Under the pieces are notes generated by a model. It was given only the letters and a program-made list of their open reading frames with translations. It searched no databases and was not told the origin of the DNA. Shown piece after piece: positions 1 to 64,000 of a stretch of DNA of 64,000 bases. Every line of letters begins with the position of its first letter. Positions within the stretch are counted from its first letter, which is position 1. Source of the DNA: Amoebophrya sp. A120 (taxonomy: Eukaryota; Protista; Dinoflagellata); assembly GCA_905178155.1 (NCBI GenBank), contig CAJINV010000008.1, positions 3,621,420 to 3,685,419 on the forward strand, read 5' to 3'. Made by a program: the position numbers and the translations under genes.

Positions 1-578
1 AAATGCATGCCCGGGCAGTAGCAGGCTAGCGAGCCTGTGAGCCTAGGCTGAGGCTGGACGGGCGATATTTTATGTCTGTCCGAGCCTCGCCCTTTTCCGG
101 TAGCCGGGACCTGATGACTGTGAGGGCGAGCCTCTTCCCGTTCTGGGTTGAAGTTTATTTGCCCACCCGCCCTCCCGGTTAGTTTTACGAGATGAGCCAG
201 TGGTCTGGGTCGGTAGTTACTTCGGATGGGTCGCTGGGCCTCGCGCCGCTCCAATCTGTGTTGGGGTAGGACAGAGGTCGCAAGATATCTCCCACGGCGG
301 GGGTAGGTGCTTCCAGGGCGCCTCCTCGTGCGACGCAGTGGGAGATGCTCCCATCGAGCGATCATCCATCGGGTGATCCTTCCGCGGTGACTGCATAAAA
401 TCCACCTCTGGCCCTAGTCCCTTATCTTTCGCGGCTAGTGCTGGTCTGCGGGTTTTTTTCCACCAGAAAGGCACGTCGACGTCGGGTGATGTTGTCCCCA
501 AGCGATGAAGGACGAGGTATAGATACACTTCTAGACATCCTGTCCTCTACAATAAAATCCTATTCTATCATTAAACAG

Positions 579-1307
579 GCAACACTAGCAAGACGCCGGC
601 GGCCGCAACGGGCGGGGCCGCGGCGCTCTCCGGGTCCGCGGAGAGCAACAAGCTGCAGAACTCCGGCGAGCAGCGAGAACAGCAGGCGAAGGCCGAGAGT
701 GAGCAGAAGCAGCGGGAGCAGCAGGAGGCGTTTGCGAAGGAGATCGACAAGATGCGGGGGGATATGGAGAGAAAAAAGTTTATCACAGTCACTAATTTGC
801 AGGGTTTGCATTAGCATCACAAATTTTCCTTGTATTGCAGAAACACTAGGGAAATCCCTAATAAAGTTTGGCTGTGATGCATTTTTACGCATGACAAACA
901 GTTTTGTATTGCAAAAATGCGCATGAGTGATCGTGACGAACTTTTTTTGTTTGATAGGGGATCTGGCGCAGCTGCGCCAGGAGCTGGGCGCGGAGATCAC
1001 GCGGCGCGAGGAGGCGGAGCTGGAAAGCGAGTACAAGGACCACAAGGTCCAGGTGGCGGAGTCGCGGTGCGCGAAGGCGGAACACGAGAAGAGAACCGAG
1101 GAGCTGAAGGCCAGCGAGATGCAGCGCTGCCTCGAGTTGCTGCAGGAGGACGTGGTGAAGAAGACCCGGGAAGTTGAGCTCAAGTACCTGGAACAGGAGC
1201 GCAGGATCGCCATGCAGCAGGAGATGTACTCGAAGATGCACCGGCTGCAAAACTTCCTGCCCCCGAACATCATCCAAAAAAGTTTCCTCTCGGATATGAA
1301 TATGTGA
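579..1307 (+). CDS. 3' part of a coiled-coil protein gene (exons ~579-762 and 962-1307; 5' end upstream of the window)
   Basis: AG acceptor at 577-578. GC3-rich E/Q/K-rich frame. Removing 199 nt at the element joins ...KMRGD|LAQLRQEL... Stop TGA at 1305-1307. Confidence 0.75.
763..956. mobile_element. Introner, TIR family E; DR GGGGA/GGGGA
   Basis: TATGGAGAGAAAAAAGTTTATCACAGTCACT...AGTGATCGTGACGAACTTTTTTTGTTTGATA is an imperfect TIR. Excision restores frame. Confidence 0.85.
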
Positions 1308-3605
1308 GCCGCCGCTATTATGGCGGTGGAACGACGGAGTCGGAAGGGAATGGTTGACCTGCGAAAGGTAAAAGAATGCCACGGAAGACTGCTAGAATTA
1401 CAACCGGCAGATAAAATAAAAGATGACCACTGGAGGTGGACGCTGCTTGGTTCTAAGCTGTATTTCTTGGTTCAAGTTGAGAAGTCTACTCATCTTCTTG
1501 TTTTCCATTCTTGGGAATAAATCAGGTGAAGTGCAATCCAAAAAAGTCATGGGCCCTCTCTGCTTCCCTTCTTCAACTTATTTTTGCTCGTAGTTCTAGA
1601 TCTAGTTCTTCTTCTTCTGTATTTGTTCACACGTTGTGGATTCCTGGCGAATCCACGGGCACGGATTTATTTATAGTTCGTTGCGTAAAAAACTGTTTCA
1701 TGCTCCTTGTACAAGTGGTCACAAACACAATCTATAAAACTAATCGGCACTAATGTCTAGAACAAAACAGTAAATAGGCACTCAGGTTCTGTGGACCTGC
1801 CCCTTTGATCACACGCAGAGAATAGTAAAACACGGAAACAGTTTAGTTCATCGGATTTCTGTACGATACGTCGCTTGGAGGTCAAAACATTTGTTTCAAC
1901 ATTCATTTTCCCTTATTATAAAAAACCAAAACAAAAAAAAAACCGAAGTACATTCACACAGCAGGACTTTTTCACTCCTAGCTTCGGCAACAAAAATGTG
2001 TACTAAAAAAAGTCGAAGATACACGAGAACTTCATCACTTTTACATTTTTGGGTGTCAGCATGAGCATGAAGGATTTGATTGCGCACATTGGAATCAGTC
2101 GTCTACAGGTTTCTTGTACAATGTGAGAATCAGGATACCGCATCGTGTTCGTGACGCCGTCCTCTCGTCGGATCGTCTAGCTAGAACGCTTCCACCAGGG
2201 GACAATAAAGGGATCCGTACCGAACGTAATCGAACTTGTGATGCTGAGGTTGATGCAACGTCAATGACCGTAGAGGGACTAGAATGCCGCCCTCCGTCGT
2301 GTTAACCCTTGCCACAACAGCGGTGCTCGTGTATAAGTCTCAAACTTTCGCCGGGTGTAGGGTAATGGCGTGTTCTCACGTCGGAGAGGCGACCACACTT
2401 CCCCCTCCTAGTCGTGTGCCAGGCTGCGAACTGATGTAAACCCGCTCCTGTCTATCGAGGAATTGAGTAAGAGGCAACGCCAATCGCCACCTATCTAAAG
2501 ACTAAAAAGCTGACTCTCAAACCCGAACTCAAACTGGCACTCGCATTTTGATCTATGGCACTGGTAGTCAATGTCTATAAGTACTTACAAGAATAAGACT
2601 GTGTGTGGGTGCTGTTGTTTCACTGCAGATTGTTTCACTGCAGAGCGAAAGCGATGTCTGGATGTTGTAAGTAGCCATGATCCACTTCCACCAGCACCAG
2701 GACGATTGGTCATTTATGAAGCTGATAGACACAGATCGACAAGAAAAGATTCAGTTTCAGGTGCAGGAGATGTCAGAGATCTGTCCAGAGCCAATTTTTG
2801 GGGAGTCAGAAGCATTCGATTTTTGAGGACAAATGTTCGGTCAGGTCCATTTTGTGTCAACAGATCCATCATGAAAAAAAAGGAAACAAATAAAAGATCA
2901 ACATCGAGAAATTCATCAGCATCAAATGAGTATTGTCCACGATCGAGGAGTCGATCATACCTGATGAAGATCAGCATAGTCCAAATTCTGGATGGCTATG
3001 AGAGTGGAAACAAGGCGATCTACAGTTTCGAGTTTGTAAGTGCGATTTTTTTGTCAGGCGCAAGTCTGCGAAATTTCATGTCAAATCAAATAACTCGGTG
3101 ACTTTTTTTCTCAGCACGGCCAGAATTGAGGCCGGGTCAGAATTCAGATGAGCGGGGAGCTTTTTTTTCTGAAAGTTTGATGCTGTGCCTTGCATAAGTA
3201 AGTAAGTGATAGCCTGTTAAGATGCACAGACATGTTAGTGCTGTGTAAAATTCAACGTAAATAATCCGCAACAGCGACCGCAGTCCCCTCAAGATTCCCT
3301 TTTAGTCATCCTTGCCCGTATTGGAATTTTCTGTTACGTATTAAATAAGTATTTATACGTAGCAACATTTAATCGGAGGAGCCAGCGTTTTCTTTGTTCT
3401 CTAGACTTCTGCAGAGCCCTTTGTGCTGCACAATAAAGGCAAACAAACTGAGTTCGTAAACATTTTTTCTTCCATTTATCATTTTCTTCTCTGAGCTATT
3501 CAAGTTTTTCTGGTGTAATTTTCAGTTGGTTGCACAACTAGAAAAAACAAAAAGCCACAGCTCCAATAAATAAGTACTCATTTCTCTTTTAAATCTACTT
3601 CTATA

Positions 3606-4905
3606 ATGGGGGACAATCTCGACTGGCCGGGCCTCCTTGCCTGGTCCACGAAGTACCACGATGGCACTGCGCCGTCCAAGTTTGGCCTGATGAGCGACGA
3701 AGACAAGGCGTTTCTGCAGAAGGCCATGGAGGACGCTTTCAGTCGGATTGAGGATATGAATCAGGTGTTGAACGACGGACTGAGAAAACTCGAGTCAGCA
3801 ACGGACTTCCAGGTATTTCACTTCTATGTATCAGAGCTTTTTTACAAGTTTCTTTCACGACACTGACACCAGAGCTCGCCGTGCGTCCGTCTCGGCATGA
3901 ATGTTTTGTTGAAGGAAGTTGTACTTATATCTAGTGAGGTCACGATACTCATAGTTGAAAGATTGTTGCACAAAACACAACGAAGATTGTTGAACAAAAC
4001 AGACTCTCGTAACCGCGTTGGAGATCATCGAGCGGTGCGTCGATGATCCAGACTGCGCTCGGAATCTGGAGAAGCTGAATGGGATCAGTCCGCTGCTGGA
4101 CAAGGTTTTCCACGACAATGAAGAAGTCTCCGACCGGTCCTGCAGCATTCTCAGCATGATGCTCGCGAACAACGACAGTCTGCAGTTGACGGCGGTGAAA
4201 AAGTACAACGCGCTCACGTTTCTCCTGGCTCATCCGCAAACGCTTGCCTCCAAAAAGAAGATCAAGCTGCTGGCGGACATCGTGCGCGGCGTGGAGGAAA
4301 TAGAGGAACTGTTTCTGAGGTCCAGCGGCCCCGCAAGCCCGATGAAAAAGCGTGCTGTGGGAGCGGCTTGTGGCAGAAATGAGGTTGAGGATGCAAATCA
4401 TACTAGTAGTGCAGCTCTTGCAGAGGATCCAAGTGGAGTGGCGTTTCTGTGCCAGGTCTTCGACCCAGAATTTTTCCTTGTCGCGGCAGGATCGACTTCT
4501 AAGTGTAAGTCCGACAGCATTCGGGCCGTGCGCGAGCGCGCAGTCACTTTTCTTCGCCATTTGCTCGCGGAGAAGCCCGCACAGCGGGTGGCGCACGCGG
4601 AGAAGGCACTGCAAGCCGGTCTGGTGCACGCGTACGAGGAGCTAGATCAGGTTGAACAAATAAGCGAGCCTAGTGCAGCGCTGGCAGCTACCGGACAACA
4701 AGTTTCCCTGCAATACACGGAGAACCTGGCGCAACTCACCCATATTGCCGTCAAGGAGAGCGCCGTGGTCAAAGCAGGGGTGCAAGGGCTTCTGAAACAA
4801 CGACTGGAAAATTTGCTGCGCTCCGGACCCGCGGTAGTTGCCGACTACGGCATTGAGATTGAGGATCTGAAGCAAATCTTAGCGACGCAACCTGCAAGAA
4901 TGTAA
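3606..4905 (+). CDS. FES1: Hsp70 nucleotide exchange factor, Fes1/HspBP1-like; join(3606..3812,4003..4905)
   Basis: N-terminal WPGLLAWS...MSDEDKAFLQKAM motif, then DCARNLEKLNG armadillo-type region. GT-AG intron 3813-4002 in phase 0. Confidence 0.85.
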
Positions 4906-5581
4906 CAAAAGGAAAGCTAGTATAATAGTGATAGGTACTTCTACCTTGAAACTTCAAGAATTTTGCAAAAACGAATTTTTCTGTTACATCACATGAAAAA
5001 AAACTTTCCGTACATAATAATAATAATGAACACACGACTGATTCTTGCCTTTGCTTCTACCGAGCTAAAGGGGAGGGTATGAGGCAGAAAAGAAGTGAAG
5101 TGATGCTGATATCTTTGGGCCGCTGGGCACACCTGTGACTGTATTCACTACACTGTACCACACTGCTCCTGCTCAGGTGCAAGGAAGGAATCCACAGACT
5201 GCTGAAGTACTGCTGCGGCTCTTCGCTATTCCCTGCTAGAAAATGACCTACTACCAAAAGAAGTACCCTCACACGACGACCCCGCCGCGCGATTACTTCA
5301 CTAGAAGTGAAATATTAAGATACGAGTATACAAACTTATCACGACTGCGTGGCGCCAATCGCGAGCTTGCGTGAAGCCTCTCAGCGAAACGTGTGGACAT
5401 TGCGTGTTCATCGATTGCGCTTGTTGCTCCTAGGCTCCTGCCGGGTCCTCCGTGCACGACATTTTTCTGTCAATTTCGAGGCAACGGTAACAGCAAGTAC
5501 ACCGAAAAAGTTGTTTTTCGCGCCCACCAAAGTGCTCTACGTCTACTTTGTCGGTTGGGGCAATGGATAATGTTTAACGAA

Positions 5582-5632
5582 AGGCGGTGCAGGACCCCAA
5601 GGGCGCTAGGCGGTGCAGGACCCCAAGGGCGC
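5582..5632. repeat. Two-copy tandem repeat, 26-bp period (AGGCGGTGCAGGACCCCAAGGGCGC)
   Basis: Read directly in the sequence. Confidence 0.9.
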
Positions 5633-7627
5633 CACATTATCAGTGATGCTGTACAGGCCCCCTAATTCTGGTGGTATATTACGGCCGCAAGAGCAAACTA
5701 GATCGTAGATCCACTTCGTCCACATGCATTTTTGCCCATGATGGATGCAGATCAGGCACGGTGCGCGACACGACACGTTCGCTCTGCTGAGGTAGAGCCA
5801 AGATCAGGCTGTCACCAGCAAGAAAATATTGAGAGCCGAAAGAACACTGCACGCACAGTTGTAGAGCAGGATCAGAATTTGTTGCAGATGATGAAGTGAG
5901 TGTTGTCATCTCCAATTGTATTGGGTCCTCAGATGTAATTCTGATCGTGTGGCGCTGGCGGCCACAAAATGGCCACTGAGAGAAACGAAAATGACAGTTC
6001 TTGTTTCATCAGGTGCAAATTATACATTGTGGTTCTTGGTCGTGGTGTGTGTCTGCTCTACTCAGATCAATTTAGTAGAGCATCAGTACTGCTGGAGCCT
6101 AACTTCAGCGCTTCCTGCTGATCATTGAAAATAATAAGCACAGCCCAGCGTGCTCTCTTGCAAAGATTGCTTGACCAAACAGGAGGCATCCCCGTCGGCC
6201 GCAAAGTAGTCGTATGCTGGCTCAGCTCGGCTCTGCGCGGTCATATTCGCTAAGAAATTTGAAAGTGAAACAGATATGACAGTTGGTGCTTGACCTAGCG
6301 TCTTCAGTATCAAATACCGCATGAAGCTTGCTTGAAATAGCACTAAGTAACAGATGATGAAAATGATGTTGAACAATGTTGAAATATAAACGTAAAAATC
6401 ACTCTCAAATCACAGCATCTGAGATTGCGTTGCCGCCTATGAAGCATGTGGCCACAAGTAAATCAGATGTCCTCATCTGCACTAACGCAGTGAATGAGTT
6501 GTGAATGTGATATGTGAATGGCGCTCCATGCATTGGCTTGCGCACAAGCTTCATTGACTTTTGAAACGAAACAGTGGACCACGGCAGAAATGCGGCAGAT
6601 GATGACTCCTTTGCAATTCGTTTCTCTTTAATTAAAGGCACTCACTCTTTGAATACTTAGACATACAACTCCCACTGCATTGGTAACCGATACCTTTATC
6701 GCTCGTCGCGTTGAGGGTTTTTCCTTTATTTCGCGAGTATGATTTTTTTGTAACGTTGGCCCCGCAAGTGGATTAGTGAGATTGACAAGACAATGGGCCA
6801 AGGGACAGTCTACACCAGGTTTCTCTGCTCCTATCCGATAAGAAAAGATGAATTCAGTATTGAAAGAGCATAGAGCTCGTCCTTTGTAGTTGACTGAAGC
6901 AATTTAAATAAAGCTAGCTGGTCTGGATTCCGATCGGGAAGGATGCTCTAACTCGATAGAAAAGGATGATTTTTTTCAGGTCCTCGACCACACTGAATCG
7001 AATCTGTCGCCGACAGTCTGCACCAGAAAAAAAAAGTGCGCGACCACACACTCCAGCTGAGTTGACAGGACGAGGGTACTGCTAGCTTGTCAGTGGAGAT
7101 GATTTCGTCGCCGTCCTGATCTGTACTGGTGCAAATTATAGTCAATATTTCCATTTGATGGACATGGACTTGATTGTGATTTCACACCACAGTACTCTTC
7201 CTCATGGTCAGTGTCGCCTCATCCCTTATCCCTTCGACGTCTAGTGGTCCGTAGTTCCGGCGGAATGTAGTTTCTCCTTCATGCAACACCTAAAACAAAG
7301 ACGAACCAGAAGAAGAAAAGCTATCGAAGGCAACTGGACAAGAAATCATACTCGTCGTGGTAAAAGTTGGTATTTTCGATTAGAGATAAAATTAAAAAGT
7401 TGTTTTTTCATATGCTGAAGCTACATGTCCTTCTAGAAGAGCCTCGCTTTTAATACATTTCTGTGTCTTGCAAGGGCGTCTCCTACTTTCTTCCTTTATT
7501 CCTGGCATTCTACAACACGAAAGTCCAAGTCGTCGCCGGTGGCTTTTACTGTATGAGTATGAAAACCCAGCACCGCAGAAGAATCGGCACTGCAACCTAG
7601 TACCCCGTCAAGAGACGAGACGAGAGC

Positions 7628-7692
7628 AACTGACGCAAACCGGACTATTCGTTGGTTTAAAACTGACTCAAACCGGACTATTCGTTGGTTTA
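7628..7692. repeat. Two-copy tandem repeat, 33-bp period (AACTGACkCAAACCGGACTATTCGTTGGTTTA)
   Basis: Read directly; lies upstream of the ATG at 7940. Confidence 0.9.
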
Positions 7693-7939
7693 TTCATCTG
7701 CACCTCGAAAAATAAGTACTAAGAAAGGGATAACTATTTCAATTTGTTTTAAGTAAGCATATTATCGGACGCCGGACACAGTGCTGTGATAAATCACGTT
7801 CACGACCTTCTTTGTTCTTGCTCAGCGCTTTGCGCCGAAAGACAGATTTTCGCGAAGGTTTGGATGTATTCGGCGAACCACTACAGAACAGACCAGCTGA
7901 TCGAACGAAGCCCAAACTTGTTGTAAGTCCGGATTCAGG

Positions 7940-10900
7940 ATGAGTACCATGGCGGCGCTGGCACAGGAAGAGCTGCTAGAAGCACGACCTCCCCAAGAAC
8001 TACATCAATACCCCGGCGGCGACGTGGACGGTGGAGGCACATTAGAAGTACTGGAACAAGCTGGTGCAGGTGCGGACGAACTTTTGCGTAGCATGGACCT
8101 GGCAGCTGCGGCGGGCGGTCTAGAACGCGACGAGGCTTCATCGCTTGGGCTGGGTGCCGCACCGGAAGCGGGACATGAAAATGCAGCGCCGCCTACTGCA
8201 TCGAGCACCACCAAACATGGGTTTTCATCTCACATGAGCAGGCCAGCGAAGCAGCCACCCCTTGCAACCACGGTGGCAGGTGGAGCAGCGGCCGAAAATG
8301 TGGCACCACAGGATCAACATCATGGTACTCGCTCAGGTGGGGTTCCCCCTTCAGCAGCAGCAGACCCGCCAAAGGCCGCGCCGCCAAATCCAACGAGCGG
8401 GGGCGGGTTCGTGCACATGAGTGCTTTCGCCAAACCACGCAAGAACCGACTGCCGGTGGGATCGCCGCTGCACGGTCCTCTTGCAGGAGCCGGGACCACA
8501 AGCGGTGTCCTACTTCCCGGAGCAGCGGAAAGTAGCAGTACGGGGCCTATGCAAATGCAAGTAACGCAGCAGCTGCAGCTCAACCTAAACCCATTGGTGG
8601 TGCAGCAGCATCATGATCCACACCAACTTAATCAACAGCCAGCCGGGAAGATGAATATCGCCAACTCATCAAGTAGTACAACTGCTGGACCTGGACGACT
8701 AGGCATTCCCCCGACCACCAGCTCGAGCGCCGCGAATCTGTTTGTATCAAATGCAAATATATTTGTCTGGAGCGTCTGGAAGAGAAGTGCACATGCACTT
8801 AGTGCCTCTCTGTCTCTGTCATGCATCTCCTGCAACAGAATCAGAAAGATAAGATGGTCTGGTATGCACGCAAAGTGTTTTGACATCTAGTATATCTAGA
8901 GGCTTTCAAGATACGAATGGTTGCTCCTGATGCCTAGTTGTACCCCACACCATCAGAAATAGATTGAATTCGCTCTTGATGCAGAAAAAATTTGATCTTG
9001 GCAGCGTTTGGCATTGACGCAATGCAGATTTTTGGTGCCTACGGCTGCTCGAGATCTGGCATCTTCACAAGTTGGAGCTCTTCCAGAAGGCCCAGATCGA
9101 TATTTGCAATGCATAGTTTGCACCGAATAGCAATACGCGAATGCCCCCACGTCTGCAGATACAGCAGCAAAAGGGCGGGGGTGTCGTGTCATACCTTGGA
9201 GGCGTCGGAGTTGGCAAGGGTGCAGCGACGTCGTCGTCGTCCGCTTCTAGCTATAATTTTCTGCCCTACACTGTCCTCCGTAATAGCACTCCTGCAGGAG
9301 GTACTACAACTACAGTATCGGCACAGAAAATGTCGGCAAAGAACGTTGCTAACGCGCAAGGCCTGGGTCGTGCGGCGAAAGGCGTCGGCAAAAATGGCAG
9401 GGGGCACGTCCAGCAAACTACTGGTAGTCACTGTTTCATCATAAACTTTCTTGTGAAGAGCGTTTGTTGCTCATTTATTGCCCACTTTTCGTCCCAATTT
9501 GTCCTTGTCGTCTGATTTTTATCGAAGAGCTCTGGCCTACGCCTATGGCACTGTGTTTGGAATATATTTGTGTCGCTGCACCTACCAATGCCAATGTATC
9601 CACGGAAATTTGCGAATTCGATCGTGAAGTGTTTGGGTTTACTTCGCGATCATGAAAGTTGCATTTAATGTACGAGGTACAGTATCAGTAACAGTCAGAA
9701 TCAGAAACAGTATCTATCTATCAGTTCTTGGACACGAGGACATGCATCTTCTCCTTGTTCTATTCTAGGTCTTCTCGCGAACCAGCGTCAGCTGCGTCCA
9801 GATGCCTTCGGGCGCAACCAGGTTTCCACAAAAATCAATCCCGCGGCGGCGCTTCCGCACAGAATTTCCACACTGACAACCCCCCGTCCTGCACAACCCG
9901 GCGGCCTACCAGGTTATAAGCTCGGCGGGCAACTACAGCTAGTACCCGGGGGGGCCCCCGCTAGTACATCAACGGCTGTCCCAGCTGGCCACCATAAAAA
10001 CAAGCGTGTGTTGCGTTCGCAAGTCGCGGGGAACAAGGGGATCCCTGGCGGACCCGAGCCCCACTTTATGCAGCTGGGCAAAAACGGCAAGCAGATCGAG
10101 ACCCAGCCCACGGTGCTGCCCGTGCACAAAACCTCCAACTTGAAACTGACGGAGGTGGCGAAGAAAGTAAGAAAGCGCCGCGACGCCGAGGGCAGGCTGG
10201 AGCTCGACCATAGCAGGCATTGGAAGGATAAGCTGGTCGACGCAATAAACTGGCTGAAGAAGCAAGAACCACAGGAAGTAGACCTTTCTGGTACAACGAG
10301 ACTAGTATCCTTGGCATATTTATTTAATACTACAAGAAAGCTGTTTATGTCTTCCTTGTCCACGGTGTGAATTTCAGAGATCGAGTCGAAAGGACTAGCG
10401 TGGCAGGTCGAAGACACGCTCTTGAGTCACTGTGGTGAAGAGAGAAATTGTAGTTGACCCTTAAGACGCACGTACACGTATCTATAGGATTTCTTTCAGC
10501 TGATATGACCACAATGGACGAACACTCGCGCCGTTGCGCCCATCAAGAATGAAAATGAAAAGCACATTAAACATAAAGCTGCCCCAGGAAACGAGATGAA
10601 ATGATTCCCGAACAACTGCAGGTCTGGCTGATGACGTGCGGGCAACGATGACAAAGACGAAGTTCAACGCCGCCCAATTCTTCTCCGAGTTGCCCGTCAT
10701 AGAAGATTACCCTGAGATGCAGCTGGATGAAAACGAGAACGACGAAGAACCCCCAGCGCAGAGCAAAGCCGCAGACCCTCAAGATCAGAACGCAACTGCC
10801 ACCGTGGACGTCGTTGCACAAGAAAACCAGGGAGACACGCAGGAGCAAGACAAAACCGACGCTGCACCTGCTTCGGGCGAGGATAATCAAGCTATCGAGA

Positions 10901-13900
10901 AGATGAAAATAACCTCCGCAGATGATGGTGAGGATATCATAGCGACAGCTGCAGAACGAGAGGACGTGGGTCTGAATGCGACCGGCGTCCCCGCCGGGGC
11001 CAGCATTGTGGAGGCAGGCACTAGTAAAGATCCAAAGAGCTCCTGCTGCGCAGAGGAGGACGAAGAAGTCAAAGCCGACAGCGACAAAAAGGGTGGAATT
11101 GTACCAGCACAACATCAAGAAGGAGGAAAAAAGAGTAGGCACAAGAAGTTCCACCAGTTTGACTGGAAGTGCCTTTCCCTGAATCGCATCGTCGAGAAGT
11201 TGCAGAACAAACAGCCGCAAATGGTGGTCGACACGTATTACCTAGTCGACGCCGTCAAACGCGATGTTCATATGATCCAGACGGAGATGAGCCGGGTGTT
11301 CGGATTGAACCACCATCGTCAGTACATCGTCCACCTTGCTTGCGAGTTGTTTGAGGAGCTGGAATTCTACGCCGCCGACATTTATCAGCACGAGCTGAAG
11401 CTCGGCCAGCAGAAGCGCGTGGCCAAGGCACAGAAGGAACAGGCCGACTTTCAGAAGCAGGAACTCCTTGCGCATCAAAACTACCTGATGCTGCAGCTGC
11501 AGCAGGATCAACATCTTCACGCGACGAAGCAAGCTGCAGCGGTAGCACCGGCGGGAGGCGCCACTTTGCCGCTGCAGTTCCTCTGTCCCCCCGGTGCGGC
11601 AGCCGCGAATGGGATACAAGTCGTTGCTCCCCTTCCCGCGGCTGCAAGCTCCGCCAATAGTAAACCCCTTGATAGGAGGTCCTTGAAACGGCCTGCATCA
11701 AACAGAAATAACGACGAAAAGACCCCATCCAGCTCGGACAACGCGTCTCTGTACGGCGCCCGCTCGAAGCCGAAGAAGGCGAAGCGCAAGGCGCAGCCGA
11801 AAAAGAAGACTAAGCAGGCGGAGCTGTTGACCGCGGCCGATGAGGATTTCTTCGCAAAGGACGCAGCCGACGACACCAAAGATCACGACGGCGATAAAAA
11901 TAGCGCAGCTGCGTCGAGCAAATCCGAAGACAACAAGTCCTCTGTCGTTTCGCGGAAAAGCGCCAACAAGAGAGCGAACCCGAAGAAAAAGTCCGCGCCT
12001 TACCAGTTAGGCATTACAAAAGCACTTCTGCACTTCGTATAAATGCCAGGCCTGCCGCACTAGAGATCTGCCTTATCTATATCCACCTTGGCTAGCATGA
12101 CAAAATCCACCATGTTTCTTCTTGGCCTTCTTGGGACAATTTGTAGTGCATAATAAGTATGTGATTTGGATTTGGGTTTATACTTGTGCGATACTTTTGT
12201 ACAGGATACCAGTACAGCGGTAACAACAAGAACCTCGACAAGAAGATGTTGCTCAACCAGGCAAAGGGCGGGACGCAGCTCTCCGACTCCGAGGACGATT
12301 ATGAGAGTGCACATCTCGCTCTCGTCCCCCTCACTTGGATGAAATTTCTAGCAACAGTTGCGACAACCTAAAAAGTGGCGCTTGGCCAGAAGTGAAGTAA
12401 CTGTGGGCTGTAGGTCATTGTCGGCTTCCAGAACTTGTCGTGCAAGCACGGGCATCAAACTTAAAGGGCCCAGATAAGACTTGGCATTTTGCAAATGTAG
12501 CGCAGTCTGTTAAAGGATGACAAAGGAGGGGATTGTGGTTGTGCACTATCATAAGGATGAAGACAACGACAGGAAGTCCTCGGTGGTCGGGAAGAAGTCT
12601 TCCGCCGGCACGAATAAGTCCAACCGCAGAAAGAACTACGACCTGCGGATATCCTGAGTAAAAACGTACCCACACCAGAGTTGTAATGCAGATTTGCAAA
12701 GACCTGAAGACTTGGTATGCGCATCCCCATGAGAGCCATTCCCAATCGTGTTTTGGAATTTGTGACGCTGTGAACAGGATGAGCAGATGAATCTGTGACG
12801 CGGCTGCACTTGCTAACCTGCACTACACTGCATAGGGCATCTTGTCATGCGTGACTCCCAAAACTCCTAGGTTTGTGTTGCAAAATCCTCATCCTGACTC
12901 TGGTGTGGGGACGTTTTTACTCAGGATAGCGGAACCGCAGGACAGCGGATACCGTGCCGAAAGAGCCGCAGTACCCGCCAAGCAAGGGCGGGATCACGCC
13001 GCAGCTTCGCACGCAGACCGCGGGCTACTTCGGGGAGCTGAAGCCGGAGCATCAGGAGCTCATGCACGATTTCGTCCGGAACTGGCTTCCAAGTTACGAC
13101 GAAGCGGAGATGGAGTTGGAGATCTGGGACTTCCTCCCCACCTACCAAAAAGCCTTCGCGGAACAGGTGAAAAAGTACCACCGACAGGCGCACCCGGAAA
13201 TGCACAAGAAGCAGGCGTCGTCCAGCGTGGCCGGCGGGGCGGCTAGTAAAAAGAGCCGGCTTGGGGTTAACGCGGTCGGAGCACCAGGACAGGACGGAGC
13301 GGATAAGGTGCTTCACTTTTTATTTTCGCAATATTGAGAATATGAATTTGAATATCCATGACGTAGACTCATTTTCGAAGATTTCCGCTTTTTGGAATTG
13401 TTTTGTTGCAGTCGCCTCGTCCCCATAGGCGCCCTCCCCTGTGCGTCATCCCGTGCGGGGTTCGTTTGCGTTGTTGTGCCACGTCTTCACTTTTGCCTCT
13501 GCTCGACAACGTCATCATCAGTATCGAAATAGGTTTTCAACAAATTACAGCGCGCCCGCTACGCCAATGGCGAGCTCATATCCGACAACGAGTCCGGGTC
13601 CTCTTCCGAAGATGTCCTTTTTAACCAGAGAAATGCCAAGAAGCCCAAGCGGGTGGTGGACAGCGATTCCGACGACGACGTGCCGAAGTTCAACTTCCGC
13701 CCGAGGCCGGGGACCAGTGCAGCAAATGATGCCGTAGGCGGCGGGGGCAGTAAAGATTCTAATCATGTGACCAGCAACGCCGCGGATGATGTTGATGTTG
13801 CTCCCCTGATCGCCATGGAAGATGATGGCATGTTCGCAAACGTAATCCGAGAACAGCAGCAGCAACAACTGCAGCAGCAGCAACTGGAAGCCGCACAGAG

Positions 13901-14682
13901 TACTTCTTGGCTTTTTTTTTGCCCGATATTCTCGAGAATACACTCAGAAGTGCACAAAACAGCTTTGTAAGCTTGTTTATGATAAAGATAAATATATGAA
14001 TAGCAACGTAAATAAGCACGACCACACTTGAAATGCTGAAGCAAATCCCTACAAGAACCCGTCTACTATTTTACAGGAGCAGCGTCCGCACAGCAATTGC
14101 AGCAGGCTGCAGCGTATCAAATGTAAAAATGTCTGGGTCTGGAAAAATTCACGTTTGTCATGCTTGTCTGGCATGACTCTTAAATCTGTCATGCACGTTA
14201 CCCAAGAGCTCCGTTTTTCTGTGATGCAGAGGCACAGTTTGTCATGCAGAATAGGCAACACCTAGGAGCTCAGAAACTTGTCATGCTGAGCCAGCATTCG
14301 TAGCCTCATCATGAGACGCTACCCAGCATCACAAGTTTCCAGACCCAGACATTTTTTCAGTTGATACAGTGATGGCAGAGCAGAGCCTGCAGATGAATGG
14401 TGCCGGTAACCACGATCGAGGAAACGGGGTAGATGCTTTGTTCTCGGACAATGTGATGAACAACGACGCGGACTTGCAAGACATGATGGGTTATCCTGTG
14501 CAAAAGTATCGCACTCGTACTAATTGCAGTTGTGCATGACAAATTTCCTTTCCAAGGTAAAACAGCATGACAAATGCAATTCTTTATGCTGTTAAAATTT
14601 GCAATGCAATTTATACCAGTGCCATGGTTTTGCAATTCATATGGTCCTGTTTGAGGACGAAGAGCCTGACGGTGTAGAGTGA
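7940..14682 (+). CDS. Large low-complexity, probably nuclear protein (~1343 aa, 11 exons), function unknown
   Basis: Four GT-AG introns (9424-9768, 10291-10621, 13308-13628, 13900-14076) plus six introners. After removal the length is 4032 nt, one open frame linking ORFs 7940, 9141, 10008, 10636, 12186, 12954 and 13653. Lysine-rich NLS-like tracts and poly-Q. Confidence 0.75.
8745..9115. mobile_element. Introner, family A (degenerate); DR GTTTG/GTTTG
   Basis: TATCAAATGCAAATAT...ATATTTGCAATGCATA. Joins NLF|APNSN. Confidence 0.85.
12008..12208. mobile_element. Introner, family B; DR CCAGT/CCAGT
   Basis: TAGGCATTACAAAAG...CTTTTGTACAGGATA. Joins PYQ|YSGNN. Confidence 0.8.
12300..12553. mobile_element. 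Introner, family D; DR ACGAT/AGGAT
   Basis: TATGAGAGTGCACA...TGTGCACTATCATA. Joins SEDD|EDND. Confidence 0.85.
12650..12928. mobile_element. Introner, family C; DR GCGGA/GCGGA
   Basis: 32-bp TIR TATCCTGAGTAAAAACGTmCCCACACCAGAGT with 1 mismatch. Joins DLR|NRRT. Confidence 0.95.
14115..14366. mobile_element. Introner, family A; DR CAGCG/CAGTG
   Basis: TATCAAATGTAAAAATGTCTGGGTCTGGAAA...TTTCCAGACCCAGACATTTTTTCAGTTGATA. Confidence 0.9.
14492..14641. mobile_element. Introner, family B (inverted relative to 19154 and 38857); DR TGGGT/TGGTC
   Basis: TATCCTGTGCAAAAGTATCGCAC...GTGCCATGGTTTTGCAATTCATA, 150 bp. Confidence 0.85.
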
Positions 14683-17391
14683 CAGCGGCACACCTAAGTA
14701 CTACTACTAGGGGCATCAAAGAAGATAACTGGTCGACTGTCACAATCTTTGACAACTACCGCAACGAACTGCATGTTGTGGTGCGTACGAAGATAAATAC
14801 AAGTGGCCAGCGTCCGAAGTGGAGCGTGCATATAACGCCACCTGACAGACCTACTCAGAGCGACAGCATAACACTCCAAATCTTTTCTACTGCAGCGACA
14901 AAAAAAAACGTATCTGTTATACACCCCTTTGAACTCATCTACGCGACATGAGCAGCGATCCAAAAGAAATGCACACCACAGGAAGTGTAGTTTACGTCCT
15001 AGTCCTTGCGCCGGCTGTGCAGAGCGACAAGCGCCAGCGTCGTGGCAATATATGGCTTGTTCTGAAGCAAGGGTAGGTCCATCAGCGACGCCTACTGTCT
15101 TTGAGTATTCTGTGATTTTGAAAAGTTTGAGCTTTCGTGCAGTTAGTTCCGCTGCACGCTCCGCGGTTCAACTAGGGTTTTTCGTCATCCTGTGTATGGG
15201 AGAGACCAGCCTCCACACGGTGCGGAAAATTTGGCGCTGCTAGGACGTTAGGGTTAGTAGCGCTCCCGCTCTCGCTGTGACAGACTTTGTGGCAGTAGTA
15301 TCCACATTTCCAGCCCTTTAATAATAAGCCAAATAATTCTCGTCGTGTGTAAGAGAATAGAGCGAGGGAACGCGAGGGGGGGGGTCAGTGAGGGAGCGAC
15401 ATTCTTTTAATGCGTATTTGTTAGTTTGAGATTATTTAAGTAGAAACTGTCGACTTGTGTTCCGATCATGATGGGTCGCGCGGTGGGGATTGACCACGTG
15501 TTTTCGGCTTTGTTCGTGAATTTCCCATCACACCGCTTGGCGTGACAGATGTATCTATGGTTTGGATAGTGCGGTACGTCTCGAAGTGGTCGGATACACT
15601 ACATATTTAGATAGAATCGCATGGCCACGCGATGCAGATTTACGGCTGCAGTTGAAGAGAAACGGACTGTCCGCGGTGTGCGGAAAAGCTGACGAATGCA
15701 GAGAAAGTGGATGTGATGCGGTGCCCTGGATCCAACAGCAAAAAGCTCAACCGCCAAGCCCTCGGCGTACCAGGATGATTTTTATCATCGCAGCACTTTC
15801 GCCTTCCCTCGCATGCAATGACGCGCCGAAGTTGATGACCAGCGATTAACGAAATTGAGAAAGAAAAACGCAATCCACGAGCGCAGTGTTGCACTAAGTG
15901 AGGCACTTTGCGCTGATTCCCTGTTCAGGGGCGCATGCATAGCTAGACCGAAGGTGGCAGGGCTGGGAAAACGAAAAAAAATAAAACTCAATGCAAGGAT
16001 TGTGGCCTCGGTCAAGGACAAGAATCAGGTGCACGTCGGACGCCGTGACGAGAGCTTGCGGAGCCTTTATATATTGAGATTGGGCCTGGCCTCTGGGGAA
16101 GGTAGAAGGGCACGCGCTGACGAGGTTCCAACCTTTGGCCGAACGTACCCAGACCACCCATCCAAGGAAACGCTTACTAGTGTGGGTAGAACGAGTTGGA
16201 GGCGAATTGCGCACCATGGATGAGCAGGTGCGAGCATGTGGCTGTTCGAATGTTCGCACGACAATTCCTCGCTCAATCCCAGAGACGAAAAAGTCTGTGT
16301 TGTTTACTTAGCTTGTTCAGAGAAAAAGGGACAGGTGAACGAAGCACGCAAGAAGAGCCTGCGCAAAATGTGAGTCGATAGAGGATCTAATATTATGCAC
16401 CCTATAATGCCGCTCCAGCGCCTGCGGAGGCTTGTTTCCGCAGCGATATTGGACAATGGCAATGTCGGCGCGGTTGTTTTAGCACCCCAAACATTTATAT
16501 TTTCTAGCACAAGCTGCACTGCGACGGAAAAAGCGCAAATATTCCTTGATATGAAACCTATGTTCGGGCAGCCCAAGTTGGTGCGGCTGCGCCATCCGAC
16601 GAGAACTAGCGTTCGGTTCTCCGTTGAGCCGTTTCAAGGTAAAGCTGTTCGGAACATTGCTAGGATACAGATCATCGATCACCGACGCGCCCCGTCTTTG
16701 CGTACGCTATCTATGGTCTCGCGTTTCCGTTTCGCAATCGGTTTATCCGTGACAGGTAAAGTCATGCTCGAAACAAAGGAAAAGGCAGTCGATCAGCTGT
16801 GCATCTCCTTTCAGACCCTGAAGGAAGTATGGTTGGACGATCATGGCTATCGCAACTTTTGGCATTTCTGGAATAAGTACTTACTTACCATGATTGCAAA
16901 TCCATGGATCATCTTCAGTATGATCGATCCATTCGTGTAGTTTTTTCTAACAGAGCGAGGTCCGGCGCTTGGTCTAAGGTCTCTCTTGCGTGTTTTTGTT
17001 TTTTTTTTCGGTCCTCCATAATTCTTGTCGTGCACATACCACATTGCTCATATTTATCAGACTTATTTTCATTATCCCTGGCCGAACGGTAGTGCCACTG
17101 CCTGCCGAAGCCGATGTTTGTTGAAATGATGCAGCGCATTCGCACGGGCTGTCTCTAGCGCGTACTAGCACGGGTGCCGCCTATAGATACAGAACTACGT
17201 GGTCGTGTAGTTTTCCCCCTTCAACATACTTTCTGCAGTCTCGGTCATTCTTCCTACATGCAGCTGCAATTCTTGCGGAGGAGATACTTATTTGGATTTG
17301 CGCCTTTCGTGTTAGATTAGTGCCGACCTTGGCGTACTAGGCCAGTGACGAGACAAGTGACAATGCGGCGAAAAAAATGAAGATATAAGTG

Positions 17392-20300
17392 ATGAATCTT
17401 TTCCTACCTTCAATCTTCTTGTCGAGAATGACTCTCATGTTTCTGTTCCGCATGGGAATCCGCTCTCTATCGGTGTGGACAGCATTTATTTTGCTCATGT
17501 GTCGTCCGCCTGGAGGAGGGCCTACACCGTTTTTCTTCGCCGCTGCCTACTACCTTCCCTACCCGCCCTACTACCGCGCACCCTGCGAATGCGAGGAACA
17601 CAACCGAGCGCACCGCTGGCTGATCGAGGTCATGCTGGCGGACATGTTTGCAAACCCGCGAAGAAGTATGAGTTTTTACCGGTACGACCCGAATGCCCCA
17701 GCCAACTTACGGGAATTTTTCGAGAACTTAAACGACGATGGTTGGTGCCAGCGGTTTATCTCGGGGACGTACTTCGACGTGTTGCGAGAGCGGGGAAAAA
17801 TTCTGAAATTCTACATCGATTTGGTCGAGCAGAAGCAGTTTTGTCTCCCTTTAGAACTTCTCATCCAGATGCTGTATGCGTTGCAAGTAATATGTCTGGG
17901 CCTGGATGAAAGTTGTGATAGGCAAGGCCTCTAGGCTTGACAAATTGTCGAGCTGCTATGTGTTGCGTATTCCGCAGGGCGAACTGCGTCTATGCATGCC
18001 TGACAGGAGGCTGTTCTCGTTGCACAGCATCACAGAGTCTCAGGTCATGTCAGACAACCTTTGCACATCAATGCACTTTCCTGGAGGGCGAAGGCCTCAT
18101 ACAATCCCGCACCATCTCAGACAAGCACGACAAGCCTGGCTAGCTACTCATATTCCAAACCCAGACAACCTATTTCTAGTTAATATGCTGTGCCTTCAGA
18201 CCATGATCGAGGACATGCGGTTCACCCACGTTTACCGGCAAGACAAGGCGGAGTTGCTGCACGTATACCAGAATCAAATGCTGTTGTTGGACTCCATCGG
18301 GCAAATTTTGCCCTTGGTGATCCATTATGCATTGCAAACATGTCTGGGTCTGCAAGGATGCGAACTTGTGATGCGTGTTGTGGATCATACGAAAATCTGT
18401 TTTGCATGACTTGCAAAAGGCCCCCATTTCTGGCCATGCTGAGAGGGCATTTCTCATGCAGAATAGGCATCACCAAGGGGCTGCAGAACCTGTGATGCTG
18501 GGCACTGCATAATTCCAGACTTGGTGGATCTTGGATAAACTGCATGACAAATACCGGAATCTTCCAGACCCAGACATATTTGCACTGCATATCCACTGCT
18601 TCGCCGACGAGCCGTTCTTCAGTCTGGGAGAGGAACGAGCCGGGATCGTGCAGGAGAGCAGTTTACGCATGGATGAAGATTTATTTCCTGGCGGGGCTAG
18701 ATTTGTCATGCGAGATTGCTATCATGCCGGGGGGAAGATTTGTGTTGTTTGAACATGGAAAAGATTGGGGACTAGCTTTTGTGGTGCCGGAAGGCAGCTT
18801 GATATCATTCAGGTAACGCATGAAAGTGTATTTTAATCTGTCCCGTAAAACATCTGATGTGGTTACTTACTTATGTTGTACAAATTGGTAGCACGCTACA
18901 AGAACTTTCGCTTTCCAGGTGTCCAGGGATACTGTTTTGCATTCGATACAGCCTGGTGAGTTCGAAGAAGAAGGTCTGGAACTTGTTTGGTCGCGCTGAC
19001 GGGGAAGCCGCGTCACCTGGCACAAGCAACTTTCATCCTCCTGAGGTGCCACGAGATCAGCTGGAAGGTATGTTCGGCCAGAACAACGTCCAGCGGCGCC
19101 AGGTCCTCGTGCACTGGGACAGCCTGCGCACGGAATTGGCAGCGTTGGAGTTGTATGCACTGCAAAAGTATTGCATCAGTATCACAACTACGTAGAATTT
19201 GAAGTTGAAAAGTGAAATTTGTTTTGCTGCGTTCCCTGAGGATTGAAATTCGTCGTGCGTGACTGCATTTTGCACGAGTGCAATTATACGTTTGCACAGG
19301 ATGAGTTGAAAACGTACGGCCCGAAAATTCCGGCCGAAATAGCAACGGGAGCGGGCGGTCGAACAGCCTCGAAGATAGATGGCGCAAGCTTTTTTCTCCG
19401 CAACCTGAAGCACTACCACCACCAGTGGGCGTCCGTCATCCGTGCGGCTGATTTGGTGGAGACCTACTGGATATCAACTGCAAATGTTTCTGAGTCTGGA
19501 AGAATGCGAACTTCAACTTGCGATGTGGTTTGCCTGTCTTTCTTTGGAAGGCAAAAATGTGTGGTGCGCATTAATTGGTCAGCAGAAAATGCGCAGTAGG
19601 AGGAGTAGAAGGCATTTCGCATGCAGACTACAGCCTAGGGGAAGAGCCCCCCACAATTTATCGCGATGTGTGCACAATGCTAGACAACTGTCTTGCAGAT
19701 GCAAAAACTGCATGAGGCCGCATGTCGGCTGCGTTCTTCCACCAGACGAACCAGACACGTTGCAATGCATACTGGAGCTGGTTCGAGAAGTATCCCACGA
19801 AAAAAGTGTTACAGTTACACATTTGTAGTCAATTCAGCAACACAAATTTCTCTGCATGAGAGAGAAAAATAATGCAGAAATCCTACGGGAAAACACCTAT
19901 AAAATCAGGCTCCTATGCATATCCGGCATGACAGAGCTTGTCTGTCTTGCTTGGCCTGCAACACAATGTGTAACTGCAACACTTTTTTCTCACGATAAGA
20001 AGCAGCTCTCGAAGGATCGGCAGGGCTGGGTGGACGAGGAGGTGAGGCTTTGCGAGGGGTTCGGGTTGTTATGAGAGTGCACAACTCCGCCTCCGCCTCA
20101 TTTCTTTGTAAGGCGCGAACAGCAAAAATACAAACACCAGCACGCGCCGTAGAGCCTACGCATGACAAATTTATGCATCTTAAGTTTGGGCTTCCAGGAT
20201 CTGTCATGCAAACAGTGGCACAAGGCAGCGATTGGATTTAAGACATTGCATGACAAATGAGGAGGATGGGGAGTTTTGCACTCTTATAGTTGTACGAGAC

Positions 20301-23300
20301 GCAGGACGTGCTACCGAACCGGGATAGACATCTGTTCATCCCGGCGATCGACCTAGCAACGGTCTACGAGAACGACAAGGAAAGAATCGACGCTGTCATT
20401 CCCATATCGGATGCACAAATGTTTGGTTCTGGAAACTTGTGATGCTAAAATGTGGATGCTGGAAGCATTTCCGAATGCAGCCGAGTTCGACAACTGTCCA
20501 GAGCGCTGTCTTATAGGAAATCCGCACGAGGAACTGCGTGTTTGCATGTACAAACGAGGCTGCGACTTTAGTTGGTTATACAATACAGAGTTTTCCAGAC
20601 CCAGACATCTTTGCATTAGATATCCCAAGCACCCGCAGACAAACCAGCCGGTGTGCAGGTTCCTCGCGTCCCTCCCAATCCCGCAGAACTTGACCGACTC
20701 GGCGTCGGTGTTGGCCAAGCACCGGGCGGCATTGGTGCGGCTACAGGGGAATACGCTGTATCTGGACCTAACTGCTTACGGCGGGTTTTCGAATCTGTTC
20801 GACTGCGAGAAAGCAGACCCGTATCCTGTGTAAAAACGTCCTTACCCCATAGTCAAGTTGGTAAATCTGCAACACAAATCTCAAAGTTTTGGGAGGTTGG
20901 CATGACAAGTTTCCATCTGTAGCGTCGTGCTGTTTAGCAAGGGAAACCGCATGAGAAAGCCAGCCTCTCATCCTGTTTGCAGCATTACAAAGTCCAAAAA
21001 ACGAGTGGAAATGCCTCCCATGCAGATCCGGACTACAAACGTTCCGGTCATTGCGCATTTGCATGACAACTCTGGGGAGATGATGGTGATGGCATTTCGG
21101 TGTCCGCCTGACCCACCTTCCCTGCGTGACAGCCATCTGCGGCCATTTACACAGGGGGAAGCAAAGTGTGTCGCGCTTCGGTTTAGCATGAAAACTCTGG
21201 GGCGGGGACGTTTTTACACAGGATAATGCGTACGGTACCTTCTGGAGCCGGATCGGGGGCATGCTCTTCTCGACGCACTGCGCGCCGAAGAAACAGGACG
21301 AGGAGGAGGACGAGGAGGATAATGCGCCGCCGGCCCCCGGACATCAAGCAACTCATGCCAGCCACAAAGACGGACAGCCGCCGCGGCAACACGACGGTCA
21401 AGAACAGCTGGAAAGAAGAAGTCTGGACGACGAAAATGCGGATAGGAGCTCGACGTTGACCACTACGCAACCGGTGGTACGACGTGAAGAATTATCAGCC
21501 CGCAACGTCCTGCGGCTACAGGACGGCACCGAAATCGAGATGCATGACGAATCGAAACCGTGGGCGCAGAACGCGCTCTCGGGTCGCGAATTGAGCGAGA
21601 ACATGCCCTTCTTCGATTGGGTCAAAGCGAAGGAGAAGGTGACGCTGGAGTGCGACGTGGATCCAAAACGGGAGCAGCTACGCATCGAGCGACACTTGCT
21701 CCAGTACATGCGAAGGTACCCGCACCACGAAAATCAAAACATGCTGGCAAAACTGCTCGTGGAGCAGGAGAAAACTACACAAGCGCGGCAAGCAGCGGGG
21801 GTCCAACCAGCGCAGCGGTGGTATCATGTTCAGCAGCACGGAGAACAACTGGACCAGGAACTAGAGCAGGAACCAGACCAGAATTTACATCACAACGTCC
21901 TCGAAGATGAGAAAGAGCCGATCATAGCGCGCCCATTTTTACCATCGCGTGAAGAAGTGGAAGAACAGCGAAGAACGTACAGACTGGTCAACTATCACAA
22001 GCACCAGGGCTCCCCCTTCGGGTCAGCTTCGAGGCTGGCTGGGACAGGAGCGCGCCAAGATGTAGTAGACCCCAGCAGCGGCAGCGGGGGCAAGAACACG
22101 ATGAGTGACAACTCCGCGCAGGGTCGTGGTCCTACCTTATCTTTCAAGAACACAAACGCGCGCACCCATTCTGTCGCCTGTTTCTCTTTGATTACCTACC
22201 CGTACGAGACCGACGCGATGGCAGCGCTTTCAGAAACGGTGGCCCCGCATTGCGACGAGTTCCTCTTCTTTGTCGCGAACCGCACGAGTCCGGCCAGGTT
22301 TAACGGGTACAGGGTGCACGACTTGGACATTGTCGAGGACGAGTGGAGGCAATCCTCGAAGCAAGTCAACTTCCTGCAAAAGTGGTCGGCGATCTTGCTC
22401 GAGTTAATGCGAGAAAAAAGGATTGGTTTATAATGGTGTAACTTTGTGAAGATGCGCATTTGCTCGCGTCTGTCATGCTGGTCCTGCGTTATTGTAGTGT
22501 AAAAGTAAATTAATTTAATTTCAAGTGCGTTCTCGCTTCCTATCTGCGTATGATAATATCATATTTTGCTTTCATGCCACTGCTCCTGCAAATAAAAGTT
22601 CCGCTTGCACACTTTTTTTCTTGGATACAAGTCGTACGAGCACTACTACAGCAACGACGCGCTGGATGGTGGGCTGGAGTTGGCCGCGAAGCAATTGGAA
22701 CAGCGGGAGGACCGGTTGTCGGAAATCATGCGGGGACGGATTTACGTGCCCAAAGAGAGCGTTCTGACCGCGGGGGAGGAGGAGCGGAGGCTGTATGCGG
22801 AGGTAGAAGGACATGAACAAGCAGCGTCCGGAGAAGATCATGTTGAAGATCAAATGCAAAGTGATCTTCTTCCAAATGTTTCTACGGATGAAAAATCCTC
22901 CAATCAACGGACGCCGTTTCTCGGCGAATATGTGCCTTTCGGCGTCGCTGATGATTTCGAGGACTCAACGTCGGACGAAGCATCGAAAAGAAAAGCCGCT
23001 ACTTCATCACCGGCGCGCGAAAGGGACATACTAGCAAAGCAGGAAGTTATATTCCCCCGCAAAACCGATTTTGCTTCGGAGCAGGAGCAGGTTTTCTACG
23101 AGTCGCGCCGAAACTTCCACGGAACTATCCCACCCGGGGCGGACCACTGGCAGATCGTGCGAAGGTTTCCCAGTGACTTGTCCGATTTGAAAACGGATAG
23201 CGAGCGCATGACACTGCTTAACGAGTTAGAGAAGGCGCAAAAGGTATCCAATGGAAAAGAAGTATGTTGCTCGTTGTACTAGGTGCGTGGTTACATTGCA

Positions 23301-26300
23301 TGGCAGCTTTCTTTTCTAACCTAATAAACCTTAACCTAGCCTCAGTCGCGGATGACCATGTAGAACAAATCGTTGTCAAGCTGGTAGGAGCTCGTCCCCG
23401 ATTTAGGTACTGATAATAAATGCGGTTATTTAAATAACTTCTACAACTAGAAGAACTAGTGCAAGAGCAAGTCCGAGACTTCGACTTGTAGTATTGCATA
23501 CAAGGAGTACAAATTCGCGAAGTTCAAATTTGAAAAGCATGTGGAAGCGATCACACAGATACAGGGGGAGTATGAAGAACAGGAGAGCAGTTCTGGATCT
23601 CGTCCCGACGCCGAACCGCAGAACGGATTGAACAACGTCAAACCCGCAGCGGATTCGATAGATGGCACGGATGAAGTCTTCAGTGAGGACAGAGATGAAC
23701 AAAGGGAACTACAAGAAAGTGGCGAAAGTAGCAGAACAGACCTTCCTAGACAACCCCCGACGTCGTCAAGCATCCACTCTAAGCTGAAATTCATTCCTGA
23801 TTGGTACTGTTTCCTTGAGTCCGACGTGTATTTCATCCCCGAAAACTTCAAGCGCTACGCACTCCTGAACAACTACGACCCGTGGCGGCAAGCGTTGTTC
23901 CTCGGCCACGTGTGGTTGTACGGGAACATTTTGATGGGGCAGGTGACCGAGCACAACTACGGTTCCTGTCTGAGTCGCAGAGCCTACGCGAAGTTGGCGG
24001 TGAAGTTTCAGCAGCTGAAACTCGACGAACTGGAGGAGGAGCGGATTTTGCTGGAAAAAGCGCAGCGGAAAGTGCGGGGAAAGTTGCTGGAGGTGAAAGA
24101 ATTCTTGGAGAATATTGAAACTTCGAAAGGACAACCAGAACCTGCTCCTGTGTTGCGCGAAGAGATGCTATCCTCCTCCTTCTGGATCAAAGCCGAGCAG
24201 GAGAGAATCTGGAAGTCGCAGGAGGTTGGTGTCGAGCACGTGGAAGGGATTCTCCCCGGGGAAATTTTTTCGGAAAGACCCGCGAGGACCGCAACAGTGC
24301 CCGCGGGCGAGCTGCAGGAGGAAGATGACCCCGTAGCTACCGACTTCGTTGTCGCTTCAAGACAAGATGAACGGGTGCGAACAGGTGCTGGCGAAGATCA
24401 TGATGATGCGAAAAAAGAAGTAGTACAACTTCTACCACTACTAGAGCAACAGGCCTCTACTGGAGGTCCTGCACCCACTGAAAAATCTCGTCAACAAGAA
24501 GACGAAACATCAGTAGAGCCTTCCTCGACATCAATATTAACTTTTGACGTGGTTCTGAGCCAATTCCACCACCTTCAAAAAGTGTATTCCGATCTGCAAA
24601 CGCGTTCGCCGTCCCTGAAAGATCCGGAGCTCTACCTCGGCCGCGTCCGCCCCAGTTCCGCAAACCACTTCGGCACGAGAAGGATCCCGTCCCACTTTCA
24701 ATGCCTCCCCTGGAAACCCTATGAGTGGCACGATTCCATCGGGATTGTCCAAGCCTGTCTGTTCGACATCGGCGTCTTCTCCCAGAATCCGCAAAAGGTG
24801 ACGGACAGTCTGGGGCGGTACTACTACGCGCAGGCCCTGAACCGGGTGAGGGAACTGTCCCCGCCGGTGAAGGCCTATGGATTGCAAAAGTGTCTGGGTC
24901 TGGAAGAGTGCAAGATTTGTGATGCAGGTTTTCCATGACCCATGAGGTCTGGAATGCGAGACCCAGCATGACAGATTTTCTGAGGTCTCTATCATGCCTT
25001 TCCTGCATGAGAAACCCCCTCCCAACTTGGTCAAAAGCGGACAGCTCTTGGTACTCACGCAACACAGATTTTTGCATCATTCAGATTGTCTATTGTTTCA
25101 GATTTAGCATGACAAGTTGCATTCTTCCAGACCCAGACATTTTTGCATTTGATAAGGCCAACGACATGACGATCTTGGCGCCGCGGGATGTGCAAGAGCA
25201 GTACAAAATGCTCAAGGGGATGTGGGTGGCGCGGGTGCACGAGAACAAGATCTGTCTGGCGAAGCGGCGGGAGAAGCAGATGCTGCGTTTGTTGTACCTG
25301 GAAAAAACCGCGAAGGTGTTTGTGGGACAAGAGTTTGGTGATGCCCAGGAAGTTGTAGAGGTCGATATGCAACAAGTACAAGCCGACGGTCGTGTTGACA
25401 ACAAGAACGACGAGACGATGGAAGACCAACAAGACCTTCATGTTGCTGATGACAGTGCTGAAGGACATCATCAAACCGACGAGCAGATGAAACGAGAAGC
25501 TACTACAACAATTGTATCGACCCTCCACGCGGACGCGCACAGTCTTCTCTACGGGCAGCACTACTTGGCGTACGGAGACACCGGCGGACTGGACGCGGAA
25601 ACAATGGCAAGGGTAGCTGCGCAGACAGCCGTGACAGATTTTGCAGCTTCGTCTCAACAGCACCGGAACTACAACTCCAGGAGGCAGCTGACAGGCATGT
25701 CAGATGAAAGTAAAAATGGTAATAGAGCGGGACTAAATATTAAAGATTCGCACTTCACCGATGCCACCGCGATGGAGAACGTGCAGAATCTCGTCACGGA
25801 CAGCTTTGCAAAAACGAAAATTTTGGAAAAAGACAGTCGGATGAGCGAGGCAAAGTACGGGCTTGTGGATGAGGTAGTTGGAGAGCATTATCTAGATGAT
25901 GATGTTGTGGATCAACGCACCACGACCACCCAGGATAGTACCCGCCGCGCCACCTCTGCACGACCATCATCTTCCCGTCACCACCTCTTTTCCGAGTCCG
26001 AGCTTCTCGAGTTAGCGGAAGACGGAAAGCTCGAGGCGGCAGTGAATACACAAGATGCAGAGAATCATGCACGAAGCACCGTCCCCTTTTCCACACTGAA
26101 CGCCATCCTGAAAGCGTACGAAGAAGACCAAAAACCGACGTTCGCCTACTCGGAATTCCCCATTTGCTTTCACGGGCACCGGGCGAAAACGCTGAATCAA
26201 GAGGTCATCGTGCGGATATGCACCGCAAATTGTATGATTGAATGTCGTCGTCTGGACGATGAACTCGAATGCACACAATTCTACGTTTTCCGTGTTGAGC

Positions 26301-27609
26301 AGTAGACTTGCGATGTTTATTTACACGGCATGAATATCATGGATACAACTGACAAATTTTTTATCGGCCGGCATTGCCATCTAAGTAGAGTTGAATGTTG
26401 ACATTGACAACGAAATCTCTTCCAGAACGAGCACGACGGAAGAAGTTTAACAATGAAATCTCTCCCATTTTTCATCCCGCACCACAGATCTTCTTGTCCT
26501 CGAGATTTGTCGCATGACAGACACGACAGATTTTCGATGCATAGCGGAACACCGGGGACAACAACCGAAACGCGAAACGGAAGAAGAAGAAAAACTTCTC
26601 GATGAATTACGTCCACGAAGTTGTGCGGAAGGGAAAAAAGTGTCCAGTCTACTTTTGCGGGAGCTACGAACCTATCGAAAGGAAAAATCCCCCCTCCCCA
26701 TATCAAAACGGAATTTCTAATGCTGGATTTGTGTACACAAATCAGGTTTGTATTGCAGAGAGGCATTGCGGCCAGATCCCCAGGCTAGGTAGAGGCGTAG
26801 GGGTCTAGTTGTTCAGCATGGCAAACGGCTCAGCTTTAGTCCCAGCAGCATGACAAATCGCTTCCATAATGGGGTGGAAGCTTCTGCCCTTGTCTTCTTG
26901 CAAGACAGAGGTGATTTGTGACCTCAAATCAGCAACACAAATTTTCGGCAACATACCTTTTCGATATGGGGAGGGGGGATTTTTCCTTTTGATAGAACCG
27001 AAGGTGTGGCAACTGCCGGCCGAACTGCTGCGCGGGGCGCAGTTTGGGGATCTTTTCCCGGATATGCACTTTGCAAATAGTACGTTTTGGTCTGGGAAGG
27101 TGATGCTATATTTTGGACGAAGAGGAAGATCGGTCTTGCATGAAAAGCACAACAGAGAGCCGTTTTTTTTCGGGATTTCTCATGCAGGGCAAGAACTAGA
27201 TTCAGATCCAGATCCAGAATTCATGTAAATCAAGATTCTATAATGAAAATGTTGCATGCTAGACCTTCTTCTGGATCATCCACCAAGTGGATAACAAGAG
27301 CCTGCAAGCATTGTTCCAGACGCAGACACATTTGCACTGGATACCGGAGTACGTTGCGAAGCGGTGGAGACTATCCACTACAAAAGAATTGTCCTCGTAG
27401 TAATTGCAGACATGCAGCGTAATAAATAAGTCTTCTTTATTCGTCCAACTCCAAGGTAGAACTATAGCTGCATGACAAATCCAATTGTTCACGCTGGGAA
27501 TTTTTTGTATATGCAGTTTATACGAGCACAATGCTTTTGCACCGCATAGAGAAGGCGAGCGCTTTCGTCCGGGACGATCGAGCATGAAGTAGAGGAGAAA
27601 TCACGCTGA
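17392..27609 (+). CDS. ~1970-aa putative secretory-pathway glycosyltransferase with a GT31 (C1GalT/Fringe-like) domain broken by long insertions; 17 exons
   Basis: Removing 16 introners (4305 nt) gives 5913 nt in one open frame. Hydrophobic N-terminus. C1GalT-like motifs appear in order: VACFSLIT..ETVAPHCDEFLFF, FLQKW, DWYCFLESDVYFIPENFKRY..YDP..LFLG, GSCLSRRA, HD..VQACLFDIGV..DSLGR, PICFH. The start codon is uncertain (17392 or 17428). Confidence 0.75.
17875..18185. mobile_element. Introner, family A; DR TGCTG/TGCTG
   Basis: TATGC..TGTCTGGGCCTGGA...TCCAAACCCAGACA..AATA. Joins QML|CLQ. Confidence 0.85.
18326..18591. mobile_element. Introner, family A (inverted relative to 24876 and 48681); DR TCCAT/TCCAC
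   Basis: TATGCATTGCAAACATGTCTGGGTCTG...CAGACCCAGACATATTTGCACTGCATA. Joins VIH|CFA. Confidence 0.9.
18664..18948. mobile_element. Introner, degenerate (family A-like); DR CAGTT/CAGCC
   Basis: TACGCATG...GCATTCGATA with internal TTTGTCATGC. Joins ESS|LVSS. Confidence 0.7.
19154..19303. mobile_element. Introner, family B; DR AGTTG/AGTTG
   Basis: TATGCACTGCAAAAGTAT...ATACGTTTGCACAGGATG, 150 bp. Joins LEL|KTY. Confidence 0.85.
19472..19771. mobile_element. Introner, family A; DR CTGGA/CTGGA
   Basis: TATCAACTGCAAATGTTTCTGAGTCTGGAAG...CCAGACACGTTGCAATGCATA. Joins YW|SWFEK. Confidence 0.85.
19791..19997. mobile_element. Introner, family E; DR AGAAG/AGAAG
   Basis: TATCCCACGAAAAAAGTGTTACAGTTACACATT...AATGTGTAACTGCAACACTTTTTTCTCACGATA. 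Confidence 0.9.
20070..20288. mobile_element. Introner, family D; DR GTTGT/GTTGT
   Basis: TATGAGAGTGCACAACTCC...GGAGTTTTGCACTCTTATA. Joins GL|YETQ. Confidence 0.9.
20405..20622. mobile_element. Introner, family A; DR TCCCA/TCCCA
   Basis: TATCGGATGCACAAATGTTTGGTTCTGGAAA...TTTCCAGACCCAGACATCTTTGCATTAGATA. Joins VIP|KHP. Confidence 0.9.
20822..21225. mobile_element. Introner, family C (inverted relative to 12650); DR ACCCG/ATGCG
   Basis: Perfect 20-bp TIR TATCCTGTGTAAAAACGTCC. Joins AD(P/A)|YGTFW into ORF 21261. Confidence 0.9.
22405..22627. mobile_element. Introner, family E (degenerate); DR CGAGT/CAAGT
   Basis: TAATGCGAGAAAAAAG...CTTTTTTTCTTGGATA. Contains an in-frame stop. Confidence 0.7.
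23245..23500. mobile_element. Decayed introner coinciding with a canonical GT-AG intron (23244-23504); DR AAAGG/CAAGG
   Basis: TATCCAAT...ATTGCATA ends and a residual TTGCTCGTTGTACTAG / CTAGTGCAAGAGCAA inverted match. Confidence 0.7.
24876..25154. mobile_element. Introner, family A; DR AGGCC/AGGCC (a GC-AG register exists, 24873-25156)
   Basis: TIR core TGTCTGGGTCTGGAAGA. Colinear with 48681-48942 over its full length. Confidence 0.95.
26217..26543. mobile_element. Introner; DR GCGGA/GCGGA
   Basis: TATGCACCGCAAAT...ATTTTCGATGCATA. Joins IVR|NTGD. Confidence 0.85.
26673..26994. mobile_element. Introner, family F; DR GAACC/GAACC
   Basis: 32-bp TIR TATCrAAAGGAAAAATCCCCCCTCCCCATATC with 1 mismatch. 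Confidence 0.95.
27063..27343. mobile_element. Introner, family A; DR CCGGA/CCGGA
   Basis: TATGCACTTTGCAAAT..GGTCTGG...CCAGACGCAGACACATTTGCACTGGATA. Joins FPE|YVAK. Confidence 0.85.
27372..27548. mobile_element. Introner, family B-like; DR GAGAC/GAGAA
   Basis: TATCCACTACAAAAGAATTGTCCTCGT...ACGAGCACAATGCTTTTGCACCGCATA. Confidence 0.85.
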
Positions 27610-28740
27610 TCATGAGTCGTGCTAGAGCAAGTTCGACGACGATCTTGCTACTAAAATGCCGCGATAAAATTTGTAGCAAGTTGTAGTAAGTCCGTGTTTC
27701 TTTAGTATAGCAAAAGGCCCCAAAAGACCGTGGCCCTGAGCTCGTGTTAGTAGGTCATTTCGCTGTCTTTTATTTAAGGAGGTCGGGATCACGCTTTTGG
27801 ACCGAGTTGCTGTACTACCTGACTATGCAATCGATCCTGTGACCGCGCATGCAAGCTCACGTAAGTGTCCAAATATAGCGTATTCGTGTGACCACAGTGA
27901 CGAGCAATTCTTGCGAGCACAAAACGACTGCCACTTCATGCTTTTTCCCAGCAGCTGAGTTCAATGTTCTCATTCGTATCGATTTTGATTTTCGCTGCAC
28001 ACCGCGGAGGTCTCCGTTTTCGTCCCATCGTTACAAGTGCTGGCGAGCTATCGTAGATGGATTGTCTTTCCCCCCCATCAGGCACGTTGTGCTCGATCCA
28101 TAGTAAGTACACTCTGATGTTGTACATGTACTTCGGGTGTCGACACCTGTTGCGTCGGTTCGTACACATAAATTGCAGTAGTTGGTTTCTCAGAAGAATC
28201 TTCGTGCACCATCCAGCGTTCGGTATCGGTTTACCTAGCACTGTAGGAATCCCACACGTATCTGCAGCTATAGGTACTTGTAGTAGCCTCATCGATCAGA
28301 TTGACTTTTTGTTGTGTCGTACAAATTACTGCGTCCTCTTTTCGCTTCGTCACCGCATCGTCCACTCTTCCTCATCGTACATGACAAAGTGCACGCGTCC
28401 TTCGTTGATGGTTGCCGCACTAAAACAAAACCCATGTTCGCACGACTACGTGCGTCGGTCACTGGTTAAGTTTGCGTTCGCTTCGTCACACTGCTTGACT
28501 CCACAGGAAATCGAAATTGATGTATTAATGTCCAGTTTTCCCCTCCCCCGAGTAGTTTAATTACCCGTGTGAAAAAAATCGTTTTAAAGTATCCATTTTG
28601 ATTTTACCGCACTCATTCCTTTCTTAATCTTATCCACAGCTGGTGTAAAAAGTCGGCGTTCATCCTGCTACTTCTGGCACTGGTGAAGATATTGAAATTT
28701 ACACTCCTCTACGGCGCTTTATTTCATCGAAAGAGAGAGG

Positions 28741-31700
28741 ATGTTGTTTTCTGTCATCACCGGACGACAGCGTGGGTCCTCCCAGAGGCAAGGCAGAGAG
28801 GAAGGGCTGTATAATCTTCCGAAGGAACAGAACACTGGTTCCTCATCGACAAGAAGCTCTTTCTCCTCAAAAGCCGACAGTCATCTTCCAGTGCGGCCCG
28901 CCCGGCCATCACAAGAACTTCGGCAAGAGCCGGCTTCTGTGGAAGCGGATGACGAAACTACACTATCGAATGACACAAAAAATAATCCACCTAAGGCCGC
29001 TTCGTACCTCTCGCAGACGGTAAACAAATCTCTGCTGTTTCACTACTACGGCGAGGATCTGGACATGGAAGCAATGATGGGCATGATTGACACCGCGACG
29101 AAGCCTACCGCGGCAGAAAATAGCCGTCCCAGTCGCGCCTCGAACCGGGCCAGCGCGCCGCCCCGGCCCCCGTCCGGCGCGGCAGCGCTTCAAAGACAAG
29201 GCTCGACGGCGAGCAACGCCGACAGCCGGCCGATGGGGAGTAACGCGGAGCAGGTCCGGAAGTCTCTGTCCCAGAGTCTGCGCGGCTCGATGGCGATGGT
29301 GGACCACACGAAGATGAAATCGAGCAACATGGGCAGTGGAGTTTCCGTGGTGCAAGCGAACGTGCCGGACCCGGAAACCGCGGGCGCGGAGAGCAACGAA
29401 AGTCAGCAAAGTAACGAGGAAGAGGAAAACAAGCCAAAGTCGTTATCGCAGCTGATGAACCGCATCAGCAAGCATAACTCCCAATCCCTAATAGCGGCCC
29501 AACGCGATGAGGACAGCGACGCGTCCAAGGCCAGCGGCGTGGTGCCTTTGCCGCAGTACGTGCCCACGGACCGGACCGGGCGGAGCATCAACCGGGTTAG
29601 CATGTCCCCCTCGGGGACGCGCCGGGCCTCCCAGCGGACCTCGGACCGCACGTCCGCGCGCGCAACGGTGAACACGAGCTCCCCGCCCCCGCCGGGCGGT
29701 GCTGCTGGGGGTCAGCAGGAACAAGAAAAGCCGCGGGCGCCGAGCACGCGCCCGGTGCAGAAGTCCATCGTGAACATGGGCACCATTCCCGGGTACCGGG
29801 CCAGTGGCCTCGACCGGGTCACCGTGAACGAAAACGTGGCGCGGCAGGTGACACAGCCCTCCGTGCGCGAGCCCTTCAAGTTCGGGGAGCAGAACATTGT
29901 GGTCAGCTCCGGCTTGGTGGGCGAAATGATGAAGCTGCCGGAAAACCGAAAAATCACCACCCCGATGGCGGACCAGCAGCCCAGCACGAACCCGAACCGC
30001 GGAAGCAGTGGCGCTTCGGGCGCGGGCCGGAATACCTTGTCCATCAACAAGCAAAACCGGTTGCTGATGGCCCACTCGACGCTCTCCTCCGAGGCCGCGC
30101 AGAAGAAGGCACAGTATTTGAGCGACCAGTTCGAGTTCAAGAAGCCGTTTCTGGGCGCGGGCCGGGAAAACCGGACGGATTTCTTCAAGACCCGGGCGGA
30201 CCTGTACGAGACAGGGCTGCAGATTGTGCTGGACAAGAAGTTGTTCGAGCCCGCGATCTCTCTCCGGGCGGAGGCCCAGATGGACGCCGTGGACTCCGGG
30301 ATGCGGGCCTTCAAAATGCTGCACGACGCCTACAAGATCCGGGCCTTCGCCGCGTGGAAGGACGAGACGTTTCTGCGCCGGCTGTACTACCTCCGCCCTC
30401 TGGCCATGCGGGAGGAAAACGAGTGCCGCCGCAGCTTGTTGCGGCTGGCGTTCACCGCGTGGCTGATCATGTACGACGTGATGGAGTTATCCGAGTGAGT
30501 GCACCACTTGTTCGATCCCCCTCGGTGGTCTCATTTGTTCTCATGCAAAATCGCAATGCCAGTCGTACTAGTTCTTCCCTTGTGTCGTGGTCACAACTTT
30601 TAATTATGCATGAAGAATTCAGGATCCGGAAGTTCAGTGCCTCAAGAACTTTTGTTCTTTGCATGCACAGGGTCGTCAACTTGAAGAATAAGAAATCGTG
30701 CGCGTGGCGTTTGTATTGGTGTTCACACCTTTCCCTTTTAAAAACAAATGAAGGGGACCACGAGGGGGAGTTGTGCACTCTGATAGGGGAAGCAGGAGCG
30801 GAAAGAGAAGAAAAACTACGATGACTACCGGCTGTCGGAAAAGCTGGCGCCAGCGGACTACATCCCGTCGTTCGAGGAAACAGAGTATGCCTTGCAAATA
30901 TCGACCTGGGTCTTGATTTCTGATGCGAAAGCTAAAGGACCTGAAGACTTGTGATGCATGACCTTAGGAGCGACCACCTACACCTAGTGCTAGTATCTTT
31001 TCTTTTGTGCTGCTGGAAGATGAGGCTTTGCTATGCAAAACATAGTACAACTTAGAATAGAACAAACTCGCAATAACTAAACAGCCGAAGAATTCGGGAC
31101 GCGTTCTTCTTTCATGTTGCCTTACTTGCAAAACATATGCTCTATCTCTGTCACGCTATAATACTTCTGAGCATGATGTGCGCGACGAGAAGTCGCGCGG
31201 TTTTATCCAGCAGAGCCAGATCGATATTTCTAATGCATACAGGGGAGATGGAGTTCCACGAGGGCAACCGCATCATCCGTCCCCAGGACGACACGGGCCG
31301 GCTCGACGTCCACCGGGCGAGCCAGAGGTCGACGACCGCGACCCGAGCGACCGCCGCGATGCTCGACGGTGCGGCGGGCGGGCCCAGAGTCCTGCAGCGC
31401 GCGGACACGGACCACCATGAGTTCATCGCGCCCTACGAACAACGGGCGCCCAGCGCGAATTTGGGGCGGAAGTCGCAGATGACCGGGGTGGAGATCGACC
31501 CCGACGACCCGGCCGTGCTGGGGAGAAAGTCCGGCACGCAGGTGGACATCTCCCCCGACGCCGAGCCCGTGCTGGGCCGCAAGTCGCAGCGCACCATGGT
31601 CGACATTGTCCCCGAGGAGAAGGACCCGCACCTCGCGAGGAAAACCAAAAACACGATGGTGGACATCGGCCCCGACGCCCCGGACGAGAAGACGCTGGGG

Positions 31701-32803
31701 CGGAAATCGAAGCGGACGATGGTGGATATCAGCCCCGACGGCTTTCTCCGGATGGACGGCGAGAAGCCGCGCGACAGTGCGAAAGGTGCAACGGACAAGA
31801 ACCTACCCGCGTATTTGATGAAACCGAAGCGCAACCTGGACGCGGGGTGGATGCGCAAGCAGGGCTCGCACGAGGAAGAGGGGGTATTTGTCAGCATGCC
31901 ACGGGGACCGGGGGGACCTGCAAACAACGACCCACGATTCTTCATGCAACAGTACTGATGTTTCATTGGAAGTAGATAAAAGTACTAGTTTTGCTTTCGC
32001 TTTATTTGAATACAGCTCACTGATAATTTATGCTTCATCCAAAAATCTTGAAAGAATCGATGAATAGCAACAAGTCTTTACATCCTAGCTGATTTTACCA
32101 TGCGCAATAGATAAAAATAGAAATACGGTTACGGTTTCGGATCATGCTGCATGTGAAAAAAACGGAAAGAACATCAAGCAAGATATTAGTTACCCTCCTG
32201 CACTTGTTCCATCTTAACTTTGACAGGCAAAAGCCGACAAAAATCGTGACGCACCGGGGCGTGGATGTAGTGGCGGACCACGACCACATCAAGCCAGCCG
32301 ACACCTATGTCCGGCGGTCCGTGGACCACCGGCCCCAGGCGATCCTGAACCATATGGAGCGGTCGAAGCGCATCTACAGTGGGAAGGGCCGTATTGACGT
32401 GGCGCACGGGCAGGCCGGGCCCGATAGCAGGCCGGAATCGGGCATGGTGGACACGCGGAAGCAGCTGGACGAGCTTGGTAATATGATGGCGGACATGGCC
32501 CTAGGCGGCGAGGGGGAGGAGACACCAAAACTCACGGCGGGTACGGATAACCTCCCCTCGGGGGGGAGCACAGGAGCTCCGATGTTGAGTAGTTTTCCGC
32601 CACCAGGAGCCGCCGCGGAGGGGGCACAGATTATGACCATGGCCGCTCCGGAGGGCGAAGCAGCCGACGAGGCGATGGAAATGGGAGACGAGGAAGAGGA
32701 AAAGCAGGCTAATATCGACACGCATGTGTCATCTGTGCGCGCAATGGTCAAGGCCAGCTTTCGCCGGTTTACCAGCAGCGGAAGGCTGGCGATGCGGGGA
32801 TAG
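28741..32803 (+). CDS. Hypothetical protein (~1041 aa, 4 exons) with two AFxxW motifs and five LGRKS-x-MVDI-x-PD repeats
   Basis: ORFs 28741, 31137 and 32144 plus a short exon ~30787-30885. They are joined across two introners and the GT-AG intron 31952-32226; spliced length 3126 nt. Start codon uncertain. Confidence 0.7.
30488..30785. mobile_element. Introner, family D; DR degenerate GGAGT/GGGGA
   Basis: TATCCGAGTGAGTGCACCACT...AGTTGTGCACTCTGATA. Confidence 0.7.
30886..31239. mobile_element. Introner, family A (degenerate); DR CAGAG/CAGGG
   Basis: TATGCCTTGCAAATATCGACCTGG...CCAGATCGATATTTCTAATGCATA. Confidence 0.8.
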
Positions 32804-33050
32804 AAGAAAACCCGGAGAGCTATCAAAAATGCTAGACTCGTTTTTTTTCTTTTTTGAACTCATTTTTTTTCGTATTTTTTTGTTAATTCTAATTGCGACA
32901 GCGAGTTTTTGACTAAATAACGCAAACTTGTGACCACAAAACCCTTCACGAGGAATTCATTGGTGGCACCACACTCTACAGTATATTTTTCTACTTCCAA
33001 GTTCATGTTTTACTTTATGCATATATACAAGTTCAAGTTCGTGCATCATG

Positions 33051-33110
33051 TTGAGACCCGTAAATTTTATTCAATCATCATATTGAGAGCCGTAAATTTT
33101 ATTCAATCAT
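33051..33110. repeat. Two-copy ~32-bp tandem repeat (TTGAGA..CGTAAATTTTATTCAATCAT) in the 3' flank
   Basis: Read directly. Confidence 0.8.
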
Positions 33111-33992
33111 ACACGCATCGTGCATCCCAAAAGTAAGTTTAAGTTTAACGTTAAGCATTGTCCGTTTTCGCCCTCGTCGTTTTTATTTCTCATGATCAAA
33201 ATCTATTAAATCAAATCAGTAGCCGACGAGTCCCCGGCTGCAATCAATTTTGCAGGGGATTGGTCCGTGCAAGTTCTACCCAGACCCCCCTCTCTACATA
33301 TTTTCACAAATAAAACTCTCTTCCACAAGCGATAATGCCTCGCCTGTGAAACTGACTGTGCAATAATCTGTAACTGTATCCACCCAGCTTCAGTCCATTC
33401 CCCCATCTATGACTATAAGGACAAAGTCGTTACAAATTTAGTTCAGACGGATCATATGAAGGCGCCGTGAGCATAGGTGAAGTTCGTTGTATCTATACCT
33501 GTATAGAGAGTTGTGAAGGAGCTCCACAAAGCGCAAAACACTTCCGCATGCTATTGCAGCAATGGCAATCCTATTGTTCCTTGCTCTGCTAACTCATGTC
33601 GTCGGACGAAGCAGATGCGTAACGCAACTTTTTGCTGGGAGAATGAGACTAGCGAACATTTGTTGGTCGGGTATCCCCCACAAGTCAGAAAATCCCCTCA
33701 ACAAGATCTACGTGTTTCTGATTCTGTGTCTGTCCAATCGAAGCAGGCGAGCCGTCATGGCTGCTTCATATCAGCCTCTTTTATCTGAGCCGAGGAATGT
33801 TGATTTGTCGTGTGTTCCGATGAAAAAGTGAATACCACCGTGCTACGTGGCTACGCTGAAAAATAGCGCTTTTTGGGCAACAAGCTTAAGCATAACATCG
33901 GCATCGCGAAGCATTCTGATTTGGTTCGAAGATGAGAACTCAAAAAGGCCTGGACTTACTATTTTGTAGTTCGGAATTCTTGTTTCCGTTTC

Positions 33993-34012
33993 GTGTGTGT
34001 GTGTGTGTGTGT
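33993..34012. repeat. (GT)10 microsatellite
   Basis: Read directly. Confidence 0.95.
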
Positions 34013-34615
34013 GGAGTCTGAGTTTTATTGTCTCCGTGGAGAAGGCCCCCACGCCCAGCGACGCCGAAGATCAACCTCTCTCAAGCTCGTGCGCAAATGG
34101 TTGCAAATCATAAATCAATATCAAAAACTAAAACTAGAATGTCAATTTCTGTCAATTGTGACGAATAGACAGTTGTCTAGTAGTGCGCACGAACCTCTCG
34201 TTTTTTTCTCGCCAAACGATCTACTGACATAACTCTTATTTGCAAGTCAAACAAGCGACATCTTTTACTTTTTCTTTGTCGAAATTTGTACTTTTGAGCT
34301 GGGACGACGAGACCACACTTCTTTCTTTGTCCGTTAGATTTTTCGTTCTTGTTACCTCGACCCCGGACCCCCAACGAGGCACGAAAGCGACCAGAACACG
34401 CGTGGAAGTAAATTCAGCTCGTCCTGACGACCACCCGCGGTTGCTGGCAGAGGTTGTGTCAAAGCCATCTGGTCATCTGTCAACTTCGATTTCAACATCT
34501 AAGCAGAAGGTCAAACATAACAAGAAAGTCGTACAGGAATCCGCTACAGGTACGAAACAGGCGAAAGATAAGGAGCAGCAAAAACTTGTTTCATCACAAA
34601 ACGAGGACCTCCACC

Positions 34616-37600
34616 ATGAGCGCTGCTTCTGCGAGTGCAGCAAAGAAGGACCAGGAGCTCCTCGCCTCGGAAGCTGGAGGTGGGAACAAGAACACGACGT
34701 CAAAAGCGCAAAGCAAGCAACTTGCAGCTTTTGTTCCGCGTGGTGCAGGGGGAAAAAATGCTGGCAAGTCCAAGGGAGCTGCCTCGTCCATCGCGGCTTC
34801 TCTGGTTGCGAAAGCTGTCAAAAAGCAGCCCTCGTCGAAGAAGAATAGCCGAGATGCCAGTGCCTCGAAGATGAAGATGAAGAAGATGAGTGGCGCTGCT
34901 GCTGTACCTGGTGCAGCAGCTGTCAGTATGGTGGACCACGAAACGTTGCACGTCGACAGCACCTCCCAAGACGCTGGCGTTTTGTTGAGGAGCGGTTCTT
35001 TGTATCGCGGAGGACCACGACCACCACAAATGAAGAATTCTTCGAGGGCTAGCACAGCAGGCGGAACAATTGCAAATGTTTCCGCACCAGGGGCAGGGTC
35101 TGCCCTGAGTTCTTGTCTGCCAAAAAAGAACTACGTGGGTCCCGGTCGGGAAATAAAGGCTCAAGCTAGTGCAGCAGCGTCTTCTTCTAGAAACAAGCGG
35201 CGCAGTTCGCTGAATAAAGAAACAAGTGCTCCTTTTGGGAGTGCTTTCAGCCTGCTGCCCGGGGCGAAGAAAGGGAAGAACGAGCAACAAGTGGGGATCC
35301 TGAATGGCAAAAATAAAAGCGCGTCGCTACCACTAGGCTGCAAGCAAAGTATTCGCGGGACAGCTGCACGAGATTCATTTTGCGATTGGAACAGTAGAGG
35401 GAAGGACGTGAAAAAGGCCACCAGGGGCGAAGATCGAAATCAAGCAGGTCAAAAAAAAGCGTCGTCCACCACGAGCATCAAAACTACTTCGGAGCAGGAT
35501 CTTCGTACGAAGCAGGAGAAGGAACAAGATTGTTCCCCGTCGCTTTTGCAACAAATCATCCACGAGGAAGAGGACGAGGACGAAATTTTCAACAATCTGA
35601 AGAAAAAGAAGGTGAAAAAGTCGACGTCTGCTCTTGACATTGGAACCTCGTCCCCTTCGGCCTTGTCTACTTCTTGGGCGGAAAGTCAAAGTAAAACGGA
35701 TAACAAAAAGGCAACCACAGGTGACACGCTGTTGACTTCGATGGCTATTAAAATAAAGGGATCACGACCGAAACCGAATCCGAAGTCCACCAGTCTGGGG
35801 GAAAGTACAACGAGCAGGCTGAAGTTGAAGTCCGAAAGAACTAGTGGTACACGACGAGGAGGACCCGAAAACGAACTGAATCGCCTTTCCACAGCGGAAC
35901 AAGTGGACGAGGACCAAGCTCTCATGGAGGATTTTGCGGGTGCTTTTTTTCCGCCGGATAAAAGTTGCAGCTCTGCTGCTGCTCCTTCTTCGTCGGGTCG
36001 TAGCTCGTTTTTAGCAAAGAATACCACGACGTCCACCAGCAGCACTTCGAAAGGTGAACCGGCTTTATTGAAGGGCGCGACCGATAAAACAAACACGACG
36101 GATGTAGTTCACCTTGTTAGTCGTCCTGCTAGCAACAAAACTAAACTGCCGATCATGTCGACAATTTCCTGCTCGAGCTCATCGCACCTGTTGACTGGCG
36201 CCAACAAGGATTCTGCTAGGGTGGGGCCACGTGGTGCTCTTGCTGGCAGCAAGTGTTCTGCTGGTGCTTCGGCTCTCGACGTCCCGGGTGGATCTGAAGA
36301 TTCGATTTTCTCGCGACTCCCGGGCTTTGCAGCCACTTTCGGTTTTGAAGCGCGCAAGACGAACAGTCTCAATGTGAAATCCATTTTGACAACGTCACAC
36401 AACAAAGTTGGCTCGGCCGACGGCGCGGGTGGAACTACGCAGAAGCTGCAGCCGCCTTTGACTAAGAAGAAAGTCAGCTTCAATATCACCCCCAAGCATG
36501 GCGACCAGATTGATGACGATGATGATGATGACGATGTCGATGATGATGTTGGTCATAACACACTGGCGGAGATGAAGAGCAGCAAAAAGAGCCAGATTCT
36601 CACTCTGTTGGCGAAGAAACGCGAAGAGAAGAATATGCCAACCAAGGGCATTAGCTTCTCTACTTCTACGACCGCCAGTGGCGCTTGCTCGAGCAACTGG
36701 AAAAATGCCTCTAATAATAAAAGATCAGATCACGACCGCCAGAGCAAGCTCGTGTTTGGTCCAGCTGGAGAATTCTCGGAGCCTGTTGGAACAACCAGCC
36801 AAGACAAGGAGACACCGCTGCCACCATTCGTCCCTCTGCCAACATCTTTTGTTTCGAAGCAAATACTACACAAGAACCATAAATCGCTTGCTCTTGTGCT
36901 GACCAAGAACAGCAAAGCTGCAAAAGCCACGACGTCGTCGTTACTCACGTCCACCTCGAAAACTGCTGCCAGCACTGCTTCTAGCAAAGCTCAGCAAGAA
37001 CTGCGTAGACAGCGAAGAACTGTACCCCCGCACAGAAATTCCAATTTGTAGCAGGAAGGATCAATTACAATTATTCAATGGACGATGGTGATGATACGAA
37101 AACACCATCGGGTCCGCACTCAATGGAATTTAGAAGCTGCACTAAATTAGGCGGAGCGAATTCTAATTTTTGTTTTTCATCGGTTTGATGTGTATCGGTC
37201 CTCGAACATGAAGATTCGGGACTGAAGCTAGGTTGCAAGTTGCGCATGATCGGAGCAGGGTTCTAAAGAAAATAAATAGGAGTCAGCAACATTGACATCG
37301 TGACAACTGGGGGGCGGGGGTATGATTGCATTGCATATTGCACTTGCTACGCACCGGATTGTCTAGCTCGAGCGACGAAGAGGATGACTACGACATGGGG
37401 AACCCGATTATGACATGGAAAAGTGGTAACCACGTCAACGGAAAAATTTGTGATGCAGCAGTGCATGAGACTGAATTAGAATTAGGCACGCGTTTGTATT
37501 GAGTGCAATACATACTTGTATCATGCGCGATGGCACTCAATTCCGCAAAATCCAAAGAAATCGTTAACGTTAACACTTTTTTGTTTGATGCCGACAATCA

Positions 37601-39341
37601 TTCGTTGTGCGGAGTGCAAAATGTTCGAGGCTTTATGACGGTGCACAACTCCCTCTCATTCTCGTTGTCCCACCGCTCATCCCTTGATCAGAGGCATGAG
37701 TAAAAACAGCCATACTTGCACACGAACGCGCAAATGTAGTGTCTGCATGACAAATCCATGCGCGGAGCCTAGTACTGGAATCTGCTTTAGAGAATTGGAG
37801 TTTGCGAGCAAACCATCGTGCCGAAACTGGCAAACGCCAGTGGTGAAGATGACATCAAATGAGGGGACTTCTAGAAGAGCAGGGGGTTCTTGTCTGCACC
37901 GTTATAGGCCCTGCAGCAGATGGCAAAGCAGAAACGGGCAAGGGCAAAATTGCGGAAGAGCAGAAGTGCCACGACAGCAGCCGGCTCAACTACGGCGAAA
38001 CATCAACTGCTAGAACCGCACGGAGGAAAGCAAGCCAGTCTCCTTGGAGGGAAAAGCAGTGCAGGTGGAGTTCCTCCTCGTAGTTCTTCTGCCGTTGGAA
38101 CTACAAGCAAGGCCAAGGTTTCTCTACTTCTCGGTATTAACAAAAAGGAGCTAGCACCTCCTGGACCACCGCTTGGGGTTGCAGCAAGTTCCTCGAATAA
38201 AACAAGTAAATCGACAGCGGTGGCGGCGTCCTCATCATCCTCGTCCGCCAGCAAGCTCGCGACCTCTTCGGTTTTGTTCTCTTCGAGCAAAGTACACGGG
38301 GAGAAGATGAAAACGAGTGTCGCTGCGGCCATGAAGATGTACGAAGATGATTTTTCTTCCTCCTCCGAGTTCGATTCCGACGAGGAGGATTTCCACCATG
38401 ATCCTGCGCTTGCGGACGGACTACACTTACGAAGAACGACGCAACATTTGTATGGAGCTGCTGGTGCACGTGCAGGAGGTGCTGCAGTTACGGCAGGCGA
38501 CTATTCTTCCTCGGACGAATCATTTTCATCTCCGCACTGCATCTTTTGCCGCTCGCCTATGGCGTTCTCAACTGTTACATTCTCATGTGTTACATGAACT
38601 TGTGACGCAAGAATCGGAAAAGTGCAAAGGGGAAGGCTGCACCTGTAGCATTACAAATTCCGCACAGATTTAGGCGCGGTTTAGGCCTTCACAAATTTGT
38701 CATGCGGAGCAGCTTGATCGTGAGGATGATGATGCGGCTTTTGCATGACAAATTCATGTAAGAACAGTTCAGAATGTAACAATTGAGAATCCCATATCGC
38801 CGAACACAACGCGACAAGACACGGTGCTCGACTTCGGAGAGCTCAGCTTGAGCGATTATGAACTGCAAAAGTATCGCACTCGTATAAATGCATTACAAAT
38901 TGCCTCAGCATGAGAAATAAAATTTGTAATGCTGATTTGCCTTCAGAGGAAAATTTGTGATGCAAGACTTGCATTTATAAGAGTACGATGCTTTTGCACA
39001 GGATAGCGATATGCATTCGACAAATTGATTCTACGTCTGGATCTGAAAGAATTTAATATGCAAGTGATGGCGGAGCAGGAGCACATGTACAGAAATTTGT
39101 GATTGCATGTTGAGGATCGCCAAAATTTATCCATTTCCTGTGACCTAAGAAATAAAAATACCCATTCTTTGCTGGTCATGCGGGACAGGCATCAAGACCA
39201 AGACGCCCCCTGAGCAAGACGTGTGAAGATGCCTCTGCGTCGTGCATTCCTCCAGAAGATCCCGGTGATGGAGATGCATGACAAACATATGCATCCATCC
39301 AGACCCAGACATATTTGCAGTGGATAAGCGAGGATATTTGA
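34616..39341 (+). CDS. Ser/Lys-rich low-complexity protein (~1073 aa) with two isolated CxxC motifs
   Basis: ATG at 34616 in CCACCATG. A probable GT-AG intron at 37048-37366 plus five introners link ORF 34454 to ORF 37920 and end at LSEDI*. Spliced length 3222 nt. The first junction is the least certain. Confidence 0.6.
37409..37590. mobile_element. Introner, family E; DR CCGAT/CCGAC
   Basis: TATGACATGGAAAAGTGGTAAC...GTTAACACTTTTTTGTTTGATG. Confidence 0.8.
37634..37906. mobile_element. Introner, family D; DR GGCTT/GGCCC (GC-AG register 37630-37907)
   Basis: TATGACGGTGCA...TGCACCGTTATA. Joins MFE|ALQQM. Confidence 0.85.
38558..38796. mobile_element. Introner, family G; DR TCGCC/TCGCC
   Basis: TATGGCGTTCTCAACTGTTACATTCT...AGAATGTAACAATTGAGAATCCCATA. 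Confidence 0.9.
38857..39005. mobile_element. Introner, family B, inserted into the left terminus of the next element; DR GCGAT/GCGAT
   Basis: TATGAACTGCAAAAGTATCGCACTC...GAGTACGATGCTTTTGCACAGGATA, 149 bp. Confidence 0.9.
39010..39326. mobile_element. Introner, family A; DR AGCGA/AGCGA
   Basis: TATGCATT..GTCTGGATCTG...CCAGACCCAGACATATTTGCAGTGGATA. Confidence 0.85.
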
Positions 39342-41533
39342 TTTATTTCAGAGAAGCAGGCAGAGGCCGACCCCGACGGAAGAAGAAGAAACACTTTTTT
39401 TTCTGGCTATTCCTGATTGAGCGTGCAGTTGATATATGAATATCATGTATTTATTTATTCGTTGTGGATGAAATGCAAATGTGACACGGCCGCAGAAAGA
39501 GAAACAAAGGCAGCCGCAGTCGATTGTTCATTGTGGCTGTGGCAAAGCACAATAAGACGAGCTGATTTCTTTTTTTTTCCTGCTCGCCCCAAGTATTACT
39601 CTTCTTCTTTTATATTGCGAATTATGAATTTTGCGAAATAGAGTTGTGCGACGGCATTTCTCTTCTTACGCACGACAAAGAAATAGAGGCTCTTCGTCCT
39701 CTGAATTTATAGCCGACATTTTTGGTAGGAAGTCTAGTGGCTGCACTGCTTTTGTGTAATTTTGAAAGTTTTGTGACAAAGGTGCAACAATATAATCAAT
39801 GAGCAAAGCAAGAGCGAGGCCGTTTCGCAGCGATAGCTGACAGCTGGCGCAGCTATATCGTTGCTGTTTGCATCTGGTGGAAGTACTAGGGTAATTTCTA
39901 CTTCTATCATAGGACTTCACTTCAGGTACTCTCGACTGCGTCAGCCGGTAGTGAAAGACCAGGGCTGGGGGAAAAAATGCGAACGTAGGGCAGCAGTTTT
40001 CAGTCCGAGAAGTACTAGTAGAAATGCGACGTTGGTTGACAGATAGTCACATCATCTCGATGTAGTTGAAGAGAAGATGTTGATCCAAAGTAGATCTACG
40101 AAAGAATATTATCGGTTGGATTATTAAGCTCCCGGCCGTAGTTCTTGGAAAAATCAAAGAGCAAAAAATCTCTTTCTTTTTTTGCGTCGGGGAAGTTTAA
40201 ACGAAGCCAAACAGAAACAGACGAAGATCGCAAGATGGTCGCCGTGCTTCACATAGAAGATAGAGATGGCTCATCTCGGGAGCAATGTCTTGCCATGTGA
40301 AAACTATTAAACGAACTCAAAAAACCGCTTCGTAAATATCGGTATTATGATTTAATTTTTGCTTGACCTCATCGACTCGTCGTGTTCCTCTCTGCTCTTC
40401 AATATCGCAATGTGACGAGGATGTTTATTGTCTGGGAACTCACTACGAAAATTAGTTCATCTTCCGGTTCCCCCGTCGTCCTAGTGAGGGGCTCCATCTT
40501 CTCATTTTGTTCCGGGTTGAGGTGTGAAGGTGAACAAAAGTCTTGTAGTAACGACACGCTGGCTCGTCAGGGGGGAGTTTGGATAGGCGATTATACTGAC
40601 TGATGTTGTTGGTAGTTATCGGCTGTTGAATACGCCTGTAGCTGTACTGTCAGTGCCACGTGTGGGAGCACTAGAATAAAACGCGGGGAGGGACGGCACT
40701 TGCTAGTTTACTGATGCAGAGACGTAAGATTGATACTCATTTAGGAAAAAGAACTACACGACGGGTCGGCTGTTCCCCCACACTAATAAATAATTAGGTA
40801 CACAGTAATATTTCAGTTTTGGTTCGTGTCCGAGCATCGATTTTGAAGATGAAGATATTAAAAAACTCGTAGGCTTGTGACTTTTTTTGGAAGCAGAGGT
40901 AGGAATGTGACGGCAGGGCAACTTGTAATAATCTGTGTAAGAACTTGGCTTTCTACGCAAATCTATCATGCAAAATTGAAGTTTCAGTTTGCTGTTCGCC
41001 TTTCCTCGTCCGCAAACGCCTATCTATCTTTCTTTACCATTGTCAGTCTACATGTTTGTTTCGGGACCACGAAGTTGTTTTGACAGCTCAGATTATCACT
41101 CCAGCTTTATTTCAGCAACACCTGTACAAAAAAGCTTGCCACTCGTTTCTCCTGTACCTACTTCACTGTACTTTATTCTTTTCGATCCTAACGTTGGCTC
41201 GCTGTATTCGTGGATTTTAAGTTTTACAATGTAGTTTTTTTTATACATATACTTCTTAGGTTGAATTTGATTGTTGATTCCATTCTCATGTTGTATACCA
41301 TTCCATTGCCACCTCGCGCCAGAGCAAAGTTATAGCAAACATTTTTGTCATCGCAAAGATTGAAGAACAAAGCAAACTTTTTGTGACCTTGAAAAATATT
41401 CCAGTTCTTAAGTCTGTGCCTGACTGATATAATATCAACAGGAGGTGGAGGTCCCGTTGTAATTTCTCAGAGATATTAAACGTAAACTAAAGACAGTACT
41501 GTCTAACAGCGAAGGTAAGGTCAAAAACGAACC

Positions 41534-43252
41534 ATGGGCGCTCTTTCGAAGGCAAAGCTGCAGGCCAGCAAGGCGAAGAGTTCTTGTTCTTCGAGTTCGC
41601 AGCAAAACACGAAGAGACAGCGTAAGGAGGTGAGGAAGCAGGAAATGTGCGTTGAATGCGGCGAGTACGTGTCTGATTTGAAGCAGCACCTCCAGCAGAG
41701 ACACGGCCACGTGTGTCCGTTCTGCAACAAGCGGTTCGGCAACAAACTCGGGTGGCACAACCACGTCCGTGACTACCACAAAGCGAACCCCAAGCAGCTT
41801 GCGAAAGCCAAAATCGACGATTGGCTGTTGAGTAACGAAAGGAGTAGAAGTTGCGGCAAGAACCTCCTGCTCTGCCCAAAAGTGTCCAACTCCTCCTCAA
41901 ACGGCAGAAACTCATCTTCTTCTAAAATGCTATCCCGCAACAACTCTACCGGCTCGGCAGGGTCTGCTGCGGAGGACCAGTACCGCCGCGGACGCAACAT
42001 GATGATGTCCTCCACGCAAGGCGGCTCGACTGGTAAAAAGAGACGAAGTTTGAGTTGCGGCGACAAGATGAACGGGGCGGGAACGAACATGGTGCAAGAT
42101 GAAAATCGCGACAATAATTACAGCTCCAGGACCACCTCCTCGCTCTTCGGCGCTGCACCATCGTCGCCAAGTAGTAGAACTGGTGCAAGGGCGGGACCTT
42201 CTCATCCATCACATCCTGATCAACATCTGAGAGGCGGTGCTGGAGGCGGTTCATCATCATCCTCGTCCAACATGATCAGTGCCGGTCGGAACAAGGAGAA
42301 CAAGAAACCCCCGGGCGGCAGGCAGCGGAGGAAGCTCACCCGGCAAGCGTCTGTTTTCTGTCAGTACGCCAACACAGTCGGCGCGGAGTCCGGGGAGGAC
42401 AGCAACAGCTTCGTCAGGCAACAGGTGAAGAGAGAAAACCTGTACAACGGGTCGGCGACGACCGGGGCGGGTTCATCGTGTGCCTCTTCCTCCAGTTCGG
42501 CAAGAATCTTCAGTACAACCGACCAAACGCAGCAAGGCCCGCTCTTCCGCGCAGCGACCACGGGCGGCGTAGTTGGGAACAGTACTTCTTTTGACGCGTT
42601 TCATTCTCGAGGTGGAGCCACGCAAGGACCGATGTTTCCGCTGCAAGGAAACAACTTCCTGCACCCGAACTCGCTCTCCGGCCCTCCAATGAAATACTAC
42701 CCCAATAACCCTCCTCCGGCTGGCACGGTGAACCTGCTAGATCCGCCAGACTTACAGCAACTGTTTGGCGCGGCGGGGAGCTCCTTCAACCAGGGCGGCG
42801 CGTTTGGCACAGGAGGTGCTGGCGCAGCAAACAACCTCCAGCATGCCGGGGTGATCACGCCGAAAAGTACGACGAGTTGTCACTTTATGCAGGATACGGA
42901 GTTCTTCTCGCAGCAAAGTCACGGTTGCAGTTCGAGCAGTGGGATTTCCTCTAAACTTCTGCGCTCTGTCTCCGCCGGCTGCCCTTCGAGTTGTACCACC
43001 ACCACGACCAGCTCGCTATTCGAACAGTGCTTGAGCTCTGCTACTCGCTCGCACATTGGCAACGTGGTGGAGGAGGAGTTGTCGAATGGCAGCTTGTTTT
43101 TGCAGCACACGCGGTCCGTCGAGGGCAGCTACACTTCCTTTCCGGCGGCCGGGGGATCATCTGCAGGAGGAGCGGGTTATGATACCACGACCGGGTCGTT
43201 TGCACCTGCTGGGGGCACTAGTAGTGCGGGAGCTCCTCCAGCACTACTCTAA
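41534..43252 (+). CDS. C2H2 zinc-finger protein, 572 aa, single exon
   Basis: CVECGEYVSDLKQHLQQRH and CPFCNKRFGNKLGWHNHVRDYH, followed by an S/G-rich tail. Confidence 0.85.
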   Translation: MGALSKAKLQASKAKSSCSSSSQQNTKRQRKEVRKQEMCVECGEYVSDLKQHLQQRHGHVCPFCNKRFGNKLGWHNHVRDYHKANPKQLAKAKIDDWLLSNERSRSCGKNLLLCPKVSNSSSNGRNSSSSKMLSRNNSTGSAGSAAEDQYRRGRNMMMSSTQGGSTGKKRRSLSCGDKMNGAGTNMVQDENRDNNYSSRTTSSLFGAAPSSPSSRTGARAGPSHPSHPDQHLRGGAGGGSSSSSSNMISAGRNKENKKPPGGRQRRKLTRQASVFCQYANTVGAESGEDSNSFVRQQVKRENLYNGSATTGAGSSCASSSSSARIFSTTDQTQQGPLFRAATTGGVVGNSTSFDAFHSRGGATQGPMFPLQGNNFLHPNSLSGPPMKYYPNNPPPAGTVNLLDPPDLQQLFGAAGSSFNQGGAFGTGGAGAANNLQHAGVITPKSTTSCHFMQDTEFFSQQSHGCSSSSGISSKLLRSVSAGCPSSCTTTTTSSLFEQCLSSATRSHIGNVVEEELSNGSLFLQHTRSVEGSYTSFPAAGGSSAGGAGYDTTTGSFAPAGGTSSAGAPPALL

Positions 43253-44253
43253 GCACTACTCTAATCGCAAGTGTAGGTGGCACGAATCACTCTGGACGCT
43301 CCGCTGCGGTTGGAGCAGGAGAACACAATGATGATGATCTGTAGAAACGAATATGTTGATAGTTGTACTACAGGTTCTTGAGCAAGTAGTGCTGATGTTG
43401 AAAACAACATACTTATTTGAATCCTCACATGCTTAAATATGTTCCGTGGAGATCATTTGTTCAGATCTCGTCAAGCCCCGACAATGTTTGGATTTGCAAT
43501 TATTCAAGAAAATGTGGAAACAATTTGTCATTTGTTCGAATCACGTCGGCGACGCGACCCAATTTTTTGCGATGGCAGAATAGAATCCATATCCAACTTC
43601 CAACGCCGGAAGAGTTATAGTTGCAGGGTTCGGGCCGCGGAGCTTCTAGCTTACGGCAACTTGCTCCTTGGTCGTGTGGGGAGAAAACGGCGCTGCTGGT
43701 GGTGTTCTCCCATTTTGAGAAGATGCGATGTAGTCCCAGCATACAACGGTGGAGAACCAATCACTTTGTAGTCACGACGAGCATTCAATGATCGTGATAA
43801 AAGTGATTCTTGCTATAGCACGATGCCGTGTGCTTCTTTTGCCTTTTTCAAAAGTCGTCACCAAAGGTAGCAGTCGTTGAGATTTGCTAGTACAACTGAA
43901 AGAGGAGTAAAAGATTTGGACGATTTCTCTAGTATCGTAACCGTCGTGGTTTGGCTCTATTCGTCACGTCGTTCATCGCCTTCAAAACGAAACCTTCGTC
44001 AGCTGACTCGGAATTATCGCTGGATTCCTCGTGTCGCCATCGTCGTATGAAATTAAGTATCTACACTAAAAGAACTACTTACTTCTTACTCTTGCGACCT
44101 GCACGTCAGTGGCACAGCAGTGCTGAAGTTTACGTAGCAGGAAGAATGCGTTCTTTACTCAAAAAGTTTTACGTGTCCTTCGTTTCATTCGTCTAGTTGC
44201 TTTTGTTATCATAGACCGAGACCCCCAGCACCACGGGTTGGTGGAAAATAAAA

Positions 44254-45748
44254 ATGTCAGCCACTACTGCTTCCCTCTGTGGTCCGCAACGTGGCCGCCC
44301 GACGCTGGAAAAGGTCCAGCAGCCCAAGAGACTAAAGCCCAAGACCACTTTCAACACAGACGCCCGCACAAGCAAGATGGCGCCGCGAACTTCTGTCATT
44401 GGGCAGAAGAGAATCCAGGAGATCGCAAACCGGCTCGCAAAGACGAGCATAAAGTGCAAGCGGATGGAAGTCAACCCGGACTGGCTAGCGGTGGAAGAGT
44501 ACTGGCTCGCGCCTGGGGACCAACAGCACGACTGTTCGGGGCGTGCCAGGAGGTCGAGAAGCGACTCGCGGAGGCAAGCGGATGAAGCCGAAAAAGATAC
44601 TAGAGGTCGTAGAAGAAGTGGTCGAAGCGACGACAAGAATCTTTTTGCTGAGCACCATGGATGCGACCCGCGTATTAACCCTGGGCACCATAGCGCGGAG
44701 CGTCGTGCGTTGAGAGGAGAAGCCGCAGGTTTGAACGCAGCTGCGGAAGTTGTTATCGTCGCTAAAGATCATACTACAAGCCCGCGCACAACATCATGCG
44801 GCGTGCAAACGGAAGGGCGCGGTGATGAAGCAGAATCCTCGAGTTTGGAACTAACCTTGATGATGTCCCGTGCAGCAGGAGCGGGAGAGAAGATGAATCC
44901 GCCATCATCTGTGTCGTTCTATCCGACGAGCACGCAGTACACTACACCGAGTCACCCGCTTCTACTTCGGTCGTCAGCTTTCAAGACCACCACCTCGACG
45001 AGCCGGGCTGCTTCCTACTCGCGCACGACGCGACCCCCCGCAGCGACGTCAACTGTTGTGCCGCGCGTCATCGAGTATTTAAACAAGCCTGTGGGGGATC
45101 GAGGGAGCAAGGACGTGCAGTCGGTTTTCAGCTCGCCACGCACGGTAAGTAGATCCTGTAGCCGACGAGGAGGAGAAGAAATAAAGGTGCGAAAAATGGC
45201 CACTGGTCTTCGTTGTTATCTATAAGGCCCTTTGAGTTTGACATTAATTGATTCCCGCCACAAGAGCACCTCGAACGATGTTGAAGTCACAAGAACTTGT
45301 TGGTTTTCTTTGAAGCAATTTGCCCAGCACCTAGCTTTCGTTTGTATTGGTCTACGAGGTTTAACAACTGCTTCCACTCCAGGTGAATCCCGCCCCATAC
45401 GCTCAGCGTCGCGTCAGGTTTTTTTTCGCGCCAGAGGTCCGGGGCGTTCACGGTGCACAACCCCCCGAGCTCCCGCAAGGTCAGCAGGGGGTGGATCTAA
45501 AAATAACTGATCAGGCAGCACTTCTGACCCGTTGGTACAAAGCTGGCACAAGGAACCGCAGAGAAAAGAGCAGGAAGCGACGTGCTGAGGAGGAGGTTGA
45601 TGCGCATCCTGATCATGAGCATAGAGTGACACGAGGAGTAGAGCCCGTAGTTGACACGTCTTTCCTCGTTCCGGTGCAGCTTGCCCATCGTCCTAGAGAA
45701 TTTGTGTCCTGGACAGCGCAGCGCAAGGAACGCTTTCGGATTTTGTAA
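44254..45748 (+). CDS. Hypothetical protein; probable intron from GTAAGT at 45145 to AG at 45434 or 45436 (3' end at 45500 or 45748)
   Basis: 323-aa ORF with an AAAATG start and a consensus donor. The last exon frame is ambiguous. Confidence 0.5.
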
Positions 45749-46405
45749 ATTGATGAACAATGCGAGGAGTATCCATGTAGATGTACTGCCACAACTGTGA
45801 CCGAGCTACTGCATTGACGAGATGAACCAATATTTATACGGTCACTTGACGATCTTGAAAGAAAAATGACTGAGTAATGCGTGGTCAGAGCACCCTGCAG
45901 GCGCGGATCTTGCGTCCACAAATGTTTTGCCCTGTGCGACTTTGTGGGCGATCTCGCTAATGCCATGCGGACACGGCTGTGAAACCGAAATTAAAAACGG
46001 CACTCAAATGGTGCAAGGACGAGAGAGTGACGGTCAAATAAGGGTCAAAATGCAATAAAGTAGAGAGAGCAGAATTACTTACATGGAGATGGAACGTATT
46101 AATGATGGCGAACGGTGAAAATTTCAATTTGTGCGCGTTCCGCGGGTACGCGATTACATAAGAAGATCTAAAATTTTCTGCCCAGATGAGACACCAAATC
46201 AAAAATCAGAACACTTGAACATTTCTCAGCAGGTCAAAGGACTAGGACATTCGTTGGTTTGCTTGTCTGTTCAATTTTTACAAAGCAAGGCTGGCAGTAC
46301 GTCTAAATTCACGCAAGAGTTCTTGTTGTCGCTCTTGTACAACTACTGTAACTAGCAACCCGTCATTACGCGACATTTTGTTCAACTACAGCGCAAAAAA
46401 TCAAC

Positions 46406-49073
46406 ATGGCGAGTCCTTCGGGTACCGGTGGTGGCACTGGTACCCCCAGTAGCACTTCCTCTTCCGCCAACGGCGCGAAATCCAAGATGGCGTTAAAACA
46501 GGGGCGGGAGCAGGAGCAGAACCAGAGCGACCGTCCAGAACCCCCGCCGTCCTCGGCATCCTCCTCCACAGCCTCCACGCCGAGCAGGAGCAAAGAGACC
46601 TCGGGCGTCAAATCTTCGTGGTGCCCCCCGCGGTTCAGCTCGGTGTCCGACAATGAGGTGGAGGGCAACATCTACATGCACAACCCAAAGGCCCTGCCAA
46701 TACGGATGATCAACTGGTACCAGGTGTTTCAGACGCACTATTTGTCCCACATCTACATCGCGGTCATCGCGTTTCTCATCTACTTCGCGCCCAATGAGCT
46801 CTTCTTCGTCAGCGAGCTGGGGTACAAAGCCGTGGAAACCTTTGGATGGGTATAAAATAAATAGAAATCTTCAAAATTTGGTTTCAGATAGTCAACATCT
46901 GGATTTTTTTTCCCACTCGGATTCTCAATGTAGTTCGTTGTGATTTAGAATTTTCCATGAATGTAGTAATGATGCGCAACAGAAGATCATGCAGATGCAC
47001 CAAAGAAGTATGTTGGTGCTCTCGCGAACCAACGATTGTGCACTCTCGTGGGTTGTCAAACGGCCACTTTTTCTGTACTCAATTGATCTTTAGTACATTC
47101 ATGAATGTAAATGTTGCTGTCAAAATAAAAATCCACAGTCCCGCGTCGTTTTGGTCGTCCTGCTGCCCTTGATCCTCTACCGTTCTTCTTCGTGGGGCCC
47201 ACATTGGCGCAGCAGTGTCTATTTGATCGACTTCGAGTGTGCGGCACCCCCCGAGGATTGGCGCATGACGGTGGAGCAGACGAAGAAGATGCTGGAGAAC
47301 CAGAGAAGTTTTACAGACGAGTCAAAAGAGTTCCAGCACCGGATTCTGAATACCTCCGGTATCGGCGACGGTACCGCCTGGCCGCCCTGCATCTTGAATT
47401 CCCTCGGCGGGAAATCTGTCGCGACGAGCCGCAGCGACAGTAAAACTTCCGCCTCCTCCGGTGGGTCACTGTACGAGTACGCGAGTACGATGCAAGACGC
47501 GAGGGATGAAACCGAGACCATCGTGTTCGACATGGTGGAACGACTCCTCGCGAGGACAAAAACAAAAGCGAAAAACATCGACTTTCTCGTCGTCAATTGC
47601 TCGCTCTTCTGCCCGACACCGTCGATCTGCGCCATGATTGCGAACAAGTTCAAAATGAAGGAGGACATCAACAGCTTCAATCTGGGCGGCATGGGCTGCT
47701 CCGCCGGGGTCATCAGCATCGACTTGGCGAAGCAGCTGATACAAAACAAACCTGGGGCAACGGCGCTGGTGGTCAGCACCGAAAACCTGTCACAGAATCT
47801 GTACGTTGATATAGATCTACACGTCTTGTTTGACTACTAGTATACTTATGTTCTTGTTCAACAACACAGAGGGTCAAGTTCAAGATCCAGCTCCATGATG
47901 ACTGTTCTTTTTCAGTTGTCACTCTCACTTTCACCAGGACATTGCCGCAAACCTAATATCATGATACAACTCATCAAAGGCAAAACAATAAAAAAAAACA
48001 GTTACACGGGTAACGATCGTTCGATGATGATGCAGAACACGCTTTTCCGTTGCGGTGGCGCCGCGGTTCTGCTTTCGAGCAACAGCTACAACTACAACAC
48101 GAAGCGATTTGCAAAGTACAAACTCCTTCACAGCGGCCGCACCTTCATGACGGACGACGAAAGTTTCAAATGTGTCTACCAGGAGGAAGACAATCTGCCG
48201 AGTAAAGTTGCAAGCTGTATTGCTAGTACAACAAGAACAGAAGGTGAAGGAACAAAAGCAGAAATATCCAAAGCACAGTCAGCGACAAATAACAATATAA
48301 AACCCGCAGCCGCGGCGCCGTCAGGGGATCTGAAGGGCGTCCGTCTGCAGCGAAACATCGTGACCGTCGCTGGGCGCGCACTGACGAAGCAATTCACGCA
48401 GCTCGGCCCGAACATCTTGCCGGTCAGCGAGCAGGCGAAGACGATCGGCACCATGGTCGCGGACTACCTGTGCAAGAATTTTTTGCACATTTTGTCCCCC
48501 AAACACTTCCCGCCGCGGGTAAAGATCTACACGCCGAACTTCAAGAAGTGCATCGACCACTTTTGCATCCACGCGGGCGGCCGGGCGGTCATCGAGGGCG
48601 TGCAGAAGAACCTGAAGCTAACGGATCGGGACGTCGAGCCGTCCTTCATGACGCTGAAGAAGTGGGGCAACACGAGCAGCTATCAAATGTAAAAATGTCT
48701 GGGTCTGGAAGAATGCGCGATTTGTCATGCAGCTTTTCCATGACCCATGAAGCCTGGAATGCAGGATCTAGCATGACAGATTCTGCGCGATCTCTCTCAT
48801 GCCTATCCTGCATGACAAACTCCCTCCCGACTTGGCCAAAACTGGACCACATTTGGTAATCATGCAGCACAGATTTTTGCATGCTTCAGATTTAGCATGA
48901 CAAGTTGCATTCTTCCAGACCCAGACATTTTTACATTTGATAGCAGCTCCTCCATCTGGTACGAGCTGCAGTTCATCGAGGACTCGAAGCGCATAAAACA
49001 CGGCCACCAGGTTCTGCAGATCGCCTTCGGCTCCGGGTTCAAGTGCAACTCCGCGGTCTGGCTCAGACTGTAG
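46406..49073 (+). CDS. KCS: 3-ketoacyl-CoA synthase (FAE1/KCS-type fatty acid elongase condensing enzyme); exons 46406-46849, 47139-47800, 48002-48680, 48948-49073
   Basis: [22 protein letters not shown] (catalytic Cys), [53 protein letters not shown]. Confidence 0.95.
48681..48942. mobile_element. Introner, family A, youngest-looking copy; DR GCAGC/GCAGC
   Basis: Perfect 36-bp TIR TATCAAATGTAAAAATGTCTGGGTCTGGAAGAATGC. Interrupts the conserved GNTSS|SSIWYEL motif. Confidence 0.97.
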
Positions 49074-50581
49074 TGGGTCGCTCGTCTGTACGAAAAATAA
49101 CCTCGAGTCGTTGCTGGAACAGGTAGTACCAGTTTCTTGGCTATACGAGGTAGCTGCCTTATTTCATCATTGAAATTTTGTTTTTTCTTTTCAGGACGAG
49201 ATAGTGGACAACGAATCTCCTCGCTGCTAAAGTACAAAGGCCATGATTCGTGAAGTGTAATCAAAGGACAATTGTGTGACACGTAGTGGTAAAAAAATCA
49301 CTCGGACTAGTTGGTCGCTTGGCGTCGAAGAACATCATCCTGATCCTTTTGTCCGAGCATGATAGATAACTGTAACTGAATGTTGTGCAGAAGCAGAGTA
49401 TATTAATGCATTCGAAGTCACACTGGTAGTACTGTTACTATAGAAGACAAAAGCATCTCGCTTTGCCAACTAGCAGTGCACAGTGAAACAAACAAGTGTG
49501 ATGATCTTTTTTTGCGAAACCAAAACGGAATGATAGCGCAGACCGCACAACTTCTTCTCGTGATAACTATAAACCTTTTTTTGCCGGAAACAATACAGTC
49601 AAAAGCACCAAAGCCAACTACAACAGTATTTCCATACTTGACTCTACGACGAAACAAATTATGCCGAGCCTTAGAAACCAAAGCAGCTTTTTTGAGCGCA
49701 AAGGAATGAAGCGAGTCTACCACCCGCCATGATGAAAGCTTCATATCCAGTACATTTTTTTCTTGCCTTTGATTTCGCGTTAGCGCGTGACTGACGACTT
49801 CTAGACACAACTTCGTTCCCGCCACAACCCCGATACTGATTGGAACCAAAGGACATCTCCCCCCTGCCCCTTTTGAAACGCCTACGTTCTTTCCATGCCC
49901 CCCCCCTGCCCTGCGCATTGAATGAACAACTTTGGCTTCTTTTGAAGAGTCGCAAAGAACTCTGTTTTAACATCGCAAAATGTGGAAGTAGCGCCGTAAA
50001 TCATTGATGACCTCTAATCCTAATGGAATGCGGTACCACCAGATTTGCTGCAGCGCGCTTATGCGTGGTCGCCGTAAGGAGAGTTTTGATGAGTTCGAGA
50101 AGTTCTTCGAAAATCCAAATCGCGTCGACTGGCGATGGCTTGTTGGCAGGGTTACAGTTCTTGGGATCGTGATGAATTGTCGAGAGACTTCTTGAAACTT
50201 ACGATAACATTCGCGTTGCAAGAGAATCATCAAGAGCAAGGACTTACGACTGCGAGGCTACAAAATTTATATATGAATCTCAGCGTTCGACGTCGGCGGC
50301 CGGCTTTCGTTCTTCCTTACTTTCTCGTCTCCAGGATGTATAATTAATGAACCAACAAAAATCGATCCTCACACAATTTAGCTTTTCCGCCACTATACGA
50401 TAGTCTCGTGACTCTGACTGCGAGCTTGTGTGCAGATGAGGTAAGTAGTCCTCTTGGAGGCCTCTTCGAGGCAGGTTTAGAGATCAGTGAGGTGGAACAG
50501 AATCAGCATCGAGTAGGATTGTGAATTATCAGAAGCAGTAGCACCGAAAGCCTCCACGTCCTCCTTGAAGAACAAAGCGTG

Positions 50582-53500
50582 ATGATGCCGGGCTCCTTGT
50601 TTTCTACTCAAGTGCAGGAGCACCAGAAGCTGCTGTCCGCGTTATCGAGGCTGTCGAAGAATAATCCGCCTAGCGAAGATCATGCGCTACTCGAGGCACT
50701 AGATGCACTCGCAGAAGTCGCGAAGAGCTGGGACCGGGTTGTAGCCACGCACAAATCTTCATCTTCTGCCTCTACCACGTCGAGAGAGCAGCGCGATGTT
50801 GGAAATAAAATCAGCTCGAGCCACAAAACGAAGAGCAAACTCGCGCAGCTGTGGTACTCTACGGTTAGTGCCGTGCTCGCGATGAACACAACAAGTGGAG
50901 ATCAGCAGAGCACTGCTTCGTCCAGCGCAGCAGGGTCGGCAACGTCTTCGTCTTCATCTCATTGCAATAAAGCTTTTTCCGCCACCAGGACTAGTACACT
51001 GTCACCTGTTACAAAAACACGACAGCACGTTGCTCAGTGTTGCTGGCGCATCTGGCGAGCAACGACATTTCTCGACTTTCGCGAGGCGACGAGCGCAGGT
51101 TGTTCCTTTGGCGAACTCCAGCTGGTTGCGGCCTGCAAGATTCTGAACGCAACTGCAAATCATGGAAGTGACGTATTTTTGAGGAGCCATCATTTTCCTG
51201 ATGAGGCCGCTGATCATGCTCTGGACGAAGGTGGTGCAGCGAGCAAGGCTGATGGGGTAGGCGTTCCTCGACATGAAGCGCAGATCGCTTCGAAATTGCT
51301 TGATCTCGTCCGGTCCTTTGTGGACGGCGGAATGAACGCCGCACAAGCGCCGGATGTGCAGACCGGTAGTACCAAAGCGCCGTCCTCCCTGATGAAATTA
51401 CCAGCATTGTGGTCTTCGCTGTTTCGCCTTGCGAGAAATCTGGCGTGCAACGCCGCACCGGCCGTTGGTGAGGAGATGGAGGACACGACAAGGCAGAGCG
51501 CTTCAGCTAGTTCGTGGTCTTCATCACAGCGAGCGTGCGCGCAGCAGAGTCATACGGTTGCGGACGGTCCTGATTCATCTAGGTCTCTACGGATGGAACA
51601 AGATCTCCTCGACGTTTTCCACGCTTGCTGTCTCGCTGTTTACGACTCAGCTTCCTGCGAGAAAACCGTCACGGCACTCGTTTCGTCCATCGGTAGTAAT
51701 ATTGCGATCGAACCCGGACGAGTTCTGAAAGAGGAACTTGCCACGCGGTTGCTCCTTTCGCTCACGTCAAATTGCAAGCCTGCCGTGTTGCACCACCGAC
51801 TCTGCATGTGCCTCGCACTGCCTCCGGCGCAAGCGTTGCGTGCGCACCAAAGACCGCACGGCTTCCGTGAACATGGCGGAATGAATGAAGCTTCCTCGAA
51901 GGTACTACGACTGAGCGCTTGGGACCTGCTGCTGTTGCACGAAGCTTCTTCATGCGCACAAATGTTCGAAACAGGTACGGGTACTCATAGTACCTCCACC
52001 TCGGCTGCTGGTTTGTGGGCCAGACGAGAAGTAGGGCAGCTAACTGCAGAAGCCGACGGGAAAACTGCACCGACCGTGCTCCACACAGCTGTGCGAACCA
52101 CCTGTGAACAGACTACCATAACTCCCGAATTGCTGCATTGGTTCGTTCTTCACCGACTCGACCAGGTGCCCACTCGCAAAGTCTGTTTACTGCTCGAGTT
52201 CGCCGACCGCCTGGAAGTACGAGAGACAGAGGACTCTATGGTCGACTCGAATTCTCAGCAGAAAGAAAGCAACGGGACATCACGAACATCAAGTGTAACA
52301 ACTTCTATCGGCGTTGCGAAATCTCACTTTCTGGCGTCCATTGTCGAAAAGGTTTTGGCTGCACAGCGTGATCCACACCAAACCGAACTAAGAAGTGGCG
52401 CTGGCGGGGGAGATGTTGATGTTCGGGTTGATCACGGAGAAGTAAATGTAGGCGAAGGCTGCACCGACGAGCTGCTGCGGCTCTCGGTCGAGAAGTTTTG
52501 CCAACAAACACCAACCTCCCTCATTTCGCAGCAGCACTGGTGCCGCGTGTTGCACGCGGTGCGACGGAAAGTGCAAAGTGCCACGACCTGTGCAGCAAGC
52601 ACGGGCGGTGGAGCAGTTGTTGCGTCGGCTGCCGTCGCGAGAACCCCTTTGCGTGGCTGCTCGTCGCCGTCAAAGCCAGGTGTTTTTAAAAATGGGACAT
52701 CTTCAACATCTTCAGGCGGCGACCATCTTCTACCTGCTCCCGTTGCGTCGATGTTGCTGTCTACTCTAGAGAATTACGCGGAGCGAATCGACCAAATCAT
52801 CCCGAATGTCTTCGAGATGAAATCTACGTCATTGCCGGAAGCCGTCGCGTGTGCGTATTTGGCAGTTGTTACGAAAGGTGTGCTTGTGTGCTCGCACGTG
52901 GCGGGAACGAACTCGAACGCACCAGCAGAGGTCCTCGCGCTCAACAGCAATGAAGAAGCGGCCGACAGAAGAACCTCCTCGTCGGAGATACAACAGGAGT
53001 GTCCTCGGAGGGGACGAGCACAAGCATCAAACACTCCAACTGTTGATGAAAACGGTCTACTTGGAGCTCACGTTCACGCCATCGAAGTGATCGCCGCGAA
53101 ATACTGCGAGTCCGCCTACGCCCGAAACGACGAGTCCCGCGGCGTTTCCCTCGGGCGGGCGCTAGCGTTCTGGAAGATTTGCAATACTGATACGTCGACG
53201 GGACAACTCAATCCGTCCCTAATATCGTTGACGTCATCCGACGAGAGTTGTCGCCCACAACAAGAGTTTTCCTTTCCTCCTCTCTACCTGGTCCTTCGTG
53301 CGCACGCAGCGCTGAGCATCTTCGCGGGAGTCGATTTGGATCCGGAGAGGGCGAAAAGCGCGGAAAGCCTGGCTTTCAGGCATTGTCAGGAGGCTTTCGA
53401 GGGTTTTTTGACGAGAACGGGAACACCTGGAGTTTCTGCGCACGGCTTGGAAAATGATGGTGCAGAAGATGAGGACCAGACAAAGATGCGACCGCATCAA

Positions 53501-56500
53501 GAAGCGGAAGCGGTTTTGCAGCTGGTCGTAACTGTACTTGCCTTCCGCTGGGAGGACGAAGATGCAGATGTTCCTACTGGCGCTGAAAAAGCGAAAGGGG
53601 ACGAAGACACCGCCGCTCCAGGGGGAGCAGAAGCGGTTGCGAGTAGCACAAAAATTGCCACAGAGGACTGCAGGTCTTCTAATACGCGTAGGAGGAGCGG
53701 CATGTTGCAATTGTGTACGGAAGTTGCACAAGAGATTCTCAGAAGTACAACTTCACGCGAAGAGGAGAAGTCATCTGCGTTTTCAAGGGCAGAAGTAGGA
53801 GAAACGTCGAACTGCATCAAACCCCAGAAAATGAAGACCTTACCTCCGCGCGCTGCTGCGGCCATGCTTCTTGCGCGCCTCGGCGTTCAATGTTCCAGCC
53901 TCTGGGAAGATGTTTTCGCTTTGTTCGGGCTACCGTCGTGGGAAGCTGTGCGTCAAACGTTGGAAGAGCTGGAGGGGCAACTGCAGTGCATGCAAGGAAC
54001 ACATTCGAGCTCAAAGAACATATGTGACGAGGCCCCGGCGCATGTTGTCCAAATAGAGATGCGCAGTTTTGCACAAGACCTGGTCGCTGGTGGAAAGCTC
54101 GATCTGGCTGCAGTGGCGCTTTTGTCGGCACTCGTCTCGTCGGATAATCAAACGCAGACGTCGCTAACAAATGGGGGCGCAGTAGTTGCGTCTACTAGTA
54201 CGCTGTTGGAGGCCCTGCAAACCCTTGTAGAATTTGGTCGGCATAATTCACGGCAGGAGGTCTCCACCGAGCTGATTGTTGAAGATGCTAGGCGTGTTGG
54301 CCGAATCGATATGCTGCCAGCTCCCTGCTCCGCGAGTAGCAGTGGGAAGTGCAAGACGAGACGTGCAGTGATCGAGAAGGCGAAGTCGCTACTGCCTAAA
54401 GCCGTGGAGCATTTCTCAGTGGATCAACAGGCGTGTGCGTTGGGGGCTCCTCCTACCGGTTTCGACGCGGACACTTTCGAAAATGGTTTATCGCTTTTCC
54501 GCACTCTTGTGGCAGTATTGATTCTGGAGCACGATGACGATGGGGGACACAGGTGCGAACGCGGCGGGCAGCCCCAGTCTTCAAGTGCAAATCCGCTCAC
54601 TAGTACTAGTGCCCTGAACCAACACTCGTGTTACCAAAAGCTTAGTAATTTGTGGGAGGAGAGAGCTACAGAAGCACAAAGCGAGGCGCAACTATCTCAC
54701 ACGATCCTCGCTTTTTACCTTCACGAATTAGCGAAGCTTGCTACAGAGACTTGCTCTTTTGCCGCCGGGCTTGCGCTCAACTTGCAAGCCATGCAGGAGT
54801 TCGCGCAAGCAGTGCCTGAAATGGAGGAGAAGGTTGGAAGCGAATCGATCCGAGACGCGTTGTCTGCCAAGGTGTCCACTTTCCATTCACGACTCTCCAA
54901 GCGCTTCTCGCTCCTCGGCTGTGAGCTGCACTTTAGCATTGCATCCGGGTACGAAAAAGCGGGGCTAGGGAAGTGGGCTGAACACTGGCATGAGGCGGGG
55001 AAGAAATTTGCTGACTCGGGCGACAAAGTCTTGCTTGGGCAGTGGCAGAAGCGGTTTCAGGCTGCGTGTGTCGGGCCGCGTGCGCCGGATGTTAGCGCGG
55101 ACTTCTTAGCTGCCGCTGGTCAACAGCACACCTCGGTACCGGTGGGGCACGAAGACAGACCGGCTGCTGACATTTTTCCAGTACAATTGGGATTGACGCC
55201 AAAAGGACCTGCACTGAGACTGACAGAAGCGTCAGCGGAGAAAATTCTCTGCACTTTGCAGACTGTGTCCTCTGAGATCAAGAGGGTGAAGCTGGGATGC
55301 CGGGTGGGACGACGGTCATTCCCGTTCTTGCGGGGTGATTATTTGTCGGAAAATAGTGAGCAAGAGCACCAGAACGAGATTCCGCAGCGACTGACGCGGC
55401 TCGCGTATGAATTTCTCTCCGCGGTAGACTTGCTGAGCCTATCTGGAATCCGAACCGCGGCAATCTCCCTGACGCATTTCTTACACGATGTCATGGAGGA
55501 GACTGATTCTACTACGTCGGCGCATCTGGAACAACACCAAGAAAAAATTCGTACACCAGCACGGGAACCGCGCGTCCGTGCGCAGTGCCAACTAATCATC
55601 CAGTCCTTAGCACCTTTTTGCGCCTCCTCCCTCGGGTCAAGCATTTTGTTCGATGTGCGACGGCTGCAGCGGGTGCTCGCGGCGTCTTCTGCCGCGCGAC
55701 GCGTACCGTCTTGGGACAAAGTGATAGACAGATGGTTTCTGAATCCGAACCCCAAGAAGTCCCATGCCGATGGAGCAGTAGATGAAGCGTCGTGTCTTGA
55801 GCACGCGGAAGTGTACGTGCACCTAGCGAAGTTTGACGCCGGTCGTGCTGGCAAAGATCATTCCGGAGAAAAGCTGCCCGCCCAAGAGTTTCTGTACCTG
55901 ACACGACGCCAAGTTCTTGCGCAATGCGCCGAAGGGAGTGGCGGTTCCGCTGGCAATGTTGCTGAGCAGAATCATGTTTCTGCAGCTGCACCTGCAAGTG
56001 GAACAAGCAGCAAGACGCTTGGCGTTTGCCACCGCATTCCGATAGCCCAAGAAGACTCGCTAATCGAAAAAATCGACCAATTGCAGACTTTGTTGGAGCA
56101 AAATCGCAAGTCTGTGAAGGACCTGCAGAAGAAGATAGAGGACGAGGACATCTTTGGGGACGTCGCAATTGAAGACACACATGCGAAAGAGCGGAAGGAG
56201 ATTGAAGCCGAGTTCTGGCGCGACCGACGGGAATTCGACGAAAAATTGAAAAACTGGCTCCAAAGTTTCGAAGCCGTCGTGTCGAGCGAGGTTCTGGAAA
56301 GCGTGTTTGGCAAGCACGAAAGGACAGATCAAGAGCGAAAGACAGAAGAAAAGGCGACGTGCAGAATCGTACCTAGTCCAACGGTCTTCCTGTACCTGGA
56401 CCCGAACCTCGCGAATGTGCCATTCGAGCATCTTCCGACGCTGCGTGGCCGCCGAATCTCAAGGGCGCTCGCACCGAACATCCTGGTTGCCGCTATGGAG

Positions 56501-58177
56501 AAGTTTCAGGAGACGCTTGAAGCAAGTTTAAATGCGAAATCCCCAACGAAATCGCTGAAGCGTGCCAGAGAAGTAGGACAAGCCGTGAGGGTCGTGAGCG
56601 CCGAAAGGAATGGCAACGGCGGAAGAAGTGGTCAGGCCAGTCTTCCACAGCAGGAGTCGGAGGTCACCAGCGAACAACATTCTCGACGGGCTTTGAAGAT
56701 CCGTCGGACGAACCGCAGTGGCACAGACAGACAGAAGGACTTCTGTTTTTCGTCGGACGAAGGAGACGGAGACTCACTTTCGCGACAGTTGGAAGACAGG
56801 GATAATGATGAAGATGGAGCCGAGATGAAAAACGATTCCGCCAAGAACCTCCCAAACCCAATTGAATCGTCCGATTCCCCACCGCGGCCCATGGCGTGCA
56901 GCCCAGACAAACCCGCGGACCAGTTGTCGGCACCAAGGCATCATCAACCACATCGGTCTCCTGCCTCGGGCGTCCGCGCTCCGACCGCTCGGTTTCGCGA
57001 TGCGCAAGTGTCTTCGTTCAGGGTGTTTGAGGAAGACGACGTTGACCATGACCAGTTGATGTCAAGATCCGGAATGAAATTGAAAGCCAATGCTCCAGTC
57101 GTGTCCGAAAGAATCTCCGCGAAACTACAACTACAGCATCAAAATACTAAACTACAAACCGCTAGTTCTAGTACTTCTGTAGTAGATTCCGGTTTTTTTG
57201 TCTTGAACCCCACGAACGATGTTGGACTCGTGCACGACAAGAGCTTGCTCCCGGTGCTGAGACAGTTGCGTTGGAAGGGCGTGATTGGGAAAACGCCTTC
57301 GCGGAAGAAGCTGTTTCAGCTGATGTTGGAACGGGAAACCTTTCTCTTCTCCGGCCACTACGGGGGCGAGCAGTTTGTCAACGCCGAGCAGCTGGAACTC
57401 GGACTGCGAACGGAGGTGGGCGAGGTTCTAGCAGACAACAAGAACGAGCACTCTGGTGAGCAGGGACAGCATGCTGAAGCGCCGGCGGAGGACTCATTCT
57501 CACTGTCGGCGGTGAAAGTAAAGCTAAAGGAAAACACCACGGAAAATGCCGCTCGCGACATGAACCTGGAGGAATTTGTTTCCTCCAAGCTCGCCTCCTC
57601 GATGCTGATGGGTTGCTCGTCGACACGGCACTTCATGCACGGACTGAAAACTGCGCGTGCAACTCGTACAAATTTGTTCGTCACGCCGCCCACCGCGGTC
57701 GCGTCTGCCCGCGGAGGTCCTGGTGAATTGTGCACGGGAAGAACTACAAGAAGGCCAGCACAGACCGAAGTTGCGACGTCCTCGTCTACGGCACCAGCGC
57801 CGTTGGATTCGTTCGAACAAGAAGCTCTGTCGTGCGCGACTTCTGGTGTTTCTCGGCCAGGACTGACCGCGATGAAACCGCAACAACTGCCGACTCCAGT
57901 AGATTCCTTCGGCACACACTGTCACTACCTCATCGGCGGGTCGCCGTTTGTCGTCGGTTGCTTATGGGAAGTCTTGAATGGGGAGGTAGACAAATTTACG
58001 GCGAGAGTCCTGCAAGACTGGAAATTCTCGGGGACCAGGAAAAATGGAACATCAAGAACATCTTGTAGTAGCTCAGCAAGCTCTGATCTGCTTGCCTGTC
58101 TTGAGCGAAGCCGTAGCAAGTGCAAATTGGAGTTCTTGACTGGATGCGCAGTGGTGCACTACGGGATTCCTGTCTGA
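50582..58177 (+). CDS. ESP1: Separase (peptidase C50), ~2531 aa, uninterrupted ORF
   Basis: C-terminal motifs LYLDPNLANVPFEHLP, FFVLNPTND, FLFSGHYGGEQF (His), LMGCSS (Cys), VVGCLWEV..EVDKF, LTGCAVVHYGIPV. Confidence 0.92.
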   Translation: MMPGSLFSTQVQEHQKLLSALSRLSKNNPPSEDHALLEALDALAEVAKSWDRVVATHKSSSSASTTSREQRDVGNKISSSHKTKSKLAQLWYSTVSAVLAMNTTSGDQQSTASSSAAGSATSSSSSHCNKAFSATRTSTLSPVTKTRQHVAQCCWRIWRATTFLDFREATSAGCSFGELQLVAACKILNATANHGSDVFLRSHHFPDEAADHALDEGGAASKADGVGVPRHEAQIASKLLDLVRSFVDGGMNAAQAPDVQTGSTKAPSSLMKLPALWSSLFRLARNLACNAAPAVGEEMEDTTRQSASASSWSSSQRACAQQSHTVADGPDSSRSLRMEQDLLDVFHACCLAVYDSASCEKTVTALVSSIGSNIAIEPGRVLKEELATRLLLSLTSNCKPAVLHHRLCMCLALPPAQALRAHQRPHGFREHGGMNEASSKVLRLSAWDLLLLHEASSCAQMFETGTGTHSTSTSAAGLWARREVGQLTAEADGKTAPTVLHTAVRTTCEQTTITPELLHWFVLHRLDQVPTRKVCLLLEFADRLEVRETEDSMVDSNSQQKESNGTSRTSSVTTSIGVAKSHFLASIVEKVLAAQRDPHQTELRSGAGGGDVDVRVDHGEVNVGEGCTDELLRLSVEKFCQQTPTSLISQQHWCRVLHAVRRKVQSATTCAASTGGGAVVASAAVARTPLRGCSSPSKPGVFKNGTSSTSSGGDHLLPAPVASMLLSTLENYAERIDQIIPNVFEMKSTSLPEAVACAYLAVVTKGVLVCSHVAGTNSNAPAEVLALNSNEEAADRRTSSSEIQQECPRRGRAQASNTPTVDENGLLGAHVHAIEVIAAKYCESAYARNDESRGVSLGRALAFWKICNTDTSTGQLNPSLISLTSSDESCRPQQEFSFPPLYLVLRAHAALSIFAGVDLDPERAKSAESLAFRHCQEAFEGFLTRTGTPGVSAHGLENDGAEDEDQTKMRPHQEAEAVLQLVVTVLAFRWEDEDADVPTGAEKAKGDEDTAAPGGAEAVASSTKIATEDCRSSNTRRRSGMLQLCTEVAQEILRSTTSREEEKSSAFSRAEVGETSNCIKPQKMKTLPPRAAAAMLLARLGVQCSSLWEDVFALFGLPSWEAVRQTLEELEGQLQCMQGTHSSSKNICDEAPAHVVQIEMRSFAQDLVAGGKLDLAAVALLSALVSSDNQTQTSLTNGGAVVASTSTLLEALQTLVEFGRHNSRQEVSTELIVEDARRVGRIDMLPAPCSASSSGKCKTRRAVIEKAKSLLPKAVEHFSVDQQACALGAPPTGFDADTFENGLSLFRTLVAVLILEHDDDGGHRCERGGQPQSSSANPLTSTSALNQHSCYQKLSNLWEERATEAQSEAQLSHTILAFYLHELAKLATETCSFAAGLALNLQAMQEFAQAVPEMEEKVGSESIRDALSAKVSTFHSRLSKRFSLLGCELHFSIASGYEKAGLGKWAEHWHEAGKKFADSGDKVLLGQWQKRFQAACVGPRAPDVSADFLAAAGQQHTSVPVGHEDRPAADIFPVQLGLTPKGPALRLTEASAEKILCTLQTVSSEIKRVKLGCRVGRRSFPFLRGDYLSENSEQEHQNEIPQRLTRLAYEFLSAVDLLSLSGIRTAAISLTHFLHDVMEETDSTTSAHLEQHQEKIRTPAREPRVRAQCQLIIQSLAPFCASSLGSSILFDVRRLQRVLAASSAARRVPSWDKVIDRWFLNPNPKKSHADGAVDEASCLEHAEVYVHLAKFDAGRAGKDHSGEKLPAQEFLYLTRRQVLAQCAEGSGGSAGNVAEQNHVSAAAPASGTSSKTLGVCHRIPIAQEDSLIEKIDQLQTLLEQNRKSVKDLQKKIEDEDIFGDVAIEDTHAKERKEIEAEFWRDRREFDEKLKNWLQSFEAVVSSEVLESVFGKHERTDQERKTEEKATCRIVPSPTVFLYLDPNLANVPFEHLPTLRGRRISRALAPNILVAAMEKFQETLEASLNAKSPTKSLKRAREVGQAVRVVSAERNGNGGRSGQASLPQQESEVTSEQHSRRALKIRRTNRSGTDRQKDFCFSSDEGDGDSLSRQLEDRDNDEDGAEMKNDSAKNLPNPIESSDSPPRPMACSPDKPADQLSAPRHHQPHRSPASGVRAPTARFRDAQVSSFRVFEEDDVDHDQLMSRSGMKLKANAPVVSERISAKLQLQHQNTKLQTASSSTSVVDSGFFVLNPTNDVGLVHDKSLLPVLRQLRWKGVIGKTPSRKKLFQLMLERETFLFSGHYGGEQFVNAEQLELGLRTEVGEVLADNKNEHSGEQGQHAEAPAEDSFSLSAVKVKLKENTTENAARDMNLEEFVSSKLASSMLMGCSSTRHFMHGLKTARATRTNLFVTPPTAVASARGGPGELCTGRTTRRPAQTEVATSSSTAPAPLDSFEQEALSCATSGVSRPGLTAMKPQQLPTPVDSFGTHCHYLIGGSPFVVGCLWEVLNGEVDKFTARVLQDWKFSGTRKNGTSRTSCSSSASSDLLACLERSRSKCKLEFLTGCAVVHYGIPV

Positions 58178-59699
58178 AATCTTGTGCGATGTAATGACAA
58201 AGAAGATCAAAACAAAAAGAAAGCGAAAGCAAAAATAGTAGCAGAAGCCGCGCAAGCGCAACTTTTTGCCCGTTTTGCGAGCCTTTTGCATGGTTTGCGA
58301 TAAGAAAGTATGTCGATGTTCATCGTGGTGCTCGTGCTTGTTCGCTTTCAGTGTATCGGGGTTCTGGACTTTGGTCGTATTCGTATCGCGATTCGCGTTC
58401 ACCGCAGATCTGGCAGTCAAACTATAGCTACAGCTAGGGGTAGTAACTTCGAATTCGAACAAAGGTTGCATTCTCGACGTCTTCGCAAGGCGAGTGAATT
58501 AAAGCGGAATGGAGGCAGCTCTTGTTGAGAGGGGTTCTTCGCGTTGTTCAAAAGAGAGAGAGAGCATCAAACCGAGGCGTTGTCTTCGCTTTGAAAGTTT
58601 AAACCCTAGCACTAGGATACGTACGTCCGTAACTTCTCCCCCCGTTGATGTCGCGCTTAGTTTCTCGCGTTGTTCATATGAGTACTGTCCGTCGGGCACT
58701 GACATTTTTAGCTGTAGTATCAGTATCTAGGTTCCCCCTTCATTCAAGTTTTCTTTGCTAAGTCTTAGACTTTCGACGGACCTCTTGCTGCATAGTTTTG
58801 GCGCGTATGTGTAGTACCCATTAATGCAAAGTTTAGCTTTAGGGAAGATAGGGAATACAGGCGCGCAAAAAAGTACCGTTGAACAGTGCAGCTACGAACG
58901 TTTGTGTGCAAGAGCTGCGTCGAATCTTTGTGTTGCCTTTAGTTTAACGTAGGACCTAACAAAGCGACTAGAAAAGTTAGGTGTAGTAGTGTTTCAGTAG
59001 CACAAATAAAAAACAACCACGCCAAAGCTCCGCCTTATCATGTTGTGCCTGTTCGAGTTCGTTTGATTATGTTGCTGCATTGATTCCCCAAGACTCTGAC
59101 TCAATGAATAATTAGCTTGTGGAAGAAACCCGAAAAAAGTAAAACACCTGGCGCTGCAAGGATAGCAATAGAGCTATTTCCATTCTCGTCAAGAATCTTT
59201 CAAACAAAAACAACTCAACCGATAGAAGAAAAAAAGCGAGAAAAGAGGGAGAGACTTCTTCTAGAAAAAACCTTTCAAGTTGAAAAGACTAAGAAATTCG
59301 TGTTAAAGAAACTCTTTGTTGTCCACTACGTACCGCAGGAAGCAAAAAGATAGATTCGAACAGCCTTGACGAACACCTTTCACGACACGACCGGACTCAT
59401 TGTTCAAGGTTTCCTGCTTGGCTTCAAACCCACGTCGATACTATTTCGAAGAAGTTTTTTCATTGGATTCCGACACGACATACCGGCGCAGCAGCAGGTA
59501 CGTCCGCGGTAACTGAAAAGCATCAAATAGTGCGAGCTCGGATTTGAGGTTGAAGACTACTTCTTGCTGTGAAAGCAAAGCAGGGAGAAAGGAAGAGCCA
59601 CCTGTGGACCGTCGAAAGCAGGCAGAAGCTAGTTGGGATAATTGGGCTGCAAGTAGTAGTTCACGAGAAGTTTTTAGAAACCACCACCGTCCGCACAAG

Positions 59700-61585
59700 A
59701 TGTACGTCGCAGGAACGCCAGAATGGAAGCTGCCTTCCATCTCGGTGGAACAGCTGAAGAGTCAGGCCCCGCAGCAGGTCTCGGCCGCCCAAATCAAGCT
59801 GAACTACGGGCTCGTCTACTTCACCTCATCGCTCGGATTCTACGCACTCTGGGCCAGTTTCCACGACATTGGGCTCTCAACCCTGTTGACCTTCTCCGTG
59901 CTGATTCAGGTACAGAATCTGTGTTGGAGGTGATGCATCTGGTGTGTGATCATGATGAAATGATCACTATGATGATTGGCGAACCATCATGGTGCTGATA
60001 GATTGCACCAGCATCCTACGAGGGAAAAAATCATAGAGAGATGCATTCATGATTATTTCGCTGCGCGTAAAAATCATCAAAACAGAGTCTTGCCCTGGTG
60101 TGCCTCTTGACGGCAATACTAACGAGGAGATCCGTTGTTGGGATAAGTGCGCTCTCCATCGGAATGCAGGCACTCAGCTTTTTCCTCCGACTCGGGTCCA
60201 CGTGCTGGCTGCGGGGTACAAACTATTTTCAAGCTTTATGCTTGTTGTGCATGTTTGACGTCCCGATACCATGCGGTTCTGATAAATATCTAGTACGGAA
60301 ATTTTTTTGGCGGGTCAAAGGGTGTGCAAATACTGAATCCAACCTCAGGTTACATTCCAGTGGACAGCACGGGGGATTGCCTCTACCAGCTTGCGGATGT
60401 TTTTGCCTTCTCTGTCTGCTGCCTCATTGTCTACCTCTGCACGCACAAATTCAAGAGCACCTATGACGTATAGATTGACAAATGTTCTTGGTGTTTATGG
60501 TTTTGTTCGACCTGCCCAACACTTTCGAGAGTATCTTTCAGTATGTCATGCGAACGAGCATGCCGTTGCCGTCCGACAATAATCATGCCGCGTAGTTAGC
60601 GTCTGCGTCGTGGGCCGTACTGGCTTTAGTTCTATGATTTGCCACCATGATGATAAGTAATCGCTGAAAAACGTGAACCACTTCTGGTACTACGACCCGT
60701 AATTTTTGTGAAAACGACCTCAAACAGGAAAGCTGCGACCAATTTCCAGTGTACCCAACAGTGATCGGCTGCCTTATCGCTGCTGCCCTCGTCCACCCAG
60801 ACCTGAACAACCGACCATTCTTCGATGGACTTTGGTATCAACAAACTGATTTGATATTTTTTTATTCAAAGCTAAGCTGTGTAAGCAGCAACATCCGGTC
60901 ACAAGCCTCTGCAGGAGGAGCGTGACTTCTACCATTACTGTCTTCTTTTAGGAACACCGCGAAGTGAGAATCACAAATGAAAAAGCGCTCATGATATTCA
61001 AAAAAACAAATCTTCAACCCACAGGGCCTCCTCCTTGTACGTGGACGTTATGAGCACGATGCCGCAGCTGTACATGATCCACAAGCAGGAAGGGAAAGTC
61101 GACGCTTTGTCAGCACACTACGTCTTCCTGGTTGCAGTGTCAAGAGCAATGGACACGGTGTTTTGGTATAGGACTCTGAACGATAAATTATTTTTTTTCC
61201 CGATCCGGATCCACATGATTACCTTCCGTGCTGCTAGTGCGAAGAAACAACAGTGTGTGATAGATTTAGATAGCGGTTGTGTGCATTCGATGACTACACA
61301 ATGATATAATAATTTTATGCCCTAGCGCTGAAGTTGTTTAGTAGGCCGTGAGCTTGACGCTTGATTTTCATCATCTTGCTTAGGTACTTCGGTTTCGAAG
61401 AGCTCGCTCCGGAGAACGGCGGTTTCAACATCAGTGGGTGCACCGTGCTCGGCGCAAATCTTCTCCACATGGCCCTGATTTCCGACTTCGTCTACTCCTA
61501 CGTAAAAAACGTGTTGGCGGGAAAGGTGATGCACCGCCAATTCGATTTCGCCAGCAACGAAAAAGTGGTCTTGGACGTCGTCTAA
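59700..61585 (+). CDS. ER lumen protein-retaining receptor family (ERD2-like); exons 59700-59909, 60086-60215, 60349-60467, 60728-60834, 61025-61165, 61384-61585
   Basis: Five in-phase GT-AG introns. Motifs GIS..S..QA..F.LRL, FKSTYD...D.F, LWASSLYVD....PQL, AHYVFLVAVSR, DFVYSYVK. Confidence 0.88.
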
Positions 61586-63557
61586 GTAGTTGATCGTCGT
61601 CTACGCGAATTTCTGTACCGTTAGCTGCTGGTCGGTGCACAAAATTAATCTCGAGATGAACATGATAAACACAACTACACATGTACCAAGCAAGATGAAG
61701 CGGCCGTTGCAGTTCGTCTTGCTGCAATGAAGCGAAAATTCGAAGTTAGTGCCATATCCTAATCCTGAAGCCACACTTGTACGATTTCTGTCGTGTCGCG
61801 TAGTTCGGACGAGTTTCGATAGCAACGAAAAAACGCATTTGTAAAACGCGTTGTGTAACCTTGACCACATCATGAAATTAAAACTTGAATAGCGAAAACC
61901 TCATGTAGATGCAAGACCAAAATAAAACAAAAACTAACTAACGAGAGGAGAATGCGTTTACTACACCAAAGATGAAGTTGCAGCACTGAGTTTACAGCCC
62001 TCTTGAATTTTTTCGCTCGCAAGGCAACTACTATTTCGAAAATATCTCGTTGGAGCTTTTCTTTTCTCGCACGGTGTATTCGCATTTTTGCTTTGCGAAC
62101 GAGATTTAACTGTTGCGAAGGGGGAGCTTCGTTTTCGAAAGTGTTTTATGACGATTGAAACCTGTACCAAATTTTCTGTAGGTCTGTAGCTTTTACACAT
62201 TTCACTATCCGTACACTGTGTTGATAACAAACTCGCTGTCTGTAACAACGAAATTAGCTTTCCAAGATTTCAACTTTCTTTGTACCTAGTACCATTTGCG
62301 AGCAATTTCCTCGACTGCGCCTTCTAACTCTCTTTGAAAATAAGTCTATGTAAATTTGTAGCAGAAACTAGTTGTCATTTCCAATTCACTTTGTCTAATT
62401 TCACTTTGTTGAATCATAGGCCGCTATGATTCTTCATCGCTTCTCAAACTTTCTACCTTTCAAGAATTCAGGAACCTTGCACAAAATAAGTCACACTATT
62501 TGCGAAGCGTGTGACTTGTTCAGGTCACTCGTCAGAGGAGAAAAATTCCCTTGTAAAGAAGCCTTCTAGAAGGCTTCGTAACAAATGAACCGAGGAAGCG
62601 GATGATGTGTCAACAGACTTCTCCGTCTTGTTTTCGCACAAAAAATTTGCGCACCACTAGCATTTAATGTATGTACACATCCACAACTACGCTGACACGA
62701 CAACCCCTGCTGGCGCAGCTCTAATATTATTGAAATATATTGAAGATGAAACTTCTATCTTGTATTTGACGATTTTGCGCAACTCAAGCTCGTTTGTATC
62801 TGTCGCAAAAATCATCTGAGGATTGTCTTCTACCTTTACGATGTAACCTTCTACTTCTTGTACAGCAGCTGACAAGCTTTGTAATTGTTTGATGTAAGCA
62901 CTTAAACTCAACACCTAAAAGGATTCGGGCGGCGAGCTTGCTACAACGACCTGTGGGCGTGTTCTCTAGGCTGTCACTCTTTTCGTACGTAACGATTTAA
63001 TATGCCGGCGCATGCATTGAGTGTTGCTAGGTTTCGCACATCGCTGGGCGGTCTGATCGTTCGCTGAGGGAACCGGAACTGAACCAGCGGAGAGAGAGAG
63101 CATGCACCGATGATGATCGGATTGTCTTTGTCTTCGTATGTGTATGATCGCTAATATTATCGCTCGGCCTATCCCTACCTACGAACAGAAACAGTTTTCG
63201 TGTCGTTTGCTCTCTTCTGGCTACGATTTCGGTGGCGATTGCTCGTTCGATTCACTTCGATGTTCACCCGTGCCAGAGCGCTCGGATATTCAGATTTCGA
63301 ATTTTTCTAGCATCCGGCAGAACGATGAACAGCTAATTTATTTCACCGTCGCCGTCTCTCTTGTTTTGCTAGTTGCAGCCAATCTGGCCTTCGCTTTGGT
63401 TTTTTCTAGCTTTTACGAAGAAATAAAGTGCAGGCACGGCGGTAAAGCAGGCCAGGCTCTCGTATTTGATACCAGTGTCACTCACAGTCACGACACCACG
63501 GGACGTATTTCATCCCCAAACCAGCAGTAGGCCTAGAGTAAAGACCACTTCGATAAA

Positions 63558-64000
63558 ATGGGGGACGAGGTGCCACAGCAGCTCATCTTCGAGAATGTGT
63601 CGCCTGCGACACGTTTGCTCGAAAAGCGGCGGCAGATGTACTAGATTTAGTTTATTTACGCCATTGCCACCTGGGCAGTCGAAATGCAATTCTGACGTCC
63701 AGCACAGTGAGAGTGCTACTTAATTTCTCGATCACAAACATTCGTCTTATGCGTTAAAAGCATGCGCGTAATGCCGCGTTTTTCGAATAAATTATCCTAA
63801 GTACAACTTACATTCGCAGTTCGATGAAATACAAAGCTTCAAAAAAATCTAAATCTTCGTAGGTACGAAGTTCAAGACGCCTTGGAAGCCCAGAAAGCCC
63901 GTTTTGCGCAGGAAGAAGAAGCGTTCGCGAAAAAGGAGGTGCAACTCCGAGCGAAAGATCTCCAGCTGCAGCAGCAACTCATAAAATTCAACAAGTTTCT
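63558..64000 (+). CDS. CFAP73/CCDC42-like flagellar coiled-coil protein (DUF4200), 5' part; intron 63638-63862
   Basis: SPATRLLEKRRQM|YEVQDALEAQKARF...LIKFNKF matches the family N-terminus as I recall it. GT-AG intron in phase. Confidence 0.8.

Follow-up and report, generated by a model that had tools for sequence, protein, structure and literature searches.

Among the systems so far described, the closest to the locus considered here are the introners of Amoebophrya A120 (Farhat et al. 2021, PMC7789003), a marine parasite with genes rich in small introns that resemble transposons. The termini of these introners take the form TAT-7 nt-AAA with terminal inverted repeats, and they are bounded by 3-5 nt direct repeats at exon-intron boundaries with ends other than GT-AG. 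In the parts of that genome paper covered, the means by which introns without GT-AG ends are removed was left open and U1 snRNA was not detected; overlapping pairs and splicing order are undescribed in those same parts. A wider literature search, from the scope of which supplementary figures and subscription journals were likewise excluded, found no account of overlapping Amoebophrya introners: nested introners are absent by term from the portions covered of PMC7789003, PMC12130899, PMC11282704 and bioRxiv 2020.10.14.339549, and twintron is also absent from the main text of PMC7789003. Nested or merged introner elements have already been reported from Micromonas pusilla (Verhelst et al. 2013, PMC3879977), although, as described in the text of that paper, the Micromonas elements are spliceosomal with ordinary splice signals, whereas the A120 pair described below has non-canonical ends and overlaps by way of a target duplication.

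The pair comprises two elements, B and A, located four codons before the stop of a predicted gene within the 64-kb stretch of DNA that was analysed (the window). The relevant features are as follows, L001 denoting an orthologous stretch of a related lineage from a metagenome contig.

34616..39341, + strand: predicted host gene; once six elements are removed it has 1,067 codons, counted from the first ATG (inferred gene model)
37006..37590, + strand: two end-decayed elements of the host gene, 37006-37337 (starts TAG) and 37409-37590 (ends ATG), putative introns with the frame given by removal of element plus 5 nt
37634..37906, + strand: upstream introner D, for which the site in L001 is empty and clean, with a single 5-nt copy
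38558..38796, + strand: upstream introner C, repeat TCGCC, also in L001
38797..38855, + strand: short exon before the pair, 59/59 bases identical in L001
38851..38855, + strand: A target duplication, original left copy AGCGA; identical bases precede A in L001
38852..38856, + strand: B duplication, left copy GCGAT, made up of four A-repeat bases and a duplicate of A's first T
38857..39005, + strand: element B, an introner of 149 nt (TAT…ATA) whose terminal stem is strong, not in L001
39005..39010, + strand: shared junction, with the B right repeat at 39006-39010 and a perfect A left repeat at 39005-39009
39010..39326, + strand: element A, an introner of 317 nt (TAT…ATA) whose left inverted repeat is decayed, also in L001
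39327..39341, + strand: A repeat right copy and the last five codons including TGA; stop position the same in L001

The junction reads, in order, AGCGAT (38851-38856), B (38857-39005), GCGA (39006-39009), A (39010-39326) and AGCGA (39327-39331). Both elements begin with TAT and end with ATA, a gap of four bases lies between them, and each possesses perfect 5-nt direct repeats (GCGAT/GCGAT for B, AGCGA/AGCGA for A), the two sets of which overlap. This anatomy corresponds letter for letter to that recorded in a first-pass annotation of the locus, which had also recognised the B repeat as four nucleotides of the A repeat plus the first T of A, and had proposed a 5-bp target duplication, a proposal that is supported. 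The same annotation had regarded the pair as nested and twintron-like with zero exon between its members, and on both counts a correction is needed. The unspliced sequence contains a perfect left A repeat at 39005-39009, made up of the last A of B plus GCGA, so that the terminus and perfect repeat of A are contiguous (39005-39326); because the last base of B rebuilds the repeat of A, the ends of both elements are intact in unspliced RNA. The pair is overlapping instead of truly nested, and in every cut register the predicted introns share one base, the last of B being the first of A, which leaves an exon of -1 nt between them. Excision in silico of 154 and then 322 nt (476 nt in total) reproduced the previously forecast frame ending …LSEDI*, with TGA at 39339-39341. 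The pair is real; the family to which its elements belong is already known, and the arrangement is new.

Three other systems resemble the pair in part, as judged from the portions of the cited sources covered. In the [D1,2] stwintrons of Xylariales (PMC12403724) the inner element likewise separates the first base of the older element's end from the second, missplicing in a single step would leave exactly one base, and terminal RNA stems are present. However, the outer donor of a stwintron is broken, which forces the order of removal, whereas in the A120 pair the end of A is complete downstream of B and the order is unforced by sequence; the inner intron of a stwintron or twintron interrupts sequence needed for excision of the outer one, and B interrupts no such sequence of A. 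Zero-nucleotide recursive splicing (PMC13149111) also involves consecutive intron segments with no exon between and stepwise removal, but recursive sites are AG|GU sequences in very long introns used 5' to 3', whereas the A120 elements are short (476 nt in total), overlap by one base, and meet at a junction reading ATA-GCGA-TAT in which AG|GU is absent. The nonconventional introns of euglenids (PMC12501133, PMC11282704) are similar in having ends joined by base pairing and flanking repeats that blur the junction; by way of contrast, their terminal motif is CAG/CTG, they belong to another lineage, and cut geometry has been tested in euglenids and not in Amoebophrya.

Membership of the published family was assessed by scanning the window for TAT…ATA elements with inverted and direct repeats, five block shuffles serving as the control. 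The scan returned 24 calls compared with 1-2 per shuffle, and perfect repeats occurred in 0/5 shuffles. The set of 25 elements referred to throughout consisted of 22 of these 24 calls (40107 and 52856 being left out as chance-like) together with 17875, 37006 and 37409; perfect repeats were present in 15 of the 25, and also in 12008, 19154 and 27063, which stand outside that count; examples of mismatched repeats are those of 14492, 20822, 27372 and 37409. The terminus consensus for the window agrees with the published A120 motif (PMC7789003, as given in the parts covered), and relative to that motif (TAT, seven variable bases, A-run) B fits at both ends and A at the right end only, the left terminus of A being decayed (score 11.3 vs a median of 15.1). 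Relatives of B were located in the window at 14492-14641 (77% over the full length), 19154 and 27372, while the right end of A is matched by at least eight other window elements, the shared part being the terminal 30-55 nt. In termini, inverted repeats, 5-nt repeats, non-GT-AG ends and similar length, B and A are like the A120 introners in the text of Farhat et al. (PMC7789003).

Frames of 606 codons across five elements and of 941 codons across three stay open when each element is removed together with 5 nt, and both are broken when 4 or 6 nt are removed instead. The ketoacyl-CoA synthase (KCS) exon in the window had its best match in a protein bearing the name Amoebophrya sp. A120, identity being 100% over the first and last segments. 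This protein holds the junction peptide that results when element 48681-48942 is removed along with 5 nt, whereas those for +3, +4, +6 and +7 are absent from it. By the KCS match the organism is the one studied by Farhat et al. From the KCS junction peptide, the terminus motif and the element+5 frames it follows that the window elements are the introners of Farhat et al. (PMC7789003) and behave as introns; that B and A are themselves spliced would follow by analogy with these neighbours. Element 48681-48942 also has the most perfect ends of all (30/30 bases), and splits the conserved GNTSSSS of 3-ketoacyl-CoA synthase (PF08392), the named A120 protein being without the element.

The predicted host gene is low-complexity and contains four further elements besides the A/B pair, which ends it. 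Pfam gave no match in the two host exons scanned; an annotated protein with the exon of the pair was not found at 118-378 aa (sole match P0001), at 379-2000 aa, or among 50% representatives; exact look-up of 10 unspliced ORFs found 0/10, and an Atlas search returned no usable match. Elsewhere in the window, a 2,531-aa intronless ORF without an introner (50582-58174) is present in the protein collection, and its C-terminal part may be separase-like.

A search for further alleles confirmed 1/139 candidate stretches among metagenome contigs (L001), 0/86 among genome contigs and 0/9 among viral contigs, and terminal-motif scans gave 0 matches. L001 is ~4% diverged in exon and element sequence, and carries A (342 nt, 4.9% substitutions) and C, with B and D absent. 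The single 5-nt copy at its clean D site, the state that a MITE-like TIR element with target duplication should show when empty, constitutes direct evidence of target duplication in this introner family; no empty site for A was found, L001 being the single ortholog. The D left repeat in the window (37634-37906) differs from the L001 empty site (17-40) at positions 4-5, both of which changes would be synonymous, and D may be older than the L001 split and have been precisely lost in L001 thereafter.

At the B site L001 has one repeat copy plus three extra bases, located exactly at B's place and equal to B's first three; the extra bases being a multiple of three, the frame and the stop are preserved. 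The A-only allele for which a check had been recommended was met with in the sense that L001 has A without B, although the three extra bases are a possible loss scar. Two accounts stand at about even odds: that L001 is a B-loss allele in which a deletion across the hairpin, at a 2-base microhomology, left an in-frame scar, or that B was never in the L001 lineage and an unrelated 3-nt insertion arose at the same spot. These odds incorporate a prior that favours gains, set beside the frequency of 3-base extras in L001 (12 in 3,500 aligned bases, or about 1% for the B position). An assembly or amplification artefact is also a possible source of the L001 B-site state. Alignment of window 37907-41560 with L001 27-3537 revealed that 21/35 indels were exactly 3 nt and only 4 were of 1 nt; the 3-nt indels, most of them imperfect tandem copies, also occurred inside element A and between genes, and their excess may point to a coding frame that has gone unrecognised or to mutation of an unusual kind.

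A was very likely, though not provably, inserted first and B later. The target of B would have consisted of four bases from the duplication of A together with the first base of A itself; duplication of that target would have left the end of A complete on the downstream side of B, while the final A of B would have recreated A's repeat, leaving neither element broken. The order originally put forward is accordingly retained as likely, L001 having A without B, whereas the description of that order as fixed was too strong, the layout being nearly symmetric (A's repeat is equally readable as covering B's last base) and L001 perhaps bearing a B-loss scar. The mirror history, in which B came first, A was inserted one base inside B's right end, and the fifth repeat base was later substituted, is highly improbable. 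It profits from a layout that is symmetric but for one base, from the fact that position 5 is the repeat position most often mismatched (6/25 elements), and from the chance that L001 is a B-loss allele; but it requires one extra substitution, producing a left-T/right-G mismatch at position 5 that was seen in 0/25 elements (four of the six mismatches are T/C and none T/G), and this substitution must have preceded the L001 split. The base after A's right repeat is G in both lineages. The mirror history is also at odds with the decay of A's left end in both lineages (window and L001) while the B stem is intact, and with the presence in L001 of A alone. In the four T/C cases (14492, 18326, 37409 and 37634) the T is in the left copy and the C in the right, before the TAT terminus, a pattern which may represent a C-to-T bias on the intronic copy.

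Both elements were then removed in silico in all six cut registers within the repeat. Whether B preceded A or A preceded B, 476 nt were removed in 6/6 registers, and the protein end was identical for both orders in 5/6 registers, the sixth differing by one residue. With one base common to both predicted introns, two separate excisions have to follow one another; either element may go first, since the base lost in an excision has an identical counterpart in the other repeat copy, which stays behind. After removal of A the repeat of B is 4/5, with a mismatch at position 5, a state also present in 6/25 window elements. The reading preferred here, to which a probability of roughly one half is assigned on sequence and modelling, is that the pair is removed one element after the other, in either order and probably with B first, following A-then-B insertion via overlapping repeats. 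Each excision would swap the shared base for an identical copy from the other repeat, and the partner's boundary would thereby be rebuilt.

Folding predictions suggest which order is the easier. The B hairpin has z = -6.05, whereas the terminal stem of A (z = -0.74) is no better than shuffles; the predicted terminal pairs number 24.6 for B and 10.8 for A, the latter rising to 19.4 with B removed and standing at only 0.4 when A is folded alone with native flanks, and the predicted stem of A is one of the weakest among the 25 elements. The short strong hairpin of B would form first in transcription and so favour B-first removal, which the models suggest to be the easier route, a preference without a requirement. 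Of the B-then-A order initially predicted, this possible preference by folding is what survives; the obligatory two-step order is not supported, since A is uninterrupted in the pre-mRNA and the two orders remove the same 476 nt and give the same end in 5/6 registers.

An obligatory inside-out order of the stwintron kind, whereby A is unrecognised until B has been removed, is improbable. The stems are only four unpaired bases apart, each element's flank being the other's stem, and the gain in A's predicted terminal pairing from 10.8 to 19.4 once B is out lends such an order some plausibility; A would also be blocked if the machinery needs an unstructured exon upstream of the 5' cut. Nevertheless, the inverted repeat and perfect 5-nt repeat of A are present in unspliced RNA, A-first removal gives the right mRNA in silico, the interruption that defines a stwintron is missing, and an exon of ~14 nt between repeats occurs in the window (19771-19791).

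With regard to the register of the cut, the two mismatches that L001 polarises, at positions 4-5 of D's left copy and at position 2 of A's right copy, would both fall within the intron in registers 2-3 and in no others, a weak indication. The frequent NT-AN ends in Table S4 of PMC7789003 may result from aligner placement inside the repeat.

One further possibility is that B and A are removed together as a single composite intron, the left end of B pairing with the right end of A. The two ends match at 11/13 bases, above either element's own ends over that length, and the 15-nt duplex between them (-10.5 kcal/mol) compares favourably with those of B (-8.5 kcal/mol) and A (-4.9 kcal/mol); moreover, occasional one-step missplicing that leaves one base is reported for the [D1,2] stwintrons of fungi (PMC12403724, portions covered). 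However, when 40 nt are considered the duplex that B forms by itself is much the stronger (-36.7 vs -17.3 kcal/mol), and in the folding ensemble the cross-pairing amounts to 0.0 expected pairs compared with 24.6 for B, from which one-step removal is considered unlikely, albeit the least so of the alternatives to sequential removal. Its products would depend on how the cut is placed: a stem-measured cut would take 475 nt, with a frame shift and a 37-residue new end, and a cut guided by the outer AGCGA would take 476 nt. The single-step 476-nt skip named in the first-pass annotation as the contrary outcome must be amended to that extent, an outer-stem-measured one-step cut taking 475 nt.

It is also conceivable, though quite unlikely, that the pair is not efficiently spliced, the gene ending inside B (or inside A after B removal) with the remainder as 3' UTR. 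The site lies only four codons before the stop, the A stem is among the weakest predicted of the 25, and unspliced or half-spliced RNAs run into in-frame stops after 7-20 residues, ends which look harmless, so that selection for splicing is weak here; the original caveat that the nearby stop might allow incomplete splicing was in this respect right. Two points argue weakly in the other direction: the mid-ORF end-decayed elements would have to be removed to keep the frame, and L001, in which the number of extra bases is divisible by three, retains the stop and its frame.

As to how surprising the arrangement is, 25 elements inserted at random would be expected to produce 0.01-0.04 pairs offset by 1 nt in each window. 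For the whole genome the expectation is about 19 pairs at offset 1, or about 76 at offsets up to 4, as calculated from a total of 29,850 repeated introns and a coding length worked out from the intron density (PMC7789003, parts covered). The pair most likely arose by chance where insertions are dense, and has been tolerated at a place four codons from the stop. A mechanism directing insertion to element ends was considered and set aside as unnecessary, there being one case in 25 elements where chance gives tens per genome. It is a tentative proposition, somewhat short of an even chance, that the pair is one of a class (tens per genome) of overlapping introns with exon lengths of -1 to -4, excised sequentially in either order with boundaries rebuilt by the duplications, and that L001 represents introner loss by a hairpin-bracketing deletion with an in-frame 3-base scar.

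The value of the pair is as a test case for how non-canonical Amoebophrya introns are cut. In a single introner the junction is masked by the direct repeat, so that neither the cut position nor its determinant is revealed; the repeats of an overlapping pair are displaced from one another by one base, and rival mechanisms consequently differ in countable products (475 nt, 476 nt, -154 and -322). Should such a class of overlapping introns exist, the 475- versus 476-nt junctions and the intermediates would distinguish cut placement by stem distance from placement by direct repeat. The B/A pair is itself a weak example, adjoining as it does a stop codon, and mid-gene pairs would be stronger ones.

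Two minor features of the window elements were also recorded. In 37006-37337, 37409-37590, 12008-12208 and 19154-19303 the terminal TAT or ATA is mutated (TAG start, ATG end) with the repeats kept; since removal of 37006-37337 and 37409-37590, each with 5 nt, brings the host gene back into frame, splicing may be able to do without the terminal triplet. At 19771-19791 and 27343-27372 neighbouring introners are separated by very short exons, some 14-24 nt in length.
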